From Limisphaerales bacterium (GTDB lineage Bacteria; Verrucomicrobiota; Verrucomicrobiia; Limisphaerales; DSYF01), in assembly GCA_046290825.1 (NCBI GenBank), contig JBKBTZ010000001.1:29364-93363 (forward strand): a stretch of DNA of 64,000 nt. The letters are read 5' to 3'. The notes beneath the pieces are model-generated. The model searched no databases, had not been told where the DNA came from, and worked only from the letters and a program-made list of their open reading frames with translations. Positions 1 to 64,000 of this stretch are shown one piece after another. Each line of letters opens with the position of its first letter. Position 1 is the first letter of the stretch. A program made the translations under genes and the position numbers.

Positions 1-1
1 C

Positions 2-277
2 GAGGCGCTCAAAGATGCCATCCATGCATGCGTCTGGCGGGGCGGAGTGCCGGCCGAGATGCTCGAGGTGATGCTTAACGCCCGGCATCAGGATGCGCTG
101 CGCCGGGCGCGGGAGGCGGTGGAACGCGGTCGCACGGCGCTGGTGGGCGGGCAGTCGCTCGAGTTCGTGGCGCTCGAGCTGCACATCGGCATCAACGCGG
201 TGGGCGAGGTCATCGGCAAGACCACGACTGAGGATTTGTTGGATTCGATCTTCAGCCAGTTCTGCATCGGCAAGTGA
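2..277 (+). CDS. mnmE: tRNA modification GTPase MnmE, C-terminal fragment (5' end lies outside the window)
   Basis: The frame is open from the window edge. The tail ...GKTTTEDLLDSIFSQFCIGK* carries the C-terminal FCIGK signature typical of MnmE/TrmE. Confidence 0.8.
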   Translation, partial: EALKDAIHACVWRGGVPAEMLEVMLNARHQDALRRAREAVERGRTALVGGQSLEFVALELHIGINAVGEVIGKTTTEDLLDSIFSQFCIGK

Positions 278-555
278 GGACCGGGGCATGGCGGCATCCG
301 GGCGGTTGGACTCACCGCGAATCACCCAAAGCTCGAGAAACGGGACGAACCGAACTGTCCGCCTTGCCCCCGAGCGCATCGAACAGGGAAAGCAGCTTGG
401 GCAAGAAGTGGTTCCTTGTCCGGCCGGATCGGCAGTGGGGATTCATTCGGGTCGTTCCGGGATTTTGCGCCTCAACAAAATCCTTCCGGCTGGAGGCGGG
501 GCGGGGCGGGGTCGGGTGCAGAATTTGATTGGCCAAGCCGCCAATAGGTGAAATC

Positions 556-591
556 AAAAAAACCGCCGGCGGCACGGGCCGTCGGCGGTTT
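556..591 (-). terminator. Intrinsic terminator for the fasciclin gene, possibly bidirectional
   Basis: GC-rich hairpin: 563-573 pairs with 578-588 around loop acgg. It has one G-T pair on the + strand, which is a C-A mismatch on the - strand. An A7 run at 556-562 gives U7 on the minus transcript, and TTT at 589-591 follows on the plus strand. It sits 21 nt downstream of the minus-strand stop at 612. Confidence 0.6.
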
Positions 592-611
592 GCGGATCAG
601 CAACTGTTCTT

Positions 612-1130
612 TCAGGGCAGCAAGACGGTGTCAATCACGTGAATGACGCCGTTGCTGGCAAAGACGTCGGTGGCGGCAATCTGAGACTGCGGGGTTCCCG
701 GAGTCCGCAGAAACACCCCTTCATCGGTTACGGACACGCGCAGGAATGTGCCGCTGAGCGTGCCAATTTGCCGCATGCGAACGACTTGGGCGGCCGTCAA
801 GCGGCCCGGCTTGACGTGAGTGGCGAGGATGCGTTGCAGCGTCGGCACGGGCACCGTGTCAATGTTCCCGGCATTCAAGCCGAGCTTGGCGAAGGCCGCG
901 TCGGTCGGGGCAAAGACCGTGAATTGACGCCGCCCGTCCAGCAGACCCACGAAGCCGGCCCGTTGCACGGCGGCGATCAGCGTCGAGAACTCGCCCGATT
1001 GCTGGTTCACGGCCACGGCCGTGCCGACGATGGTGGGCAGGGGGCCTTGGGAGGCTTGGGTCGCAGCGCTGCCGATAAGCAGGACGGCCGCCGCTGCGCT
1101 CCAGAGGGAGGATTTGATGAACGCTTTCAT
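612..1130 (-). CDS. Secreted fasciclin (FAS1) domain protein
   Basis: N-terminal signal peptide (MKAFIKSSLWSAAAAVLLIGSAATQA). FAS1 motifs TVFAPTDAAF and NGVIHVIDTVLLP are present. ATG checked at 1128-1130. Confidence 0.85.
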   Translation of the reverse strand: MKAFIKSSLWSAAAAVLLIGSAATQASQGPLPTIVGTAVAVNQQSGEFSTLIAAVQRAGFVGLLDGRRQFTVFAPTDAAFAKLGLNAGNIDTVPVPTLQRILATHVKPGRLTAAQVVRMRQIGTLSGTFLRVSVTDEGVFLRTPGTPQSQIAATDVFASNGVIHVIDTVLLP

Positions 1131-1219
1131 GATTGCGGTTTTTCTTTTTGTTGTTGGTTACGGTTGCTCTTTCCTCGTCCGTCCGTTTCGGAGTGGAAAG
1201 TGCCGGAAAATTCCATCTG

Positions 1220-1247
1220 TTCACATTTTGTCAAATCACTGTATAGT
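1220..1247 (+). promoter_or_regulatory. Sigma70-like promoter candidate (TTCACA-16 nt-TATAGT)
   Basis: TTCACA at 1220-1225, a 16-nt spacer, then TATAGT at 1242-1247, inside the only AT-rich patch of this intergenic region. Promoter rules for this phylum are not well established. Confidence 0.3.
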
Positions 1248-1253
1248 TTTTTG

Positions 1254-1507
1254 TCTAAATTAGTTTTGAACCTTTTTGGGGACCGGCTTAGGGGCGAGGG
1301 GGAGGGTGGGCTGGACATCGTTGGCTGGGCTTTAGCTGCCATGGGTGTGTCCCCCGTAATGGTGACTATTGGCTTGGCCGCTTTGGGTTAGGATAGTGGC
1401 GTAAATTTCGACTGCGACGCCAGCGCAGTCAGGCCGCGAAGGTCGCGATGGTTGTTCAAAAGTGTGTGTGTTGACGGGCCGGACGAAAGTCCGGCCCGAA
1501 CTTTTTG
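1254..1507 (+). ncRNA. Candidate structured sRNA or terminator-ended leader upstream of gpx
   Basis: Bounded by the promoter candidate at 1220-1247 and the strong terminator at 1470-1507. Internal perfect hairpins occur at 1410-1430 (GACTGCG/CGCAGTC) and 1435-1447 (CGCGA/TCGCG). No convincing ORF is present. No known RNA family was recognised. Confidence 0.25.
1470..1507 (+). terminator. Intrinsic terminator with no upstream protein-coding gene on its strand
   Basis: 13-bp stem (1470-1472 and 1475-1484 pair with 1489-1501, with a 2-nt bulge at 1473-1474) and a GAAA tetraloop at 1485-1488. TTTTT at 1502-1506 follows immediately. Confidence 0.55.
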
Positions 1508-1553
1508 CCGGATGGCCGGTTGACTTTGCGGGTGGCTCGACAACATTCCGCGC

Positions 1554-2099
1554 ATGAAAAATCCGCTTCTCCTGCTGACCATGATTTCTGCTCTGACTCT
1601 CGCCGCCCCGGCGGCCGGCATTTACGACGTGAAGGTGAAGGACATTGACGGCAAAGAGGTTTCTTTGAAGGACTACGAGGGCAAGGTGCTGCTGGTGGTG
1701 AACGTGGCCTCGCGCTGCGGGTTCACGAAGCAATACGCCGGGTTGGAGGCACTGTATCAGAAATACAAGGATCGCGGCCTGGTGGTGCTGGGTTTCCCCT
1801 GCAATCAGTTTGGGGGTCAGGAGCCGGGCACCAACGCGGAGATCAAGGAATTCTGCAGCACGAAGTTCAACGTCACTTTTCCGCTGTTCGACAAAATCGA
1901 GGTCAACGGTCCCAACCGTCATCCGCTTTACGTCCGGCTGGCCGGCAAGGACTCGCCCTTTCCCGGTGACATTCGGTGGAACTTCAACAAATTTCTGGTG
2001 AACCGGAAAGGCGAGGTGGTGAATCGGTTCGATTCCAAGGTGGCGCCGGACGCCGCTGAACTGGTCGCGGCGGTTGAGGCCGCGCTGGGCGCGAAGTAA
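1554..2099 (+). CDS. gpx: Glutathione peroxidase
   Basis: GPx motifs VNVASRCGFT (catalytic Cys) and LGFPCNQFGGQEPG, followed by IRWNFNKFLV. An N-terminal signal-like segment is present. Confidence 0.9.
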   Translation: MKNPLLLLTMISALTLAAPAAGIYDVKVKDIDGKEVSLKDYEGKVLLVVNVASRCGFTKQYAGLEALYQKYKDRGLVVLGFPCNQFGGQEPGTNAEIKEFCSTKFNVTFPLFDKIEVNGPNRHPLYVRLAGKDSPFPGDIRWNFNKFLVNRKGEVVNRFDSKVAPDAAELVAAVEAALGAK

Positions 2100-2111
2100 T
2101 CCCGCGGTGAG

Positions 2112-2363
2112 TCAGGCGGGCGCCATTGCTCCCGGCGATGGAGCGGCTCTCAGCCGCCCACAGATGGCGTGGTAGGTGGCCAGGTAAGCGAGGTCCTCCT
2201 CGTTCAGGGCGGCGAACCAGCGTTCGCGGCGGGCGCGGCCGAGGCGCCGCACCCGGCAGAGCGGGCAATCGGCGGGGTTGTCGTGGCCAACCGGGCAACC
2301 TTCCAGCAACTCCGCCAATTCCGCCCGTCGGCGGGCCGTGGTCAGGGAGGTGGACGTTTTCAT
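2112..2363 (-). CDS. Small Cys/His-rich hypothetical protein (possible zinc-binding)
   Basis: Start chosen at the internal ATG (2361-2363, MKTSTSLT...). The longer ORF extending to 2510 would overlap the dnaE start. Motif GCPVGHDNPADCPLC plus a later YHAIC. Family not recognised. Confidence 0.4.
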   Translation of the reverse strand: MKTSTSLTTARRRAELAELLEGCPVGHDNPADCPLCRVRRLGRARRERWFAALNEEDLAYLATYHAICGRLRAAPSPGAMAPA

Positions 2364-2508
2364 GGTTTGAGGCGGCGTGGAGAAAGGCGGGCCAAACCGC
2401 AAATGAGCCTCGCGCGGGGCTGTTGCGCTGTCAAATGCCTCCGGGTGTTGCGCCGGTGAGCAACCCCGGCTTGCCCCGTCCGCGAAGCGGCGCGTAACCT
2501 GCCCGCCC

Positions 2509-5500
2509 ATGTCGCACGCGGAATTTGTTCATCTTCACGTTCACAGCGAATACTCGCTGCTCGACGGGGCGTGCCGACTGGACCGGCTGATTGACCGCGC
2601 CCATGCCCTCAAGTTTCCCGCCCTGGCGCTGACCGACCACGGCGCGATGCATGGTGCGATTGATTTTTACCAGGCCGCGATGGCGAAGGGCATCAAGCCG
2701 ATCATCGGCTGCGAGGTGTATGTCGCACCCGGCAGCCGGAAGGAGCGGAAAACCCCGAGCGGCGGGCGGGATGTCTATAACCATCTCGTGCTGCTGGCGA
2801 AGGACGAGATTGGTTACAAAAACCTCATCCGCCTGGCCACGCTCGCGCAGACCGAGGGCTACTATTACAAGCCGCGCATAGACAAGGAACTGCTGGCCGA
2901 ATGCCGGCAGGGCATCATCGCGTTGTCCGGCTGCCTCGCGAGCGAGATTCCCGAGGCCATCCTCAAGGATCAGTTGGACAAGGCGCGCGCCGCGATTGAC
3001 TGGTTCAAGCAGACGCTCGGGCCGGAGAATTTCTACCTCGAACTCCAGAACCACGGCATTCCCGAGCAGGCCAAGGTCAACCGCCACCTCATCCCGTGGG
3101 CCAAGGAGTTCGGCCTCAAGCTCGTTGCCACCAACGACGTCCACTACGTCCTGCGCGAGCACTGGAAGGCGCACGACTGCCTGGTGTGCATCGGCCGCCA
3201 GTCCCAGCATGACCCGTCGAAACCGGTCTATGTGCCGGAGCAGTTTTACCTCCGCTCGGCGGAGGAGATGCTGGCGCGGTTTGCCGAGGTGCCCGAGGCG
3301 GTGCGGAACACCCTCGAGGTGGCCGAACAGTGCGGCCTCGAGATCAAGTTTGGTCAGAATCACTTCCCCACCTTTCACCCGCCCGCCGGCAAAAGCCGCG
3401 AACTCTACCTGCGCGAGTTGCTTGCCGAGGGCCTCGAACGCCGTTACACGCTCCGCGCGCACGTCGAGGACAAGCAGTTCGTCGTGGACGGCATTGCGGA
3501 TCCAAAACGGCTGCCGACCCTGACGGTTTCGGGTTCCGAGGTGCCAATGGCGGGTCCGGACACTGCGCCTGAACCGAAACCCGGAACCCAAAGCCCGAAA
3601 CTTCACGAACAACCCGCCGTCGCCGCTGCCATCCGAACCGTCCTGGACCGGCTCGACCTCGAACTGGGCGTCATCGAGAAGACCGGCTTCGTCAGCTACT
3701 TCCTCATTGTGGGCGATTTTGTCCGCAAGGGTCGCGAGATGGGCATTGCCTGCGTGGCGCGCGGTTCTGCCGCCGGCTCGCTGGTGACCTACCTGCTCGA
3801 GATCGCCAACGTGGACCCCATCCGCTACGGCCTGCTTTTCGAGCGCTTCCTCAACCCCGAGCGCGTCAACCCGCCCGACATTGACATTGATTTCGCGGAC
3901 GACCGCCGCGCCGACGTCATCGAATACGTCCGCGAAAAATACGGGCGCGATTGCGTGGCCCAGATCATCACATTCGGCACGCTGGGCGCCAAAGCCGTCA
4001 TCCGCGACGTGGGCCGCGTCATGGGCCTCACCTACGGCGAGTGCGACCGCCTCGCCAAGATGATTCCCAACGACCTGAAGATGACGTTGGAGAAGGCGCT
4101 CAAGCAGTCGCCTGACTTCAAACAGGCCTACGAGACCGAGGAGGTCACCCGCGAGTTGGTGGACACCGCGATGGTGCTCGAGGACGTGACCCGGAACGCC
4201 AGCGTCCACGCCGCCGGCGTGGTCATCGGCCCCGAACCGCTCATCAACCTCCTCCCGCTCAAGCAGGACGAGGACGGCACCATCGTCACCCAATACGCGA
4301 TGGGGCCGGTCGGCGACCTCGGCCTGCTCAAAATGGATTTCCTCGGGCTGAAGACCCTCACCGTCATCCGCAACACCTGCGAGATGGTGAAGCGGACGCG
4401 CGGCATCACGGTGGACGTGGACACGCTGCCCCTGGACGACGCACGGACGTATGAGCTGCTCAACCGCGCGGAGACGCTGGGCGTGTTCCAGTTGGAATCC
4501 AGCGGGATGCGCGACCTCTGCAAGAAGTTCCAGATCGCCTCCGTCGAGCACATCACCGCGCTGGTGGCGCTGTATCGGCCCGGGCCGATGGACCTGATTC
4601 CCGAGTTCATCAAACGCCGCCACGGCGAGGTGAAGGTGGAATACGAGCACCCCCTGCTCGAGCCGATTGCGAAGGAGACCTACGGCATCCTCATCTACCA
4701 GGAACAGGTCATGCAAGCCGCGCAGGTGCTGGCCGGCTACACTCTGGGCGCCGCTGACCTGCTCCGCCGCGCGATGGGCAAGAAGAAGGTCGAGGAAATG
4801 CAGAAACAGCGGGAGAAGTTCGTCAAGGGCTGCAAGGAGACGAACAAGATTCCCGAGGCCAAAGCCAACCAGATTTTCGACCTGCTCGAGAAGTTCGCGG
4901 GCTACGGCTTCAACAAATCCCACGCCGCCGCCTACGCCATCGTCGCCTACCAGACGGCCTACCTAAAGGCGAACTACCCCGTCGAGTTCCTCAGCGCGAT
5001 GATGACCAACGACATGGCGGACACCGCCAAGCTCGGGCAATACATTGCCGAGGCTCGCCAGATGGGCATCGAGGTGCTGCCGCCGGACGTGAACGAAAGC
5101 CAGATGCACTTCGGTCCGGCGGGCAGGGAGGGTAAATCCATCCGGTTCGGTCTGGCCGCCATCAAGGGCGTGGGGGAAATCGCCGTCCAAAGCATTCTCA
5201 AGGCCCGCGCCGAGGGCGGCCCGTTCCGTTCCCTCGCCGACCTGTGCGAGCGCGTGGACACCCGCGCGGTGAACCGCAAGACCCTTGAGGCCCTCATCAA
5301 GTGCGGCGCGTGCGATGGGTTTGGGGAGACGCGCGCCACCCTGTTTGCCAGCATGGACCTGGCGCTGACCCGCGCGGCCGGCATTGTGGCCGACCGCCAG
5401 CGCGGCCAAGCCTCGATGTTCGACCTGCTCGAACCCGCGGAGACCCAGCCCGCGCGGGTGATCCAGCTCCCGGAATGGCCGCAACATGAGCTGCTCGCGG

Positions 5501-6189
5501 CGGAGAAGGAACTGCTCGGGTTCTACGTCACCGGCCATCCGCTTTCCCCCCTCGCGCCGTTGCTGGAAAAGTATTCCCTCCACACCACGACCGCGCTGGC
5601 CGCGCTGCCCCACCGCTCCATGACCCGCTTTGGCGGGATGGTGGCCGCCGTGCAGCAGGGCTTTGCCAAAAAGAGCAACAAGCCCTACGCGCTGGTCACG
5701 CTTGAGGACCTCGAGGGCGCCGTGCAGATGCTCTGCATGAACGAGAACTACGACAAGTATCGCGACCTGCTTACGCCGAACCGCGCCCTGCTCGTCCTCG
5801 GCGAAGTCAATACCGGCGAGGACAAGCCGAAGATTTTCCCCCAGGAAATCCTCCCCCTCGAGGAAGCCCCGAAACGCTTTACCAAACAGGTCCATCTGCG
5901 CCTGCAGATGGCGCACCTTCCGCCGGAGCGCCTCGAGCAGATTCGCGACCTCGTCATCGCCCACTCTGGCAAGTGCCCCCTCCTGCTCTGCTTCATGCCC
6001 CCCACCGGCGGTTACATCTACATGGACACCAGCGATCGCTTCTCCGTCACCCCGTCGCTGGCGCTTCAGCAGGCCGTGGATGCCCTGCTGGGCGAGGGCA
6101 CTTACTTCGCCAAGGTGGATACCACTCCGCCCGAGCGGCCGCGCCGCAACTGGGAACGCCGCGCCAGCAACGGCGAAGAAGGTGAATAG
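2509..6189 (+). CDS. dnaE: DNA polymerase III alpha subunit
   Basis: 1226 aa. PHP domain start FVHLHVHSEYSLLDG, a polymerase core (GFVSYFLIVGDF, PDIDIDF, FNKSHAAAYA) and an OB-fold tail. Confidence 0.95.
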   Translation: MSHAEFVHLHVHSEYSLLDGACRLDRLIDRAHALKFPALALTDHGAMHGAIDFYQAAMAKGIKPIIGCEVYVAPGSRKERKTPSGGRDVYNHLVLLAKDEIGYKNLIRLATLAQTEGYYYKPRIDKELLAECRQGIIALSGCLASEIPEAILKDQLDKARAAIDWFKQTLGPENFYLELQNHGIPEQAKVNRHLIPWAKEFGLKLVATNDVHYVLREHWKAHDCLVCIGRQSQHDPSKPVYVPEQFYLRSAEEMLARFAEVPEAVRNTLEVAEQCGLEIKFGQNHFPTFHPPAGKSRELYLRELLAEGLERRYTLRAHVEDKQFVVDGIADPKRLPTLTVSGSEVPMAGPDTAPEPKPGTQSPKLHEQPAVAAAIRTVLDRLDLELGVIEKTGFVSYFLIVGDFVRKGREMGIACVARGSAAGSLVTYLLEIANVDPIRYGLLFERFLNPERVNPPDIDIDFADDRRADVIEYVREKYGRDCVAQIITFGTLGAKAVIRDVGRVMGLTYGECDRLAKMIPNDLKMTLEKALKQSPDFKQAYETEEVTRELVDTAMVLEDVTRNASVHAAGVVIGPEPLINLLPLKQDEDGTIVTQYAMGPVGDLGLLKMDFLGLKTLTVIRNTCEMVKRTRGITVDVDTLPLDDARTYELLNRAETLGVFQLESSGMRDLCKKFQIASVEHITALVALYRPGPMDLIPEFIKRRHGEVKVEYEHPLLEPIAKETYGILIYQEQVMQAAQVLAGYTLGAADLLRRAMGKKKVEEMQKQREKFVKGCKETNKIPEAKANQIFDLLEKFAGYGFNKSHAAAYAIVAYQTAYLKANYPVEFLSAMMTNDMADTAKLGQYIAEARQMGIEVLPPDVNESQMHFGPAGREGKSIRFGLAAIKGVGEIAVQSILKARAEGGPFRSLADLCERVDTRAVNRKTLEALIKCGACDGFGETRATLFASMDLALTRAAGIVADRQRGQASMFDLLEPAETQPARVIQLPEWPQHELLAAEKELLGFYVTGHPLSPLAPLLEKYSLHTTTALAALPHRSMTRFGGMVAAVQQGFAKKSNKPYALVTLEDLEGAVQMLCMNENYDKYRDLLTPNRALLVLGEVNTGEDKPKIFPQEILPLEEAPKRFTKQVHLRLQMAHLPPERLEQIRDLVIAHSGKCPLLLCFMPPTGGYIYMDTSDRFSVTPSLALQQAVDALLGEGTYFAKVDTTPPERPRRNWERRASNGEEGE

Positions 6190-6255
6190 GCCGCGCCACG
6201 GCCAACCCCACAGGCCGGGATTTACGACTCGTGGCCGCCGGCTTACGCTGCCCGC

Positions 6256-6960
6256 ATGGGTCTCGCCGAAAATCTGGATGCCATCCAAGCCCGCATCGCC
6301 GCCGCCTGTGCGCGCGCCGGTCGGTCGCCGGCGGAAGTCACGCTGCTGGCCGTGAGCAAGACGCATCCGCCGGAAATGGTGCGCGAGGCGGCGCGCCTGG
6401 GCGTGGTGGTGTTCGGCGAGAACAAGGTGCAGGAAGCGAAGGCCAAGATCCCGCATTGCCCCGGCTCGTTGCGCTGGCATTTCATCGGTCACCTGCAATC
6501 CAACAAGGCGCGGGACGCGGTGGAGCTGTTCGAGATGGTCCAGAGCGTGGACAGCCTGGCGCTGGCGCGCGAGCTGAACAAGCGGTGCGAAGCCGCCGCC
6601 CGCCGCCTGCCCGTGCTGCTCGAGGTGAACCTCGCGGGCGAGGCCAGCAAATTTGGTTACGCGCCGGAACGCCTGCTCGCCGAACTGTCGGAAATCAACG
6701 CCCTGCCCCGCCTCGAAATTCACGGCCTGATGACCGTGCCGCCATGGAAGCCCGCGGCGGAGCAGGTGCGCCCGTTTTTCCGCGCCCTGCGCGAACTGAA
6801 GCAACGCTGCGAGGAGGCGCTGGGCGCGCCGTTGCCGCACCTCAGCATGGGCATGAGCGGCGACTTCGAAGTGGCCATCGAGGAGGGCGCGACCATCATC
6901 CGGATCGGCACCGCCCTGTTCGGCGAGCGCACCGCCCGCCGGGCGGCGGCGGGCGATTGA
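6256..6960 (+). CDS. yggS: YggS-family pyridoxal-phosphate homeostasis protein
   Basis: VSKTHP... (PLP lysine), FGENKVQE, HFIGHLQSNKA and LSMGMSGD motifs. 234 aa. Confidence 0.9.
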   Translation: MGLAENLDAIQARIAAACARAGRSPAEVTLLAVSKTHPPEMVREAARLGVVVFGENKVQEAKAKIPHCPGSLRWHFIGHLQSNKARDAVELFEMVQSVDSLALARELNKRCEAAARRLPVLLEVNLAGEASKFGYAPERLLAELSEINALPRLEIHGLMTVPPWKPAAEQVRPFFRALRELKQRCEEALGAPLPHLSMGMSGDFEVAIEEGATIIRIGTALFGERTARRAAAGD

Positions 6961-7087
6961 GTCCCGACCCGGCAGCCGCCGTGGCCGCACTTGGAACTTG
7001 GCTTGCGGGGGCGGCACCGTAGATTCGCGGCCCAGGGCGGGGCGACGTTGGGAGGCGCATTCCCGGCGTCCCGCCACGGGCAAAACC

Positions 7088-8107
<1,020 letters not shown>

Positions 8108-8135
8108 GGGGGGCGCCTCGCCGTGCGGTTCGCGT

Positions 8136-9002
8136 TCAGGCCTGAAGCCGGTCCGGGTTGACGTAGGTGCGCCCCGGGGGACGGGTTTTGGATGCGCCCA
8201 GTGCCACGGCCAGGCGCAGGAACATCTGGCCGAGTTTCGGGCGCAGGCTGGCGGGGATGAGCTTGCGCAGCAGACGCGCGTTCGGGCCGATGCGTTCCTG
8301 ATCGAGTGTTTCCACCCACGGCCAGTTCACGGCATCCAGGTCGCCCCAGAAGGCTTCGAGATTCGGGTCCGCATTCCGAATGGGCAGCGGGAATCGGCCG
8401 TCCGCCTCCAGCGCGCGCAAATCGCCGAAGTCATGCCGCAGCGGCGGCAGGGGCCGTTCCTCCTTCCGCACAAAGGCGCAGACGTTGTAACCCTTTTTCG
8501 CGAAGTGGCCGGTCGCCGCGCTGAAGCCCGCCATCGTCAGCACATACATCAACTGGCCGATGTTCCAGCCGACCGCGACGTGCCCGCCGCACACCAGCGG
8601 GTCGGACGGCGGCACTGCCACACACAACAGGCCCCCCGGCTTCAACACGCGCCGCACCTCCTGCAGGGCGAGGCCCACGTTCAGGCAATGCTCCAGCACG
8701 TGCGACATCACCGCCCCATCGAACGTCGCGTCCGGGAACGGCATTTTTTCCACCCAACACTCCACCACCTCGATGCGCTCCCGCTTCAGCGCCTCCGGAT
8801 CAATTTTGTAGGACAACGTGTCAAGGCCGGTGCCCACCACCTTGCTCACCCGCGCGGCAATCGAGCGGCTGATGGTGCCGTCGCCCATGCCCACGTCCAG
8901 CACCACGTCGGTGGGTTTGAACGGGGCGTGTTGAAGCAGGCGGACGGTGTCGGCAATCCGCTGATCGGTGCCGGGCGCGGAGGGCAGGGCAAGGGGTTTC
9001 AT
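8136..9002 (-). CDS. Class I SAM-dependent methyltransferase
   Basis: VLDVGMGDGT (motif I) and LKPGGLLCVAVPP (Methyltransf_11-like). Its start overlaps the stop of the upstream GT2 gene by ATGA (8999-9002). Confidence 0.8.
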   Translation of the reverse strand: MKPLALPSAPGTDQRIADTVRLLQHAPFKPTDVVLDVGMGDGTISRSIAARVSKVVGTGLDTLSYKIDPEALKRERIEVVECWVEKMPFPDATFDGAVMSHVLEHCLNVGLALQEVRRVLKPGGLLCVAVPPSDPLVCGGHVAVGWNIGQLMYVLTMAGFSAATGHFAKKGYNVCAFVRKEERPLPPLRHDFGDLRALEADGRFPLPIRNADPNLEAFWGDLDAVNWPWVETLDQERIGPNARLLRKLIPASLRPKLGQMFLRLAVALGASKTRPPGRTYVNPDRLQA

Positions 9003-10102
9003 GGTTGGGCGGAGGAAAGGACTGGCGCGGACGGTTGCAAATACCGTTTCCGCTGTTCATCAAAAATCCGGTCGTGCCGCCCGCGCAGGCGCAGCAGCAT
9101 TTCCAACTGACCGCGCAGGGCATCCGCCTGCAGCCGCACGGCGGAACCCTCGGCGTTTGTCAGCAGGCTGGCCGGATGGCGGAGCAGCATCCGCGTCAGC
9201 CGCCACAGGGCGCGCGCGGCCTGAAACCGCCAGCTTCGCTCACGGGCGAGTTGCCGGGCGGGCAACTGCGGGTCGGCGGCCATTTTCAACAGGTGGCAAA
9301 ACACGCCGCTGCGGCCATGCCCGCGAAACATCCGGCGCACCACTGGCCACGTCAGCCGGTCGGCGGCCATGTAATGTTTGTAGGTCAGTTCGGGCACGTA
9401 AAAGAACCGGCCGCCCAGCGCGCGCAGGGCAAAACAAAGTTCGGTGTCCTCGCAGGGCCGCGACCGGACGAATGCCCACAATTCCGGCCCGAGCTTTTCG
9501 GAACAGATGAACTCAAAGCCGTGGTCCAGCAGCGCGAGGAACGCGCTCCGGCGGATGCACAGGCCCGCCCCCCAAAGCAGGCTGGTGGGCTGATCGGTCA
9601 CTTCGCCGGCGGTGCGGTATTGTTCGCCCACCGCGTAAGCGGCGCAAAAATCTTTGAACCAGGCGGGCGGCGGCTCTCGCTCATACACCGCGTCACCCCG
9701 CCCGCCGAACGCGGTGGCTTGGGGCAGCGTGGTGAAGGTTCGATGCACGATTTCCACCCAGTCGGGCGGCACCCAATTGTCGTCATCCACGAACGAGAGA
9801 AACTCATACCGCGCCTCCCGTGCCGCTGTGAGCCGGGCCGCGCCCAGGCCGCGGCGGGCTTCCCACACAAGCCGGAGTTGGCCCGGCGCAAAGTGTGGTT
9901 GGAAGGATTCGATGACCTTGACCGTGTCATCGGTGGTGGCGCGGTCCACGACCATCAGCAGTTCCCAGGGAAGGTCGGCGCGCACCTGCTGCGCCGCGAG
10001 ATGCCGCAGGGTTTCCGGCAGCCGGGCCGCGCTGTTGAAACAACAGATGATGACGGACACGCCGGGCGCGATGCCAGCCGGGGATGGAACGGGAGGAGCC
10101 AT
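8999..10102 (-). CDS. Family 2 glycosyltransferase
   Basis: VSVIICCFNSAARLPETL and FVDDDNWVPPDW (DXD) motifs. Start set at ATG 10100-10102, because the longer ORF would overlap the upstream gene's stop at 10114. Confidence 0.8.
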   Translation of the reverse strand: MAPPVPSPAGIAPGVSVIICCFNSAARLPETLRHLAAQQVRADLPWELLMVVDRATTDDTVKVIESFQPHFAPGQLRLVWEARRGLGAARLTAAREARYEFLSFVDDDNWVPPDWVEIVHRTFTTLPQATAFGGRGDAVYEREPPPAWFKDFCAAYAVGEQYRTAGEVTDQPTSLLWGAGLCIRRSAFLALLDHGFEFICSEKLGPELWAFVRSRPCEDTELCFALRALGGRFFYVPELTYKHYMAADRLTWPVVRRMFRGHGRSGVFCHLLKMAADPQLPARQLARERSWRFQAARALWRLTRMLLRHPASLLTNAEGSAVRLQADALRGQLEMLLRLRGRHDRIFDEQRKRYLQPSAPVLSSAQP

Positions 10103-10113
10103 GCGGATGCCAA

Positions 10114-11085
10114 TCAGCCGCCCAGCCGCCGCAGGAAAGCCGCGATGCCGGAACGCAGCCGGAAGCGGAGCGGAATGCACTTTTTCCAGAACGCCCGGTT
10201 GGCCGCCACGGCCTCGGCGTCGCCGACGCGCTGGAAACGCTCAAGCTGGGTGCGGGCCAGATGTGTCAACCGGATCAATGCGCGGCGCTGGTCGAAGGCC
10301 GGATAAAGGCGGGCAAACAGCTCATTTTGCCGGATGACGTCGCGCAGGTTCTCCGCCGTGCGGGCGAGTCGGCCGGAATCATTGGCGGCGAACACGCGGT
10401 ATTGGCACAGCACATCGGGCAGTTGCAGCCCGCCTCCCCGCGCCACGGCGCGCGACCACATCTCAGCGTCGGCCGTGTGAACCAGCGGCAGCAGGAACCC
10501 GCCGTGTTGTTCATAGAACGAGCGCCGGACCACGACGCTCGGCGTCTGCAACGGAGTGCCATAAAAGAACAGTTCGGGGCAACGCCCGCCCGCCTCCAAC
10601 GCCGGCACCCGCGGCGACACCTCGGCAATCATGCCCGCCTCATCCACAAAGAAACAGCGGCAGGCGTAGAGGGCAAACTCCGGGCGCGCGGCGGCGGCGG
10701 CCCCGATTTTTTCGTAAAAGCCCGGCAGCACGAGGTCGTCGCCGTGCAGGATGTGGACCAGTTCGCCCCGGCTGCGCTCGATGCAGGTGTTGAAGTTGGC
10801 GATGGCACCGCCGTTCTGCGGCTTGCGGTAAAACTGCACGCGGCCCTGCCCCACTTCGCGCACCACCGCCTCGGGGTCGTCCTTCGTCGAGCAATCGTCC
10901 ACCACCTCGATCTGCATCTGCTCCGGGCCGGGGGCCTGCGCCAGGACGCTTTGCAGGGTGAGCCGCAGGTAGTTCGCGCAGTTGAACGTGGGGATCATCA
11001 CCGACCAACGCGGCCGCGGCGTTCCGGCGGGCACCGGCGCGATCGGCGGAGGCGTCAGGTCGGGTTGGGTCTGGGCGGAACTCAT
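10114..11085 (-). CDS. Family 2 glycosyltransferase
   Basis: WSVMIPTFNCANYLRLTLQSVLAQ and ILHGDDLVLPGF motifs. Start set at ATG 11083-11085 (MSSAQTQ...). The 128-aa N-terminal extension is low-complexity and was rejected. Confidence 0.8.
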   Translation of the reverse strand: MSSAQTQPDLTPPPIAPVPAGTPRPRWSVMIPTFNCANYLRLTLQSVLAQAPGPEQMQIEVVDDCSTKDDPEAVVREVGQGRVQFYRKPQNGGAIANFNTCIERSRGELVHILHGDDLVLPGFYEKIGAAAAARPEFALYACRCFFVDEAGMIAEVSPRVPALEAGGRCPELFFYGTPLQTPSVVVRRSFYEQHGGFLLPLVHTADAEMWSRAVARGGGLQLPDVLCQYRVFAANDSGRLARTAENLRDVIRQNELFARLYPAFDQRRALIRLTHLARTQLERFQRVGDAEAVAANRAFWKKCIPLRFRLRSGIAAFLRRLGG

Positions 11086-11416
11086 GGATTCAGCATTGAT
11101 GCGCGGTGAATGGAGCGCCGGCTTGCAGCCGGCTTTTGCACTCGCGCTACAACCAAAGCTGGTTTCAAACCGGCGCTCCGCTGGCGGGACGGCTGGCGAC
11201 TGCCCCGGTGGTTCGAGTGCCCGCAAAGGCTTGCATGTGGCGCAGGCAGCCGGCCTGCGGGTGACCAGGGCTGCCAGCCCAAGACCGGGCGCGGGAAGCA
11301 GGCTGCTCCCACAACCCGCCGACAGGCAGCCGGCGCTACGGACGAAACGCCAGCGGCGCTCTGCCGAGACGCCATTCCGGAGGTTTGGCCCGTGGAAAAA
11401 ATTTGGCGGGACCAAT

Positions 11417-12829
11417 TCATGCGGTATTCCAGCGTTCAAACGGCCACGGATGTTTTTTGGAGTTGGCATGATTCGCGTCCGTGGCGGTCATTTCGGGCCG
11501 GCCATTCACCAGGCGTTCGACAATTTCGACGCCCTGCATGAAGGAGTGGTCCTGGTTACTGACCTCGTATTTCCACAGGCCAAACCGGCCCCGCGAATAG
11601 ACCTCCTTCGCCTCAAAGAACGGAATGATCTCCGCCAGCACCTCGTCGCGGTGCAGACCGGGCGTGGGATAGCCGTAGCCGGCGCGGTAAGACCACGTCG
11701 AAATAATGTCCTCGCGCCGCTCGATGAGCCGCGTGTTGAGCGCGCCCTGGATGACCTCCTCAAGCAACGCGCCGCGGTTGACCGGTTTGTGCGGCGATTC
11801 GGAGACTTCTGCCATCAACGACCAGTGCTGCCGGATATCGGGCACGTTGTTCGGCGAGTAGTTGCTGAACACCGTGACGCGGTAGAACGGGCAGTTGTCC
11901 TCGGGGAAATACATCCAGCACTTGGTGGCCAGCTCCTCGCGCGGCTTCCCGCGCAGGCCCAGGCCGAAGATGTTCGAGGTCGAGTAAAGCAGCCCGCGCT
12001 CGGCCAGCGGCTGGAAGCGGGTTTGCCCGGTCAGCCGGATGAGTTCGCGCAGCGGGAGGGTCGAGATGAGGCGGTCGTAGGCCACGGTCTCGCCCGTCGC
12101 CGTGGTCACCTCGCGACGATCGAGGTCCACGCGCGTGACGGTCGTGTTGAGCCGGAGTTTTTCCGCCGGGAGGCGTTTCGCGCAGGCGCGCCAGATGGCG
12201 CCGGTGCCACCGTATTTCGGAAACTGGAAGGTGTTGTTCGGCCCCCACGAAAGGTCGTCCTTGCCAAACACGAGGTTGCTCAACACGCGGCCCAGGTCGG
12301 TGACGGCCACGCGTTCGCCAACCCAGACGGCGTTCATCAGTTCTGGCGGGAACGCCCAGACCTTGAAGTTGTAGGGCCGCAGGAACACCTCCGCCAGGCC
12401 GGGGCCGAAGGTGGCGTCAATCCATTCGCCGAAGTTCGCCGGCTTGGGGCGGGGGTGCCGGGTGATTTCCACCAGCCCTTGCAGGCATTTGTTCAGGTCC
12501 TCCGGCGGCAGGCGGCGGATGTTGTTCTGAAAGGGGTAGGGAATGAAGCGGTCGCGCATCCACACCCACGATTCGCGCTGGTGATGCAGCCAGCCATCCG
12601 CGCCGAGGAACTCGAGCATCGCGCGGTCGAAGTATTCGTAGTGCGAGAACTGGACGTGCCCGCCGATGTCCCAGGTGAAGCCCTGCTCGTCCACGAACGA
12701 TGCCGCGAGCCCGCCCGGTTCGGGCGCCGCCTCGAGCAACAGCCAATCGTGAACGCCGAGAAGTTCAAGCTGCCGGGCCGCGCCCAGGCCGGTCGGGCCG
12801 GCGCCGAGAATCAAGACCGAATTGCTCAT
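11417..12829 (-). CDS. glf: UDP-galactopyranose mutase, long eukaryote-type form
   Basis: Many blocks match my recollection of fungal/protozoan UGM: ILGAGPTGLGAA, GGHVQFSHYEYFD, IPYPFQNNI, RPYNFKVWA, WVGERVA, WGPNNTFQFPKYGGTGAIW, KCWMYFPEDNCPFYRVTVFSNYSP, GYPTP and SRGRFGLWKYEVSNQDHSFMQGVE. Confidence 0.85.
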   Translation of the reverse strand: MSNSVLILGAGPTGLGAARQLELLGVHDWLLLEAAPEPGGLAASFVDEQGFTWDIGGHVQFSHYEYFDRAMLEFLGADGWLHHQRESWVWMRDRFIPYPFQNNIRRLPPEDLNKCLQGLVEITRHPRPKPANFGEWIDATFGPGLAEVFLRPYNFKVWAFPPELMNAVWVGERVAVTDLGRVLSNLVFGKDDLSWGPNNTFQFPKYGGTGAIWRACAKRLPAEKLRLNTTVTRVDLDRREVTTATGETVAYDRLISTLPLRELIRLTGQTRFQPLAERGLLYSTSNIFGLGLRGKPREELATKCWMYFPEDNCPFYRVTVFSNYSPNNVPDIRQHWSLMAEVSESPHKPVNRGALLEEVIQGALNTRLIERREDIISTWSYRAGYGYPTPGLHRDEVLAEIIPFFEAKEVYSRGRFGLWKYEVSNQDHSFMQGVEIVERLVNGRPEMTATDANHANSKKHPWPFERWNTA

Positions 12830-14109
12830 AGCGGAGTTGATGGAGACGGGCCGGAAATCTCAGGCAGCGTGGTTTCTAACAGGATGCAGCCCTGGCCGCG
12901 CGCTTGGGTGAACTGCCAGCCGGTGTGTGGATTACTCTCCGCCGCGGCATTTATGACGATGGCATCCTCAAGGTAGTCGTAGAATTGTTTGCCAGATCGG
13001 ACCACCATCAAGTCGAGTGAGTAACGCCCCTCCGCCAGCCGTGGAAGCAGCAATTTGAACCGGACGGAATAAACGCCGGGCTGGAACGGGTGGCTGAACC
13101 CCTGCGCGAGCCCGATCGGGCCGAACATGACCGGCGCGGAACTGGCGTCCCGCAGCAGCACTTCAAACGACGCGGCCACCGGTTTGAAAACTTCAAGTGT
13201 CAGGTGCAACTCAGGCTGCATCGAGGACAGCAGGGTATCCGTTGGCACCCCCTCCACCGTCAAGGCACCGTTGGTGATCCGCAGAAAGTCGGAGGAGTGG
13301 ATGCGGTTGGCCGCTGAAAACCCGGTGTGCTGGACGCTGCCGCGATACCGCTGAAACGCCTCTGCCGGGGTGCCCGCAAAGCTCACCGTTCCGCGTTCCA
13401 GCAAGATCGCGCGGGTGCAAAGCCGTCGAATGGCCCCCTCGTTGTGGCTGACGAATAGAACCGTTCGGCCTTGGTGCGCGACAGCATCCATCTTTCCAAG
13501 ACACTTTGTTTGAAATGTTGCATCGCCCACCGCAAGCACCTCGTCCACGACGAGGATTTCCGGTTCCAGATGCGCGGCCACGGCGAAGGCCAGCCGCACA
13601 TACATGCCGCTGCTGTAACGCTTGACCGGCGTGTCCAGAAACTTCTCCACCTCGGCGAACGCGACAATCTCGTCGAACTTGCGGCGGATTTCCGCCCGCG
13701 TCATGCCGAGGATCGCGCCGTTGAGGAAGATGTTCTCCCGCCCGGTCAGCTCGGGATGAAAGCCGGTGCCCACCTCGAGCAGGCTGGCCACGCGGCCGCG
13801 CAACGTCACCCGGCCCTCGGTCGGCTCGGTGATGCGGCTCAGGAGCTTCAGGAGCGTGGACTTGCCCGCGCCGTTGCGGCCGATGATGCCCACGACTTCG
13901 CCGGGCTGGATCTCGAAGGAGACATCCCGGAGCGCCCAGAAATCCTCGACTGATTCCCGATTTTCGTTTTTCGATTTCCGGGTTCGGAACAGGGCTTTTG
14001 CCTTGTCGGTGAGGACATCCCGCAACGCCTTGTATTGCCGGCCCGGCTGTTGATGCCGGATGCGGTAGCGCTTGCCGAGGCCCTCGGCCTTGATGATCCA
14101 GGAGCTCAT
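12826..14109 (-). CDS. wzt: Polysaccharide ABC exporter ATP-binding protein (Wzt/TagH type) with extended C-terminal domain
   Basis: Walker A GRNGAGKST, signature YSSGM, Walker B ILVVDE. About 170 aa follow the NBD, where Wzt proteins carry a glycan-terminus-binding domain. Its stop overlaps the glf start (ATGA). Confidence 0.85.
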   Translation of the reverse strand: MSSWIIKAEGLGKRYRIRHQQPGRQYKALRDVLTDKAKALFRTRKSKNENRESVEDFWALRDVSFEIQPGEVVGIIGRNGAGKSTLLKLLSRITEPTEGRVTLRGRVASLLEVGTGFHPELTGRENIFLNGAILGMTRAEIRRKFDEIVAFAEVEKFLDTPVKRYSSGMYVRLAFAVAAHLEPEILVVDEVLAVGDATFQTKCLGKMDAVAHQGRTVLFVSHNEGAIRRLCTRAILLERGTVSFAGTPAEAFQRYRGSVQHTGFSAANRIHSSDFLRITNGALTVEGVPTDTLLSSMQPELHLTLEVFKPVAASFEVLLRDASSAPVMFGPIGLAQGFSHPFQPGVYSVRFKLLLPRLAEGRYSLDLMVVRSGKQFYDYLEDAIVINAAAESNPHTGWQFTQARGQGCILLETTLPEISGPSPSTPL

Positions 14110-14193
14110 GGGAAAAGCAGAAAGGAGAAAGCCGAAAGCGGAAAGGCTCCGCCGCTCGTGAGGGCGGCGGCATTACGTTGGCTGCCTTTGGGC

Positions 14194-14574
14194 TTACTTG
14201 CGCTCATCGCCCCGGTCCTTGGTGCGGTTGATCATCGTGGTCAAAATGGCCATCAGCTCGGAGGCCTCGTTTTCGAGGGGGAGGGTCAGGGCGGGTTCGA
14301 TGCCGCATTCTTCGCGCAGCAGTTCCATCCACAACGCCGATTCATCGGCCTCCTGCAGGGCGCCGCCGAGCTTGGAGACGAACTCCTCGTCCGAACGCGC
14401 CCGCGAGGCTTCGCGGACATGGCCGGCCACCGAGGTTCCCGCGCGCAGCAGTTGGCCCGCCAGCACGCGCACCTCCTCCCGCGCACGGGGCAGCTTCACA
14501 AAAAGCCGGATCACCCGGGCCGCAAACTGCTTGGTGCGCCCGCGAAATTCCTCGGATAAACGTCCGCGATTCAT
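14194..14574 (-). CDS. Four-helix-bundle protein (23S rRNA intervening-sequence protein family, TIGR02436-like)
   Basis: 126 aa with the typical pattern: ...FAARVIRLFVKLP...GQLLRAGTSVAGHVREA...SDEEFVSKLGGALQEADESALWMELL. Confidence 0.8.
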   Translation of the reverse strand: MNRGRLSEEFRGRTKQFAARVIRLFVKLPRAREEVRVLAGQLLRAGTSVAGHVREASRARSDEEFVSKLGGALQEADESALWMELLREECGIEPALTLPLENEASELMAILTTMINRTKDRGDERK

Positions 14575-14607
14575 TTCTGTTTTCTGCTTTCCCGTTTCTG
14601 CTCTGCC

Positions 14608-15426
14608 TCAGATCACATCCGCGAAAGTGCGTTCCATCCGGCGGAAATACCAGACGCCCGAGAGGCACAGCAGCGCGGTGAACGCGACGGAAAGCGCCAG
14701 ACCCGGCCAGTAAAGCTCCGCCTGACCGCGCAACAGCGCCCAGCGGAAGCCGTCAATAACGCCGACCATCGGGTTGAGCGAGTAGAGCAGGCGCCACTGG
14801 TCCGGCACGACGGCGCTGTTGAAGCCCACCGGCGAGACATACAGCCCGAACTGCACGATGAACGGCACGATGTAGCGGAAGTCGCGGTATTCCACGTTCA
14901 ACGCGCAGAACCACAACCCCGCGCCCATCGCGGTGCCGAAGGCCAGCAGCGTGAACAGCGGCAGCGTCAGCACCCGCCAATCCGGCCAGAACTGATACCA
15001 GACCATCAGGCCGACGAGGATGGCAAACGAGATGAGAAAATCCACCAGGCTGGTGATGACCGACCCGGCGGGCACGATGAGCCGGGGAAAATAGACCTTG
15101 GCGATGAGGTTGACGTTGGCGATGAGGCTGTTGCTGGACTCGGTGAGCGCGGTGGCAAAGAACTGCCACGGCAGCATGGCGGCGAAAACGAGCAGCGCGT
15201 AGGGCACATCGCCGGGCGAGGGCAGTTTGGCCACCCGCCCGAAGATGACGGTGAACACCAGCATGGTGAGCAGGGGACGAATCAGCGCCCACGCCACGCC
15301 GATGACCGTCTGTTTGTAGCGCACCGCCAGGTCGCGCCAGGCGAGGATGTAGAACAGCTCGCGATAATGCCAAAGGTCCCGCCAGTAGTTTTTGGCGGCG
15401 CGACCGGGAGCGAGGATGATTTCCAT
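14608..15426 (-). CDS. wzm: Polysaccharide ABC exporter permease (ABC-2 type, Wzm)
   Basis: Start set at ATG 15424-15426 (MEIILAPGRAAKNYWRDLWHYRELFYILAWRDLAVRYKQTVIGVAWALIRP, the classic Wzm N-terminus). Six hydrophobic segments. The 115-aa extension was rejected. Confidence 0.85.
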   Translation of the reverse strand: MEIILAPGRAAKNYWRDLWHYRELFYILAWRDLAVRYKQTVIGVAWALIRPLLTMLVFTVIFGRVAKLPSPGDVPYALLVFAAMLPWQFFATALTESSNSLIANVNLIAKVYFPRLIVPAGSVITSLVDFLISFAILVGLMVWYQFWPDWRVLTLPLFTLLAFGTAMGAGLWFCALNVEYRDFRYIVPFIVQFGLYVSPVGFNSAVVPDQWRLLYSLNPMVGVIDGFRWALLRGQAELYWPGLALSVAFTALLCLSGVWYFRRMERTFADVI

Positions 15427-15638
15427 GCGGAAGGACGGCGTCGGGTGGGTGGAGCGTGCGGCGGGACACCGCTTCACCGCTGCTCGGGCGAAAGGGCTGG
15501 AATGTTCCGGCACGCGCCGCGGACGAGAATGTTCATGCGGCCAGTATGGGGAACGGCGCGGGGCCGGTTCAATGCAATACCTTGCGCCGGGAAACGCGCT
15601 TGTTTTCCGCGCGAACTTGCCTCGAAACTGCGCCGCCC

Positions 15639-16970
15639 ATGATGCCAAACCGGTCAGCCAGTCGCGCTTTGCTGGGACTCCCGTGCAGGTTGCTCGCGGC
15701 GGCTGGAGCGCCGCCGTTCCGGCGGCTTTGCGCACCCGGATTTTTCGGTGGGGTTGATTTTCTCCGACCACGCCACCGGTTTACGTCTGCTCAAAGCCGG
15801 CGGGGACGCCGGCGCTCCGGAATCTTTGCCACCCGCGGCTGCGCGCGGCTTGGAGGCGCTATCGCCGTGATCTGCCTGCTGGCGTTCGCGGCAATGGCCT
15901 CCACCCCGGAACCGCCCAAGCTGGCTTGGGAGTTGAACCTCGGCGCGGAATCGGATTCCTCGCCTGCCGTCGGGCCGGACGGGCGGCTGTATTTCGGCAT
16001 GTTCAACGGGCAGTTCTGGTGTGTGAATTCGCGCGGCGAACGGGAATGGCGTTTCTCCACCGGAATGGAAATCTGGTCGTCTCCGGCGGTGGACACCAAC
16101 GGCGTCATCTATTTCGGCTGCCGTGACCGGCACTTGTATGCGTTGACCCCCAGCGGCAGGCGGAAGTGGCGTTTCAAGACCGGCGGCTGGGTGGACGCCT
16201 CGCCCGCCATCGGCACCGACGGCACAATTTATTTCGGCTCGTGGGACACGAACTTTTACGCGGTCAGTCCCGAAGGAAAGGAACTCTGGCGGCGGCCCAC
16301 GGGTGGCCCGATTGTTTCCTCCGCTGCCATCGCGCGGGACGGGACGATTTTTTTTGGCTCGCACGACGGGTTGTTGCGCGCTTTGACGCCACTGGGCGAG
16401 GAGTTCTGGTCGTTCCGAACCGGCGGCCCAATTCTGTCCTCGCCCGCGCTGGATGAGGCGGGCCGGGTGTATTTCACGTCGGTGGACGGCTTTTTCTACG
16501 TGGTGGATGTCGAGGGGCGGCTCGTCTGGAAGACGCGCACCGGGTCGGCGGGCGTCGGCTCGCCAGTGCTGGACGGGGCGGGGCGCATTTTCGTCGGCTT
16601 GAACACCAATCTCTGGGCGTTGTCGCCCGGCGGCGAACGGCTGTGGTCGGCGGGCGGCCAGGAAATCCGCGCCACGCCGCTGTTGACGGCGGACGGCGTG
16701 GTGCTGATGCCGTTTTACCAGGGTCAGATGCAGGGCTGCCCGCCGGACCGCGCGTGGTCGTGGGCGGCGGGGATTCCGTATGACGCCGCCGCCTCGCCGA
16801 CGCTGGCAAACGGCCATTTGTATGTGCTCGCGGGCCGGATGTTGCGGGCCTACGAATGGCCAGCGGGCCTTGCGAACACGCCGTGGCCGAAGTTTCGCGG
16901 CAACGCGCGGAACACGGGCAACCTGGCGGACCGACCGCGCGAGGCGTTGCCCACGAAAGGCGCGAAATGA
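15639..16970 (+). CDS. PQQ-like (BamB-like) beta-propeller repeat protein, secreted
   Basis: Repeated units DGxIYFGSxDxxLYAL/WxFxTGG. The tail has the WPKFRGNARNTGN motif common in this family. The start is uncertain: ATG 15639 was chosen, and a hydrophobic segment AIAVICLLAFAAMA lies downstream. Confidence 0.7.
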   Translation: MMPNRSASRALLGLPCRLLAAAGAPPFRRLCAPGFFGGVDFLRPRHRFTSAQSRRGRRRSGIFATRGCARLGGAIAVICLLAFAAMASTPEPPKLAWELNLGAESDSSPAVGPDGRLYFGMFNGQFWCVNSRGEREWRFSTGMEIWSSPAVDTNGVIYFGCRDRHLYALTPSGRRKWRFKTGGWVDASPAIGTDGTIYFGSWDTNFYAVSPEGKELWRRPTGGPIVSSAAIARDGTIFFGSHDGLLRALTPLGEEFWSFRTGGPILSSPALDEAGRVYFTSVDGFFYVVDVEGRLVWKTRTGSAGVGSPVLDGAGRIFVGLNTNLWALSPGGERLWSAGGQEIRATPLLTADGVVLMPFYQGQMQGCPPDRAWSWAAGIPYDAAASPTLANGHLYVLAGRMLRAYEWPAGLANTPWPKFRGNARNTGNLADRPREALPTKGAK

Positions 16971-17047
16971 CACGGAAGCATGGCGGGGGGGGAAGCGGCT
17001 ACAAGGATGCACCCCTGAACTGAATTCGCGATCGCAGTTTTCTCAAC

Positions 17048-18265
17048 ATGTCCTCGGCCGATGCCCACTCTTTCCCCCGCCTCCTCGTGGCGACGGAGTA
17101 TGCGCCGCAATCCCCGGGCGGCGGGCTGGTGCTGGTGCGGCAGATGTTGCGCGGCTGGCCGCCGGAAAGGGTGCAGTGGTGGAGCTGTCGCCGCAATTAC
17201 GGGTCGCTGCCCGGCCAGCCGGTGGCGCGGCATTTCCTCGGGCCGGAACCGGGCGTGCTGCTGCCCGGACGGCGTTTTTCCCGGCTGCGGGCGTGGTTGA
17301 TGGAACGGCTCTGGGCACCGCGTGCGGCGGCGCACTTGCGCCAAACGTTGCGGGAAAGCGGGGTGGAGGTGGCGTGGGTGATTCCGCAGAACTGGTCCAT
17401 TGCGCCGCTCGCCCAAGTGTTGCCGGGCGGGCCGGTGCCGTTTCATGTTTCAGTTCACGATTACCCGGACCTGCGGCACGTGGTGGCCCAGATCGGCGTG
17501 GCGCGGGCGGCGCGGCTGGCACGTGGGGTCGAGCAACTGTATGCCGCTGCCGCGTCGCGCGACGCGATCAGCGCGCCGATGCGGGAGGATTTGCGGCAGC
17601 GCACCGGCGCGGAGGGCGACTTGAACCGCGTCGGCCTGGAGGCGGAGGAAATCGGGTTTCTGATGGCGAAGCGCGCTAGGGTTTTGGCCGAACTGCGGCT
17701 GGTGTTCGCAGGGACCATCATCGCGGGGGAGGCGTTTGGCCTGTTCGTGCGGGCGCTGGCGGGCATCCGGGAACGGTTGCCGCTGCCCTTGCGGCTGGAG
17801 TTTTTCGGCGCGCACAGCCAGGCGCGGCAGCCGTGGTTTGACGCGGCTTGGATGCGGGAACGATTGAACGCGCCGGAACCGGAGTTCCGCGCAGCACTGC
17901 GGGAATGCGCTTGGGGCGTGGCCCCGGTTTCGCTGGCGGACGAGGATCCGCGTTACCACCGGTTCAGTTTCCCGGCGAAGATTTCCAGCTACCTCGGCGC
18001 GGGCCTGGCCGTGCTGGCGCTGGGGCATCCGCAGAGCAGCCTGCTCGAACTGGCGCGGCGGCACGCCATCGGGCTGGCATCCACGCACACCGACGTCGCC
18101 GGGTTGCAAACCGAACTGCTGCGCGAGTTGACGGCGGAGGACCCGTGGGTGCGTTACGGCGAGGGGATACAACGGTGCGTGCGCGAGGAATTTGACGCGG
18201 CGGCGATGCGGGCGCGGTTGTGGGAATCGCTGCGGCGCGCCGCCGAACAAGGGAGGCGGGCATGA
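17048..18265 (+). CDS. Putative GT-B-fold glycosyltransferase-like protein (divergent)
   Basis: Size, position and two-lobed pattern resemble GT4 enzymes, but the canonical EX7E region is degenerate (FSFPAKISSYLGAGLAVLALG). Its stop overlaps the next gene's start (ATGA at 18262-18265). Confidence 0.4.
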   Translation: MSSADAHSFPRLLVATEYAPQSPGGGLVLVRQMLRGWPPERVQWWSCRRNYGSLPGQPVARHFLGPEPGVLLPGRRFSRLRAWLMERLWAPRAAAHLRQTLRESGVEVAWVIPQNWSIAPLAQVLPGGPVPFHVSVHDYPDLRHVVAQIGVARAARLARGVEQLYAAAASRDAISAPMREDLRQRTGAEGDLNRVGLEAEEIGFLMAKRARVLAELRLVFAGTIIAGEAFGLFVRALAGIRERLPLPLRLEFFGAHSQARQPWFDAAWMRERLNAPEPEFRAALRECAWGVAPVSLADEDPRYHRFSFPAKISSYLGAGLAVLALGHPQSSLLELARRHAIGLASTHTDVAGLQTELLRELTAEDPWVRYGEGIQRCVREEFDAAAMRARLWESLRRAAEQGRRA

Positions 18266-19416
18266 GGATCGCGTTCCTCACCACGGACAACCGGGAGCCG
18301 TTTCTGGACCACGCCAATCCGCGCCCCTGGTTTGGCACGGCACCGGAGGCGCTGTTGCAGGGCTTCGCGCAACTGCCGGATGTGGAGGTGCATGTGGTAA
18401 GCTGTTTGCGGCAGCCGGCCCCTGCTCCGGAGAAGCTGGCCGAAAACATTTGGTATCACAGCCTGGTGGTGCCGAAGTGGGGCTGGATGACGACCGGGTT
18501 TCAGGGGTGCATCCGCGCCGTGCGGCGCAAGCTGCGCGAGATTCAACCCGACCTGGTGCATGGGCAGGGCACGGAGCGTGAGGCGGCGATGGCGGCCGTG
18601 TTTTCGGGCCGACCCAACGTGCTGACGTTGCACGGCAACATGCGGTCAGTGGCGCGCGCGCTCGGGGCGCGGCCCTTTTCCTACAACTGGCTGGCGGCGC
18701 GGCTCGAGGCGTTCGTGCTGCCGCGCACGGACGGGGTGGTCTGCATCAGCAACTACACGCGCCAGGCCGTAAACGGTTTGGCGCGGCGGACCTGGCTGCT
18801 TCCCAACGCGGTGGATGCCGCCTTTTTTGCGGTGGAACGCGCTCCGGCAAGTCCGCCGGTCGTTTTGTGCGTGGCCAACGTCTGCGACTACAAGAATCAG
18901 AACGGGCTGATTCAAGCTCTGGACGAATGGCCCGGCGAACGGCCATTTGTCCTGCGCTTCCTGGGCGCAGCGGCGGAACACACCCCGTATGGCCGCGAGT
19001 TTCTGAACCGGGTGCGCGCCCGGTCTTGGTGTGAGTGGCCTGGTCCGGTGGGCCGCGAACAACTGCGCACGGAACTGGCCCGCGCCACCGCCGTCATCTT
19101 GCCCTCGTTGGAGGACAATTGCCCGATGGTGGTCCTCGAGGCCATGGCCGCTGGGGTGCCGGTGCTGGGCGCGCGCATCGGCGGAATTCCCGATCTCATT
19201 GCCCCGGGACGGACGGGTTTGTTGTTTGATCCGCGCGCCCCGGCGGCCATGCGCGACGCGCTGGCGCATTGCCTTCGGGAACGCGGGGAGGTGGAGCAGT
19301 GGGCGGCCACGGCCCGGGCGGAGGCGCTGGCCCGCTTCCACCCGAGGGTCATCGCCCGGAAGCATCTCGACATTTACCGGGAGGTGCTGCAAAACCACCG
19401 GCCACGTCAACCATGA
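18262..19416 (+). CDS. Family 4 (GT-B) glycosyltransferase
   Basis: MRIAFLTTDN..., then VLPSLEDNCPMVVLEAMAAGVPVLGARIGGIPDLI (EX7E-type motif). Confidence 0.85.
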   Translation: MRIAFLTTDNREPFLDHANPRPWFGTAPEALLQGFAQLPDVEVHVVSCLRQPAPAPEKLAENIWYHSLVVPKWGWMTTGFQGCIRAVRRKLREIQPDLVHGQGTEREAAMAAVFSGRPNVLTLHGNMRSVARALGARPFSYNWLAARLEAFVLPRTDGVVCISNYTRQAVNGLARRTWLLPNAVDAAFFAVERAPASPPVVLCVANVCDYKNQNGLIQALDEWPGERPFVLRFLGAAAEHTPYGREFLNRVRARSWCEWPGPVGREQLRTELARATAVILPSLEDNCPMVVLEAMAAGVPVLGARIGGIPDLIAPGRTGLLFDPRAPAAMRDALAHCLRERGEVEQWAATARAEALARFHPRVIARKHLDIYREVLQNHRPRQP

Positions 19417-20132
19417 GCGAAACCGCCCTCATTGCCGGCCAGTTGAATGACGCCGAGCGCGCGCTGCTGACCGACGCCCTGACCCGCGCGGCCAAAAAGC
19501 CGGAGGTCGTCATCGAGGTCGGCACCTGGCTGGGCGGGGGGAGCACCCTGCACATCTTGCGCGCACTGGAAAAGAACGGCACGGGTCATCTTTGGGGCGT
19601 CGAGGCGGATCGCTCGATCTACGAGCGGATGATCGCGAACATCCGCGCCGCCGCGCCCGAGGCGAGCACCCGGTTCACGCCTTTGTTCGGTTTCTCGCAG
19701 GCTGTCATTCCGCAATGGATTCAGGAACGCGGCCCGGGGTTGCAGGTGGATTTTGCCTTTCTGGACGGCGGCAACAATCCCCAGGAGCAGATTGACGAGT
19801 TTCACCTGCTGGACCCGCTGATTCCCGTGGGCGGACAGTTGATGGCGCATGACGCGAAGCTGCGGAAGGGCAAATGGCTGGTGCCGTATTTGCGGTCGCT
19901 GGACCACTGGAGAACGCAACTGCACGACGTGAGCACGGAGGGACTGTTCGTGGCGGTGAAGGTGGCGGAACAGCCCTCGCCTGCCAGCCGGAAGGCGGCG
20001 CGGCGGGTGTTGCGGCGCTTGCGCTGGAGTCCCGCCGAACTGGTGGGCAGGTGCCTTCCCGCCCGGGTGAACGAATTCCTTTTGACTTTGATGCCGACTC
20101 GCCTGCGCAAGCGAGTGGCCGAGGGCCGGTAG
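19413..20132 (+). CDS. Class I SAM-dependent methyltransferase (Methyltransf_24/CmcI-like)
   Basis: Start at ATG 19413, overlapping the upstream stop. VIEVGTWLGGGS (SAM motif I) and FAFLDGGN are present. Confidence 0.6.
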   Translation: MSETALIAGQLNDAERALLTDALTRAAKKPEVVIEVGTWLGGGSTLHILRALEKNGTGHLWGVEADRSIYERMIANIRAAAPEASTRFTPLFGFSQAVIPQWIQERGPGLQVDFAFLDGGNNPQEQIDEFHLLDPLIPVGGQLMAHDAKLRKGKWLVPYLRSLDHWRTQLHDVSTEGLFVAVKVAEQPSPASRKAARRVLRRLRWSPAELVGRCLPARVNEFLLTLMPTRLRKRVAEGR

Positions 20133-20235
20133 GCCACGAACGAAATCGGGCCAAATGAGCCACAAAACTAAAGCGGCGTGGGGGATTGCCCGTCATCAGG
20201 GGAATACGCCGGAAGCGGGCAGCCACCTACCGCTT

Positions 20236-20314
20236 CCCTCTCTCCCCATCGGATTGGGAGACCGTGGATGACTCGTCCGCCGCAGCTTCAGCGAAGGCAA
20301 AAGGCCGGGTGAGG
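20236..20314. repeat. Degenerate copy of a GC-rich palindromic (REP-like) element
   Basis: ccctctcccc (20236-20245) followed by partial tgggaga, and later ggccgggtgagggg-tcggcgggcatt. Compare the intact element at 21330-21391, whose right side reads gggcgggtgaggggg-cagcgggcatt. Confidence 0.5.
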
Positions 20315-20357
20315 GGTCGGCGGGCATTTTACCAAGCCTTCACAAAATGTTCGGCGC

Positions 20358-21290
20358 ATGCACACAAACAACCATCCAGCCGCGGACCGCGTGGGCGGAA
20401 CGCCTGTGCCGCCACCCGTCTGGCCCGAGCGGCCGTTGACGGTCGTTTCGCCCTGCCGCGCGCGGGATTTGCCGGTGCTCGAGATCGTCGCGCGGCGGCT
20501 GCCGCAGACCGTGCCCCTCAAAGAATACGTCGTGGTCGCGCCGGACGCCGACGCGGCCCGGATGCAGCGGCGGCTGGGCCGCCTGGCGCGGGTCATCCCG
20601 GAAAACGATTTTGTGCCGGGGGTGACGGTGGCGGCCTTGCGACCCCTGCCGATCCAGGGCTTCCCGGTGGCGGCGGGCTGGTATTTCCAGCAGCTCGTCA
20701 AATTGCAGTTCGCATTCGTCGAGCCGGAGGATGATTACTTTTTGATCTGGGATGCGGACACCGTGCCGCTGCGCCCGCTGCGTTTCTTTGACGCGGAAGG
20801 ACGGATGTTGCTGACGCGCGCGACTGAGCATCATGCGCCGTATTTCGAGACGTATCGGCGGCTGCTGGGCGAGGAGCCCAATCGCGAGTTTTCGTTCATC
20901 GCGCAGCACATCGTGGTGCAGAAAAGCGTCTGCCGCGAGATGCTCGAAAAAATGGCGGCGCGGCTGCCGGGCAACGAATCCTGGGCGTGGAAACTGATGC
21001 GCGCACTGCCGCCGTCCGGGCACAACCTGTTCAGCGAATACGAGACCTACGGACACTACCTGAAAAATCATTACCCGGAGCGGTTCCGGGTGGTGGAGCG
21101 TCCATGGTGGCGGCCGGCCACGCACAAGTCCGGTTGCGCGGTGCCCACGGAGCGGCAGTTGCGGGCGCTGGCGGAGCGGTATGACTTTGCGGCGTTCGAG
21201 CGGGCGAGCGTCTGGTGGCGGCGGTGGGCGCGCCGGGCGCGCGAGTGGGTGGTGCAAATGGCCAACACGCGGCGGCCCAAGGCAAGTTAG
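20358..21290 (+). CDS. Putative nucleotide-diphospho-sugar transferase-like protein (DXD motif)
   Basis: GWYFQQLVKLQF and YFLIWDADTVPLRP (DXD-like). It sits within the glycan cluster. The family is not firmly recognised, though it may correspond to a DUF-type GT-A family. Confidence 0.4.
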   Translation: MHTNNHPAADRVGGTPVPPPVWPERPLTVVSPCRARDLPVLEIVARRLPQTVPLKEYVVVAPDADAARMQRRLGRLARVIPENDFVPGVTVAALRPLPIQGFPVAAGWYFQQLVKLQFAFVEPEDDYFLIWDADTVPLRPLRFFDAEGRMLLTRATEHHAPYFETYRRLLGEEPNREFSFIAQHIVVQKSVCREMLEKMAARLPGNESWAWKLMRALPPSGHNLFSEYETYGHYLKNHYPERFRVVERPWWRPATHKSGCAVPTERQLRALAERYDFAAFERASVWWRRWARRAREWVVQMANTRRPKAS

Positions 21291-21329
21291 AGCAACTGCA
21301 AGAATCATGTCGCCAGTGTCAGCGCCCGT

Positions 21330-21391
21330 CCCCTCACCCCGTCCCTCTCCCCTTCGGAAGGGGAGAGGGTGCCCGAAGGGCGGGTGAGGGG
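21330..21391. repeat. Nested GC-rich palindromic (REP-like) element
   Basis: Outer arms cccctcaccc (21330-21339) and gggtgagggg (21382-21391). Inner arms ccctctcccc (21343-21352) and ggggagaggg (21360-21369). A mini-hairpin gcccgaagggc lies at 21371-21381. Confidence 0.7.
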
Positions 21392-21449
21392 GCAGCGGGC
21401 ATTCGCCGCGGTGTCTCGACAAGACGGCGCGGGGTGCTAGGCTGTGCGG

Positions 21450-22439
21450 ATGCGAGTCCTGTTGTTCTGCCTGTTTCCGCTGATCGCGCTGACGGTCGCG
21501 GCCCATTCCACGAACGCGGTGGAGTCCGCCGACCGTGCCGCCGGGATCAGCAGTGCCTCGGTGCCTGCCGTGAAGGGCACCAATGATCCCGTCGAAGCGG
21601 AGTTCAAGCGCCTGATGCTGGCGGATGACGCGGCGATGGACGAGGTGGACCAGTGGATCCGGGAGAACGAGAAATTCAAGGAACACGGCGCGGGCACGCC
21701 GGACGAGACGTTGAACGCGCGCATCCAGCGGCGGTTCGAGCCGGTGCGGCGGGGTTATGAGGAGTTCATCCAAAAAAATCCGAATCACGGGCGGGCGCGG
21801 CTGGCGTTCGCGAGTTTTCTCGAGGAGATGGGCGATGAGGCGGCGGCGCTGGAGCAGATGTTGAAGGCGAAGGAGGTCGAGCCGAACAACCCGGCGGTCT
21901 GGAACAATCTGGCGAATTACTACGGGCACCGCAGTCCGGTGACGAACGCCTTCACCCATTACGAGAAGGCCATCGAACTCGATCCCAAAGAGCCGGTGTA
22001 TTACCAGAATTTCGGGACCACGGTGTTCCTGTTCCGCAAGGATGCGCGGGAGCATTACGGCCTGACGGAGCAGCAGGTGTTCGACAAGGCGTTGACGCTC
22101 TACTCGAACGCGGTGGCGCTGGATCCGGAGAATTTCCTGCTGGCGACGGACGTGGCGATGACGTTCTACGGCATCAAACCGCCGCGGACGGACGAGGCAA
22201 TTGCCGCTTGGGAGCGCGCCCGGTCGTTGGCGGCAGACGATTTGCAGCGGGAGGGCGTGGAAATTCATCTGGCGCGCACCAAGCTGCAAGCGGGCCGGCT
22301 GGCCGAGGCGCGGGCGCACCTCGAGGCGGTGAAGCATGAATCCCTGCAAGAGTTGAAGCGGCGGGTGTTGCGGAACGTGGAGGCGCAGGAAAAGCCGGCG
22401 GAGACCTCCCGCCCGCCCGCCGCCGCGCCGCCGGAATAG
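21450..22439 (+). CDS. Secreted TPR-repeat protein
   Basis: ATG at 21450 (MRVLLFCLFPLIALTVAAHS signal peptide). TPR-like repeats follow (AVWNNLANYYGH..., YEKAIELDPKEPVYYQNFG...). Confidence 0.75.
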   Translation: MRVLLFCLFPLIALTVAAHSTNAVESADRAAGISSASVPAVKGTNDPVEAEFKRLMLADDAAMDEVDQWIRENEKFKEHGAGTPDETLNARIQRRFEPVRRGYEEFIQKNPNHGRARLAFASFLEEMGDEAAALEQMLKAKEVEPNNPAVWNNLANYYGHRSPVTNAFTHYEKAIELDPKEPVYYQNFGTTVFLFRKDAREHYGLTEQQVFDKALTLYSNAVALDPENFLLATDVAMTFYGIKPPRTDEAIAAWERARSLAADDLQREGVEIHLARTKLQAGRLAEARAHLEAVKHESLQELKRRVLRNVEAQEKPAETSRPPAAAPPE

Positions 22440-22501
22440 CCACCGCGCACCCAGCATCGTTGTTGCCCCGTCCCGTCCCGTCCCGCTAGTTTTGTCTTCG
22501 C

Positions 22502-24022
22502 ATGGCCGGTTCGGCATCCATCTCGCGCGCGCAGCTCGTTTACGGGCTGTGCCTGCCGCTGGCTGCGTTGATCGGTTTCTTCCTGGCGGACCCGTTGCGG
22601 TTCAGTTCGCTGGCGGTGCTGTGCCTCATTGCGGGCGTGCTGTTGTGGCCGCTGTTTCTCAAGTGGTATCACCCGTTGCTGGTGTTCAGCTTCGGCTCGA
22701 TTTTCATGCTGGGTTTTCTGCCGGGCAATCTGCCGTTATGGTATGCCGTTGCGGCGGCGGCCTTTGGAGCGGTGGTGGTGAATCGTTGCCTCGACGCGCG
22801 GATGCGGCTGGTGCCGCCGGGCGGGGTGGCGTGGGCGCTGCTGGCCATCGCCGGGGTGACGGTGCTGACGATGCTGCTGCGGGGCGGGGCGGGGCTGGGT
22901 TCGCTGGGGAGCACTTCGATGGGCGGCAAAAAATACATTACCATCCTGCTCGCGGTGGCGGCGTATTTTGTGCTGGTGAGCAAGGCGGTGCCGCCCAACC
23001 GGCGGCTGTTATATGTGGGGCTGCTGACCTTGTCCGGAATTACGGGTTTGTTGAGTCACGTGGCCTACTCCACCGGCCAGCACTGGCTGTTCAAAGTGGT
23101 GGATCCCGGCCCGGCATGGGGCCAGGCGGCCATGGAATGGGACGTGCAGGGGCAGGTGCTGTTCCGCAGCACGCCGGTGATGAACGCGGCCAACGCCATC
23201 ATCGGATTCTTGGCGGCGTGGATCGGAGTGCGCGGAATGTTGAACCTGCGCCGGCCGTGGGGCTTTCTGATCGTCCTCGCCTGTCTGGCGGTGGGCACCC
23301 TGGGCGGGTTCCGCATCTTTCTGGTCAGCACCGGGCTGTTCCTGGCGATCTTGTTCGTGATTGAAGGGCTGCACCGGACGCGGTATCTGGCCTTGGTGGT
23401 GTTGCTGGGCCTCGCGGGGCTGGGGGGGGTGGCGACGTCGGCGGAGAAATTGCCGCGTTCCGTGCAACGGGCGGTGAGCTTCCTGCCGGTGCGCGTGGAC
23501 CCGGTGGTGAAACAAGAGGCGCAAGGCTCGGTGCAATGGCGGCTGGAGATGTGGGAGGTGCTGCGCAAGGAGATTCCGGCGTATCTGGTGCTGGGCAAGG
23601 GATACGCAATTGATCCGACCGCCCTGGAGTTTTCGGTTTTTAACGCGCGGCGGGGTTACACCATGCAGGCCGAGTGGGCGGTGCTCACCGGCGAATATCA
23701 CAACGGGCCGTTGAGCGTGCTGATTCCGCTGGGCCTCGGCGGGGCGCTGACCTTTGGCTGGTTTCTGGTGGTTTCGGTCCGGCGTTTATGGGGATTCTGC
23801 CGGAACGGCGAGCCGGGCCTGTTGCAGATCAACCGTGCGCTGCTGGCGATGTTTGTCGCTAAGATCATCATTTTCACGGTGTTTTTCGGGTCGCTGTATT
23901 CCGAGCTGGTGGGCTTTGTCTGCATCATTGGGCTGGCGGAGAGCCTGAACACGCCGCGTGAGGCTCCGGCGGAGGAACCGGCAGTCTGGCCGAACGGCCT
24001 GTGGGAAGGAGGCCGCGCATGA
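22502..24022 (+). CDS. O-antigen ligase/polymerase-like polytopic membrane protein (Wzy_C-like), copy 1
   Basis: At least 10 hydrophobic segments, a periplasmic-loop block QWRLEMWEVL, and the motif GEYHNGPLSVLIPLGLGGAL (HN..L......G..G, as in WaaL/Wzy_C). Confidence 0.7.
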   Translation: MAGSASISRAQLVYGLCLPLAALIGFFLADPLRFSSLAVLCLIAGVLLWPLFLKWYHPLLVFSFGSIFMLGFLPGNLPLWYAVAAAAFGAVVVNRCLDARMRLVPPGGVAWALLAIAGVTVLTMLLRGGAGLGSLGSTSMGGKKYITILLAVAAYFVLVSKAVPPNRRLLYVGLLTLSGITGLLSHVAYSTGQHWLFKVVDPGPAWGQAAMEWDVQGQVLFRSTPVMNAANAIIGFLAAWIGVRGMLNLRRPWGFLIVLACLAVGTLGGFRIFLVSTGLFLAILFVIEGLHRTRYLALVVLLGLAGLGGVATSAEKLPRSVQRAVSFLPVRVDPVVKQEAQGSVQWRLEMWEVLRKEIPAYLVLGKGYAIDPTALEFSVFNARRGYTMQAEWAVLTGEYHNGPLSVLIPLGLGGALTFGWFLVVSVRRLWGFCRNGEPGLLQINRALLAMFVAKIIIFTVFFGSLYSELVGFVCIIGLAESLNTPREAPAEEPAVWPNGLWEGGRA

Positions 24023-25605
24023 GTTCAATGCCGGTCGCCCTGCGGTCGCTGCTGATCTACTTGATCTGCCTGCCGCTGGCGCTGTTTCTTGGTTATCAAC
24101 TCACCAACCCGCTCTCGTATGAGGCGGTGTTCACGGTGGGCATCGTGCTCGGGGTGTTGCTGATTCCCGTGCTGCTGAAGTGGCACCGGCCCATCCTGTT
24201 TTTTTCGATGGGGGCGGCGATGGTGGTGTTCTTCCTGCCGGGCCGGCCCAAGCTGGGGCTGGTGATGGTGGCGGTGAGCCTGTTGATTTCGATTCTTCAA
24301 CGGACCATCCAGCCGAACTTTCGGTTCCTCCGGGTGCCGGAACTGACGTGGCCGCTGATGGCGGTGTTGGCGGTCGTGTTCTACACCATGTTGTTGCAGG
24401 GCGGGTTCGGGCTGTCCTTCTTTGGCGCGCGCACGGCGGGGGGCAGCCGCTACCTGATGCTGATTCTGGGGGTGCTGAGTTTCTTTGCCCTGACGGCGCA
24501 GGCCATTCCGCGGGAGCGGCTGAACACGTATGTGGCCCTGTTTTTCCTGAGCGGCATCACGGCGATGATCGGCGACTTTTTTGCGGTGGTGACGCCGGCG
24601 CTGCGGCCCATTTTCCTCCTGTTCCCGCCCTCGCCCCACGCCTTCGCAGGCGAATTCGACGTCGGCGTGACGCGGTTGTTTGGGGTGACATTGGGCGCGG
24701 CAGCGGTGTTCCGCTACATGCTGGCCCGCTACGGGGTAGGCGGCCTGCTGGTTACTGGCAGCCGGCTGCGGCTGTTGGTGTTCCTGGGGGTCACGGGGCT
24801 GTCGTTGCTGGGCGGCTCCCGGCTTGCTTTGGTGGGCGCCTTGCTGCTGTTTGTGGTGCTTTTCTACCTGGAGGGATGGCACCGGACGAGGCTGGTGGTG
24901 CCCGTAATCGGAGCGGGGGTTCTGCTGGCGGCCGTTACAGTGGCATTTCTGCCGCGCATGCCCTTCACCGTGCAACGCACGCTGGCGTTCCTGCCGTTGC
25001 CCATTGACCCGGCGGCGAAACTCTCGGCGGATGCCTCGTCGGAATGGCGGCTGGAGATGTGGCGGAACCTGCTGCCCGAGGTGCCCCGGCATCTGCTGTT
25101 AGGGCGAGGCTTGGCCGTTTCGGACGCGGACCTGCAGATGCTCACCAACGAAACCCTTTCCGCCCGCACGCCGGACCAGTGGCTTTGGGCGGCCATCACG
25201 GGCGATTTCCACAACGGTCCGCTCTCGGTGGTGCTGACTTTTGGCATCTGGGGGCTGATTGCGTTTGTGTGGCTGCAACTGGCGGGCCTGCGGGTGCTTT
25301 ACCTGAACTACAAGAACGGCGCGCCGGAGTTGAAGGTGCTGAACACCTACCTGTTCGCCCAATACATCGTGCAACTCGTCGTCTTCTGGTTTGTCTTCGG
25401 CTCGATGTATTCCGAAACGATCATCTTCATGTCGCTGGCGGGCTTCGGGGTGGCGGCCAACGGCGGTGTCTGTCGCCAACCCGTTGCCCAGCCAGTGCCC
25501 GCGTCGGTTGCCCGGCCCGCCTTGCCCCGGCCCTTGCGCCCCCGCCCGTTGGGTCGTCCGCCGGTCGGGTTGCCGCTTCCGGCCCGTTCCCCGGTGCGGC
25601 AATAG
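24019..25605 (+). CDS. O-antigen ligase/polymerase-like polytopic membrane protein, copy 2 (tandem paralog)
   Basis: Collinear with copy 1 (EWRLEMWRNLLPEVPRHLLLGRG, GDFHNGPLSVVLTFGIWGLIAF). ATG 24019 overlaps the upstream stop (ATGA). The C-terminal tail is Pro/Arg-rich. Confidence 0.7.
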   Translation: MSSMPVALRSLLIYLICLPLALFLGYQLTNPLSYEAVFTVGIVLGVLLIPVLLKWHRPILFFSMGAAMVVFFLPGRPKLGLVMVAVSLLISILQRTIQPNFRFLRVPELTWPLMAVLAVVFYTMLLQGGFGLSFFGARTAGGSRYLMLILGVLSFFALTAQAIPRERLNTYVALFFLSGITAMIGDFFAVVTPALRPIFLLFPPSPHAFAGEFDVGVTRLFGVTLGAAAVFRYMLARYGVGGLLVTGSRLRLLVFLGVTGLSLLGGSRLALVGALLLFVVLFYLEGWHRTRLVVPVIGAGVLLAAVTVAFLPRMPFTVQRTLAFLPLPIDPAAKLSADASSEWRLEMWRNLLPEVPRHLLLGRGLAVSDADLQMLTNETLSARTPDQWLWAAITGDFHNGPLSVVLTFGIWGLIAFVWLQLAGLRVLYLNYKNGAPELKVLNTYLFAQYIVQLVVFWFVFGSMYSETIIFMSLAGFGVAANGGVCRQPVAQPVPASVARPALPRPLRPRPLGRPPVGLPLPARSPVRQ

Positions 25606-25625
25606 CCCTGCCCGCCGTTACTGGC

Positions 25626-26477
25626 ATGGACTGGACCATCGTCACCCCCAGCCGCAACCAGCTTAAGTGGCTGCGGCTGTGCCGCGCCTCGGTTGCTGAC
25701 CAGGCCGGCGTCACCGTGCAGCATATTGTGCAGGATGCCGGCTCGACGGATGGCACGGTCGAATGGCTGCACCAACAACCCGGCATTGAGGCGCACATCG
25801 AGGCGGATGAGGGCATGTATGACGCGCTGAACCGCGGTTTTGCCCGGGCGACGGGCGATTTCGTGGCCTGGCTGAACTGCGACGAGCAATACCTGCCCGG
25901 CGTGCTCGCGCGCGTAGCCAAGTTTTTCCGGGCGCATGCTGGCGTGGACATGGTTTTTGGCGACATCATCGTGGTGGATGAATGCGGCGAATACCTCTGG
26001 CATCGCAAGGTGCAGGTGCCGCGCCTTTATCACACGCTGACCTGTCATCTTTCCACGCTTTCGTGCGCGATGTTCTTCCGGCGGCGGCTGGTTGAGGCCG
26101 ACAGGTTCCGCTTTGACACGTCCTACCGGATCGTGGGCGACGCGGAATGGATGACGCGGCTGCTGCGAGCCGGGGTGCGGATGGCGGCGCTGGGGGAGTT
26201 CACCTCCGTCTTCACGCAAACCGGACAGAACCTGAGCCGGGACGCGCGGGCGGCGGCAGAACAGGCCCGGCTGGCGGCGACGGCATCGCCGTGGGTGCGG
26301 TTGGCGCGGCCGCTTTGGATTCTGCACCACCGACTGGCCCGCTGGCGGGCGGGAGCCTACCGGCAAACGCCCTTTTCGTTTCAGCTCCACATGGCGGAAC
26401 CGGTGGGGAGCCGGGTGGCGCGACGGGTTGCCGTGCCGCGTTTTCGTCCGGTTGCCGGAAGGCCGGGTTGCCGCTAG
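25626..26477 (+). CDS. Family 2 glycosyltransferase
   Basis: Start at ATG 25626 (MDWTIVTPSRNQLKWLRLCRASV). QDAGSTDGT and WLNCDEQYLPG (DXD-like) are present. The 194-aa upstream extension was rejected. Confidence 0.8.
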   Translation: MDWTIVTPSRNQLKWLRLCRASVADQAGVTVQHIVQDAGSTDGTVEWLHQQPGIEAHIEADEGMYDALNRGFARATGDFVAWLNCDEQYLPGVLARVAKFFRAHAGVDMVFGDIIVVDECGEYLWHRKVQVPRLYHTLTCHLSTLSCAMFFRRRLVEADRFRFDTSYRIVGDAEWMTRLLRAGVRMAALGEFTSVFTQTGQNLSRDARAAAEQARLAATASPWVRLARPLWILHHRLARWRAGAYRQTPFSFQLHMAEPVGSRVARRVAVPRFRPVAGRPGCR

Positions 26478-26608
26478 AGTCCTCCGGTTCTAGGGAGCCG
26501 GGATCGTGTGCTGTTTTTCCATTTGGCATGGTCGCTGGCTGCGTTGCGAGGCGTGGCAGAGGAAACATCACGGTCGTATGCTCTTTTTCTGAATCCAATC
26601 CAACACAC

Positions 26609-29600
26609 ATGAACCAAAAATTCAAATCCACGGAGGGCGTTCTGCTTATTTGCATCACCGCCCAGCTTCTTTTTCTTTCCTTGGCGGCCGGCCAGAATCT
26701 CTTGCCCAATCCATCGTTTGAAGCAGGTTCGGGGAGTGCTCCCACGGGGTGGGTGTTGTTGGGCAGTGGCTCTTGGGCGTCCAACAACGCTTACGGCGGA
26801 GATCAATCTGTGTTGGTTCGTGGCGTCCAAGGCCAATTTTCCTACTGGGCAAATCACAGCCCCGCCGCGCAGCCGGGCCAAGCCTACTTGTGCCGGATTC
26901 GCGCCCAGCAGAGCAACAACGTTTCCGGCTACATGATCGCCGGGTTTTCATCGGTTTCCTACGATTTCCCGCGTCCTGGCTTCCTCTGGTCAGTATGGCA
27001 TTCGACAACTTTTCCGGCATGGATTCCGTCTGCGGCAGGGCAGCCGTCATTCCGGTTTGGGCTGTTTGATGCGGTGGGAGGTGCGTGGTTTGATGAGGTG
27101 GAAATGTATCCTTTGCGGGTTCATCGCAAACGTGTGGGAAACTACCATTTGGGAGCAGGCGAATTCTTGCATGCGGGCCATTACACGAACCATGTGAAAT
27201 TTGGGCTGCCTGGCGGCAACTATACGCCTTACCTGCATGCCGCCAATACCACGTTCAACAGCTTCAAGTGGTATCTGCAAAATGGCCAGTATGTCGTCTT
27301 TCGGCATGAGCTCCCAGGGACGGCGTTCACTAGTGCGGGAATCAGGTCCTTCCTGCAGAACTACAATCAGATCACCAATCGGAGCCTGCGACTCGAAGCC
27401 AGCACCAATGGGTCAGCTTGGATCCTCGTTGGCGAGCTGGAGGCGGCCGGGACCAATCAGATCGCAGTGCCGCCTGCATTGTTGCCGACGGCGACACTTT
27501 ACCTGCGTTTTACCACTACTAATAACCTGCAGTTCGGCTTCACGGGTTACACTCTGGACGCCAACGTGGAAGACACCAACACCACTGGACAGGGTGAGTC
27601 CTATTACTTGGGAGAGATGGTGTCCGGTTCCAACATCTGGATTTCAGAACTCACCGCCACTGCTGAAGGGCACCGGGCCAGCGTCGCTATCTTGAATACC
27701 AACACGGAACCAGCCGTTTTCACCGTGCGGGCGCGCAGCACATTCTCGCAAACGACCCGGGAGCGCCGAGCCAGCGCCACGGTGAATCCAGGCCAGACGA
27801 ACACCGTATCGGTGATATTTCCCACGACCGGCTTTGGCGACAACGATGCCGTGCTTGTCGTCGAGGACGGCGATGGGACGGTCGTTTTGCAAAGCACGTT
27901 TACATTCAGGGGGAGTATCATTGCGGAAGACGGTTACGGAGAGACGGTGGTGGATGCCCCGGAATGCGCCGTCTGGTGGTGCGACGGAACCCACCGGGTG
28001 GGTGCCAACCGCTTGGCGCCGGGCAAGACCAATGTGGCGGCCAGCATCGTTGCGGCACGCAATGAGTATGAACCGCTACAGATTGTATTCCGCCCCAAAA
28101 CGACATTGAGCAACCTGACCGCCACCCTCACGGATTTTGTTTCCGTTACCAACCCCTCGGCTCGTATCGCTGCGACCAACGTGGTCCTTGAAACCGTTGG
28201 TTATGTGCCAATCAATGAACTGGATCCGCGAGACCTGCTGAGCGTGGTAGGTTTGCACGCGGATCCACTAGAGCCGGTATCGTCGCCACTCACCGCTCCG
28301 GCAGGAACCAACTTGTCATTCTTTGTAACGGTGTATGTCCCGCGGGAGGCTGAAGCGGGCGAATACATGGCAAACTTTGAGGCTCAGCACGCATCCGGCA
28401 ACTTTAGCATTCCCGTTCGGTTGCGCGTTTTGAACTTCACGCTGCCGGGGCACAGCGAACAACGCAACGCGGCGGGCCTCTACGAACAAGGCACCTGGTA
28501 TGGCTTCAACTGGGCCACCCCGGAGCAGCGGGCCCAGACCTGGGAGCTAAACCTGCTTCATTTTGCCAGACACCGCATCAGCCCATACTACCCTCAAAGT
28601 TTTGCCCGGATTCAATACACGTATCATCCGGTTACAGACTCCTTCACCTACGATTTTAGCGCCTTCGACGCGGCGATGGACCGTTACATTGAGGAATACA
28701 ATTTCAACAGCTTCCGCGACCTCAACCCCTTCGCAGCGCTCCCCCCCATTCCCGGGGTCCCTCAATACAACGCACAGAAGACAGCCATCACGCCGGAATA
28801 CCGCCGTCTCTACATCAAGCTGATGCAGCCAATCTTTCAGCATTTTCGGGAGCGTGGTTGGATGGGGATTGCCTATTCACAATGGATTGATGAGCCAACC
28901 ACCAACCAAACCCCGCTGGTGCAGCAGGGCATGGATATGATCCAAGAGGCCGCTCCGGACCAGCCGCGTCTCCTGGCAAGCCTGTATGCTCCGGATCCTG
29001 ACTTGTTTGGCTATATTGACGAATGGGTCCCTAACTGGGACTTCGGCCTGCAAACCCAGCACATTGGACCGTTGCAGGCGGCAGGCGACCGGGTCTGGTA
29101 TTACGTCGCCACCGTGCCCAAGACGCCTTGGCCCAATAATTTTGTGGACCAGCCCGCCATCAATCCCCGCGTCCGGCAATGGTATGCGGAAAAGCAAGGG
29201 TTTGTAGGCGAAGACTACTGGGCGGTAAACTGGTGGGGGGACAACAATCCGTGGCTGGATCCGATGGCACGTGGTGGTAGTGCCTCCGATGGTTATTTCC
29301 GGCTCGGCAACGGGGACGGCATGATGATTTATCCCCCCGTCAAATCCCTTCCCACGAACACGGCCGTCGTCGCCCCGCCTGTAAACTCCATCCGGATGGC
29401 CAACATGCGCGATGGTTTCGAGGACCGGGAGTATTTTGCACATTTGAAGCGACTGATCTCGAACTCCATTCCGATTCTTGGCCCGGACCATCCGTCGGTG
29501 ATAGAAGCCCAAGCCGCTATTCAAGATGCGCTCGCCCCGTTGCCTTGGACGCCCCTAAATCCCTTTGAGGCCTCCACATTGTTTGCGGCGCGCCAACGTG

Positions 29601-30910
29601 TGGCGGAGGCCATCGAGGCCTTGGAAACCGGCGCCCCGCGATTTGCCAAATCCCCGTGGTCGAAAGTGGTAAAGCAGGGAGACGCACAAACCCTGCGCGT
29701 TGAGGCGATCGGCTGGCCCTTGCCGCAAATCCAGTGGCAGCACCAGGGCACCAACTTACCGGGGGCCACCGGCCCGCGGCTCTTCCTCACTAACATCACC
29801 ACCGCCATGGCGGGTGAATACCGCGCCATCGCCTGGAACTCACAGGGCAGCATCACCAGCGCCGTGGGCCGGCTCACCGTGCTCGTCACCAACATGCCGC
29901 CCGTGGTCATCACCCATCCCAAAGACCTCTCCCGCACCAATGGCGCGCGGGCGGTCTTTGGCGCGGGCGTTTCGAGTCTGACGCCCCTCGCCTACCAATG
30001 GCTGCATAACGGCGTCCCGCTTCCCAATGCCACCAACGTCACCGTTGTGCTGACCAACCTCGGCTCCGGGCACGCGGGTTTCTATTCACTCGTCGCCTCG
30101 AACGCGTTTGGGGTGGCCACCAGTTCTCCGGCCCTGTTGTTGGTGGAACCGCCCGGCGGTGCCGTGGCCCCCAGCATCACAATGCAGCCGACCAATCAGG
30201 CGGTCCTCGCGGGTGAAACCGCCGCGTTCGCCGTCACCGCCACCGGCACCACGCCGCTGGCCTACCAATGGTATTTCAACGCGACCAATCCGGTCGGCGG
30301 CAACGTCAATCCGCTGGTGCTGACCAATGTCCAGCCCGGCCAGGCGGGGGATTATCGCGTGGTCGTCGCCAACATTGCGGGCAGCGTGACGAGCGCGGTC
30401 GCCACGCTCTCGGTCGAGGTCGCGGCACCGGTCATCACCGCCGCGCCCACAAATCTCACGGTGGTGCAGGGCCAGTCCGCGCAGTTCACCGTGACCGCCA
30501 CCGGCTCGCTGCCGCTGGCGTATCAATGGTTCTTCAACGAGACCAACCTGCTTGCCGGGGCGACCGCCAGCACGCTTTCGCTCACCAACGTGCAACCGCC
30601 GCAGGTTGGCAGCTACGTCGTGCGCGTGACCAATTCGGTCGGTGCCATCACCAGCCCGCCCGCACTGTTGCTGATTGCCGGGATGCCCAACTACACCAAC
30701 GAGCCGCCCGGGCTGACCGTGGCGTGGCAGGCCCCGGATTTGGTTTTGACGCTCGCGCCCGACAACCGCGCGCGCACCATCCAGGTATCCACGAATCTGG
30801 TGGATTGGGAGGTGTTCACCAACGCCGGGCCGAGCGCTGCGTTTGTCACCGTCCCGGTCGCGGCCACCAATCTGCCGGGCCGGTTCTTCCGCGCCTTCAT
30901 CGTCCCCTGA
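26609..30910 (+). CDS. Giant secreted protein: CBM4_9-like N-terminus + GH123/DUF4091-like core + 4 Ig-like (I-set-like) repeats + C-terminal beta-sandwich-like module (paralog 1)
   Basis: ATG 26609 with signal peptide (LLICITAQLLFLSLAAGQ). NLLPNPSFEAGSGSAPTGW (CBM-like). YSQWIDEP with a D-E pair at 28889-28894. Four roughly 90-aa repeats each carry PL(A)YQW...LTN(V)...G.Y. The tail is STNLVDWEVFTN...RFFRAFIVP*. Confidence 0.7.
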   Translation: MNQKFKSTEGVLLICITAQLLFLSLAAGQNLLPNPSFEAGSGSAPTGWVLLGSGSWASNNAYGGDQSVLVRGVQGQFSYWANHSPAAQPGQAYLCRIRAQQSNNVSGYMIAGFSSVSYDFPRPGFLWSVWHSTTFPAWIPSAAGQPSFRFGLFDAVGGAWFDEVEMYPLRVHRKRVGNYHLGAGEFLHAGHYTNHVKFGLPGGNYTPYLHAANTTFNSFKWYLQNGQYVVFRHELPGTAFTSAGIRSFLQNYNQITNRSLRLEASTNGSAWILVGELEAAGTNQIAVPPALLPTATLYLRFTTTNNLQFGFTGYTLDANVEDTNTTGQGESYYLGEMVSGSNIWISELTATAEGHRASVAILNTNTEPAVFTVRARSTFSQTTRERRASATVNPGQTNTVSVIFPTTGFGDNDAVLVVEDGDGTVVLQSTFTFRGSIIAEDGYGETVVDAPECAVWWCDGTHRVGANRLAPGKTNVAASIVAARNEYEPLQIVFRPKTTLSNLTATLTDFVSVTNPSARIAATNVVLETVGYVPINELDPRDLLSVVGLHADPLEPVSSPLTAPAGTNLSFFVTVYVPREAEAGEYMANFEAQHASGNFSIPVRLRVLNFTLPGHSEQRNAAGLYEQGTWYGFNWATPEQRAQTWELNLLHFARHRISPYYPQSFARIQYTYHPVTDSFTYDFSAFDAAMDRYIEEYNFNSFRDLNPFAALPPIPGVPQYNAQKTAITPEYRRLYIKLMQPIFQHFRERGWMGIAYSQWIDEPTTNQTPLVQQGMDMIQEAAPDQPRLLASLYAPDPDLFGYIDEWVPNWDFGLQTQHIGPLQAAGDRVWYYVATVPKTPWPNNFVDQPAINPRVRQWYAEKQGFVGEDYWAVNWWGDNNPWLDPMARGGSASDGYFRLGNGDGMMIYPPVKSLPTNTAVVAPPVNSIRMANMRDGFEDREYFAHLKRLISNSIPILGPDHPSVIEAQAAIQDALAPLPWTPLNPFEASTLFAARQRVAEAIEALETGAPRFAKSPWSKVVKQGDAQTLRVEAIGWPLPQIQWQHQGTNLPGATGPRLFLTNITTAMAGEYRAIAWNSQGSITSAVGRLTVLVTNMPPVVITHPKDLSRTNGARAVFGAGVSSLTPLAYQWLHNGVPLPNATNVTVVLTNLGSGHAGFYSLVASNAFGVATSSPALLLVEPPGGAVAPSITMQPTNQAVLAGETAAFAVTATGTTPLAYQWYFNATNPVGGNVNPLVLTNVQPGQAGDYRVVVANIAGSVTSAVATLSVEVAAPVITAAPTNLTVVQGQSAQFTVTATGSLPLAYQWFFNETNLLAGATASTLSLTNVQPPQVGSYVVRVTNSVGAITSPPALLLIAGMPNYTNEPPGLTVAWQAPDLVLTLAPDNRARTIQVSTNLVDWEVFTNAGPSAAFVTVPVAATNLPGRFFRAFIVP

Positions 30911-30924
30911 ATCTGAAGTCACCC

Positions 30925-33900
30925 ATGCGGCCCACGAAACACACGAAACGACCCGAAATGGCTTGGGCCGGTAACGCCGCAGAGTTGTGCTCCCGAGGGG
31001 CGAACGTTGTTCCTCGAATCAGTTTCGCGCCCCGCACCAGGTGGGTTGCCCGAAGTTGGCAGGCCGTTCTCGCTTTTCTTGCGGTCGCCGGGTGGACGGC
31101 CTCTGTGTCCGCTCAAAATCTCGCGCCGAACCCGTCGTTCGAGGCGGGTGTCACCACTCCCGAGCCGTGGACGCCCGTGGGGGCGGGGGCGTGGGAAAAC
31201 TTTGGCCGGACGGGCAACCGCTGCGTTTCCATCCTGGGCGAGGCGGGGGTGACCCGCGGTTGGTCGGGGCCGCTTACCCTCGACGCGCAGCGCGGCTATT
31301 GGGTCCGGTTTTGGGCCAGCGCGTCCAACGCGCTCAGTGGTTATCTTTACGGCGGCCTGTCCACCGCAAGCCGGGATTTCCGCCGCGCCAGCCGCCGGTG
31401 GTCGGACTTCGCCTACGCCGCGTGGGTGCCGGCTGGCGAACCGCCGCAATTCCGAATGATGTCCTCGGGCACCATCGGACCGATTTATTTCGACGACGCG
31501 GAGGTGCTGCCTTTGGTGGAAGTCCACCGCCCCGTCGGGGATTACGAACTGGGCGAGGGGGAAAGCCTGCGCGCAGGCACCTATCGTTTCCAAGCTCCCT
31601 TCGCCTCGTTCGGCGGCAACTGCGCCCGGCCCTTGCACGCCGCCAACACCGCGTTCAATACCTACCGCTGGTATTTCAATCCCGGCTCCGTAGTCATCTA
31701 CCGCCACGAACTCGCCGGGCAGCCCTTCTCGAACGCGGTCGTGGGCTTCCAGCTACAGAATTACAACAACCTTAACAACACGACCCTCCTCCTCGAGGCG
31801 GGCACGGACGGGACCAACTGGCTCCCTGTCGGCTCCGTCGCGCAATACATCGCCGGCAATTTTCCCGTGCCTGCCGAACTGCTGCCCGCGCCGGTCGTTT
31901 TCATCCGCCTGCGCAGCACCAACGCCAGCCAGTTCTCGCTCGCCGGCTACTCGTTCACGGCGCAGGTGCCCGACACGGTCACCGACGCCACCGGCACCAC
32001 TCATTACTTTGGCCGGCTGCATCCCGGCGACGACGTGCGCGTGTTGGACGTGAGTCTCACCGCCACCGGACGGGTGGCCACGCTGGCCGTGCCCAATTTC
32101 ACCGCCAGTCCGCGCCCGTTCACCTGCGAGGCGGTCACGACACTGCTGGCCGTGGAACGCGCTCGCGTCGTTAGCATGACCGTGCCGCCCTTGGCCACCA
32201 ACCTCGTCCAGTTGCCGCTGCCCACCGCCGGTGCAGGGGACAACACCACCGTCCTGACCGTCCGCGACGCCGCCACCAACATTGTGTTCCAGCAGATTCA
32301 CCGCTTCACCGTGCAATTCCTCGATGATGACAGCTTTGGCGAGCGTTTGCCGTCGCCAGCGGAGTGCCCGGTCTGGACCTGCTCCGGCAATTACAAGGTG
32401 GGACGAAATCGCGGCCTGCCCGTGGGCACCACCAATGCCGTCCGGCTCGCTTTGGCCCGGAACGAATACGAACCCTTCCAACTGATCCTGCGCCCGCCCG
32501 CGACGCTCAGCAACGTCTGGGTGAGCGTCGGCAACTTCGTCTCCGTGACCAATCCCGCGGTCAGCTTCAGTGCCACCAACGTCACGATTGACCGCGTGGA
32601 CTACGTGAACGTCAGTGTCCCGGATCCCGGGAATTTCGCTGCCGCGTTGGGCGACCATCCCGACCCGCTGCCGCCGCTGACCGCGCCGTTCACCGCGCCG
32701 GGCGGCACGAACAGCCCGCTGTGGTTCACCGTGTATGCGCCGAAGGATGTGCCCGCCGGCGAATACGCCGCCACCCTCACGGTGCAGCACCACGACGGCA
32801 GCTTCACCGTGCCGCTGGTAGTCCGGGTGTTTGACTTCGCCCTCACCGACGTCAGCCACACACGCACGGCCTACGGGCTGATGCCGCTGGAGGACTGGCA
32901 CGGCCTGCAATGGGCCACGCCGGAGCAGGTCCGGCAGGTTTGGGACTTGTATCTCCGCAACATGGCGCGGCACCGGGCCAGCCCGTATTACCCGCAGCTT
33001 TATTCGGCCGTGCAATACACCTACCAGCCGGGCACGGACAGCTTCACCCACAACTTTGGCCCCTTCAGTGCCGCGATGGACGAATACCTCGAGGAATACC
33101 ACTTCAACAGCTTTCGCGACCTCAGCTTCTATTCCGGTTTCCCGCAGATTCCGGGTGTGCCCACATTCACCCCGGACGGGCTGACGATTCATCCCGAATA
33201 CTGGCGGCTCTATCCGAAACTGATGCAGCCGGTGTTTCAGCATTTCCGCGAGCGCGGTTGGATGGGCACCGCCTTTGCCCAGTGGATTGACGAGCCGGCC
33301 GCCGCCCAGATGCCGCTCGTTCGCCTGGGCATGGAACTGATTCAGAACACCGCGCCCGACCACGACACTCTGCTGGCCACCTTCTTCGGCCCCGTCGCCG
33401 AACTGTTCGATTTAGTCACGCTGTGGGTGCCGCACTGGGACTTCGATATGTATTTCGAGCACGTGGCACCTCGCCGGGCCGCCGGGGACGAGGTGTGGTA
33501 TTACGTTTGCACCATCCCGAAGGATCCCTGGCCCAACAGCTTCATTGACCAGGCCGGCGTCGCGCCCCGCCTGCGACAGTGGTATGCCGAGCTGTGGCAG
33601 TTGGATGGCGAAGATTATTGGGGGGCCAACCACTACATCGGCATCACCAACCCGTGGGTCCAGACCATGAGCCGGTTCGGCAACGCGACCAACGGCTACT
33701 ACAACCTCGGCCACGGCGACGGCTACGTGCTGTATCCGCCGGTCCGCGAGAAACCCACCAACACCGTCATCGTCGCCGGCCCCGTCAACTCCGTCCGCTT
33801 CGAGACCGTGCGCGATGGTTACGAGGACCGCGAATATTTCTGGCTGTTGCAACGGGCGCTGGTCGCCCGGGAGCCGGTCCTCGGCACGAATCATCCCGCC

Positions 33901-35310
33901 GTCGTCGAGGCCCGCGCCGCCTATGCCGAGGCCATGGGCCTGCTTCCGTGGCCGCCCATCCTGCCCCATGAACCGCACCGGCTGGCCGCCTCCCGGCTCC
34001 GCGTGGCCGAGGCCATCGAGGCGCTCGATGACGGCGCACCCTTTATTGCCAAGGACCCGCTGAACAAGGTCTGTCGGCCGGGCGAAAATCAGACGTTGCG
34101 CGTCGAGGCGGTCGGCTGGCCGTTGCCCTCGCTGCAATGGCAGCGCAACGGCACCAATCTCCCCGGCGCCACGGAACGGCGGCTCGTGCTGACCAGCCTC
34201 ACCGCCGCGCACACCGGCGACTACCGCGTCATCGCCAGCAACGCGCACGGCAGCGTCACCAGCGCCGTGGGCCGGCTAACCGTGCTCCTCACCAACGACC
34301 TCCCGCTGTTCGTCGCGCAGCCGAAATCGCTCCATCGGGGTTACGGCACGCGCGCCGTCTTCGGCGGCGGCGTGTCGAGCCTCACGCCGCTGACCTATCA
34401 ATGGCTGAAGAACGGCGCGCTGCTGTCCGGCGAGACCAACACCACGCTTGTGTTGACCAACCTCAACGACACGCACGCCGGGACCTACGCGCTCATCGCC
34501 AGCAACGCCAACGGCAGCCTGACCAGCGCGCCTGCCATCCTGACCGTTGCGGCTCCGCCCGGCTCCGTGCCGCCGCAGGTAATCGCGCCGCCCGTCAGCC
34601 AGACCGTCAACGCCGGCTCGAACGTGACGTTCACCGTCAGCGCGAGTGGCACGACCCCGCTGAACTACCAATGGCGTTTCCACGGCACGAATCTGCCGGG
34701 CGCTACCGCCACCAATCTCAGCTTCACGAACGTCCAGCCCTTCCGCGCCGGCCCTTACGACGTGGTCATTGGCAACGTCGCCGGCTGGGCCACCAGCGCC
34801 GTGGCCACGCTCACCGTGCAGACGTTCGCGCCCTATCTGACCCTGTCCCCGTCGAACCTGACCCTCGCCCAAAACCAGAACGCGCAATTCACCGCCGCGG
34901 CGGGCGGTTCGCCGCCGCTGGCGTTCCAGTGGTTTTTCAACGGCACCAACGCCCTGCCCGGCGCGACCGCCCCGAGCTTGTTGCTGACCAACGTCCAGCC
35001 CGCGCAAACGGGGAATTACGCCCTGCGCGTCACCAACCTTTACGGCGCGATCACCAGCACGCCCGCGCTGCTGCAACTCTCGGGCATGCCCGGCTACACC
35101 ACCGAGCCGCCCGGCATTACGGCGCTGCGGCAGGGCGGTTTCCAGCTTGGGCTGCTGCCGGACAACCGCGCCCGCACCGTGCTGGTTTCCACCAATCTTC
35201 AAGACTGGACCTGGTTCACCAACGTCCCGCCCTCGGCGGCGCAGGAGAATTTGCCCGTGCCCCTCACCAACGCCCCGCGCCGATTCTTCCGTGTCTTCGT
35301 CACGCCATGA
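30925..35310 (+). CDS. Giant secreted protein, tandem paralog 2 with the same architecture
   Basis: Collinear with paralog 1 throughout: QNLAPNPSFEAG, FAQWIDEP (D-E at 33289-33294), four Ig-like repeats, and the tail STNLQDWTWFTN...RFFRVFVTP*. Start at ATG 30925 (alternative 30958). Confidence 0.7.
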   Translation: MRPTKHTKRPEMAWAGNAAELCSRGANVVPRISFAPRTRWVARSWQAVLAFLAVAGWTASVSAQNLAPNPSFEAGVTTPEPWTPVGAGAWENFGRTGNRCVSILGEAGVTRGWSGPLTLDAQRGYWVRFWASASNALSGYLYGGLSTASRDFRRASRRWSDFAYAAWVPAGEPPQFRMMSSGTIGPIYFDDAEVLPLVEVHRPVGDYELGEGESLRAGTYRFQAPFASFGGNCARPLHAANTAFNTYRWYFNPGSVVIYRHELAGQPFSNAVVGFQLQNYNNLNNTTLLLEAGTDGTNWLPVGSVAQYIAGNFPVPAELLPAPVVFIRLRSTNASQFSLAGYSFTAQVPDTVTDATGTTHYFGRLHPGDDVRVLDVSLTATGRVATLAVPNFTASPRPFTCEAVTTLLAVERARVVSMTVPPLATNLVQLPLPTAGAGDNTTVLTVRDAATNIVFQQIHRFTVQFLDDDSFGERLPSPAECPVWTCSGNYKVGRNRGLPVGTTNAVRLALARNEYEPFQLILRPPATLSNVWVSVGNFVSVTNPAVSFSATNVTIDRVDYVNVSVPDPGNFAAALGDHPDPLPPLTAPFTAPGGTNSPLWFTVYAPKDVPAGEYAATLTVQHHDGSFTVPLVVRVFDFALTDVSHTRTAYGLMPLEDWHGLQWATPEQVRQVWDLYLRNMARHRASPYYPQLYSAVQYTYQPGTDSFTHNFGPFSAAMDEYLEEYHFNSFRDLSFYSGFPQIPGVPTFTPDGLTIHPEYWRLYPKLMQPVFQHFRERGWMGTAFAQWIDEPAAAQMPLVRLGMELIQNTAPDHDTLLATFFGPVAELFDLVTLWVPHWDFDMYFEHVAPRRAAGDEVWYYVCTIPKDPWPNSFIDQAGVAPRLRQWYAELWQLDGEDYWGANHYIGITNPWVQTMSRFGNATNGYYNLGHGDGYVLYPPVREKPTNTVIVAGPVNSVRFETVRDGYEDREYFWLLQRALVAREPVLGTNHPAVVEARAAYAEAMGLLPWPPILPHEPHRLAASRLRVAEAIEALDDGAPFIAKDPLNKVCRPGENQTLRVEAVGWPLPSLQWQRNGTNLPGATERRLVLTSLTAAHTGDYRVIASNAHGSVTSAVGRLTVLLTNDLPLFVAQPKSLHRGYGTRAVFGGGVSSLTPLTYQWLKNGALLSGETNTTLVLTNLNDTHAGTYALIASNANGSLTSAPAILTVAAPPGSVPPQVIAPPVSQTVNAGSNVTFTVSASGTTPLNYQWRFHGTNLPGATATNLSFTNVQPFRAGPYDVVIGNVAGWATSAVATLTVQTFAPYLTLSPSNLTLAQNQNAQFTAAAGGSPPLAFQWFFNGTNALPGATAPSLLLTNVQPAQTGNYALRVTNLYGAITSTPALLQLSGMPGYTTEPPGITALRQGGFQLGLLPDNRARTVLVSTNLQDWTWFTNVPPSAAQENLPVPLTNAPRRFFRVFVTP

Positions 35311-36425
35311 CCACGAAACTCCGCCGCTGGCTGGCCGGCCTGGCCCTCGTCGGGCTGGTCGCGCACGGCACGCGGAGCGGGGCGCAGGACTTCCTCACCT
35401 GCGGCTGGGACGAGGTGCGGCAGATGCGGCTGGACGGCACCAACCTCGTCACGCTCTGGAGCTGGAACGCGACGAACAGCGACCTGCCCGCCGCATTTCG
35501 CGCGCGGTTCACCACCACCTCCGAAGCCAGGCCGCTCCCCGGCGGCGCGGTGCTCGTCACCTCGTCTGGCGGCGACTCGCTGGACGGCGGGGTGGCGTTG
35601 ATCCGGCCCGGAACCAGCCATGTTTCCTTTTACGCCCGGGGACCGAACGCGCACTCGGCGGAGTTGCTGCCCGGCCACCGCATCGCCGCCGCCTTCTCGT
35701 ATCATCCCGACGGCAACCGCGTGGCCCTGTTCGACCTGGCGCAACCGGACGTGGAATTGTTCAGCACACCGTTGTGGGCGGCGCACGGGCTGGTTTGGGA
35801 TGAAGCCCGACAACGCCTCTGGGCGCTGGCGGATTCCTTCCTCCAGGCCTATGCGTTGACCAACTGGAACACGACCCCGCAGTTGGTGGCGACGGACTGG
35901 ATCGGGCTGCCCTCCGGCGGCGGGCATGACCTGGCGGCGGTGCCGGACAGCCCGGAGATGATCGTCACCACCGACACGCACGTCTGGCTGTTCCACCGCG
36001 ATACGCGCGCCTTCCGCAAACATCCGCTACTGGGCGACACACCCGCGGTGAAGAGCGTCAGCGTCGCGCCGGATTCCGGGCGGACCTTGTTTGTGCAGGC
36101 CGACGGCCCGTGGTGGTCGGAATGGCTGCGGTTCCTGAATCCGCCGTTGGCGGCGCGTTTTCCCGGTGATCATTTCTACAAGGCGCGCTGGCTGGCCGTT
36201 TCGCGCCCGGCGCTGGCCATCCGCCGGACTCCATCCGCCGGGTTGACCATCTCCTGGCCGGCCAGATGGGCCGAATACCAAATAGAAGCCGCGCCCGGAT
36301 TGACCGCTACCAACTGGTCGGTGCCGCCCGAGCCGGTGTGGAATGACGGCACCAATTGCATCCTGTTCCTCGAACCACCATTTTCGCAGGAGCGCTGGTT
36401 CCGGCTGCGTTCCACGCAGCCTTGA
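35307..36425 (+). CDS. Secreted hypothetical protein, translationally coupled to paralog 2
   Basis: ATG 35307 overlaps the paralog-2 stop (ATGA at 35307-35310). Signal peptide MTTKLRRWLAGLALVGLVAHGTRSGAQ. The repetitive strand-like pattern suggests a beta-propeller or beta-rich fold. The tail ...NWSV...RWFRLRSTQP* resembles the shared C-terminal module. Confidence 0.55.
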   Translation: MTTKLRRWLAGLALVGLVAHGTRSGAQDFLTCGWDEVRQMRLDGTNLVTLWSWNATNSDLPAAFRARFTTTSEARPLPGGAVLVTSSGGDSLDGGVALIRPGTSHVSFYARGPNAHSAELLPGHRIAAAFSYHPDGNRVALFDLAQPDVELFSTPLWAAHGLVWDEARQRLWALADSFLQAYALTNWNTTPQLVATDWIGLPSGGGHDLAAVPDSPEMIVTTDTHVWLFHRDTRAFRKHPLLGDTPAVKSVSVAPDSGRTLFVQADGPWWSEWLRFLNPPLAARFPGDHFYKARWLAVSRPALAIRRTPSAGLTISWPARWAEYQIEAAPGLTATNWSVPPEPVWNDGTNCILFLEPPFSQERWFRLRSTQP

Positions 36426-36448
36426 GCCCCGGTTCGGTCCGGTGCCCT

Positions 36449-37030
36449 TCAACCCGCTGCCGCGTATTCTTCGTCGGTCTTCAAATCCAACCCCATGAGC
36501 AGGTAGTCGTGGGTCTGCCGGGTCATGTCTATGACGTAGTCAGGCAGCAACCAGAGCTGACGGAAGCCGAGCGTCTCGAGCGAACGAATGGCGATCTTGC
36601 GTTCGGCGGTCAGTTCTGCCTCCAGTTTCCAAAGCCCCAGAAAGCGGGCCGCACTGATAATCTCTTCCACTAGGCGGAGGGAGACGTCGCGTCCCCGGTA
36701 GTTCGGGTGCGTCAGCAGCGTGATGCGGCCGATGTGCCGCCGCCAGCCGCCCTGGCGCTGGTGCAGATTGATCCAGCCGATGATTTTCGCGCCGTGCAGC
36801 ATGAGGAGCGTGAAATCCTGGTTGGGGTCAATCTTCGCGCACGTCTGGGTGAAGAACTTCTTGTCCGTCACGGGCCGTTCGATGAACAGGCGCTCCGGCT
36901 CGGGCACCGCGTAGAAGAATTTTTGGAGGGCGGCGGCGTCGCGTTTGCCCAGCGGGCGGATGGTCACGGCGGTGCCGTCCTTCAGGCGGGTCTTGAGCGG
37001 GTATCTTTCGAGGACGAATTCGAGCGACAT
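36449..37030 (-). CDS. GNAT-family N-acetyltransferase
   Basis: 193 aa with the Q/RxxGxG/A-type acetyl-CoA block (HQRQGGWRRHIG) and a GNAT-like layout. Confidence 0.7.
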   Translation of the reverse strand: MSLEFVLERYPLKTRLKDGTAVTIRPLGKRDAAALQKFFYAVPEPERLFIERPVTDKKFFTQTCAKIDPNQDFTLLMLHGAKIIGWINLHQRQGGWRRHIGRITLLTHPNYRGRDVSLRLVEEIISAARFLGLWKLEAELTAERKIAIRSLETLGFRQLWLLPDYVIDMTRQTHDYLLMGLDLKTDEEYAAAG

Positions 37031-37197
37031 GGGTTTCCTTTGGTTGGTGTTCTACGCGCCTCAGCGTAGCGGCAAAGCAGCCGGCGACTCCACATTATTT
37101 GCCGGGGATGCGCCGGGGATTGCTCACCCGGGCGGGGGCGGCCGCGACCCGGAAATTGCGTTTTGAACTCCCTCCGCCCCCCGCCTAAGCTCTGGCC

Positions 37198-37764
37198 ATG
37201 ACCAAATTGCAGCAGGCCATCCGCGAGAGCGTCGCCCTCACCGAGTCCCTCGCCGCCTTCGAGGGGCCGTTGGAACGTGCCGCCGGGCTGGTGCGCGACG
37301 CCCTCCGCGCCGGCCGCAAATTGCTCGTCTGCGGCAACGGTGGCAGCGCCTCCGATGCCACGCATTTCGCCACCGAATACCTCTGCCGCTTCCAGGGCGA
37401 CCGCCGCCCCTACCCCGCGCTCTCGCTGACGGCCAACGGCGAATTCATGACCGCCGTCTGCAACGATTATCACGCGGACGAAATCTTTGCCCGCCAGGTC
37501 TGGGGCCTGGGCGAACGGGGCGACGTGCTGCTGTCGTTCACCACGAGCGGCAAGTCCCGCAACGTCCTGCGTGCCATCGAGGAGGCAAACCGGCGCGGCC
37601 TCGTGACCGTCAGTTTCCTCGGGCGCGACGGCGGTTTCACCCGGGGGTTTTCCACGGTGGACCTCATCGTGCCCGGCCCGTCCACCGCGCGGATTCAGGA
37701 GGCGCAGAAGCTTCTCTTCCACGTCCTCTGCGAAATCGTCGAGGAGCAACTGCCGCGGGAGTGA
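37198..37764 (+). CDS. gmhA: D-sedoheptulose-7-phosphate isomerase (SIS domain)
   Basis: LLVCGNGGSASDATHFATE and SFTTSGKSRNVL motifs. 188 aa. Confidence 0.8.
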   Translation: MTKLQQAIRESVALTESLAAFEGPLERAAGLVRDALRAGRKLLVCGNGGSASDATHFATEYLCRFQGDRRPYPALSLTANGEFMTAVCNDYHADEIFARQVWGLGERGDVLLSFTTSGKSRNVLRAIEEANRRGLVTVSFLGRDGGFTRGFSTVDLIVPGPSTARIQEAQKLLFHVLCEIVEEQLPRE

Positions 37765-37779
37765 AGTGGGAACGGGCGG

Positions 37780-38436
37780 TCAAAGCGGCACGCCGAACAA
37801 CCGGGCCAGCAAGACGAAGGTCACCCCCGTGACCATGCCCAGGACTTCGCGCACCAGCGGAATCTGCAGCACCACGATGAGAATGAGGAACCCCCATTGC
37901 GCCAGCCGCGCAAAGGTCTCGTAGCTCATGCCCGTAACCACGCGCATCACCTGCGAGCCGTCGAGCGGCGGGATGGGGATGAGATTGAAGAAGCAGAGCA
38001 GCAGGCTGAGGTGGGCCATTTGCAGGCAGAAAAGCGCCGGCGCCTCCGCATTGGCCATCACGCCCAGTCGTGCCAGCCCCATCAGCACGATGGCCAGCAG
38101 CACGTTCATCCACGGCCCGGCGAGCGTCACGAGAATGTCATCCACCTTGGGGTTGCGCAGGTTGTAGGGGTTGACGGGCACCGGTTTGGCCCAGCCGATG
38201 AGAAAACGCCCCAGTCCTGAGCCGCTCATCGTCAGAAAGATCATCGCCAGCGGGATGATGACGGTGCCAATAACGTCAATGTGGACCAGCGGGTTCAGCG
38301 AGACGCGCCCCTGGCTTTTCGCCGTGTCGTCGCCGCACTTCAACGCCATCCAGGCGTGGCCGAACTCGTGGAAGGTGAGCAGCACCACCAGTCCCACCCA
38401 CCACGTCAGTCCGTCAAGAATCACGTTCAAATCCAT
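37780..38436 (-). CDS. Site-2 protease family (peptidase M50) membrane metalloprotease
   Basis: HEFGHAWMA (HExxH) in the first TM region, several TM segments, and NLIPIPPLDG. Confidence 0.8.
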   Translation of the reverse strand: MDLNVILDGLTWWVGLVVLLTFHEFGHAWMALKCGDDTAKSQGRVSLNPLVHIDVIGTVIIPLAMIFLTMSGSGLGRFLIGWAKPVPVNPYNLRNPKVDDILVTLAGPWMNVLLAIVLMGLARLGVMANAEAPALFCLQMAHLSLLLCFFNLIPIPPLDGSQVMRVVTGMSYETFARLAQWGFLILIVVLQIPLVREVLGMVTGVTFVLLARLFGVPL

Positions 38437-38651
38437 GAGCGGCGGACAGTAACAGCCCGGGCGGGCACCGTCGAGCCGGAGCGGGCGGGGGGAAACGCGG
38501 AGCGGAACGCGAAATCCCCGTCATGCGCCCCCCGGCGGGGCATCCTCGCGGCACGGTGGTTGCTTAATCAAACTGCGGTGGCGGCAAAACGTCATTTGAC
38601 AAACGCCATCTCCGAAAACATTGTTGCGCGTCCATGCGAGAACCAGCGGCC

Positions 38652-38999
38652 ATGTCCAAAGCCCGCGTCCCGTTGCCTCAAAGGCTGACGGCGGCCGCGC
38701 TGGTGGCCCTGTTCTGCTGGCTCAACGTCCTGGCGGTCGTTCCCGACCTGCACGCGGCGGCGCATTGTGATGGCCAGCACGCGGACGGCAACGCCCACCA
38801 CCAGCCGGTCCAGTCGCCGGAGCATCAATGCGCGGTCACGTTGCTGGCCCACGGCCAGGTTGAACTCGTGGTGCCGCCGACAGTGCCTGCCGCGCCCACC
38901 GATTTTGCCTTCCTCTCCGCGCCGGCTTCCCTGCCGGCTCATGCCTCCGTTGACCTGCGGCTTGCGCCCGGTCGCGGACCGCCCGCCCTTCCCGCCTGA
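38652..38999 (+). CDS. Small membrane-anchored His/Cys-rich protein (DUF2946-like)
   Basis: N-terminal TM segment (LTAAALVALFCWLNVLAVV), then HAAAHCDGQHADGNAHHQPVQSPEHQCAVTLLAHGQ. Start may be ATG 38652 or 38634. Confidence 0.5.
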   Translation: MSKARVPLPQRLTAAALVALFCWLNVLAVVPDLHAAAHCDGQHADGNAHHQPVQSPEHQCAVTLLAHGQVELVVPPTVPAAPTDFAFLSAPASLPAHASVDLRLAPGRGPPALPA

Positions 39000-39147
39000 T
39001 TCCCCGGCCTCGTGGCCTGACCCCGCTTGAAGTGTGCCCGCAAACCGGGCCGGGCGTTGGCCATGAGGGCTTCCTGCAACTCCTGAAACCAACGGGCCTG
39101 CCGTTGCCCGACACCGCGCCTGCGGTGTGCAAACCGGCATTCAACGC

Positions 39148-39843
39148 ATGAAAACCGTCCATCCGGTGGCGTCCCGTCGCGGGGCGTTCACCTTGATTGA
39201 GCTGCTCGTGGTCATCGCCATCCTCGCGATCCTCGCGGCGCTGCTGCTGCCCGCGCTGGCCCGCGCGAAGACCAAGGGCAAGGCCGTCGCCTGCGTCGGC
39301 CAGTTGCGCCAACTCGGCCTCGCGCTGCGCATGTATGCCGATGACGACCCGCGTGGCTGGCTGCCGGGCAGTTCCCACAGTGGAGCGGCCACCCACTCCT
39401 GGGTTTACACCCTGGCGCCGTATCTCGGTCAGGTGGACCGCGTCCGCATCTGTCCCGCCGATCCGAAGGGTGCCGAGCGCCTCGCCAATCGCGGCACCAG
39501 TTACATGCTGAATGAATACCTCGTAGTGGATGCCCTCGATGAATTCGGGCTGCCCCTGCCGGGCGATTCCGCGTGGCGCAAGCTCGACGCGCTCCCCCGC
39601 CCTGCCGAGGTCTTCGTCACCTTTGAGACCTCCGACCGCGCGGGCACGGGCACCGGACAGGACCACACCCATTCCCGCAACTGGACCGCCGGGTGGAACA
39701 GCGTCTTGACCGACATCCAGCCGGACCGCCACGGCAACGGTGCCAATTACCTTTTTGCCGACGGCCACGTGCAATTCGTGCGGGCCGTCACCCTCCGCCA
39801 ACGCCTCGAAAGCGGGGACAATTTCGCCAAACCCCGGCGGTGA
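39148..39843 (+). CDS. Prepilin-type N-terminal cleavage/methylation domain protein with H-X9-DG motif (DUF1559-like)
   Basis: [28 protein letters not shown] (G|FTLIE prepilin motif). The C-terminal [14 protein letters not shown] equals H-X9-DG. Confidence 0.85.
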
Positions 39844-39903
39844 GTGCCGCCGGTTTTCCAGAAACAAAAGCAAGAACCAGAAAACACCAGAGAACCACAA
39901 ACC

Positions 39904-40626
39904 ATGAAACCGCAATACCTCCCCCGCGCCGCCGTGTCCGGGCTGGCCCTCGTCCTGGCCGCCGCCCTGCCGGCCGCCGCGCTGACCCCGATCTACTCGG
40001 GGCATACCGACATCGCGATCGGCTACAACCCCACGCTGAACCTGTGGGACCCGCACGTTCACGACGAGGAAAACGACATGGAATACGAGCCGGATGACGC
40101 CCTCATCGTCATCGGGCTGGACGCGCTCACGACGGTGCCCGCCGGGCCACAGTGGAGTTTTCTGGGCAGCCCCGGCAGCGCGACGTGGATTCTGACCAGC
40201 ACCGAGGTGCCCACGCTGCCCTACCTGGGGCTCAGCACCGAAGGCATCAGTCCGGGCACGTTCACGGGCGACACCCTTTCGTTCCGTCTCAAGGCCATCA
40301 GCGGGCCGGGGCACTTCGCCCTGTTTGACCTCGATTCGTTTGGCGACCCGATTGTGCTGATGAACTCGGGCGACGGCATCACGCTGGCGGACACGGCCAT
40401 CCTGCCCATCGGCAGCCACCTGCACTACCACTGGGCCTTCAGCGAGGCGGGCGATTACACGCTCACCTTCGAGGCCTTCGGCAATTCCGCGCTGCACGGC
40501 CTCACTTCGAGCGGCGACGTGGACTTCCTGTTCCGGGTGGACCCGATTCCGGAGCCTTCGACCTTCGCGCTGGTGACGCTGGGGCTGGCCGCCCTGGCGC
40601 TGCAACGGCGCAAGTCCCGCACTTGA
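39904..40626 (+). CDS. Choice-of-anchor-M-like (TIGR03769-like) surface protein with PEP-CTERM sorting signal
   Basis: Signal peptide. GHTDIAIGY..., WILTSTEVPTLPYLGLSTEGI and GSHLHYHWAFSEAGDYTLTFEA blocks. C-terminus IPEPSTFALVTLGLAALALQRRKSRT (PEP motif, TM segment, basic tail). Confidence 0.7.
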   Translation: MKPQYLPRAAVSGLALVLAAALPAAALTPIYSGHTDIAIGYNPTLNLWDPHVHDEENDMEYEPDDALIVIGLDALTTVPAGPQWSFLGSPGSATWILTSTEVPTLPYLGLSTEGISPGTFTGDTLSFRLKAISGPGHFALFDLDSFGDPIVLMNSGDGITLADTAILPIGSHLHYHWAFSEAGDYTLTFEAFGNSALHGLTSSGDVDFLFRVDPIPEPSTFALVTLGLAALALQRRKSRT

Positions 40627-40740
40627 GGGTGGGGAACGGGAGGCGCGCGGAGCGTGCTTGAGCTTGCGCCGCCGCGCGCCTCCCCACGCAGACCACCCGC
40701 AAAGCAGCTTTGCCCACGAAACTCACGAAAGGACACGAAA

Positions 40741-41823
40741 ATGAACCCCGATCGAATCAGGCACATGCCCGGTATATCTGGCGCGCTGTGGCTCACCGCC
40801 CTGCTCGCGTGGCCGACAGCGGGCCAGGTGTTGACGCTCACCAACCAGCACATGGACATCCGGTTCCAATATCATCCCGCCGCCAGCGGCACCAACCGGT
40901 TCAGCCTCGTGCTCGGCGTGGACCCCGGCCCCGTCCTCCTGAGCAATTACCAGTTCACCATCACCGCCCACACCAACGCCCAGCGCATCATTCCCGCAAA
41001 CCCGAACTTTGCCTTCCTCGGCCCGGCGGGCGCGCCGGTGTGGATTCTGCCGCAGACGCAGGACCCGCTCCGCCCCTATCTCGGCGTTTCGGCGGAGGAC
41101 ATTTCGCCCGCCGACTTCGACAACCCGCTGCGCCTCGAACTCGTCGGCGTGGAAGGACCGGGCAACTTCTTCGTCTATTCCGTCAGCGGTGCCGGCAATC
41201 CGCCAGACGTGAAAATGGTCTTCACCAACGGCGTCGTCTCGCCGGCCCAATTCTTCTCCACGGAATTCGTCGGCAGCCACAGCCACAACAACTGGGCCTT
41301 CAGCACCAACGGCCTTTACCGCGTCACCTTTCGCGCCGTCGGCTCACCCGCCGGCACCGGCACGAATCTCGTCGGGCGCGACGTGGCCTTCGCCTTTCAA
41401 CTGCTTCCCCTCCGTCCGTGGGAATCCTGGGTGAGCACCCAGTGGCCGCCCGCCACGCCCGGCGCCATTGCCGGTCCCGCTGCCGACCCGGATGGCGACG
41501 GCCTGGTCAACGCGGTGGAATACGCCCTCGGCCTGGATCCGAACGCCCCTTCGCACAGCGGTCGGCCGTTCGCGGGCCTGGTCAACGAAGGCGGCCAGAC
41601 CTATGGCACCCTCACCTACACCCGCGTCAAGGCCGCCACAGACGTGACCTATGAACCGGTCGTGCGCGCCAGCCTCACGGATGAAAACGGGACACTCCTG
41701 ACCAACGTGGTGAGCGTCGTGGACCTGGGGCCGACCGAGCGGGTGACGGTGCGCGACGCGCCGCCGGTTTCCGCGTCCAGCGCGCGGTTTTATCAGCTTC
41801 GCGTCCGGCTGAATTATCCCTGA
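40741..41823 (+). CDS. Choice-of-anchor-M-like surface protein, paralog, with DPDGDG calcium-binding-like motif
   Basis: NQHMDIRFQY, VWILPQTQDPLRPYLGVSAEDI, GSHSHNNWAFSTNGLYRVTFRAVG, and DPDGDGLVNAVEYALGLDPNAP. The last 158 nt are duplicated at 44773-44930. Confidence 0.7.
   Translation: MNPDRIRHMPGISGALWLTALLAWPTAGQVLTLTNQHMDIRFQYHPAASGTNRFSLVLGVDPGPVLLSNYQFTITAHTNAQRIIPANPNFAFLGPAGAPVWILPQTQDPLRPYLGVSAEDISPADFDNPLRLELVGVEGPGNFFVYSVSGAGNPPDVKMVFTNGVVSPAQFFSTEFVGSHSHNNWAFSTNGLYRVTFRAVGSPAGTGTNLVGRDVAFAFQLLPLRPWESWVSTQWPPATPGAIAGPAADPDGDGLVNAVEYALGLDPNAPSHSGRPFAGLVNEGGQTYGTLTYTRVKAATDVTYEPVVRASLTDENGTLLTNVVSVVDLGPTERVTVRDAPPVSASSARFYQLRVRLNYP
41666..41823 (+). repeat. 158-bp direct repeat, copy 1 (3' end of the intact surface-protein gene)
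   Basis: Hand-aligned to 44773-44930: same length, with 3 mismatches at 41718/44825, 41776/44883 and 41817/44924. Confidence 0.9.
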
Positions 41824-42074
41824 TCTTCCCCAGTTTCCGTCCTTGTCGCGGAAGTGATCAACATACCCAGTTCCACATTGAGAGCTCTTGATATGCGGAG
41901 TAGCGTGTCCAACGTTGGGTTTCGCAGATCACGCTCCATCAAACTGATCATCGCCTGGGATAATCCTGCCTTTTGAGCAAGCTCATTCATTGAAATCCCC
42001 TGCCTTTCGCGCTCGCTTCGCAGCAGTTTTACAACCCGGCTGCAAATTTTTTCTCTAAGGGCATCTTCCCGCAC
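41814..42074 (-). CDS. XRE-family helix-turn-helix transcriptional regulator
   Basis: ERERQGISMNELAQKAGLSQAMISLMERDLRNPTLDTLLRISRAL (HTH_3/XRE pattern). GTG start at 42072-42074. The stop TAA (41814-41816) lies inside repeat copy 1. Confidence 0.8.
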   Translation of the reverse strand: MREDALREKICSRVVKLLRSERERQGISMNELAQKAGLSQAMISLMERDLRNPTLDTLLRISRALNVELGMLITSATRTETGEDQG

Positions 42075-42134
42075 CCCTGAGCATTAAGCGAAATGTTGCT
42101 TGACACGGCATATTACAATAGTTATTTGGGCGAT

Positions 42135-43892
42135 ATGACTATAGTTAACCCTGGTTGGGTCGTCGCGGCTTTGGCGCTAAATTTGCTCGCGGGGCTGTTA
42201 TCCATCGGCGGGGTCGCTCTTGGTCAAACTGTGCCGCCGTTTCCTGGCAATTGGGAACCCGGCACAAATTCCGGTTCAAGTGCTTTATCTTTTCCGACAC
42301 TGAAATCCAGTCGTCCGGATTCTTATCCAACAAACGCAACGCTCAAATGGCAGATTCTACTGCCCGGTGGAGACGGACACAATTTTGCTGCTTTGGCGCT
42401 TGCTCCGGACGGAACGCTTTTTTGCGCGAACCTGACGTCCACCTCAGGCGGCGGCGAAAATTCAAACTGGGCCAACAGTCTTTGGGCAATCGACCCAGGA
42501 CTTGTTGACCCCGCCGCTTCTGAATATCCATCCCCCGACATGTTCGCAAAATGGGCAGTCTATTTTGGAGGGTTTGGTGCCGGCACAACTCCTGCGGTTA
42601 CGTTGACTGGAACGGTCGTCACTTCCCTGGGTTTGGGTTGCATTGGTGCCCTTGATGTTGAGGGGGGCGAATTGGTCTGGTCAGTCAGCTTTGTTGAGGG
42701 CTTGATGGGAGGAATGATTTGGGCCGAACCTTCCGCCGACGACAATTCGGACACAGTTTTCTTTCCAATTGGCAGTCGTATTTTTGCAGTAACCAATGCT
42801 CCCGGATTCGTCTCATTCCATCACGAAACGAACTACACGCCATTTCTTTCATGGGTGGACACCTACGCGCTCACAAATGTTGCTGTCAGGTGGACTTTCA
42901 CGTTTCCCAAGACGAACCCAATTGCCCGCGTCTCCTGGGACAACATGGAGTTTTACCAGAGTTCCCTGACCTTGGGTAAATCAGGACTGCTGTATGTCAA
43001 CTCGCAGGGCGGGCAAATTTTCGCAATAGACACTACCAACGGAAATCTGGCTTGGATCACGGTTACGAATGGAAGCCTGGCTTCTGCCCCAATCGAAGGC
43101 ACCGATGGCACAATCTACTATTCGTGCGGTGGCAGCCTCTTGGCTGTGAATCCATCGGCGACAACGAGCAACGGTGTTATGGGATTCAAATGGCGCCTGA
43201 CCGGGGCGACCAACAGTCTTGGTCAAGTTGTCGAATATTTCGAAAATGCCCCGGTTCTCATGGCAGGCGGAATTCTTCTTGTTGATTCCGAAGGGTTCGA
43301 AGGAGCGGAGGCGGTTGGCTGGGTAAGTGCCTTGGATTCCCGAACCGGCGAAAGAATCTGGAAAAATGAAATTTTCCGTGATTCATCAGTGGTTCAGCCG
43401 GATGGCAAGCGATGCGCAATAGCGGTGGCGTCCGATGGCCAGATATATGTCACCACCCCAACTGGGGCTTTTTATTCCTTTGGGCCAGACGGAAAGACCA
43501 ACTGGGTGTATGAAACGGGGGGAGTTCTGGGGACTCCGCTTATTGGCCCGGACGGAACAGTCTTTGTGAGCACCGCCTACGGGCCGAGGTATGTTTACGC
43601 ATTCGACGGGCGGACGGGTCCCGATTGTTCGGTCTGGCCGCAGCACCGTCGGAACACGCGCAAAACCTCAGCTATGCCGCAGCTTCATCTGGGTCTTCCG
43701 ATGTTCTCGTCGCACGGGGCGACGATGAACATATCCGGGGTGTCCAATCTTCCGGTATGCCTGTGTGCAACTCAGGATTTCCTCACATGGACCAATCTCG
43801 GACAATTGGTGCTGACAAACGGGACCGGGGCCTTTTCTGACCGGCATGCCACCAACTTGGATGCCAGATTCTACTTTGCAAAACCACAATGA
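42135..43892 (+). CDS. PQQ-like beta-propeller repeat protein, secreted, with shared C-terminal module
   Basis: Signal/TM segment (VVAALALNLLAGLLSIGGVALGQ). Propeller repeats (DGTIYYSCGGSLLAV, DGQIYVTTPTGAFYSF, DGTVFVSTAYGPRYVYAF). A WPQHRRNTRKTS motif, and the tail ...FLTWTNLG...ARFYFAKPQ*. Start may be 42135 or 42093. Confidence 0.7.
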   Translation: MTIVNPGWVVAALALNLLAGLLSIGGVALGQTVPPFPGNWEPGTNSGSSALSFPTLKSSRPDSYPTNATLKWQILLPGGDGHNFAALALAPDGTLFCANLTSTSGGGENSNWANSLWAIDPGLVDPAASEYPSPDMFAKWAVYFGGFGAGTTPAVTLTGTVVTSLGLGCIGALDVEGGELVWSVSFVEGLMGGMIWAEPSADDNSDTVFFPIGSRIFAVTNAPGFVSFHHETNYTPFLSWVDTYALTNVAVRWTFTFPKTNPIARVSWDNMEFYQSSLTLGKSGLLYVNSQGGQIFAIDTTNGNLAWITVTNGSLASAPIEGTDGTIYYSCGGSLLAVNPSATTSNGVMGFKWRLTGATNSLGQVVEYFENAPVLMAGGILLVDSEGFEGAEAVGWVSALDSRTGERIWKNEIFRDSSVVQPDGKRCAIAVASDGQIYVTTPTGAFYSFGPDGKTNWVYETGGVLGTPLIGPDGTVFVSTAYGPRYVYAFDGRTGPDCSVWPQHRRNTRKTSAMPQLHLGLPMFSSHGATMNISGVSNLPVCLCATQDFLTWTNLGQLVLTNGTGAFSDRHATNLDARFYFAKPQ

Positions 43893-43911
43893 AGCCCTTA
43901 ACTGGCGCAAA

Positions 43912-44703
43912 ATGAAAACTGTGGCCCGCAGACTTGTTACAGCGCCACGCCTTGGCTTCACCCTGATTGAACTGCTTGTGGTGATAGGCATTATCGGAAT
44001 CCTCGCCGCGATGCTTCTGCCGGCACTTTCGGCGGCGAAAGACCGAGCGCGTCGGCAGTTGGCCAAACTTCAGATTGGTGAACTAGTCGTTGCCATCAAT
44101 CAATACGAGTCGATTTACAGTCGTCCGCCGGTTTCGAGCAACGCGCTGTCTTCTGCATCTGCCTTAGGGACAGACTTGACCTTTGGGACAACTTTGCCCA
44201 CCCCTTCAGGAACGCAGCTTCCGGTTTTCGGCCCAGGATACACGGCGAGCAACGCAGAAATCGTTGCGATCCTTGCGGACCTTGAAACTTATGGTGATGG
44301 AACACCCACCCTCAACGCAGGCCACGCCCGCAACCCACAGCAACACAAGCTGCTAAATCCAAAATTCGTGAACAGGAGTGAAGCTGGCGGCGTGGGATCA
44401 GATGGCGTGTATCGGGATCCTTGGGGAAACCCATACATCATCACAGTCGATCTGAATTTTGACCGGCGATGCAAAGATATTTTTTACCGGCAAAGGACAG
44501 TTTCACAGCAGAGTGCCGGGAATGCAGCAGGCTACAATGGCTTGGTGAACGGCCCGTCAAATCCAGGGAGCCCCGATAGTGATCATTTCGAGTCAAACGG
44601 CGGGGTCATGGTCTGGTCTGCTGGGCCGGACAAAATGGTGGATCCTGCGAGCAAAGCAAATTCGGGGGCCAACAAGGATAATATTCTCAGTTGGCGTGAC
44701 TAA
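43912..44703 (+). CDS. Type II secretion GspG-like pseudopilin (prepilin-type N-terminal methylation domain)
   Basis: [32 protein letters not shown], then DPWGNPYII (GspG-like block) and VWSAGPDKM. Confidence 0.8.
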   Translation: MKTVARRLVTAPRLGFTLIELLVVIGIIGILAAMLLPALSAAKDRARRQLAKLQIGELVVAINQYESIYSRPPVSSNALSSASALGTDLTFGTTLPTPSGTQLPVFGPGYTASNAEIVAILADLETYGDGTPTLNAGHARNPQQHKLLNPKFVNRSEAGGVGSDGVYRDPWGNPYIITVDLNFDRRCKDIFYRQRTVSQQSAGNAAGYNGLVNGPSNPGSPDSDHFESNGGVMVWSAGPDKMVDPASKANSGANKDNILSWRD

Positions 44704-44771
44704 CCTGCTCGTTCCCTCCACCCTATTCTTTCCCTTCTGCCGCCATCGGCCACGCGAGATGCCCCGTCTTC

Positions 44772-44930
44772 TGCGCCAGCCTCACGGATGAAAACGGGAC
44801 ACTCCTGACCAACGTGGTGAGCGTGGTGGACCTGGGGCCGACCGAGCGGGTGACGGTGCGCGACGCGCCGCCGGTTTCCGCGGCCAGCGCGCGGTTTTAT
44901 CAGCTTCGCGTCCGGCTGAATTACCCCTGA
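44772..44930 (+). pseudogene. Orphan 3' fragment of a choice-of-anchor-M-like gene (direct repeat copy 2)
   Basis: It encodes ...ASLTDENGTLLTNVVSVVDLGPTERVTVRDAPPVSAASARFYQLRVRLNYP* in frame with a stop at 44928-44930, but has no start codon or upstream homology. The two copies diverge sharply upstream of 41666/44773. Confidence 0.7.
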
Positions 44931-45090
44931 AATGGCTGGATTCGCGTTTTTGCGGCGGTTCGGCAAGGGATTTGCTAAATTGCGAACCGCCCGCCAAACC
45001 GGGCACCACCGCATGTTTTTGCGACAATAACTCGGACAAATTCCGGGCGCGCGGATCTCCGTTTCCCCGCGCCCACCCAACTGAGCCGCC

Positions 45091-45870
45091 GTGAAAATCA
45101 TTCCTCCCGCCGCGCCCGTCATCCTCGAGATCAACCACCTCCGCGTGGAATACACCACCCGCGAGCTGGGCGGCGCCACCAAGGTCGCCGTCAAGGACCT
45201 CTCGCTCGAGGTCCACGCCGGCGAGGTCTTCGGCTTCCTCGGCCCCAACGGCGCCGGCAAGACCTCGACCATGAACGTCCTGCTCGGCTTCACGCAGCCG
45301 ACGGCGGGCCGCGTCTGCCTGTTCGGCGTGAATGTCGCCGAGACCATCGCGCGCCAGCGGCTCGGCTACCTGCCCGAACTGACCTACTACTACAAGTTTC
45401 TGACCGCCGAGGAACTGCTCCGCTTTTACGCCCGCATCTTCGGCATTCCGAAGGCCGAACGGGAGAAGCGCATTGACGAGGTAATCCAGCTCGTCGAACT
45501 CGAGCACGCCCGGAAGCGTCTCATCAAAACCTACTCGAAGGGCATGCAGCAGCGCGTCGGCCTGGCCCAGGCGCTCATCAACAATCCCGACCTGCTCATC
45601 CTCGACGAGCCGACCAGCGGCCTGGATCCGCTCGGGCGCATGAAGGTCCGCAACATCATCCAGCGCCTGAAAAACGAGGGCAAAACCGTCTTCTTCTCCT
45701 CCCACGAACTCGGCGAGGTCGAGACCGTCTGTGACCGCGTCGCCATCCTGCATCAGGGCGAACTCAAGGTGCTGGGCCGCGTGGACGACCTCGCCCGCGA
45801 GCACAAGTGCAGCCTCGAACAACTGTTCCTCCGCGTCGTGGGTTACGAACCCGAAGCTGTTGCCGCATGA
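45091..45870 (+). CDS. ABC transporter ATP-binding protein (ABC-2 subfamily partner)
   Basis: GTG start. Walker A GPNGAGKTS, signature YSKGMQQR, Walker B LLILDEPTSGLD, and SSHEL (H-loop). Confidence 0.9.
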   Translation: MKIIPPAAPVILEINHLRVEYTTRELGGATKVAVKDLSLEVHAGEVFGFLGPNGAGKTSTMNVLLGFTQPTAGRVCLFGVNVAETIARQRLGYLPELTYYYKFLTAEELLRFYARIFGIPKAEREKRIDEVIQLVELEHARKRLIKTYSKGMQQRVGLAQALINNPDLLILDEPTSGLDPLGRMKVRNIIQRLKNEGKTVFFSSHELGEVETVCDRVAILHQGELKVLGRVDDLAREHKCSLEQLFLRVVGYEPEAVAA

Positions 45871-46643
45871 AAAACTCCCTCGCCGTCGCCCAGGTCGTCG
45901 TGCTGGAAATGATCCGGCGCAAGGACTTCTACGTCCTGTTCGCCCTCACCGCGCTCATCACCGCGCTGATGGGGTCGGTCACGTTCTTCGACGACCCGAA
46001 GATCGCGCGCTATCTCAAGGAGGTCTGCCTGGCGTTGATCTGGGTCAGCGCACTGTTCATCGGCATCGGCACCGCGGCGCGGCAGTTCCCCGCCGAGCGC
46101 GAGAGCCGGACGATTTTCCCGCTGATGGCCAAGCCCATCACGCGGGGCCAGGTGTTGCTGGGCAAGTTTCTCGGCTGCTGGCTCGCCACCGCCGCCGGGC
46201 TGCTGGTGTTTTACCTGTTCTTCGGCGGCGTGGTGGCCTCCAAGGAACACGCGCTTTACCCGGTGAATTATTTCCAAGCCTGGTCACTGCATTGCGCGAT
46301 GATGGCCGTGGTGGTGGCGATCACGCTGCTGGGCTCGCTCCTGCTCAGTTCCGTGGCCGCGAACCTGACGATGACCACGGTGCTGACCCTCGGCATCCTC
46401 TTCGTTGGACGGCACCTGAACAAGGTCGCGTTGCAGGTGGGAGACCCCCTTGGGACCGTCATTTACGGCATTTACTACACGATCCCGCACCTTGAACTGT
46501 TCGATGTGCGCGACCTGATCGTCCACAACTGGCCGGCCATCCCGTGGGGCATCTGGGCCATCGCGTTGGCGTATGCCGGCGTGTATGCCGCGCTGGTGCT
46601 CACCGGCGCCTGGCTGGTTCTCCGCAAGAAGGCGCTGCAATGA
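45867..46643 (+). CDS. ABC-2 family transporter permease
   Basis: ATG overlaps the upstream stop (ATGA). Six hydrophobic segments, and an AERESRTIFPLMAKPITRGQVLLGKFLG block typical of ABC2_membrane-type permeases. Confidence 0.8.
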   Translation: MKNSLAVAQVVVLEMIRRKDFYVLFALTALITALMGSVTFFDDPKIARYLKEVCLALIWVSALFIGIGTAARQFPAERESRTIFPLMAKPITRGQVLLGKFLGCWLATAAGLLVFYLFFGGVVASKEHALYPVNYFQAWSLHCAMMAVVVAITLLGSLLLSSVAANLTMTTVLTLGILFVGRHLNKVALQVGDPLGTVIYGIYYTIPHLELFDVRDLIVHNWPAIPWGIWAIALAYAGVYAALVLTGAWLVLRKKALQ

Positions 46644-47578
46644 AAGGCCGCTGGACAGGGGCACTGTGCGCGCTCGCGCTGCTGGTCGCCGGGGCCGGCC
46701 TGGCCGCGCGGCTGGACTGCTGGTTTCTCCAGTGGCCCGGCAACCGCGCCAAGACCTGGAACCCGCTGGATGTCTTCGTGGGGCAGGGCCAACGCCTGTT
46801 TGGCGGCCACTTCTACCGCAAGGCCGATGTCTATTTCCACCAGGGGTTTTATCCTTCGATCTTCGACAACAACGCGGCCTTCCAGACCGAGCACATGGCG
46901 GCGGACGCGGACCTGGCGCACGACCGCAATGCGGGCGACGAGCATGATTTCCTGGGCGGGCCGCGCGACATCATCGAGCGGTTCAGCCGCCACTTCTTTC
47001 CCTCGCAACACACCCATCTGGGCGAGGGGCAGTGCGCCCACGACCACGACCACGATCATGACCATGCCGCGCCCGGGCCGGACGGCAACCAGGTGCGCGA
47101 GATTCTGCCGTGGCTGCGCATCGCCGCCACGCTGGATCCCGAAATGCCGGAAACCTACACCGTAGCCGCCTACTGGCTGCGCGAGCGCATGGGCAAGGAC
47201 CGCGAGGCGGAACAGTTTCTGCGGGAGGGGCTGAAACACCTGCCGAATCATCCGCAACTGCTCTTCGAACTGGGCCGCATCTACCGCGAGAGCCGCAACG
47301 ATCCCGAACGTGCCCGCAACATCTGGCGCCACGCTTCGCGCGTCAGCCCCGGCTGGAAGGAGAATGCCACCCCGCAGGAGCAGTTCATCCTGCTGCAGAT
47401 CGAAAGCCGCCTGGCCAAACTGGCGGAGGACCAGCACGACCTCCCCGCCGCCATCACGCACTGGCAGAACGTGGCGCGGTTCAGCCCTGTCCCGGAGGAA
47501 ATCCAGAAGCATATTGCCCAACTGCGCCAGCGCATGGCCACCGGCACGAACGCGGTTCCGTTCTATCTGCAACCGTGA
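46640..47578 (+). CDS. Membrane-anchored protein with HDHDHDHDH tract and TPR-like C-terminal half
   Basis: ATG overlaps the upstream stop (ATGA). N-terminal TM segment (ALCALALLVAGAGLAA). A His/Asp repeat lies at nt 47039-47065, and TPR-like helices follow (YTVAAYWLRE..., LLFELGRIYRE...). Confidence 0.6.
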   Translation: MKGRWTGALCALALLVAGAGLAARLDCWFLQWPGNRAKTWNPLDVFVGQGQRLFGGHFYRKADVYFHQGFYPSIFDNNAAFQTEHMAADADLAHDRNAGDEHDFLGGPRDIIERFSRHFFPSQHTHLGEGQCAHDHDHDHDHAAPGPDGNQVREILPWLRIAATLDPEMPETYTVAAYWLRERMGKDREAEQFLREGLKHLPNHPQLLFELGRIYRESRNDPERARNIWRHASRVSPGWKENATPQEQFILLQIESRLAKLAEDQHDLPAAITHWQNVARFSPVPEEIQKHIAQLRQRMATGTNAVPFYLQP

Positions 47579-47731
47579 GCCGGAATGACCGCGGTGACGC
47601 GGGGTGGCCGGCCCGCCCCCGGGTTCTTGGGCGCGGCTTGATTCGTCACATTTTGCCCCTTGCGTTTTGCCGGGAGGGGCGAAACGATTTGAGCGTTCCC
47701 GGAAACAACCCCGCACTCGAAAGGAACCGCC

Positions 47732-48589
47732 ATGAATCCCGTTCTGCTGCTTCGCACCGCCCGCGCCCTGCTGCTTCTTCCGTTGGCTGTCCTGCTCGCT
47801 GGTTGTCCGGCCTCGAATCCTGGCCCGCCCGCGCCCCCGGCCATCGTCGTGCGCGGCTCGAACACCATCGGCGAGGAACTGGCCCCGGCGCTGGCGGCGG
47901 CATTCCAACAGCAGCGGCCCGGCGTCACGTTTGATTTCGAGTTCAAGGGCACCACCTACGGTTTCGGGGCATTGATGGCGGGCCGGGCGGACATCGCCGC
48001 CGCCTCGCGCCCCGTCTCGACCAACGAACTCAAGCTCGCCGCCGACCGGGGCATCACTTTGGCCGACGCGCTCATTGGCTCCTATGCCGTGGCCGTGGTG
48101 GTGAATGCGGACAACCCCGTGGCGCGCCTGACCCCCGCGCAGGTCAAGGGCCTGTTCACCGGGGCGATTCAAAACTGGAAGGAGGTCGGCGGCCCGGACC
48201 GGACGGTGGCGGTTCACATTCGCGACCTGGTCTCCGGCACGCACCTTGGCTTCCAGGAGCTGGCGATGGACCGCGAGCCTTATGCGCTCACCGCGCAGTT
48301 GCACACCTCCTATGAAGCCATCGCAAAAGCCGTCGCCGCCCAGCCGGGAGCCGTCGGCTTCACCAGCCTCCCCGTGGCCGCGCAACCGGGGGTGAAGGCG
48401 GTGGCCATCGGCGACGTGGCCCCGACCGCCGAGTCCGTGCAGAAAGGCGAATATCCCTACGCCCGCAAACTCCATCTCTTCACCGATCCGGCGAAGTCCT
48501 CCCCGCAGGCCCGGGAGTTTGTGCAATTCGTGCTCTCGCCGGAGGGGCAGCGCGTGCTGCAGGCGCGCGGTTTTGTGCCGGCCCGCTGA
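47732..48589 (+). CDS. PstS-family (phosphate/oxyanion-type) periplasmic substrate-binding lipoprotein
   Basis: Lipobox-like LLAGC. IVVRGSNTIGEELAPALAAAF, GTTYGFGALMAGRADIAAASRP and VQKGEYPYARKLHLF blocks (PBP_like_2 pattern). Confidence 0.75.
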   Translation: MNPVLLLRTARALLLLPLAVLLAGCPASNPGPPAPPAIVVRGSNTIGEELAPALAAAFQQQRPGVTFDFEFKGTTYGFGALMAGRADIAAASRPVSTNELKLAADRGITLADALIGSYAVAVVVNADNPVARLTPAQVKGLFTGAIQNWKEVGGPDRTVAVHIRDLVSGTHLGFQELAMDREPYALTAQLHTSYEAIAKAVAAQPGAVGFTSLPVAAQPGVKAVAIGDVAPTAESVQKGEYPYARKLHLFTDPAKSSPQAREFVQFVLSPEGQRVLQARGFVPAR

Positions 48590-48607
48590 CGCGACCGGCG
48601 GCGGACC

Positions 48608-49153
48608 TCATTCGGCCCGGAGAATCCGCGCCGCCGCCGCCGGCAGATCGTCCACCACCCAGGCGCGCGCCAGCGCGGGCGGCGCCTCGCGTTCCAATGC
48701 CGCGCCGTAGCCGGTGCGAACGAGCACCGCGCGCTTCACGCCCGCGTTCCAGCCGCACTCGAGATCAATCAACTTGTCGCCGATCATGTAACTGGCGGCC
48801 AGGTCCAGGCCGAGTTCATCGCGGGCATCGAAAAGGAATTGCGGGCTGGGCTTGCGGCCGCGGCTTGGCTGGCCGGGGGCCTCGGGCGCGAAATAGATTT
48901 TCGCGATGCGCACCCCGTCGGTGGCGAGCAATTCGCGCAGGCGGTCGTTCACCCGGTGCATGTCGGCCTCGGTGTAGTAGCCGCGCCCGATGCCGGACTG
49001 GTTGGTGACGATGACCAGCGTGAACCCGGCGTCCTGCAGCCGCCGCAACGCCGCGCCCGCGCCCGGAAACAGCGCCACCCCTGCCGGGTCGGCCAGGTAT
49101 TCGCGCTCTTCGATGAGCGTGCCGTCGCGGTCCAGAAAGATGGCGGGCGACAT
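48608..49153 (-). CDS. gmhB: D-glycero-D-manno-heptose-1,7-bisphosphate phosphatase (HAD-IIIA)
   Basis: IFLDRDGTLIEE (DxDGT), VIVTNQSGIGRGYY and MIGDKLIDLE motifs. Confidence 0.75.
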   Translation of the reverse strand: MSPAIFLDRDGTLIEEREYLADPAGVALFPGAGAALRRLQDAGFTLVIVTNQSGIGRGYYTEADMHRVNDRLRELLATDGVRIAKIYFAPEAPGQPSRGRKPSPQFLFDARDELGLDLAASYMIGDKLIDLECGWNAGVKRAVLVRTGYGAALEREAPPALARAWVVDDLPAAAARILRAE

Positions 49154-49201
49154 GGGAAGCGGGCCGCCTGCCGGAAAACCGGCGGGCGGCCCTGACGGGC
49201 C

Positions 49202-50389
49202 TCAAATTGCCTTTGGCATCCTGGTCCACGCGCCCTTTTTGGCGGAGGATTTCACCGCGGTCTCGATGAACGCCAGCCCCGTCCAGCCATCGGCAATCGT
49301 CGCGTATTTGCTGCCGTCGGCTCGCACTCTGCCGGTTGCCTGCCACTGGCGGATGTCCGCCTCGAAGCAGCGATGCAGCCGGGCGAAGGCGTCGTGGAAC
49401 GCCTCGGGGTGGCCGGGCGGGATGTTCGGCTCGGCCATCAGGTCCGCGGGCAGGTCCTTCAGGAAACCGTCGTTCGCCGTCACGGCGCCGCGGTAGTAAA
49501 CCCGGTCCGGCTGGCCGAGCAGGCTGATGGTGATGGCCTCGGGATCCTCCTGCCGCCAGCGCAGCGAGCCTTTGGTGCCGCATACTTCGATGCCGAGGTC
49601 GTTCTTGTGGCCGATGCAAATCTGCGACGCGCGGACCAGCGCCTTGGCACCGTTGCTGAGTTTGCAGTAGGTCGTGAAGTGGTCGTCCAGCGGACGGCCC
49701 GGGACGAACGTTTCCAGGTTGGCGCTGACCTCGGTGACCTCGAGGCCGGTGACGTAACGCAACTGCATGAGGGCGTGCGTGCCGATGTCGCCGCCGCAGC
49801 CGGATGCGCCGGCGAGCTTCGGGTTGACGCGCCAGGAGGCCTGCTGCTGGCCGGTGGCTTCCAGCTTTGTCGCGAGCCAGCCCTGGAGGTAATAACTGTC
49901 CACCCAGCGCACCTCGCCGAGCAGGCCGCTGCGCACGATGAAGCGCGAGAACCGGCTCGTCCAGTGGCCGAGATAAGTATGCGCCACGGCGAAGGGCACG
50001 CCGGTCTTGCGCTGGAGCTTCACCATTTCGGTGGCCTGTTTGAGGTTCACGGTCAGCGGCTTCTCGCACATCACCGGGATGCCCGCCTTCATCGCCTTCA
50101 TCGCCGGGTCGTAGTGGACGTGGTTCGGCGTGACGATCAGGATGTAATCCAGTTTCTGATCCGGCGGCAGCGTGGCGTTGGCCGCGATCATTTCGTCGTA
50201 GGAGGGGTAGCCCCGGATCGGATAGGGCCAGTTGGCCGCCTCCTCGAGCGCGACTTTGGGGTCCGGAAACAGCGCGCCGGCGGTGACGCGGCGGGTGCCG
50301 TCGAAGTGAATCGCCCGTTGGTGGGGCTGGACGATGAACGCGCCCTTGCCGCCGCCGACAAGCCCGACATTGAGAGGTCGTTGTGCCAT
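49202..50389 (-). CDS. Gfo/Idh/MocA-family NAD(P)-dependent oxidoreductase
   Basis: Start at ATG 50387-50389 (MAQRPLNVGLVGGGKGAF, Rossmann fold). MCEKPLT motif. Confidence 0.8.
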   Translation of the reverse strand: MAQRPLNVGLVGGGKGAFIVQPHQRAIHFDGTRRVTAGALFPDPKVALEEAANWPYPIRGYPSYDEMIAANATLPPDQKLDYILIVTPNHVHYDPAMKAMKAGIPVMCEKPLTVNLKQATEMVKLQRKTGVPFAVAHTYLGHWTSRFSRFIVRSGLLGEVRWVDSYYLQGWLATKLEATGQQQASWRVNPKLAGASGCGGDIGTHALMQLRYVTGLEVTEVSANLETFVPGRPLDDHFTTYCKLSNGAKALVRASQICIGHKNDLGIEVCGTKGSLRWRQEDPEAITISLLGQPDRVYYRGAVTANDGFLKDLPADLMAEPNIPPGHPEAFHDAFARLHRCFEADIRQWQATGRVRADGSKYATIADGWTGLAFIETAVKSSAKKGAWTRMPKAI

Positions 50390-50535
50390 GGGATTGTTGC
50401 GTTGTGCTGTGTGTGATGGGTGAACGAATTGCGCCCCCAACTTAGGCGCGGGCGGCAGGCCGGGAAAACCAAAAAAGCGGCGTGGACTTTGCCGTGACTT
50501 GGCGGGGAACGCCTGCTAGACACGGCGCGCCGTTC

Positions 50536-51219
50536 ATGAACCCGCTGCGCCAACTGCTCGAACGCTCGCCCGGCCATGCCCGCGTCGCGCCGTTCTTCCT
50601 CTTTGCCGCGCTCACCTTCGCGCAAGGCATGTTCGGCGCGGATGGCAAGTATTGGATTTACGCGGTCAAGACGATCCTCGGCGTCTGGATCGTGTGGGAA
50701 ATGCGCCGCGTCGTGGCCGAGGCGCGCTGGGCCATCAGTTGGGAGGCGGTCGTCATTGGCATTGTCATGTGCGTCGCGTGGATTGGGCTGGACCCGTTCT
50801 ATCCGATGAACCACGTCATCATGAAACCCGTGCCCGGGGACGAATGGGTGCCTTTCGAGCGATTCGGCGAAAACTCCGTCACGGCCTGGGCGCTGATCGT
50901 CATCCGCACCTTCGGCATGACGTTTGTGGTGCCGCCCATCGAGGAGGTGTTTTACCGGTCGTTCGTCTATCGGCTGTTCATCAAGAACGACTGGGAGCAG
51001 GTGCCCCTCGGATATTTCGCCGGCGCGTCGGTGGTGGCAGCCTCAATTCTCTTCGGCCTGATGCACTACCAATGGCTGCCCGGCATCCTCTTCGCGCTGT
51101 CCATGCACTGGCTGGTCATCCGCAAACAGCGCCTCGGCGACGCCATCACCGCCCACGCCATCACCAATTTCCTGCTCGCCGTCTGGGTGGTGTGGAAGGA
51201 CGATTGGAAATTCTTCTGA
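50536..51219 (+). CDS. CPBP-family intramembrane glutamic endopeptidase (CAAX protease-like)
   Basis: IEEVFYRSFVY (EExxxR), FGLMHY and HAITNFLLAV motifs. Multiple TM segments. Confidence 0.8.
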   Translation: MNPLRQLLERSPGHARVAPFFLFAALTFAQGMFGADGKYWIYAVKTILGVWIVWEMRRVVAEARWAISWEAVVIGIVMCVAWIGLDPFYPMNHVIMKPVPGDEWVPFERFGENSVTAWALIVIRTFGMTFVVPPIEEVFYRSFVYRLFIKNDWEQVPLGYFAGASVVAASILFGLMHYQWLPGILFALSMHWLVIRKQRLGDAITAHAITNFLLAVWVVWKDDWKFF

Positions 51220-51235
51220 CCGGAGGGGGCCGGCC

Positions 51236-52852
51236 ATGATCCCCTGCATTCTCCACGAGGATGAACACCTGCTCGTGGTGGACAAGCCCGCCGGGCTGAA
51301 CACCCACGCGCCGGCGCCCTTCGCCGGAGAGGGACTTTACGACTGGCTCCGCCACCGCGAGCCGCGCTGGGCCACGCTCTCCATCATCCACCGGCTCGAT
51401 AAAGAAACCAGCGGCGTCATGTTGTTTGGCAAATCCCCCCTCGCCAACCGCGCGCTCACCCAACAGTTCACCGCGCATACTGTCGAGAAAACCTACCTCC
51501 TGCTCACCGACCGGCCCGTGCGGCGGGACGCCTTCATGGTGAAGTCCACGCTCGTCCGCGTCGGGGAGAAATACACCGGCACGCGGACCGGCGGGGAGCC
51601 GGCGGAGACGCATTTCCGCGTCCGGCGGCGCGCAGGGGGTTGCGCGTTGCTTGAGGCCCGCCCGCACACGGGGCGGACGCACCAAATTCGCGTCCACGCG
51701 GCCGAATCGGGCCTGCCGATTCTGGGCGACACGCTCTACGGCGGCACACCGGCCGCGCGGGTGCATCTGCACGCGGCGGAACTGGCTTTCCAACACCCCG
51801 CCACCGGCGCGGAATGCCGGTTCGCTTCTCCGGTGCCGTTCGCGGCAGGGGGATTGCCGACCGCAGCCAATCTGGAGGTCCCTCTCGCCCGGCGAAACGC
51901 GCTGCTCGCGCCGGCGGAGACCGACGCGTTCCGTTTGCTTCATGGCGCGAGCGACGGCTGGCCGGGCTGGTATGTCGAGCGGCTGGGGGATTTCCTCTAC
52001 TCGCAGGCCGTCGCACCGCTGTCGCCGGAACAACTCGACACCCTTCGCGACCTGCTCACCGCCACCGGCACGCGCGGCGCGTATCACAAGCGTCTCGACC
52101 GCCAGGTGCGCCGCGCCGCGCCCGACCAAGTCGCGCCGCAACTCGTGCTCGGGAACCCCGCCCCGGACCGCTTCGTGGTGCGCGAGAACGGACTGTGCTT
52201 CGAGCTGAGTTTCCAGGAGGGCTATTCCGTCGGCCTGTTCCTGGATCAACGCGACAACCGCCGCCGTTTCCTGACCGGGCACGTCGCCGCCGGATTCCCG
52301 TTGCAGAACGCGGAGCGCGAAACGGGGGGCGCGGAATTGTTGAACACCTTCGCCTACACTTGCGGCTTCTCGGTGGCCGCGGCGCAAGCGGGCTGGCGGA
52401 CGACGAGCCTCGACCTGTCGCGGAAATACCTCGATTGGGGCCGCCGCAACTTCGCGCTCAACGACCTCGATCCGGCGACGCACAATTTCATCTTCGGCGA
52501 CACGTTTGACTGGCTGCGGCGGCTGGCCAAAAAAGGTCGGCGGTTTGACGCGGTGGTGCTGGACCCGCCGACGTTTTCGCAGTCGAAGGCGGGCGGGGTG
52601 TTCCGCGCGGAGAAGGACTACGGCGCGCTGGTGCGGGCGGCGCTGGCCGTGCTCGCGCCGGACGGTGTGCTGTTCGCCTCGACCAACACGGCGGGCTGGC
52701 CGCCGGAGCAGTTTATCGCGGCGGTCCAGGGGGCCGTCCAGGCGGCGGGCCGGACCATCCGGGCGGAACACTTCATCCCGCAGCCACCCGATTTTCCCGT
52801 GAGCCGCGCGGAGCCGGGGTATCTCAAAACCCTGTGGTTGCGCGTGGCCTGA
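51236..52852 (+). CDS. Fusion protein: RluA-family pseudouridine synthase + RlmI-like class I SAM-dependent RNA methyltransferase
   Basis: N-terminal half: LLVVDKPAGL, HRLDKETSGVMLF (catalytic Asp), TGRTHQIRVH. C-terminal half: LLNTFAYTCGFSVAAAQAG...SLDLS and FDAVVLDPPTFSQSK (RlmI/RlmK-type motifs). Confidence 0.8.
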   Translation: MIPCILHEDEHLLVVDKPAGLNTHAPAPFAGEGLYDWLRHREPRWATLSIIHRLDKETSGVMLFGKSPLANRALTQQFTAHTVEKTYLLLTDRPVRRDAFMVKSTLVRVGEKYTGTRTGGEPAETHFRVRRRAGGCALLEARPHTGRTHQIRVHAAESGLPILGDTLYGGTPAARVHLHAAELAFQHPATGAECRFASPVPFAAGGLPTAANLEVPLARRNALLAPAETDAFRLLHGASDGWPGWYVERLGDFLYSQAVAPLSPEQLDTLRDLLTATGTRGAYHKRLDRQVRRAAPDQVAPQLVLGNPAPDRFVVRENGLCFELSFQEGYSVGLFLDQRDNRRRFLTGHVAAGFPLQNAERETGGAELLNTFAYTCGFSVAAAQAGWRTTSLDLSRKYLDWGRRNFALNDLDPATHNFIFGDTFDWLRRLAKKGRRFDAVVLDPPTFSQSKAGGVFRAEKDYGALVRAALAVLAPDGVLFASTNTAGWPPEQFIAAVQGAVQAAGRTIRAEHFIPQPPDFPVSRAEPGYLKTLWLRVA

Positions 52853-52867
52853 CGGTCGCGGCCAGGG

Positions 52868-54595
52868 TCACGTGTTGGGCGGAATCATGCGCCATTGGCC
52901 GCGAATCATGGCCCGGACCGAGGGGGTGAGCGGCGGCAGTTTGGCGGGGTCTAGGAAATTGCGGTCGAAATACCAGTTGCGGTTCGGAGGGTTGTAGATG
53001 TCCGGCCCGGTGCCGGTGCCGCGCCACGGAGCGGTGGCGTATTGGCTGCGGTAGAGGACGATCATCGAGCCATTGTAGGTCAGGTTGCGGCTGCTCCAGT
53101 TCTCGAGGAAGCGCGGAAAGTTTTCGACCCCGCCACTGTAGTAGCCGTTGCCCGTTTCGACGATGCCGGCGAGGAAGGCGGCATTAACGGTGGTGTGACT
53201 GGCGGAACGGTTGGCCAGGGGTTTGGCACTGTTGGTGTCCTGCCAACTGCCGGAGAGGATGGTGATGGCATCGGCCACAATGGCGGCGGGCTTGGTGCTG
53301 GCGGTATTGGTCGTTCCCACGGCGGAACCGGTGGCATTGTAGTGGCCCAGGACGTAGAGCGGGTTGGGGGTGGCCACGGTCAGCCCGAGGGGCGGAAGCG
53401 AGGCACCGTTGATGAGGCGGACGCCGGTGCCGGTGGTGCTGTTGCGGGAGCGGTTGTCGGCCACATACACCGAGTGGATGTCCCGGCCCAGGGCATTGCG
53501 GAGCGCGTTGTTGCCCGCGGCGTTCCAGGCCACCAGCCCGGCCACGTTGATTTCGGTAAGCTTGATGGTCTTCTGCTCGCGCTTGTCATACAGCGTGCGG
53601 TCCAGCCGGACAAAATTGCTGACCGAGGCCCAGCTCAGGTTGGGGCCGTTGCCGTTGCCGACGCCGCCGCCACGGACGGAGACGTTGTTGTCGGTGACGA
53701 CGATGACGAGGTCGGCGTTGTTGTAGAAACGCTGGCGGCCGAGGTCGGAGTTGGGCGACTCGTTGTTCGGGGGGATTTCGACGATTTGCCGGACGGCCTC
53801 GGGGGTGTTGGCGGTGCCGATGGGCAGGTTGAGGCTGGTCACGCCGCTGTCGTGCTCGGCGAGGAACTGGACGCTGCCGCCGGTGCGGTAATTGGGATCC
53901 AGCGGATGCTTGTCGGGAATGATTTCGCCGGTGGAGGTGACGTCGTTTTGAAAGGTTAGCGGCGAGCCGGGACGGGTGTAGATGTTGGCGTTGGCGTGGA
54001 CGCGCCCGCCGATCACCATCGGGGCGCCGGGATGGATTTCCAGATTGAGGTTGTAGAAGATGGCGAACTGGTAGATCGGGATGAGGGCCAGTTGCACATC
54101 CTGTTGCACCGCGCCGAGCAATTCGCGGCCGGACTCGAGGTCGCGGGCGTTCGAGGTCACCCGGAAGGTGGCGGCGTAGCCCTTCAGGCCGGCGTATTGC
54201 GAGATCAATGGCGCGCCGTTGGTCCAGGGCTGGATGACCTGGAGCCGGGTTTCGTTCTGGTTGCCCTGTCCGTTGCTGAAGCGGAAGCGGCCCCAGTGGG
54301 GATGCTGGGCGGCCTTGGGAACGCGGGTGCGGTAGGTGGGCATCTTGCTGTTGACCACGCCCGCGCCCTGCTGGGCAAAATCCTGCCCGATCTCCGCCAG
54401 CACGAGTTCGGTGGCGGCTTCGGCGGCGGCTACCGTGACAGCGTGCCGGACGGATTGATCGGTGATGTGGGTCGTCCCGGCGGTCCAACGGAGGGTGCCG
54501 GCAAAAATGATCAGCGCGATCGCTCCGAGACCGAGCACGATCAACAGGGCGGAGCCGCGTTGGCACTGGCGGGAATGGACGGAAAGCAAGCGCAT
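52868..54595 (-). CDS. Large pseudopilus-associated secreted protein (GspK/PilX-like N-terminus)
   Basis: Start at ATG 54593-54595 (MRLLSVHSRQCQRGSALLIVLGLGAIALIIFAGTL). 575 aa, Asn/Thr/Gly-rich. It is the last gene of the pseudopilin cassette. Confidence 0.55.
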   Translation of the reverse strand: MRLLSVHSRQCQRGSALLIVLGLGAIALIIFAGTLRWTAGTTHITDQSVRHAVTVAAAEAATELVLAEIGQDFAQQGAGVVNSKMPTYRTRVPKAAQHPHWGRFRFSNGQGNQNETRLQVIQPWTNGAPLISQYAGLKGYAATFRVTSNARDLESGRELLGAVQQDVQLALIPIYQFAIFYNLNLEIHPGAPMVIGGRVHANANIYTRPGSPLTFQNDVTSTGEIIPDKHPLDPNYRTGGSVQFLAEHDSGVTSLNLPIGTANTPEAVRQIVEIPPNNESPNSDLGRQRFYNNADLVIVVTDNNVSVRGGGVGNGNGPNLSWASVSNFVRLDRTLYDKREQKTIKLTEINVAGLVAWNAAGNNALRNALGRDIHSVYVADNRSRNSTTGTGVRLINGASLPPLGLTVATPNPLYVLGHYNATGSAVGTTNTASTKPAAIVADAITILSGSWQDTNSAKPLANRSASHTTVNAAFLAGIVETGNGYYSGGVENFPRFLENWSSRNLTYNGSMIVLYRSQYATAPWRGTGTGPDIYNPPNRNWYFDRNFLDPAKLPPLTPSVRAMIRGQWRMIPPNT

Positions 54596-54608
54596 GGCGG
54601 AGGGCGGG

Positions 54609-55220
54609 TTATTCCAGCGCCCGGCGGGTGACCCGGGTGCGGATGTGGTAGTAGTCGTAGAGAAAGCCGCTCTGGGGCGCGCCGTCGGGATTCTGGTCCT
54701 GGTTGAACAGCAGGGTGACGCTGATGACGCGGTTGTTGAAATTGTTGGAAAGCACACGCCCGAACCCGTCCTCCGAGGCAAAGACCAGCGTGTTGGTGAC
54801 GGCGCGGGCCAGCACGACCTCCGGTTCGCCGCTGACGAACCGCTTCAGCAGGTCGTCGTCCGTGTCGCAGTAGTAACGGATGAAGGTGTTGGTGTTGGTT
54901 TTGACGGGATAGATTTGCAGGGCGTTGCCGACCTGGGGCTGACCAAAAGGCACCTCGGTGAAAGTCGTTGCCCCTCCGTTGCCAACGCGCACGATGCCGG
55001 CCATGCGCACATCCGCAGCCAGCCGGTTGAGGGCGTTGCGGGCGTCGTTGCAGGACGAAAGCTTCAGCTTCACCTTTTGATCGTAGCGCAAAACGAAGAG
55101 GTGCAGGGCGAGGAAGCCGGCCATGGCCAGGCCGAAAATCGCGCTGGTGACCATGACTTCCGGCAGCGTCATGCCCCGGCAACGGCGATGAATGGCGGCG
55201 ATGGGTGGGCGGCAGTTCAT
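54609..55220 (-). CDS. Prepilin-type N-terminal cleavage/methylation domain pseudopilin
   Basis: 16-aa leader ending in G, then MTLPEVMVTSAIFGLAMAGFLAL. Its start overlaps the upstream stop (ATGA at 55217-55220). Confidence 0.75.
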   Translation of the reverse strand: MNCRPPIAAIHRRCRGMTLPEVMVTSAIFGLAMAGFLALHLFVLRYDQKVKLKLSSCNDARNALNRLAADVRMAGIVRVGNGGATTFTEVPFGQPQVGNALQIYPVKTNTNTFIRYYCDTDDDLLKRFVSGEPEVVLARAVTNTLVFASEDGFGRVLSNNFNNRVISVTLLFNQDQNPDGAPQSGFLYDYYHIRTRVTRRALE

Positions 55221-55669
55221 TGGTCGGGCGCGCGATAGGTGGCGATGCGGTTGGTGAAAAGCCGACCGCCGAACGGCCAGACCGTTTCAACGCGGATCAG
55301 CTTAACGGGGGGGCTGCTCGAGACCGGGGTGATGCTGACCCGGGTGGTCGCGAGCACCAGATTCGTGCCGGCCACCGGCACGTCCAGGATGTCCTCCGTT
55401 TCGGGGAAATTGGCCGCCACCAACTGATCCACGGGCGGGGACGACTGCGTATCCCATTTCGCGGCGCGGACATTTTCGAGTTGCTGCAGGGCCAGGGAGT
55501 GGGCGGCCAGATGATAGGCGGACCATTCTGCCCGCCGGGCGGAATGCAGGTAGCCGGTCAGCAGGCCGCTGAACACAATGCCGCCGATCGCCAGCGACAC
55601 GACCACCTCGGTCAGGGTCAGCCCGGCGCTGGCCGCCCGGCGGATGGTAACGGGGGACAGCATCTCCAT
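55217..55669 (-). CDS. Prepilin-type N-terminal cleavage/methylation domain pseudopilin
   Basis: Leader MEMLSPVTIRRAASAG, then LTLTEVVVSLAIGGIVFSGLL. The start is uncertain (55669, 55663 or 55735). Confidence 0.7.
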   Translation of the reverse strand: MEMLSPVTIRRAASAGLTLTEVVVSLAIGGIVFSGLLTGYLHSARRAEWSAYHLAAHSLALQQLENVRAAKWDTQSSPPVDQLVAANFPETEDILDVPVAGTNLVLATTRVSITPVSSSPPVKLIRVETVWPFGGRLFTNRIATYRAPDQ

Positions 55670-55923
55670 ACGCAGCCCGGTTGTCGCAGCCCCCGTGCCA
55701 ACGCTCACCAAGGGCCGGAACCCTCTCAATGCCAATAATATGACATTGTCCTTCCGTATTATCTGGAGAAATGAGACACGGTCACCCGGGGCGGTTCCGG
55801 TCTGTCTGCTGACTGCGTCGCCTTAGCGCGAGTCAAGGTCTGGCGGCTGCCGGAGCCGGCTCGCAGGAATGCAACCGGCCCGGGTGGTGATGGCTGGCGC
55901 GCTGCTGCCGCAACGAACCATGG

Positions 55924-56430
55924 TCACGCCAGCCGCGTCAACACGCGCGGGGGCAGCAGCATTTCCAAGGTCGCGTCGCCGCCGCCGGTGGAGCGGTTCC
56001 ACTCGAATACCGCAAGGCCGGCCTTCTTGAACTCCAGCGCGGCCCCGAGCGGGTTGCCCGTCAACAACAGGGAGGCCAGTTCGCCGAGGTCGGGCTGGTG
56101 GCCGACGAGCATCGTGCTGCCCGCGCGGGCATGACTCTTTTTCACGAGGGCGAGCAGCGAGACCGGCTTGCCACCCGGCGCGAGCGCGTGGCAGTCGTGC
56201 AGATGTCGGGCGCGGCCCAGTTCCGCCGCGACGATTTCCGCCGTCTGCCGCGCCCGGACGAGCGGGCTGGTGAGAATCACATCGGGCACCAGTTCCAACC
56301 GGGCCAGCGCGCGGGCGACGAGTTCGGTCTTGCGACGGCCCTCGGCGGTCAGCGGGCGGGTGTCATCATCTTCGTAGCCGGGGGTGCCGGGTTCCACCGC
56401 GATGCCGTGGCGCAGGAGCAGGAGCTTCAT
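55924..56430 (-). CDS. sixA: Phosphohistidine phosphatase SixA
   Basis: Start at ATG 56428-56430 (MKLLLLRHGIAV, RHG motif). LTAEGRRK, and LVGHQPDLGEL near the C-terminal half. Confidence 0.8.
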   Translation of the reverse strand: MKLLLLRHGIAVEPGTPGYEDDDTRPLTAEGRRKTELVARALARLELVPDVILTSPLVRARQTAEIVAAELGRARHLHDCHALAPGGKPVSLLALVKKSHARAGSTMLVGHQPDLGELASLLLTGNPLGAALEFKKAGLAVFEWNRSTGGGDATLEMLLPPRVLTRLA

Positions 56431-56701
56431 GGGGTGCGGCGGCAAGGAAACCGGGGAACACCGCGCAAGGGAAGTCTGAACCCTGCGCGGGAGGAGCGCG
56501 GACCTCTGATCCGCAGCTTTGCGCGGGTCTCCGGGCGGCATCGGAGTGCTTGGGGGTGGCTGCGGACGAGGACGTCCGCGCGCCGTTATCGCCGACCCGC
56601 ATCCCTTCAAAACCGAGAGGCATCCGGGCGGGTGCGGGGAACGGGCGGTTTCCCCGAATTGGCGCTTGGGCCGCCGCCGTCCGCTTTGTTACGGTTCGGG
56701 C

Positions 56702-57316
56702 ATGGCGATTCACTCCTTTTTCCCCACCCTGGTTTATCAGGCGCCGTTGCAGCGGAACAACGCGCGCTTCAACCGGGAGCTGCTCCGTGAGTGTTACCAG
56801 GTGCGTGATCATGACGACGACGGTCGGCGCTGGTGCCGGAAGAATTATCCCGGCGGCTACACGTCCTACGGCTCGCTCTGCCGGATGCACAAGCTGTCCT
56901 CCACCTTCGCGGAGCTGGAGCGGAAGTTGAACCGTCATGTGAAAGCGTTCGCCGCCGCGCTGGACCTCGACCTCGAAGGCCGTCCACTGGTGATGACCGA
57001 TTGCTGGATCAACATCATGCCGCACCAGGTCGTGCATGGCCTCCATCTGCATCCGCTCTCCACCCTCAGCGGCACCTACTACGTCCGCACGCCGGCGGGT
57101 TGCTCGGGCATCAAGTTCGAGGATCCGCGGCTGGACCGGTTCATGGCCGCGCCCCCGCGCCGCTCCGACTGCCGCCCGGAACACCGCGCCTGGCAGACCA
57201 TTGCCGCCAAGGCGGGCCAGGTGGTGCTGTTTGAAAGCTGGCTGCGCCACGAAGTGCCGCCCAACCCGCTCCAGGCCGAGCGCGTCAGCATCAGCTTCAA
57301 CTACAGTTGGTTCTGA
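56702..57316 (+). CDS. TIGR02466-family 2OG-Fe(II)-oxygenase-like protein
   Basis: MAIHSFFPTLVYQAPL..., HGLHLHP, VLFESWLRHEV and RVSISFNYSWF* match my recollection of this conserved family. Confidence 0.7.
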   Translation: MAIHSFFPTLVYQAPLQRNNARFNRELLRECYQVRDHDDDGRRWCRKNYPGGYTSYGSLCRMHKLSSTFAELERKLNRHVKAFAAALDLDLEGRPLVMTDCWINIMPHQVVHGLHLHPLSTLSGTYYVRTPAGCSGIKFEDPRLDRFMAAPPRRSDCRPEHRAWQTIAAKAGQVVLFESWLRHEVPPNPLQAERVSISFNYSWF

Positions 57317-57373
57317 CCCGGTAAACGGGGCTGCGGCAGTTCCGACCGGAGCATCCCGGCTGTGCAGCCCGGC

Positions 57374-57946
57374 TCAAGGCAGTTCCACCACGCGGAAGAA
57401 CCAACCCGAGCCGTCCGCGGCGTTGGTGTGGGTGACCGTGCTGGCCGTCGCGAGATTGGTGCTGATGGCGGTCCAGTGAACGAGGTTGGTGCTGCTCTCG
57501 ACCAGATGAAGGCGTCCCACGGTCAGGCCTGAGACCTCGAAGCGGAACTGCCCGCCGACCACCCGCGGATTTTCCAGTTGGACGGACAGGGTCGGCGGGG
57601 CGGCCTGCACAATCACCGTGCCGAAGTTGCCCTCGAGTGTGTCTTGATAGGTGTAGGTGCCGGGCACGGTGAACGTCCGCGATAACGTGTCGGAGTAGCC
57701 AACGACGACGCCTTGCCACCATTGCGGATGGCTGGAGGGTAAAGTGCTGACGATGGTATGGGGGAAATCGTCCTCGTCGTCATTAATCCAGACGACGGTG
57801 TCTCCGGCGGTGATGGTCAGGCTGGCGGGGTCAAAACCGTTGCCGTCCACAGTGACGTAATGGATCACCGCGTGAACCGGCAGGCAGAGGGCCAGCACGC
57901 AGGAGACCAGGAACTGAATGGGATGGAAGCGGGGCATTGTTTTCAT
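57374..57946 (-). CDS. Secreted cupredoxin-fold-like protein lacking type-1 copper ligands, with shared C-terminal module
   Basis: Signal peptide. ITAGDTVVWINDDEDDFPHT and PGTYTYQDTLEGNFGTVIV are cupredoxin-like, but the canonical C..H..M positions read Q..L..N/F. Tail STNLVHWTAISTN...WFFRVVELP*. Confidence 0.55.
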   Translation of the reverse strand: MKTMPRFHPIQFLVSCVLALCLPVHAVIHYVTVDGNGFDPASLTITAGDTVVWINDDEDDFPHTIVSTLPSSHPQWWQGVVVGYSDTLSRTFTVPGTYTYQDTLEGNFGTVIVQAAPPTLSVQLENPRVVGGQFRFEVSGLTVGRLHLVESSTNLVHWTAISTNLATASTVTHTNAADGSGWFFRVVELP

Positions 57947-58153
57947 GTCGCAATGGGGGGGCGGTTTGCAGCATGAACCTCAAGCAAGGGGCGGGCCAGA
58001 ATTATTTCGGGAATGGTCACCAGCGGGCGTGTCTCCGTTACTCGCCGACGGAGGGCCGTGCGAACCAAAGCCGGAACCCGAAATCCAAACGCAGAAATCA
58101 ATCCGCGCTGCCTTGCAACATAGCGAGATGCGCGTTCCGGTTGGCGCTTGGGG

Positions 58154-58870
58154 TTATTCTTTGCCCTGCGGCTGTTCCGGCCCTCCGGCGGCTTCGCCGT
58201 CGGGCGGGGTTTCCTTCGCGGGCTGGTCGGAGAGCGCGAGCTGTTCCGGCGGGGCGGTGGCGAGGCCCGGTTCGACGGTGGCCAGCGGGGGCTTTTCGAC
58301 CGGCAGCCGGCGCAGTTCAGCGGCGTCGGGCAGGTCGTCGAGGCTGCGGAGGCCGAAGTATTCGAGGAACAGCGCGGTGGTGCCGTAGGTCGAGGGGCGA
58401 CCCGCGACTTCGGCGCGGCCCACCTGCTCAATGAGGCCGCGATCCAGCAGCGTCTGGATGACGCCGTCCACGCTGACGCCGCGCACCTGCTCCATCTCGG
58501 CGCGGGTGAGCGGCTGACGGTAGGCAATGATGGCAAGGGTTTCGAGCGCGGGCTGCGAGAGCCGGGGCGGGCGCGCGCGGTGGCCGACGAGCGCCTTGAG
58601 CCAGGGGGCGTATTCGGGCTGGGTGACGAACTGCCACGCGCCGGCGATGCAAACGAGGCGGTAGCTGCGTCCGGCCTGCTCGTGATCGCTGGCGAGCTGT
58701 TGCAGCGTGGTTTCCAGCTCGGCCTCCTTCACCTTGCGGAGCGAGCGGACGAAGTCATCGCCCTCGGCGTGTTCGACGGCACCGGCGAACACATCGCGCA
58801 GTTCGCGGGTGGTCAGCGGCTTCTGCGCGGCGAAGAGCAGCGCCTCGAGAATGAATTTCAGTTCCATCAT
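58154..58870 (-). CDS. scpB: Segregation and condensation protein B
   Basis: Start at the MM pair (58868-58870), adjacent to the scpA stop. LEALLFAAQKPLT, LVCIAGAWQFVT and ALETLAIIAYRQPLTRAEMEQVRGV. Pro/Glu-rich tail. Confidence 0.85.
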   Translation of the reverse strand: MMELKFILEALLFAAQKPLTTRELRDVFAGAVEHAEGDDFVRSLRKVKEAELETTLQQLASDHEQAGRSYRLVCIAGAWQFVTQPEYAPWLKALVGHRARPPRLSQPALETLAIIAYRQPLTRAEMEQVRGVSVDGVIQTLLDRGLIEQVGRAEVAGRPSTYGTTALFLEYFGLRSLDDLPDAAELRRLPVEKPPLATVEPGLATAPPEQLALSDQPAKETPPDGEAAGGPEQPQGKE

Positions 58871-59685
58871 CAAGCGGTGGCGGTGTCGGCCTGGTCCAGC
58901 GCCCAGGCCGTGGGGCCGGGCGTGGCGGCCATGACGGGCGTGGTGGCGGCGGCGGGCTGGCCGGTGTGGCACAGCTCGATGTCGCCGAAGCTTTCGGACT
59001 GCACGGCGGTGAGCACCTTGAGGCGGATCAATTCGAGCATGGCCAGGAAGGTGACGACGACCTCGGTGCGGCTGGTGGAGCTGGCGAACAACTCGGAGAA
59101 GCGCAGGCGCGGCGTGTGCAGCAGGCGCTGGCGCAATTCCTCGATCTTCTCGCTCACGGTCCACTTGTCCTCGAAGATTTCGCGGAGGTTTTCCTTCTCG
59201 CTGAAGCGCTGGAGGATCTGGTTGACCGCGTGGATGAGGTCGAACACGGACGCGGCCTGGCCGGTGGCGGCGGGTTCGCGCTCGAATTCCAGTTTCACCG
59301 GCAGGCGGGGATAGATTTTTTCCTGGCGCAATTCGAGTTCCTGGAGCCGGGCGGCGGCGTCCTTGAACTTCTTGTATTCGACGAGCTGGCGGATGAGTTC
59401 CCAGCGCGGATCCTCGCCGTCGTCGTCCTCCTCGGCCTGGACCTGTTGTTCCTTGGGCAGCAGTTCGCGGCTCTTGATATACATGAGCGTGGCGGCCATG
59501 ACGAGGAACTCGCCCGCGATGTCCAGGTCGAGCAACCGCATGGTCTCGATGTATTCCACGAACTGCGTGGCGAGCCTGGTCAGGTTGACCTCATAAATGT
59601 CCACCTCCTCCTTCTTGATGAGGTGGAGCAGCAGATCAAGCGGGCCTTCGAAGACCTCGAACTGGACTTTGTATTCGGACATCAC
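58870..59685 (-). CDS. scpA: Segregation and condensation protein A
   Basis: FEVFEGPLDLLLHLIKKEEVDIYEVNL and the EFLVMAATLMYIKS kleisin pattern. Confidence 0.85.
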   Translation of the reverse strand: MMSEYKVQFEVFEGPLDLLLHLIKKEEVDIYEVNLTRLATQFVEYIETMRLLDLDIAGEFLVMAATLMYIKSRELLPKEQQVQAEEDDDGEDPRWELIRQLVEYKKFKDAAARLQELELRQEKIYPRLPVKLEFEREPAATGQAASVFDLIHAVNQILQRFSEKENLREIFEDKWTVSEKIEELRQRLLHTPRLRFSELFASSTSRTEVVVTFLAMLELIRLKVLTAVQSESFGDIELCHTGQPAAATTPVMAATPGPTAWALDQADTATA

Positions 59686-59894
59686 AACCCGCGGCCTGGG
59701 GCGGGACGGCGGATGCTATGCGGCGGGAACCGCGATTGGCAACGCCGGAGCCGGGGAACTTGCTTCCGCCGTGCCCTCCGGCAAGCGGCGCCACCACTTG
59801 GCCCCCGCCCCCGTCCGCGACTTCCCCCGCCCGCTGGCTTTCCACGTCCACCTCGTCGGCAGGGGTGCGCGGTGATGCGCGGTCCGGCCGAACC

Positions 59895-60875
59895 TTACCG
59901 TTCCGCCGCGCGGACTTCCTCCATCGTTGGGAACTGCGCCAGCGTCTCGAACCGCACCGGATACCGGCGCGGATCATGGCCCGCGCGGCGCAGGGCGTTC
60001 GTGTAGTCGGTCAGGAACTGCGTCAGGCCCGCCGCGTGGAGGTTGGGTGCCGCGAAGCCGCGCGGGAAGCCGACCAGCCGGTTGCTGATCACGAGAAATG
60101 TCGGCGAGCCGCTGTCCTGCGGAGCCACGCCGTGGTCGCTCCCCCAGTGGAACGAGAAGTTGCCGATCGTCCGGGCGTGTTGGCAGAGCGTCACGGTTGG
60201 CCAGCGACCCAGCGGCTGGTCCAGCCGGTTGCTCACCGTCTCCCACAGCACCAGCGGCACGGAGGCAATGCCGGGCGGAAACGGCTTTTCCAGCACGCCG
60301 ATGAAGTAATCGCCGAAGTTCGTCTGCCGGCTCACGCCGCCCACGCAACGCCGCCAGTGATGGCCGTTGGTCTTGTCCAGCGCGAGAAACCACTGGTTGC
60401 TGCCGCAGTGCGTCTGGTCGGGATGGTTTCCGCAAAAGGTGTGGCCCGCCTGCAGCAACGCGACGGGCGAGAGGAGCATCGCCTTGCGCCAGAAGAATGG
60501 CTCGCCGCCCGCGTTGGTCCGCGCGTGGGTCATGGCGGTGAAGTTCTCGAGGCCGAAGAAGAACCAGTTCGTGTTCCAGGCTGCGTTGGTGGCCATGCTC
60601 CCGTTCGAGCCGGGAAGGGATTCGATGCGCGCCAGCACCGCGTCGGTGCGGCCATTGGTGCGGGCGGTCCAGTTCGTCCACAAATGCCAGCCCAGGCTGC
60701 CCGGCGGCGTCCACTGCCCGAACTGCCGATACGGGTCGGTGGCGCGCTCCTCCGCGCGGGCCGGCAGCGCCAGCAGGGCTAGCGCCAGCAAGGCGATTGC
60801 GCTCCGGCGTGCCACCCGTTCGGTTTCGGTTCGAACCTGGAGATTCGGGCTTTGGGCTTCAGGCTTGGCCTTCAT
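59895..60875 (-). CDS. Secreted hypothetical protein, possibly a divergent trypsin-like (S1) peptidase fold
   Basis: Signal peptide (AIALLALALLALPARA). Ordered His/Asp/Ser-like motifs: LLQAGHTFCG, GDYFIGVLEKP and PQDSGSPTFLV. This is weak motif-level evidence only. Confidence 0.35.
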   Translation of the reverse strand: MKAKPEAQSPNLQVRTETERVARRSAIALLALALLALPARAEERATDPYRQFGQWTPPGSLGWHLWTNWTARTNGRTDAVLARIESLPGSNGSMATNAAWNTNWFFFGLENFTAMTHARTNAGGEPFFWRKAMLLSPVALLQAGHTFCGNHPDQTHCGSNQWFLALDKTNGHHWRRCVGGVSRQTNFGDYFIGVLEKPFPPGIASVPLVLWETVSNRLDQPLGRWPTVTLCQHARTIGNFSFHWGSDHGVAPQDSGSPTFLVISNRLVGFPRGFAAPNLHAAGLTQFLTDYTNALRRAGHDPRRYPVRFETLAQFPTMEEVRAAER

Positions 60876-60958
60876 GCCGCCAGCCTAACCCCAAACCGCC
60901 CCCTTGGGAAATGCCGAGCGGCTGTGCTTTCGGTCGCCCTCCCGGGTCCGCCCGGGCT

Positions 60959-63109
60959 TCAGAAGCGGTATTGCAGGCGGGCGGAGAGGAAGTGCGCCTC
61001 GAAGTCGTGGTTCCCGCCGCTGGTCTCGTCGGTGTAGTGGACGAAGCCGTAGCTGAGGGCGACGCGCACGCGCTCGCTGAACCGCCGGGTGATGGTGGCG
61101 TTGACGCTGTGTTCCTCGGCTCCCGCGCCGAACGGCACGCCGAACGCCGAGTTGTCCTTGAAGTTGTCCGCGCGATACCAGGTGTAGCCCAGGGTGAGGT
61201 CGCTCTTGTCGTCGAGCACCAGCGTGCCGGAGGTCTGCACGGTCCAGTAATTGTTCTGCGCGTCGAGCACGGCCTGGGTCACGCTCGGGGCCGGCGTTTC
61301 GGTCTCGCTGCTGACGTAGTTGACGCCAAGCTGCAACGCGAGCCGCGCCCACGGTGACCACGTCACGTTCTGGCCGACGATGTGGCTGGTCATCTCGGCG
61401 GACTCGATCTCGCCGAGGCCGGAGGCGGCGTCGGGCCGGGTCTCGATGGTCGAGAGCTGATACTCGTAACGGGTGACGAGGCTGAGATTGGCGCGCGGGC
61501 GCAGCGTGAGGCGGCAATGGCCATCAAGCGTCTCGAAGTTCTGCATCACGAGGTAGGCCGGGTAACGGTTGCCGCCCGCGTTGCCGGTGCTGTCCACGTT
61601 GTGGTCGTAATCGTAGTGGTTCCGTTTCCAGTAGCCGCCCACGTCCATGCTGGTCTTGCGCGTGGCATACCATTTCGCGCCGAGGCTGTATTTCTGGAAG
61701 CGGCGCTCGTCGTCGGTGTCGCGGGTGATGGCGGCGACGGGGGAAGTGAGGCCGCCCTGCTCGCGGATGTTGCCCTCGGCCTGGGTCCACTCGCCCCGCG
61801 CGTGGAAGCTCCAGTTCGTGATGCCGGAGTAACGGATGTCGAGCCGTTCGCGCACGTCAATGCGGTCGCCGTCGCTGCGGGAACTGAGCAGGGCGCCGGG
61901 TGTGGTCTGGCCCGCCGTCGAACCAGCCTCCCAGTCGGTGCGCTGGGCGCGGATCGAGGGCGTGACGGTGAGGTTTTTGGCGGGGATGGTCAGCAGGTTC
62001 AGGTTGAGGACGTATTCCTGCTGGTCCGCAAAGCCAACGAGGTTGGTGTAGCCGAGGCCGTTGAACGGGTTGGCGGCAAACGCCACGTCGTAATCGGTGC
62101 CGTAGATGCGGCTGCCGGTGAACGTGCTGTTCAGGTCGCTCCACAGGAAGCCGGAGGAGAAGAACAGCTTGGGCTTGATCCACGTCTCGGTCCAGGCGTT
62201 GACGCTGAAGAGGTCGTATTCCACCGACGAGCGGTCGGTGATTTTCGGCTGCGCGCCGCCCTGCCAGAGCGAGGTCTTGAGGGCGTTGTCGAGGTCGGTG
62301 GTTTCGTAGCGCGCGGCGAGGCCGACGGTGGTCTTCTTGATCTGGTGCTGCAACTCGACCTCGAAGATGTCGCTGGTTTCGTCGAGGTCGTAGAACGCCG
62401 GGACCAGCCCCTGCAAACTGCCCGTGCCCGCCGCGTCCACGGTGCCCCAGATGGTCGAGGGCTTCGCGCCGTCGCGGTAACGGTGCGTGTAGCGGAACGT
62501 GACCGCGGGCAGGTTCTTCAACGTGAGGCCGGCCTCGACGGAGAATTCGCCGCGGTCGAGCGCGAGTTCATTGTCGGGCTGCAGCGGGAAGGCAATGCCG
62601 CCGGGATGATAAAAACCGCCGTCGCCGTTGGCCCAGGTGCGGAAGGTTTCGCCGCGCACACGGATGAACCCGAGCTTCTCCTTGGCCAGCGCGAGGCCGA
62701 GGCGGTAGTCGTCGTTGTCAAAAATGGCGCGCCCGTCGAGCGTGAGGGTCGCGCCCTTGCCCGCCTTGCCGGTGTAATGCAAATCCTCGATGCCGCCGAA
62801 TGCGCCCTCGCGATACTGGGTGCGCTGCTGGGCCTGGGCGTTGTTGCCGGAGGTGAACAGGCCGCCGGTCGAGAACTCGATCCAGTTCGCGTAGGTCTCC
62901 TTGCCGCCCTCGAAAAATTCCTCGGGCGTGAGCGGCTCGGGTTCTTCGGCCTTGTCCTCCTTCTTCGCATCGGCTTTGGCGTCGGCCTTTTCCTCCGCCG
63001 TGACGGCGGCGGTGCCGGCGGCGAGGATCAACGCGGTCAGCCAGAGCGCCTGGCGGTGGAGCCAGCGGGCGGCGGGCCGGGGTTCGGGGCGGGCGAATGG
63101 GGCTTTCAT
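60959..63109 (-). CDS. Large outer-membrane beta-barrel protein (MtrB/PioB-like porin candidate)
   Basis: 716 aa. Signal peptide followed by a Lys/Glu/Asp/Ala-rich linker. Pervasive alternating aromatic/polar strand pattern. The C-terminus ...SARLQYRF* ends in Phe, as in OM beta-barrels. It lies immediately downstream of a multihaem cytochrome gene. Confidence 0.6.
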   Translation of the reverse strand: MKAPFARPEPRPAARWLHRQALWLTALILAAGTAAVTAEEKADAKADAKKEDKAEEPEPLTPEEFFEGGKETYANWIEFSTGGLFTSGNNAQAQQRTQYREGAFGGIEDLHYTGKAGKGATLTLDGRAIFDNDDYRLGLALAKEKLGFIRVRGETFRTWANGDGGFYHPGGIAFPLQPDNELALDRGEFSVEAGLTLKNLPAVTFRYTHRYRDGAKPSTIWGTVDAAGTGSLQGLVPAFYDLDETSDIFEVELQHQIKKTTVGLAARYETTDLDNALKTSLWQGGAQPKITDRSSVEYDLFSVNAWTETWIKPKLFFSSGFLWSDLNSTFTGSRIYGTDYDVAFAANPFNGLGYTNLVGFADQQEYVLNLNLLTIPAKNLTVTPSIRAQRTDWEAGSTAGQTTPGALLSSRSDGDRIDVRERLDIRYSGITNWSFHARGEWTQAEGNIREQGGLTSPVAAITRDTDDERRFQKYSLGAKWYATRKTSMDVGGYWKRNHYDYDHNVDSTGNAGGNRYPAYLVMQNFETLDGHCRLTLRPRANLSLVTRYEYQLSTIETRPDAASGLGEIESAEMTSHIVGQNVTWSPWARLALQLGVNYVSSETETPAPSVTQAVLDAQNNYWTVQTSGTLVLDDKSDLTLGYTWYRADNFKDNSAFGVPFGAGAEEHSVNATITRRFSERVRVALSYGFVHYTDETSGGNHDFEAHFLSARLQYRF

Positions 63110-63128
63110 GCGCGGGCGGGGTTGGCGG

Positions 63129-63986
63129 TTAGAAGCGGAGCGAGGAACTGACGCGCGAGCCGTGGACGGCCTCGTGGCAGCCGGCGGTCCAGCAGGTGCC
63201 CTGCTGCACGCGGAGGGTGTGGTCGGAGCCGCCGATGAGCAGGCGGCCGCCGACGGGTTGTTGCATGTGGCACTTGAGGCAGAGCGTCGAGTCGCGCTGC
63301 GTGAGCATCTTGGCGTTCACCGAGCCGTGCGGGTCGTGGCAGGCGGTGCAGCCTTCGTTCATGGCCTCGTGCGGGAAGACGAACGGCCCACGCTGCGCGG
63401 GATGGCATTGCAGGCAGCCCTCGTCGGCGGCGCGCGCGGCGGCGCGGCCCGCCTTGAGCGCGTGGCCCTTGTGCGGGTCATGACATTCGGTGCAGCTCAT
63501 CCGGCCCTCGGGCACGGGATGATGGCTGGCCAGGCTGAACTTGCCGCGAATGTCCAGATGGCAGTGGTAGCACACGGTCTGCACGGCGCGCGGGTCGGTG
63601 GTGCCCACGCGCCCGCCGGGATCGGCGGAGAGCGGCCGCCCCGCGCGGAAGGTGTAGGGCGGCGGAATTTCGCCGCCGGAGTCGGAGTGGATGCTGGCGG
63701 GGCCGTGGCAGGATTCGCAGCCGACGTTGCGGGCGTTGCGGCCCGGCGCGAGCAGGTTCGCGTGATCGGCGGTGGCAAAGTCGCGGTAGATTTCCTCGTG
63801 GCACTGCTCGCAATCCTTCGAGCCGATGTAATCGGCGCCGGGCACGTTCGGGAGGATGACGGCGGCGCGGTTCACGGTGCGGCAGGAGATGGGCACCAAC
63901 GCGAGGACCACCAGCGTGAAGAACAGCGGCAGGAACCGGGCGCGGCGCGGGGCCAGCGTGTGGTAATAGGCGAGCAGGCGCTTCAT
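63129..63986 (-). CDS. Periplasmic multihaem c-type cytochrome (7 CXXCH + 1 CX4CH)
   Basis: CEQCH, CESCH, CYHCH, CTECH, CLQCH, CTACH and CLKCH, plus CWTAGCH near the C-terminus, all within 285 aa. N-terminal TM/signal segment (FLPLFFTLVVLALVPISC). Confidence 0.85.
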   Translation of the reverse strand: MKRLLAYYHTLAPRRARFLPLFFTLVVLALVPISCRTVNRAAVILPNVPGADYIGSKDCEQCHEEIYRDFATADHANLLAPGRNARNVGCESCHGPASIHSDSGGEIPPPYTFRAGRPLSADPGGRVGTTDPRAVQTVCYHCHLDIRGKFSLASHHPVPEGRMSCTECHDPHKGHALKAGRAAARAADEGCLQCHPAQRGPFVFPHEAMNEGCTACHDPHGSVNAKMLTQRDSTLCLKCHMQQPVGGRLLIGGSDHTLRVQQGTCWTAGCHEAVHGSRVSSSLRF

Positions 63987-64000
63987 GGCAGGCGGGGGTT

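What the first reader, a model, noticed from the sequence alone, without database searches (positions are those of the whole stretch)
26609..36425. Tandem giant secreted paralogs (CBM-like + GH123/DUF4091-like + 4 Ig repeats) with a translationally coupled partner
Two adjacent genes of about 1430-1460 aa are collinear from signal peptide to stop.
- N-terminal NL(L/A)PNPSFEAG...GW, which is CBM4_9-like.
- A central region with a W-I-D-E-P block, with D-E pairs at 28889-28894 and 33289-33294. GH123 beta-N-acetylgalactosaminidases use an adjacent Asp-Glu pair; this statement is from memory.
- Four Ig-like repeats sharing PL(A/T/N)YQW...LTN...G.Y...N..G.
- A shared terminal module.
A 372-aa secreted beta-rich protein starts on the stop codon of paralog 2 (ATGA). 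The block lies directly after the glycan-synthesis cluster. It could be a glycan-remodelling or foraging machine displayed on the cell surface. I am not aware of the GH123-like-plus-Ig-array architecture with this dedicated partner being characterised.
Basis: partly seen in the sequence, partly recalled or inferred. Interest (0 to 1): 0.6.

Follow-up and report, generated by a model that had tools for sequence, protein, structure and literature searches.

The report
Tandem GH123-like surface glycosidases, Verrucomicrobia
Two neighbouring giant secreted enzymes are uncharacterised relatives of known beta-N-acetylgalactosaminidases, each with an extra sugar-binding head and an immunoglobulin-like stalk, and they sit at the end of a cell-surface sugar-polymer synthesis cluster, so they most likely trim the cell's own polymer rather than being a new kind of machine.

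Summary
P1 (26609-30910, 1433 aa) and P2 (30925-35310, 1461 aa) are collinear paralogs with 50% identity. A 372-aa gene (35307-36425) starts on P2's stop codon (ATGA).

The interpretation largely holds.
- Both paralogs hit Pfam GH123_cat (E 7e-18).
- The P2 model matches GH123/DUF4091 beta-GalNAcase crystal structures (8K2J, TM 0.80).
- The Asp-Glu pair is invariant in 28 of 28 homologs.
- Each paralog has four I-set Ig domains.
- The N-terminal domain is CBM_4_9-like only by transitive homology.

The core family (a clade-specific 440-aa N-module plus the GH123 core) occurs in at least 541 places in species genomes from many phyla. There its neighbours are often sulfatases and oxidoreductases.

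The clade with the Ig array was seen only in Verrucomicrobiota. It lies beside glycan-synthesis genes in 12 of 17 loci, against 9 of 56 for the rest.

The partner is a DUF6528 six-bladed propeller. A subclade of it recurs next to GH123-Ig genes in at least 5 loci, but most GH loci lack it, and none lies in the 690 nt sequenced downstream in the nearest ortholog locus.

Best reading: retaining beta-HexNAc-ases that process the cluster's own polysaccharide. This is a new variant of a known kind, of moderate interest.

The parts
26609..30910 (+). P1, paralog 1 (1433 aa): signal peptide, N-module, GH123-like core, 4 Ig domains, C-terminal tail module
   Evidence: ORF and start. Pfam GH123_cat E 7e-18 and four Ig_3 stretches. 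Identical to public gene call P0012.
26693..27103 (+). P1 N1 domain (res 29-165), begins QNLLPNPSFEAG; CBM_4_9-like jelly roll by transitive homology
   Evidence: No PF02018 hit on the window protein itself. The homolog P0176 aligns here, and its residues 25-137 hit CBM_4_9 at E 1.4e-14. The P2 model gives a weak Foldseek hit to tandem CBM22, 4xup.
27104..27928 (+). P1 N2 and N3 beta domains (res 166-440); N3 is weakly Ig/PapD-like
   Evidence: All-beta in the model of the P2 equivalent. Weak hits to HYDIN_VesB_CFA65-like_Ig and PapD-like, E about 0.002-0.02. The whole N-module is found only at the N-terminus of this GH123-like clade: 357 clusters among 1.84 billion representatives.
27929..29623 (+). 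P1 GH123-type N-terminal beta-sandwich plus (beta/alpha)8 catalytic barrel and helical end (res 441-1005)
   Evidence: phmmer against PDB: 8K2J at E 8e-24, then 8K2F and BvGH123 5L7R/5L7V. Pfam Glyco_hydro_123_N_2 (weak) and GH123_cat.
28889..28894 (+). P1 catalytic Asp761-Glu762 (W-I-D-E-P)
   Evidence: Coordinates confirmed. Aligned to the DE of NgaDssm 8K2J. Invariant in 28 of 28 homologs.
29624..30679 (+). P1 array of four I-set Ig domains (res 1006-1357)
   Evidence: Pfam Ig_3 E 5e-37 with 4 stretches, and I-set E 4e-29. GC3 steps up from about 0.68 to about 0.84 exactly at this boundary.
30680..30907 (+). P1 C-terminal ~76-aa module ending GRFFRAFIVP
   Evidence: Alignments. Always at the extreme C-terminus in homologs. 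No Pfam model.
30925..35310 (+). P2, paralog 2 (1461 aa as called; the start may lie up to ~100 nt downstream), same architecture as P1
   Evidence: Public gene call P0001 is identical. The AlphaFold model of residues 60-1030 has pLDDT 89.8.
33289..33294 (+). P2 catalytic Asp789-Glu790
34027..35082 (+). P2 array of four Ig domains (res 1035-1386)
   Evidence: Pfam Ig_3 E 5e-37 with 4 stretches. Domain mapping.
35083..35307 (+). P2 C-terminal module ending RRFFRVFVTP
35307..36425 (+). P3 (372 aa): signal peptide, DUF6528 six-bladed beta-propeller (res ~27-296), C-terminal beta-sandwich ending ERWFRLRSTQP; its start overlaps the P2 stop (ATGA)
   Evidence: PF20138 E 4e-17. AlphaFold pLDDT 92.5. 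Foldseek finds only generic propellers. Family invariants are W51 H116 S117 H160 W164 D165 H207 K249 Y291 R294 W295.
6857..26477 (.). Upstream surface-glycan synthesis cluster: epimerase/dehydratase, methyltransferases, three GT2, FAD oxidoreductase, Wzt, Wzm, PQQ_2 propeller, GT4, DUF6492, TPR protein, Wzy_C protein
   Evidence: Pfam. The block from about 21.4 to 26.5 kb (an unnamed protein, Wzy_C, GT2) in front of the GH genes is syntenic in L094 at 81% DNA identity. The upstream gene set (PQQ_2 propeller, DUF6492, an unnamed protein, Wzy_C, GT2) also recurs next to the GH gene in L001 and L010.

Best explanation
P1 and P2 are Sec-exported retaining beta-N-acetylhexosaminidases of the GH123/DUF4091 superfamily, most likely specific for beta-GalNAc.

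Catalysis is expected to be substrate-assisted. The Asp of the adjacent Asp-Glu pair (D761/E762 in P1, D789/E790 in P2) orients the substrate's 2-acetamido group so that it attacks C1 and forms an oxazolinium intermediate. The Glu acts as the general acid/base.

The catalytic core is preceded by a clade-specific three-domain beta module whose first domain is CBM_4_9-like, probably for binding the polymer. It is followed by a stalk of four Ig domains and a short C-terminal beta module with an RFFR tail, probably for holding or sorting the enzyme at the cell envelope.

This Ig-bearing clade, seen here only in Verrucomicrobiota, is encoded inside or at the edge of surface-polysaccharide synthesis clusters. 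The enzymes therefore most likely cut the cell's own beta-HexNAc-containing polymer, for trimming, chain-length control, release or remodelling. The two paralogs would have diverged specificities.

The DUF6528 propeller is a facultative accessory. It probably acts on or binds the same polymer.

Shown: fold, family, conserved residues, architecture, gene contexts. Inferred: activity, substrate, location, role.
For: Enzyme identity
- PF13320 scores above its cutoff.
- NgaDssm 8K2J matches at E 8e-24, with DE aligned to DE.
- The model has pLDDT 89.8, and its top 22 PDB matches are all GH123-superfamily enzymes, TM up to 0.80.
- The residues I mapped to the nine superfamily-invariant positions of PMC11087588 are conserved: DE in 28 of 28 homologs, and the other seven in 22 to 28 of 28.

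Context
- The window has GT2, Wzy_C, DUF6492, GT4 and Wzm/Wzt immediately upstream.
- Glycan-synthesis genes of differing composition flank the Ig-bearing homologs in L001, L003, L004, L006, L007, L009, L010, L011, L018, L038 and L094.
- That makes 12 of 17 Ig-clade loci, against 9 of 56 loci of the Ig-less family (Fisher p = 5e-5).
- Catabolic-type neighbours (sulfatase, GFO_IDH_MocA, GHL10) occur in 23 of 56 Ig-less loci but in only 1 of 17 Ig-clade loci.

Literature
- PMC11087588 had already suggested, from STRING contexts, that some DUF4091 enzymes relate to O-antigen, capsule or exopolysaccharide.

Partner
- The DUF6528 subclade with the C-terminal module lies next to GH123-Ig genes in at least 5 independent loci, in varying orientation.
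Against: - No activity, substrate or localisation data exist.
- The sugar composition of the cluster's product is unknown. NCBIfam gave no equivalog for any cluster enzyme, and nothing points specifically to GalNAc.
- The labelled protein set used for the context count came mostly from Ig-clade loci, which biases detection toward that clade.
- Several of the 12 positive loci are orthologous regions (window, L094, L001, L010), so they are not independent.
- The wider family has catabolic neighbours, so a degradative role for foreign glycans is ancestral and may persist here.
- Four or five Ig-clade loci show no synthesis genes nearby: L008, L041, L090 and L100, while L098 has only a distant GT2.
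Confidence: 0.5

Rival explanations
1. They are foraging enzymes. Surface-displayed beta-GalNAc-ases release sugars or oligosaccharides from external glycans such as sulfated GalNAc polymers or the exopolysaccharides of other organisms. Their position next to the synthesis cluster is incidental.
For: The Ig-less core family, at least 541 genomic matches across many phyla, is often next to sulfatases (8 loci), GFO_IDH_MocA oxidoreductases (8) and GHL10 (5). A CBM-like head, secretion and tandem diversification are typical of degradative enzymes. One DUF6528 relative sits next to a GH39 gene.
Against: In the window and in most Ig-clade loci there are no sulfatases, transporters or sugar-catabolic genes beside the genes. 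Glycosyltransferases, Wzy_C proteins and nucleotide-sugar enzymes are there instead. The contrast with the Ig-less family is significant.
Confidence: 0.3
2. They are mainly structural or adhesive surface proteins. The GH123-like domain serves as a lectin rather than an enzyme, and the Ig array forms an envelope-associated stalk or lattice.
For: The proteins are very large, with four Ig domains and a terminal tail motif shared with other secreted proteins of the window. The best PDB sequence hits of the Ig array are phage tail Ig-like decoration proteins.
Against: The catalytic DE pair, and the residues mapped to the substrate-contacting Tyr and Trp and to the structural invariants, are kept in essentially all 28 homologs. 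That is not expected for a purely binding domain.
Confidence: 0.07
3. The pair is not a functional duo. P1 is a mosaic or decaying copy, and only P2 carries the original function.
For: The enzyme part of P1 has GC3 of 0.58-0.70, against 0.79-0.88 for its own Ig array and about 0.8-0.9 for P2, with a sharp step at the domain junction. P1 is 46% identical to P2 in the enzyme part but 60% in the Ig part. It sits on a long branch. It evolves faster than P2: 78% against 86% identity to the L094 orthologs. It has Phe at the position I mapped to a structural Trp, which 27 of 28 homologs keep.
Against: The P1 reading frame is intact over 1433 codons. It keeps the DE pair and the other mapped residues. 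It also has a full-length ortholog in the same position in another organism. This points to divergence under selection, not decay.
Confidence: 0.1

Closest known systems
NgaDssm (PDB 8K2J/8K2K), Group 3 oligosaccharide/monosaccharide-releasing beta-N-acetylgalactosaminidase of the DUF4091 superfamily (Sumida et al. 2024, PMC11087588)
   Same: It is the best sequence match (E 8e-24) and the best structure match (Foldseek E 6e-30, TM 0.80). It has the same beta-sandwich plus (beta/alpha)8 barrel and an aligned DE motif. The residues I mapped to the superfamily invariants are kept.
   Different: Identity is only about 22%. NgaDssm is a ~530-aa two-domain enzyme. The window proteins add a ~440-aa N-terminal three-domain module, four Ig domains and a C-terminal tail module. 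NgaDssm came from a deep-sea metagenome and has no link to a synthesis cluster.
GH123 sensu stricto: NgaP (Paenibacillus sp. TS12), CpNga123 (5FQE), BvGH123 (5L7R)
   Same: The fold and the Asp-Glu substrate-assisted mechanism are expected to be shared. Foldseek gives E 1e-22 to 2e-25, and both proteins hit Pfam GH123_cat.
   Different: These are more distant: 12-17% identity and TM 0.61-0.72. They are exo-acting enzymes for glycosphingolipid or mucin glycans in Bacillota and Bacteroidota, with no Ig array and no N-module.
NgaCa (8K2F/8K2G), Group 1 oligosaccharide-releasing (endo-like) beta-GalNAc-ase
   Same: TM 0.80. The authors suggested that oligosaccharide-releasing enzymes may degrade long repeating-unit exopolysaccharides, which fits the role proposed here.
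   Different: 20% identity, small size, Bacillota origin. NgaCa's own context was read as lipoprotein-related.
Glycanases encoded in polysaccharide-synthesis operons (named from my own knowledge, not tested here): ExoK/ExsH of Sinorhizobium succinoglycan, PslG, BcsZ, PelA, PgaB
   Same: This is a functional analogy only. In each case a hydrolase is encoded with the synthesis genes and cuts the cell's own polymer, to control chain length or release it.
   Different: They belong to unrelated glycoside hydrolase families and are not homologous. Most are small periplasmic enzymes without Ig stalks.
Pfam DUF6528 (PF20138)
   Same: P3 is a clear member: E 4e-17, with homologs up to 57% identical.
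   Different: The family has no known function and no literature. P3 belongs to a subclade with an extra ~75-aa C-terminal module, and only that subclade is linked to GH123-Ig genes.

Membership tests
GH123/DUF4091 beta-N-acetylgalactosaminidase superfamily | Significant match to Pfam PF13320 (GH123_cat, formerly DUF4091) above the gathering score | tested here: met
   P1 scores 65.5 bits and P2 65.2 bits against a cutoff of 23.1.
GH123/DUF4091 beta-N-acetylgalactosaminidase superfamily | N-terminal beta-sandwich followed by a (beta/alpha)8 barrel | tested here: met
   The AlphaFold model has pLDDT 89.8. Its top 22 Foldseek PDB hits are all members of the superfamily, with TM up to 0.80.
GH123/DUF4091 beta-N-acetylgalactosaminidase superfamily | Adjacent catalytic Asp-Glu at the conserved position | tested here: met
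   W-I-D-E-P aligns to l-a-D-E-P of 8K2J. D and E are invariant in 28 of 28 homologs.
GH123/DUF4091 beta-N-acetylgalactosaminidase superfamily | The other seven superfamily-invariant residues (NgaLy D95, W115, Y392, G427, W431, Y466, R478; PMC11087588) | tested here: met
   P2 has 7 of 7. P1 has 6 of 7, with Phe at the W115 equivalent. The equivalence to NgaLy numbering is my own mapping through the 8K2J and 8K2F alignments, not a direct alignment to NgaLy.
GH123/DUF4091 beta-N-acetylgalactosaminidase superfamily | Hydrolysis of beta-GalNAc linkages, inhibited by GalNAc-thiazoline | not testable with these tools
   This needs an enzyme assay.
CAZy GH123 proper, or one of Groups 1-4 of Sumida et al. 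| Placement inside one of the five described clades | not tested
   No dbCAN models and none of the paper's 734-sequence set were available. The closest is Group 3, at 22% identity. The clade-specific N-module suggests a separate group.
CBM_4_9 (PF02018) carbohydrate-binding module | Match to PF02018 at the N-terminal domain | tested here: inconclusive
   The window proteins give no hit even at E up to 10. The homolog P0176 hits PF02018 at residues 25-137, E 1.4e-14, and that region aligns to the window N-module. There is also a weak Foldseek hit to tandem CBM22, 4xup.
Immunoglobulin I-set / Ig_3 domains | Four tandem matches above threshold | tested here: met
   Ig_3 E 5e-37 with 4 stretches in each protein.
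DUF6528 (PF20138) | Match above the gathering score, with a beta-propeller fold | tested here: met
   62.5 bits against a cutoff of 23.5. The model is a six-bladed propeller, pLDDT 92.5.
PEP-CTERM sorting signal | PF07589 match: a C-terminal PEP motif, a transmembrane helix and a basic tail | tested here: not met
   P1, P2 and P3 give no PF07589 hit. Their tails are beta modules ending in RFFR..P. A true PEP-CTERM protein exists elsewhere in the window, at 39844-40626.
Synthesis-cluster-encoded self-polymer glycanases (functional class) | Encoded within or adjacent to the polysaccharide synthesis genes across relatives | tested here: met
   12 of 17 Ig-clade loci, against 9 of 56 Ig-less loci, p = 5e-5. 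The caveats are a biased query set and some orthologous loci.
Synthesis-cluster-encoded self-polymer glycanases (functional class) | Cleaves the polymer made by its own cluster | not testable with these tools
   This needs the purified polymer and enzyme.

The most novel reading that the evidence does not exclude
The three genes form a previously undescribed Verrucomicrobial surface-glycan editing module. Cluster-encoded endo-acting beta-HexNAc-ases are held at the envelope by an Ig stalk and by a new C-terminal sorting or anchoring tag (a beta module ending R-[FWY]-[FY]-R..P), which many secreted proteins of the lineage share. They work together with DUF6528, which would then be a new family of polysaccharide-active propeller enzymes using a His-rich central site.
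Probability: 0.15. Interest if true: 0.6.

Novelty: new variant of a known kind. Interest (0 to 1): 0.35.

Why it matters
The GH123/DUF4091 superfamily was widened only in 2024, and its biological roles are still unclear. This locus defines an uncharacterised clade. It has a private 440-aa N-terminal module and at least 541 genomic matches across many phyla.

Within that clade, the Ig-bearing branch, seen only in Verrucomicrobiota, has moved from catabolic neighbourhoods into polysaccharide-synthesis clusters. If the enzymes do cut the cell's own polymer, that would be concrete support for the suggested link between oligosaccharide-releasing beta-GalNAc-ases and exopolysaccharide or O-antigen turnover. 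It would also be a handle on Verrucomicrobial envelope glycans, which are barely studied.

Two by-products may matter more than the enzymes themselves:
- a first functional context for DUF6528;
- a recurrent C-terminal tail that could be an unrecognised sorting signal.

Tried and rejected
- NCBIfam gave no hit for P1, P2 or P3. It gave no above-cutoff equivalog for any cluster enzyme, so the sugar made by the cluster could not be inferred.
- Pfam at E up to 10 gave nothing for the three C-terminal modules or for the P2 N-module.
- I tested whether the C-terminal module of P3 is homologous to that of P1 and P2. A joint HMM finds all of them, but that test is circular. Independent cross-searches were weak (best E 5e-4; hhalign 43% over the last 23 columns only). 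I therefore claim only a shared tail motif.
- DUF6528 as an obligate partner is rejected. It appears in 1 of 88 other GH-family loci fetched from the GH side, and none lies in the 690 nt sequenced downstream in L094.
- A lipoprotein reading of the conserved Cys32 in DUF6528 is rejected. There is no lipobox, and the residue lies in the first beta strand.
- The promoter and terminator scan was uninformative, with fewer sites than in shuffled sequence.
- There are no tRNA genes or Rfam families in the window.
- Literature searches for DUF6528 and for FYRL-type tails found nothing relevant.
- The word-indexed protein search returned only 44 hits and so understated the family size. The genome scan and the exhaustive HMMER search corrected this.


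Full report
**Observation.** The region holds three co-directional genes on the + strand.
- P1 is 26609-30910 (1433 aa).
- P2 is 30925-35310 (1461 aa as called).
- P3 is 35307-36425 (372 aa). Its ATG overlaps the P2 stop as ATGA.

P1 and P2 align end to end at 50% identity over 1425 residues, E = 0. Public gene calls with the same lengths exist for P1 and P2 (P0012, P0001). The P2 start is not certain, because its close ortholog aligns only from P2 residue 35.

**What the paralogs are.** Pfam places both in GH123_cat (PF13320, formerly DUF4091) at E 7e-18 and 8.5e-18. There is a weak match to the GH123 N-terminal sandwich, and each protein has four Ig_3/I-set domains. NCBIfam has no model for them.

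Against solved structures, the best sequence relative is 8K2J (E 8e-24). W-I-D-E-P aligns to its l-a-D-E-P. According to PMC11087588, 8K2J is NgaDssm, a Group 3 beta-N-acetylgalactosaminidase that releases oligosaccharides and monosaccharides. That paper also states that the DE motif sits at the same position in all five groups of the superfamily, and that these enzymes use substrate-assisted catalysis.

An AlphaFold model of P2 residues 60-1030, built on 28 homologs, has pLDDT 89.8. Its 22 best PDB matches are all GH123-superfamily enzymes. TM reaches 0.80 to NgaDssm and NgaCa, and 0.61-0.72 to BvGH123 and CpNga123.

The paper lists nine superfamily-invariant residues. At the positions I mapped to them, the DE pair is present in 28 of 28 homologs and the rest in 22-28 of 28. 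P2 has all nine. P1 has Phe at the position I mapped to the structural Trp115.

**The accessory parts.** The first 440 residues after the leader form three beta domains.
- An exhaustive HMMER search found this module in only 357 clusters among 1.84 billion representatives.
- In almost every hit it starts directly after the leader, at residue ~20-40. A few proteins carry two or three copies.
- The host proteins are mostly 1000-1200 aa.

It is therefore a hallmark of this clade, not a promiscuous module. The window proteins do not hit CBM_4_9. The homolog P0176 does, at the equivalent first domain (E 1.4e-14), and it aligns to the window module. There is also a weak structural hit to tandem CBM22. 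'CBM4_9-like' is thus supported only by transitive homology.

The last ~76 residues form a beta module ending RFFR(A/V)F..P. It is found at the extreme C-terminus of all Ig-bearing relatives and has no Pfam model.

**Family and distribution.** The word-indexed search found only 44 relatives. A scan of species genomes found at least 541 matches. Most are ~1050-aa proteins made of the N-module plus the GH123 core. They occur in Verrucomicrobiota, Planctomycetota, Armatimonadota, Gemmatimonadota, Latescibacterota, Hydrogenedentota and other phyla.

The Ig array and tail module were seen only in Verrucomicrobiota loci. Tandem copies recur in the window, L003, L004, L006 (three copies), L038 and L094.

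**Context.** In the window, the genes follow a ~20-kb glycan-synthesis cluster. It encodes an epimerase, three GT2, a GT4, two methyltransferases, Wzm/Wzt, DUF6492 and a Wzy_C protein. Relatives show several patterns:
- L094 carries the same unnamed-protein / Wzy_C / GT2 -> GH -> GH order, at 75-83% DNA identity.
- L001 and L010 share the upstream gene set.
- More distant Ig-bearing homologs sit beside different synthesis genes: Rml enzymes with GT2 and GT1; GT9 with a methyltransferase and MBOAT; GT2 with an epimerase and PMT_2; or three GT4 with Methyltransf_21.

In total, 12 of 17 Ig-clade loci have synthesis-type neighbours, against 9 of 56 Ig-less loci (p = 5e-5). Catabolic-type neighbours (sulfatase, GFO_IDH_MocA, GHL10) occur in 23 of 56 Ig-less loci but in only 1 of 17 Ig-clade loci.

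There are caveats. The labelled query set came mainly from Ig-clade loci, and some of the loci are orthologous. PMC11087588 had already speculated, from STRING contexts, that some DUF4091 enzymes relate to O-antigen, capsule or exopolysaccharide.

From the GH side, DUF6528 appears in only 1 of 88 other loci. None lies in the 690 nt sequenced after the P2 ortholog in L094.

From the DUF6528 side the link is stronger. The subclade with the C-terminal module lies next to GH123-Ig genes in the window, L003 (opposite strand), L090/L091 (same strand, 165-nt gap), L098 (divergent) and L100. L099 and L101 are probable further cases. L092 and L093 are not. The bulk of DUF6528 proteins, about 300 aa, show no such link. 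The association is therefore real and recurrent, but facultative, and it does not depend on translational coupling.

**Mechanism proposed.**
- Shown: GH123-superfamily fold and residues, the architecture, and the neighbourhoods.
- Inferred from homology: retaining, substrate-assisted cleavage after a beta-HexNAc, most likely GalNAc.
- Inferred from context: the substrate is the polymer made by the adjacent cluster.
- Inferred from architecture: the CBM-like head binds the polymer, and the Ig stalk and tail hold the enzyme at the envelope.

The main rival is foraging on foreign glycans, which fits the wider family. Smaller rivals are a non-catalytic adhesin, and a decaying or mosaic P1.

**Paralog history.** P2 groups with L003a, L004b and P0004. 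P1 sits on a long branch. P1 has its own ortholog, P0165, at 78% identity, while P2 is 86% identical to its L094 ortholog.

P1 is mosaic. Its enzyme part has GC3 of 0.58-0.70 and is 46% identical to P2. Its Ig array and tail have GC3 of 0.79-0.88 and are 60% identical to P2. The step falls at the domain junction near 29600. This points either to replacement of the enzyme head or to strongly accelerated divergence. The frame and the catalytic residues are intact.

**Verdict.** It is an uncharacterised architectural and contextual variant of a known enzyme superfamily, not a new kind of system. Interest is moderate.

Noticed in passing
window 30680-30907, 35083-35307, 36195-36422, 40654-41823, 42093-43892; also L098 9300-12566 (-): A tail motif R-[FWY]-[FY]-x-[LVAF]..P/Q lies within the last 14 residues of exactly 5 of 302 six-frame ORFs of at least 100 aa. 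All five look like real secreted proteins: P1, P2, P3, a 389-aa protein with no Pfam hit, and a 599-aa PQQ_2 propeller. It also occurs on a Metallophos-LamG protein in L098. No Pfam or NCBIfam model and no literature were found. It may be an unrecognised sorting or anchoring tag in this lineage.
   Followed up: partly
window 26609-30910, step near 29600: P1 is mosaic in composition and phylogeny. GC3 is 0.58-0.70 across the enzyme part, then jumps to 0.79-0.88 exactly at the first Ig domain. Identity to P2 is 46% in the enzyme part and 60% in the Ig array and tail. A milder version of the GC3 pattern is seen in the L094 ortholog.
   Followed up: partly
window 41814-44703: A low-GC stretch (0.53 against about 0.65) holds a small 86-aa ORF on the minus strand that looks like a helix-turn-helix regulator (not run against Pfam), the PQQ_2 propeller with the RFY tail, and an N_methyl/T2SSG pseudopilin-like gene. 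It may be horizontally acquired.
   Followed up: no
window 14194-14607 (-): A gene for a 23S rRNA intervening-sequence protein (PF05635) sits between the Wzt and Wzm transporter genes of the glycan cluster.
   Followed up: no
window 29624-30679 and 34027-35082: The best PDB sequence matches of the Ig arrays are phage tail Ig-like proteins (9ncf_S at E 2e-32, 9c2d_S at E 1e-25), ahead of titin and other animal I-set proteins.
   Followed up: no
P0182 (2066 aa), P0013 (1656 aa): Some family members carry two or three tandem copies of the ~400-aa N-terminal module in front of the GH123 core.
   Followed up: no
L012-L089 (Ig-less family loci): The Ig-less core family is recurrently next to sulfatases (8 loci), GFO_IDH_MocA oxidoreductases (8), GHL10 (5) and neutral-ceramidase-like proteins (5). 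This suggests a role in degrading sulfated or GalNAc-containing glycans in Planctomycetota and allied phyla.
   Followed up: partly
window 39067-40626: A DUF1559/N-methyl (pseudopilin-like) protein and a PEP-CTERM protein lie a few kb downstream. This is consistent with a Verrucomicrobiota or Planctomycetota origin for the window. The best genome match of P2 is a Pedosphaera MAG, at 47% identity.
   Followed up: no

Follow-up and report, generated by a model that had tools for sequence, protein, structure and literature searches.

The locus lies in a 64-kb window, the whole stretch of DNA that was analysed, and centers on cAM2, a gene for a choice-of-anchor-M surface protein. The host is an uncultured member of the Limisphaerales (Verrucomicrobiota). 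The cAM2 product matches NCBIfam NF038134 (E=4e-30) and is a 100% match to P0153, named [quoted passage not shown]. Exact look-ups of the 361-aa cAM2 protein and of the ABC ATPase returned no record. The gene is intact, its last 52 codons and stop being supplied by the first of two 158-bp direct repeats (Table 1), and the second repeat, beside the ABC operon, is an orphan tail of 52 codons that ends in a stop of its own, as an earlier note on this DNA had described. Alignment of the repeats (~98% identity) returned the same three differing sites, with the same codon effects, that the note had listed: C/G at 41718/44825 (GTC/GTG, synonymous), T/G at 41776/44883 (TCC Ser/GCC Ala), and T/C at 41817/44924 (TAT/TAC, synonymous). 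The 3' boundary of the repeat is exactly the TGA stop codon of cAM2; 5' of both copies the similarity drops to 6/10 bases, and a repeat search extends the match to 168 bp at 96%. Repeat GC is host-like (0.67), and the two copies are the sole pair of the tail within the window. No further copies are present in the window or the fetched loci, and the idea of a C-terminal domain shared by several genes was rejected for the tail. Copy 2 as the remnant of a second, paralogous gene was likewise rejected, as a single cAM2 precedes the ABC operon in both outgroups and there is no similarity 5' of copy 2.

Table 1. Coordinates of features at the cAM2 locus, as positions in the 64-kb window.
Feature	Position	Strand	Remarks
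cAM2, choice-of-anchor-M surface protein gene	40654..41823	+	likely start near 40738-40765
Repeat copy 1, functional 3' end of cAM2	41666..41823	+	158 bp
Zero-mismatch tract to L001 lineage	41735..45985	.	4251 bp
XRE-family HTH regulator	41814..42074	-	86 aa, full length; Pfam HTH_3 E=6e-16
AT-richer islet	41824..44772	.	2949 bp; GC 0.535
Divergent XRE/propeller intergenic region	42075..42134	.	partly conserved in variant L040, 75% identity
PQQ-like beta-propeller protein, secreted or membrane-anchored	42093..43892	+	Pfam PQQ_2 E=1e-16
Prepilin-type GspG-like pseudopilin	43912..44703	+	263 aa; N_methyl, TIGR01710 matches
Spacer, pseudopilin stop to copy 2 (right end of islet)	44704..44772	.	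69 bp
Repeat copy 2, orphan 52-codon tail with own stop	44773..44930	+	158 bp
Native downstream operon	44931..47578	+	synteny with L004 and L014
Intergenic region 5' of ABC ATPase gene	starts 44931		160 bp, within native downstream operon
ABC ATPase	45091-45870	+	
ABC-2 permease	to 46643	+	
TPR protein	to 47578	+	

Between the repeats lie three genes, and Pfam and NCBIfam matches identify their products as the XRE regulator, divergently transcribed PQQ propeller and GspG-like pseudopilin that had been proposed from the letters of the sequence; profile matches of the three proteins are limited to HTH_3, PQQ_2, and N_methyl/T2SSG. XRE homologues of 84-92 aa align across residues 1-80. The XRE stop (TAA, 41814-41816) falls inside copy 1, as previously claimed, so that the gene runs into this repeat at the last base of codon 84 and takes codons 85-86 and its stop from it. 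One XRE homologue (L041) has a TrwB-like coupling protein and a PD-(D/E)XK nuclease in its vicinity. The region between the XRE and propeller genes is presumed, by inference only, to hold a promoter/operator; no promoter-like sites were found, and terminator-like sites were not in excess. The propeller probably starts at 42135 (MTIVNPGW...) and is an orphan: among 5.8 billion proteins only the protein itself matches at 100%, and the next match has no more than 33% identity and covers about one third of the query. The pseudopilin, whose true start is probably at 43912, has more than 5800 homologues, the best non-self matches being 54-59% identical.

The islet is compositionally distinct from its surroundings. 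Its GC content is 0.535 vs 0.653 in the rest of the window, which places it 5.8 SD below the mean of all other 2949-bp windows (z = -5.8; their minimum is 0.568), and GC3 is 0.52-0.55 in the three islet genes vs 0.82-0.89 in flanking genes. The windowed GC and codon-usage profile that had been recommended as a check shows a clear shift at the islet, and the AT-richness claimed for it stands, but the flank has a GC content of 65-67% rather than the 73% reported. Islet composition is atypical for the host and foreign, as in a transferred genomic islet. Contigs bearing the best pseudopilin homologue have a GC content of 0.54-0.56.

A conserved surface-protein/ABC-transporter operon is split by the islet, and the upstream gene is left undamaged. 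The search for empty sites in relatives proved productive: in L004, L036, and L037 (cAM2 83% identical at the protein level) one tail is followed by the ABC ATPase, permease, and TPR genes, and in L014 (51% identical) a single tail likewise stands directly before the ABC operon. Both an empty attB in related genomes and direct repeats that duplicate part of the target gene at the two ends of the insert are features of site-specific integrative elements, and both are found here. Copy 2 is identical in the window, L001, and L002, and at the sites paired with 41776 and 41817 it carries the alleles of the empty-site relative. The feature is an insertion of DNA at the cAM2 3' end, with the ancestral site empty, in agreement with the earlier proposal of a foreign insertion that interrupts one operon. 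A secondary deletion as the origin of the L004 empty site was considered unlikely; L014 is likewise empty and the islet is compositionally foreign.

The same structure recurs in one NCBI MAG contig, in three contigs from JGI, and in Logan contigs of at least 10 runs, with both junctions assembled through in at least four independent contigs (NCBI MAG, 100 kb; JGI, 32.5, 38.8, and 6.2 kb). Recurrence in several independent assemblies therefore argues that the structure is genuine. Every sequence is a metagenome assembly, short repeats are classic break or mis-join points, and assembly breaks at the repeat in 9 other samples (L003). It is nevertheless very improbable that the duplication and insertion, or the mosaic tract described below, arose as an artefact of mis-joined co-occurring metagenome strains, given that the same two junctions come from different samples and pipelines and that lineage-specific alleles of L001 and L002 lie only 90 bp from the islet left end.

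From the right part of copy 1 through the islet, copy 2, and the ABC ATPase gene to the start of the permease gene, the window is identical to the L001 lineage, with no mismatch over 4251 bp where about 330 would be expected; this holds strictly for L001, as L002 has one mismatch in the tract, at 41826. The flanks of L001 and L002 are ~90-91% identical to the window, and the 962 bp to the left of the tract contain 75-76 mismatches (7.8%). The left boundary of the tract falls within copy 1, the left part of which is lineage-specific, and the right part of which (after 41734) is common to the islet tract. The block was exchanged recently between lineages, with a crossover inside the tail; spread between lineages takes place by double crossovers in the tail and the downstream ABC genes that move the whole block. 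An identity tract running from an islet into flanking core DNA is characteristic of flank-mediated spread by homologous recombination, and the earlier suggestion of import from a relative by this route is borne out.

A diverged variant of the islet (75-81% identical) is found in a 502-bp contig, L040. Its islet/tail junction is at the same nucleotide as in the window, and its tail is 100% identical to copy 2 in the left 61 bp and 93% identical in the remaining 97 bp on the right. In L040 the islet has diverged about five times as much as the tail next to it, and a breakpoint falls within the tail. The islet is AT-rich in both variants despite about 20% divergence. In both, the XRE reading frame is closed by the stop codon in the tail; together with the diverged right part of the L040 tail, this supports the view that the insert brings part of copy 1 along. 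In copy 1 and the L040 tail, most of the derived changes are from GC to AT. Bacterial mutation is generally biased toward AT and so does not discriminate, and AT-biased drift of an element-borne tail was set aside as evidence.

One 1225-bp Logan contig, L034, from an apparently low-coverage sample, runs from the islet right end, including the 69-bp spacer, through a single hybrid repeat into the islet left end. This could be the junction of a circle or a tandem array, or a de Bruijn assembly chimera across the repeat. The L034 alleles are those expected from a crossover of copy 2 with copy 1 at 41678-41711 on an L001-type chromosome. Further crossovers, each placed on few sites, map near 41727 (L040) and after 41734 (L001), and that between copy 1 and copy 2 of the window maps, also on few sites, to 41719-41775. 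The three differences between these copies are those that one reciprocal crossover between 41718 and 41776 would give, a pattern that half of all random arrangements would also fit. The breakpoints, again each on few sites, are not all compatible with one core, and this variation in position fits homologous rather than site-specific recombination. The reading offered at the outset, in which the repeats would be attL/attR of a site-specific element, is not borne out by these observations: no cognate integrase was found, the inferred crossover positions differ between events, and the copies are closer to one another (98%) than the icd/icdC pair of e14 (93%).

The islet carries no recombinase in cis. 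None of its three proteins is an integrase of the tyrosine or serine type, no recombinase occurs among the 39 gene-like ORFs of the window scanned against Pfam, and integrase and transposase are absent from the L001 contig gene table. No terminal inverted repeats were present among the inverted pairs found, and the Pfam scan and inverted-pair search are in accord with the absence of integrase, transposase, and terminal inverted repeats first remarked on for the islet. Neither the islet nor the window contains a tRNA or tmRNA gene, and no Rfam family matched at threshold. A transposon or insertion sequence was rejected, there being no transposase, no terminal inverted repeats, and a duplication that at 158 bp is not short. 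Islet DNA has no match in the phage collection and just a 68-bp chance-level match in plasmids, and IMG/VR returned nothing for the propeller protein, the tail 38-mer, or the conserved intergenic motif. The phage, plasmid, and IMG/VR collections likewise yielded no relative of the islet with an integrase, and no donor was found in them or, for the propeller, among the 5.8 billion proteins.

On balance, it is somewhat probable that the islet is a three-gene cassette, non-autonomous and gained by horizontal transfer, whose insertion, looping out, and spread proceed by recombination at the tail repeats and flanks. The functional unit would be the islet plus one tail copy (3107 bp), the tail serving as a portable homology arm. 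Insertion would proceed by a single reciprocal crossover of the Campbell type between a tail-bearing circle and the chromosomal tail, keeping cAM2 intact and pushing the native tail downstream; in loss, the reverse crossover between the repeats would loop the cassette out. As the cassette encodes no recombinase, insertion, loss, and spread would most simply be carried out by the host homologous recombination machinery. We infer the circular intermediate, the dependence on RecA, and the route by which the first tail copy was acquired. A 3.1-kb circle would have no replication or transfer function, so its putative movement from cell to cell must use transformation, transduction, or a similar process. 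That AT-rich DNA should carry a GC-rich, host-like tail was counted against the cassette. A stronger version is distinctly unlikely, namely that the 3107-bp unit is a self-contained, recombinase-free mobile cassette, passing between circular and integrated forms by host homologous recombination alone and diversifying as an AT-rich lineage, with the arm homogenised again and again against the host gene. Such a lineage would include at least two variants, which differ by about 20%.

Two other origins of the islet have to be weighed. In a CIME-like or satellite element the repeats would be attL/attR at the cAM2 3' end, a replacement end being supplied as by e14 at icd, and the integrase would act in trans from a helper elsewhere in the genome or have been lost by internal deletion. 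[quoted passage not shown] A repressor-like XRE gene at the element end is typical of integrative elements, the neighbors of its homologue in L041 are consistent with such an origin, the two islet variants have their junction nucleotide in common and are still AT-rich at their present divergence, and L034 may be an attP-like junction. Against this, the integrase is missing from the islet, the window, and the L001 contig, and integrase-bearing relatives from the collections searched; the inferred crossover points are unlike between events; and transfer into the L001 lineage reaches more than 1 kb into the native ABC genes, which is flank-mediated homologous recombination and not site-specific integration. 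The decayed or trans-mobilised element suggested earlier is a live rival, though a rather unlikely one and not the best-supported reading.

More doubtful still is a one-off illegitimate insertion, in which a break or template switching at the cAM2 stop would have let in a foreign fragment, with the 158-bp duplication formed in situ; passage thereafter would have been only vertical or by flank-mediated homologous recombination, with no circle and with inactive repeats. Copies that are 98% identical and of host-like GC are expected if both are host-derived, the right junction shows weak microhomology (6/10 bases), flank-mediated transfer is demonstrated, and the L034 junction could be an assembly chimera. 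To our knowledge, however, known bacterial insertion mechanisms all make target duplications far shorter than 158 bp. The L040 breakpoint inside the tail also requires recombination within the repeat itself, and the L034 alleles are exactly those of a repeat-by-repeat crossover.

Mobile DNA has hardly been studied in the Verrucomicrobiota, and most small islets that lack a recombinase are dismissed as decayed remnants. For this locus public metagenomes contain four states: the empty site, the filled site (in two host backgrounds that differ by about 10%), a diverged variant with the same junction nucleotide, and a candidate circle junction. These states make it testable whether a duplicated gene tail can by itself serve an accessory cassette as its site of integration and excision.

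The islet resembles both e14/icd and CIMEs, but is without an integrase. In MG1655, e14 contains the final 165 bp of icd and has a 165-bp copy, icdC, at its far end, and excision of e14 joins the two copies into a chimeric gene (PMC13626634). As with e14 (and phage 21) in icd of E. coli K-12, the islet is located at the 3' end of a protein-coding gene that is kept intact by a duplicated end (165 bp in e14, 158 bp here), and the displaced copy, adjoining native downstream DNA, is left as an orphan tail that has a stop codon of its own; interrupting an operon while sparing the upstream gene is the same solution. However, e14 is 15.2 kb long with the integrase intE and excisionase xisE, whereas the islet is 2.9 kb and has neither; the e14 copies differ at 12/165 positions and those of the islet at 3/158; and crossover is fixed and site-specific in e14 but inferred to vary in position here. 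CIMEs, derived from ICEs or IMEs in Firmicutes, have kept their att sites and lost their integration and transfer genes, and the islet, with repeats at both ends and cargo only, is alike (PMC5704250). CIME att sites are targets for an integrase from a related ICE or IME, whereas none such was found in the window, the L001 contig, or the phage, plasmid, and IMG/VR collections, and the phylum and target gene of the islet are unlike those of Firmicutes CIMEs. Flank-mediated transfer of genomic islands by homologous recombination is similar in that the tract reaches core genes beyond the islet on one side and stops within the conserved tail on the other; this explains the spread of the islet but not the 158-bp duplication. 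Integration of a circle with short chromosomal homology by the Campbell route is familiar from suicide and integrative plasmids, is reversible between direct repeats, and needs no more than host RecA. It is known mainly from the laboratory or plasmids, whereas the candidate islet circle comes from one contig. The product of Campbell integration, homology-insert-homology with reciprocal hybrid copies, is exactly the arrangement at the islet.

The 2949-bp islet (41824-44772) is well delimited and real. It is bounded by 158-bp direct repeats which, as the earlier note had described from the sequence alone, are equal in length and differ at three sites (alignment of 41600-41900 with 44707-45007). 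The 3' limit of the repeat coincides exactly with the TGA stop codon of cAM2, the surface-protein gene directly upstream; on the 5' side 6 of the 10 adjoining bases are identical between the copies, which explains why a repeat search returned 168 bp at 96%. Repeat and peptide searches found no third copy of this DNA or of the 52-residue tail peptide within the 64-kb window. A terminator-like hairpin with TTTTAT after it (CCGCG[T/G]CCAGCGCGCGG TTTTATCAGC) lies in each copy, within the final 50 nt of cAM2 coding sequence, and includes the Ser/Ala difference; terminator-like sites are not more numerous in the region than the shuffled expectation. GC content is 0.535 in the islet and 0.653 in the rest of the window, a value 5.8 SD below other 2949-bp windows (lowest, 0.568), and GC3 is 0.52-0.55 in the three islet genes versus 0.82-0.89 in six flanking genes. 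The computed profile upholds the GC drop reported earlier, while the flanking values reported with it were somewhat high. A second, weaker dip (1001-2000, GC 0.563) extends around a glutathione peroxidase gene (GC3 0.77) and into the sequence upstream of it.

Coordinates of the islet, its repeats and other features of the window
Feature	Position	Strand	Remarks
Glutathione peroxidase gene	1554-2099		
Giant ORFs	26147-30910; 30268-35310		adjacent, paralogous
DUF1559/H-X9-DG prepilin	39127-39843		upstream of islet
Choice-of-anchor-M protein with PEP-CTERM anchor	39844-40626		upstream of islet
cAM2, second choice-of-anchor-M protein	end 41823		last 52 codons are repeat copy 1
Repeat copy 1	41666-41823		
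Repeat difference	41718		copy 1 C, copy 2 G; synonymous
Repeat difference	41776		copy 1 T, copy 2 G; Ser/Ala
Repeat difference	41817		copy 1 T, copy 2 C; synonymous
Terminator-like hairpins	41771-41787; 44878-44894		one per repeat copy
XRE regulator, 86 aa	41814-42074	minus	islet
PQQ-like beta-propeller, N-terminal hydrophobic segment	42093 or 42135 to 43892		islet; divergent from XRE
GspG-like pseudopilin	43912-44703		islet
Repeat copy 2	44773-44930		
160-bp intergenic region, then ABC ATPase, ABC-2 permease, TPR protein			3' of copy 2

The proteins of the islet match only HTH, PQQ-propeller, and prepilin models (Pfam, NCBIfam, PHROGs). Of thirty further gene-like ORFs in the window, some have no Pfam match and the others encode housekeeping or envelope functions, among them dnaE, glycosyltransferases, Wzy, and ScpA; Pfam revealed no recombinase in this set, and none is listed in the gene table of the JGI contig L001. 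Terminal inverted repeats, tRNA genes, and Rfam matches were not found. The profile searches confirm the lack of a recombinase in the islet, as first read. An exhaustive search with the XRE protein recovered a family whose members, 84-92 aa long, are 57-62% identical to it, and the islet gene is therefore full length; the search also brought up a single 87% relative, P0275. Functionally, the cargo may amount to a secreted propeller under control of the regulator, together with a pseudopilin, perhaps linked to type II secretion or pilus systems, where pseudopilin homologues sit. On L041 (2355-6814; Logan SRR28842990_213808) an XRE from a protein cluster approximately 61% identical to the islet regulator has a PD-(D/E)XK nuclease and a gene for a TrwB-like coupling protein in its vicinity, a neighborhood that hints at an association of this subfamily with conjugative or mobile elements. 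Elsewhere in the window, the two giant ORFs carry GH123 catalytic and Ig-like domains (L001 gene table) and have in common blocks of 71-77% identity, constantly offset by 4403 bp, and 84-nt Ig-type repeat units; GC is lower (0.57) in the 5' part of the first (~27-29 kb).

Names on identical proteins identify the host as an uncultured Limisphaerales bacterium (Verrucomicrobiota). Both islet junctions are spanned by JGI contigs from two samples (L001, 32.5 kb; L002, 6.2 kb), by a third JGI contig (38.8 kb), and by an NCBI MAG contig (100 kb). Logan contigs from nine runs (L003) contain the islet and break within the repeats, the expected behavior of a de Bruijn assembler. Relatives with an empty site, a search for which had been proposed, were found: in L004, L036, and L037 (six contigs, cAM2 83% identical) a single tail is followed by 160 bp and the ABC ATPase, permease, and TPR genes, the sole tail of L004 aligning with both window copies, and this gene order recurs in the more distant L014 (51%). 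Given two empty outgroups and the foreign composition of the islet, the filled state is derived; the islet is a real insertion and therefore interrupts a conserved operon, as the earlier note had supposed. Other lineages vary as well in what lies 3' of the cAM2 stop: in a 68%-identical relative (L038, JGI Ga0502764_0008658, 2402-5305) the place of the ABC operon behind cAM2 is taken by an unknown protein of 196 aa, a FUR regulator, and a DUF3299 protein.

L001 and L002 belong to a single lineage, whose identity to the window is 90-91% at 32-40.8 kb and 85-95% beyond 47 kb. There are 75-76 mismatches (7.8%) across 40773-41734, none across 41735-45985 (4251 bp; one SNP in L002), and eight across 45986-46352; farther to the right, divergence is ordinary. 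The mismatch-free tract runs from within copy 1, whose right part it includes, through the islet, copy 2, and the ABC ATPase gene into the start of the permease gene, these ABC portions having host-like GC3. Because identity reaches past the islet into the ABC genes, a block larger than the islet was exchanged recently between lineages ~10% apart, which bears out the earlier suggestion of import from a relative by homologous recombination. Of the two crossovers, one fell within the tail, the other in the ABC permease gene. Copy 2 is the same in all three assemblies, while copy 1 of L001 and L002 retains four lineage-specific alleles (41677, 41712, 41726, 41734), two of them common to the empty-site relative. 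L001 has a second mismatch-free stretch after 46352, up to 46565, before ordinary divergence; the alignment suggests that the permease and TPR genes are mosaic across 45986-46900, having undergone more than one recombination event.

The contig encoding P0275 (L040, 502 bp, GCA_900118445.1) is collinear with 41665-42166 and has the islet/tail junction at the same nucleotide. Identity to the window is 75% in the propeller gene start, 75% in the intergenic region, and 81% in XRE; relative to copy 2, the tail is 93% identical over its right 97 bp and 100% over its left 61 bp. At least two islet variants ~20% apart therefore exist, with a history decoupled from that of the adjoining tail. In both, a stop inside the tail closes the XRE frame (in L040 a TAG overlapping the cAM2 stop, in the window a TAA two codons further). 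L040 terminates at the repeat boundary. The islet appears to carry the right part of the tail along with it, and a breakpoint lies inside the tail here too, as in the L001 exchange.

All data are consistent with a unit composed of the islet and one tail, the tail serving as homology arm. A single reciprocal crossover with the chromosomal tail would leave copy 1 as native left and incoming right, and copy 2 as incoming left and native right. The polarity of the three differences agrees with this, as would half of random three-site patterns: C at 41718 is native, common to the native segment of L001, and G at 41776 and C at 41817 of copy 2 are outgroup alleles. Double crossovers in tail and flanks explain the L001 tract. 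The reverse crossover, between the copies, would yield an empty site and a junction such as that of L034 (1225 bp, SRR15359034), where 44301-44772 (pseudopilin 3' end and spacer), one 158-bp repeat, and 41824-42418 (XRE and propeller start) follow one another. Its islet parts match the window at 100% identity, and its repeat is of copy-2 type at 41677 and of L001-copy-1 type at every later variable site, the product expected of a copy 2 x copy 1 crossover at 41678-41711 in an L001-type chromosome. L034 could be an excised circle or tandem array, at roughly even odds; the alternative, a chimeric path through a low-coverage assembly graph, is raised by its ends within unique islet sequence, which suggest thin coverage. 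Judged from the sequences compared, the differing breakpoints within 158 bp favor homologous over site-specific recombination. The interpretation first offered was right in part, namely in the insertion, the replacement gene end, the missing recombinase, and the homologous import.

The closest architecture is that of e14, the E. coli K-12 prophage in icd. The MG1655 prophage contains the final 165 bp of icd, with a 165-bp icdC copy at the other end (12 differences), and excision recombines the icd and icdC copies (PMC13626634); e14, however, encodes intE and xisE, whereas the islet has no recombinase. A cis-mobilizable element (CIME) has retained its att sites but no longer possesses genes for integration and transfer (PMC5704250), a description that the islet matches, although CIME membership needs a cognate integrase-bearing element and none was found. 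Its phylum is little studied, and the population evidence is unusually informative. By analogy, and while not a demonstrated member of either family, the islet would work as a CIME-like cassette of Campbell type; small non-autonomous islets delimited by a duplicated gene end are a known kind of element, to which it belongs.
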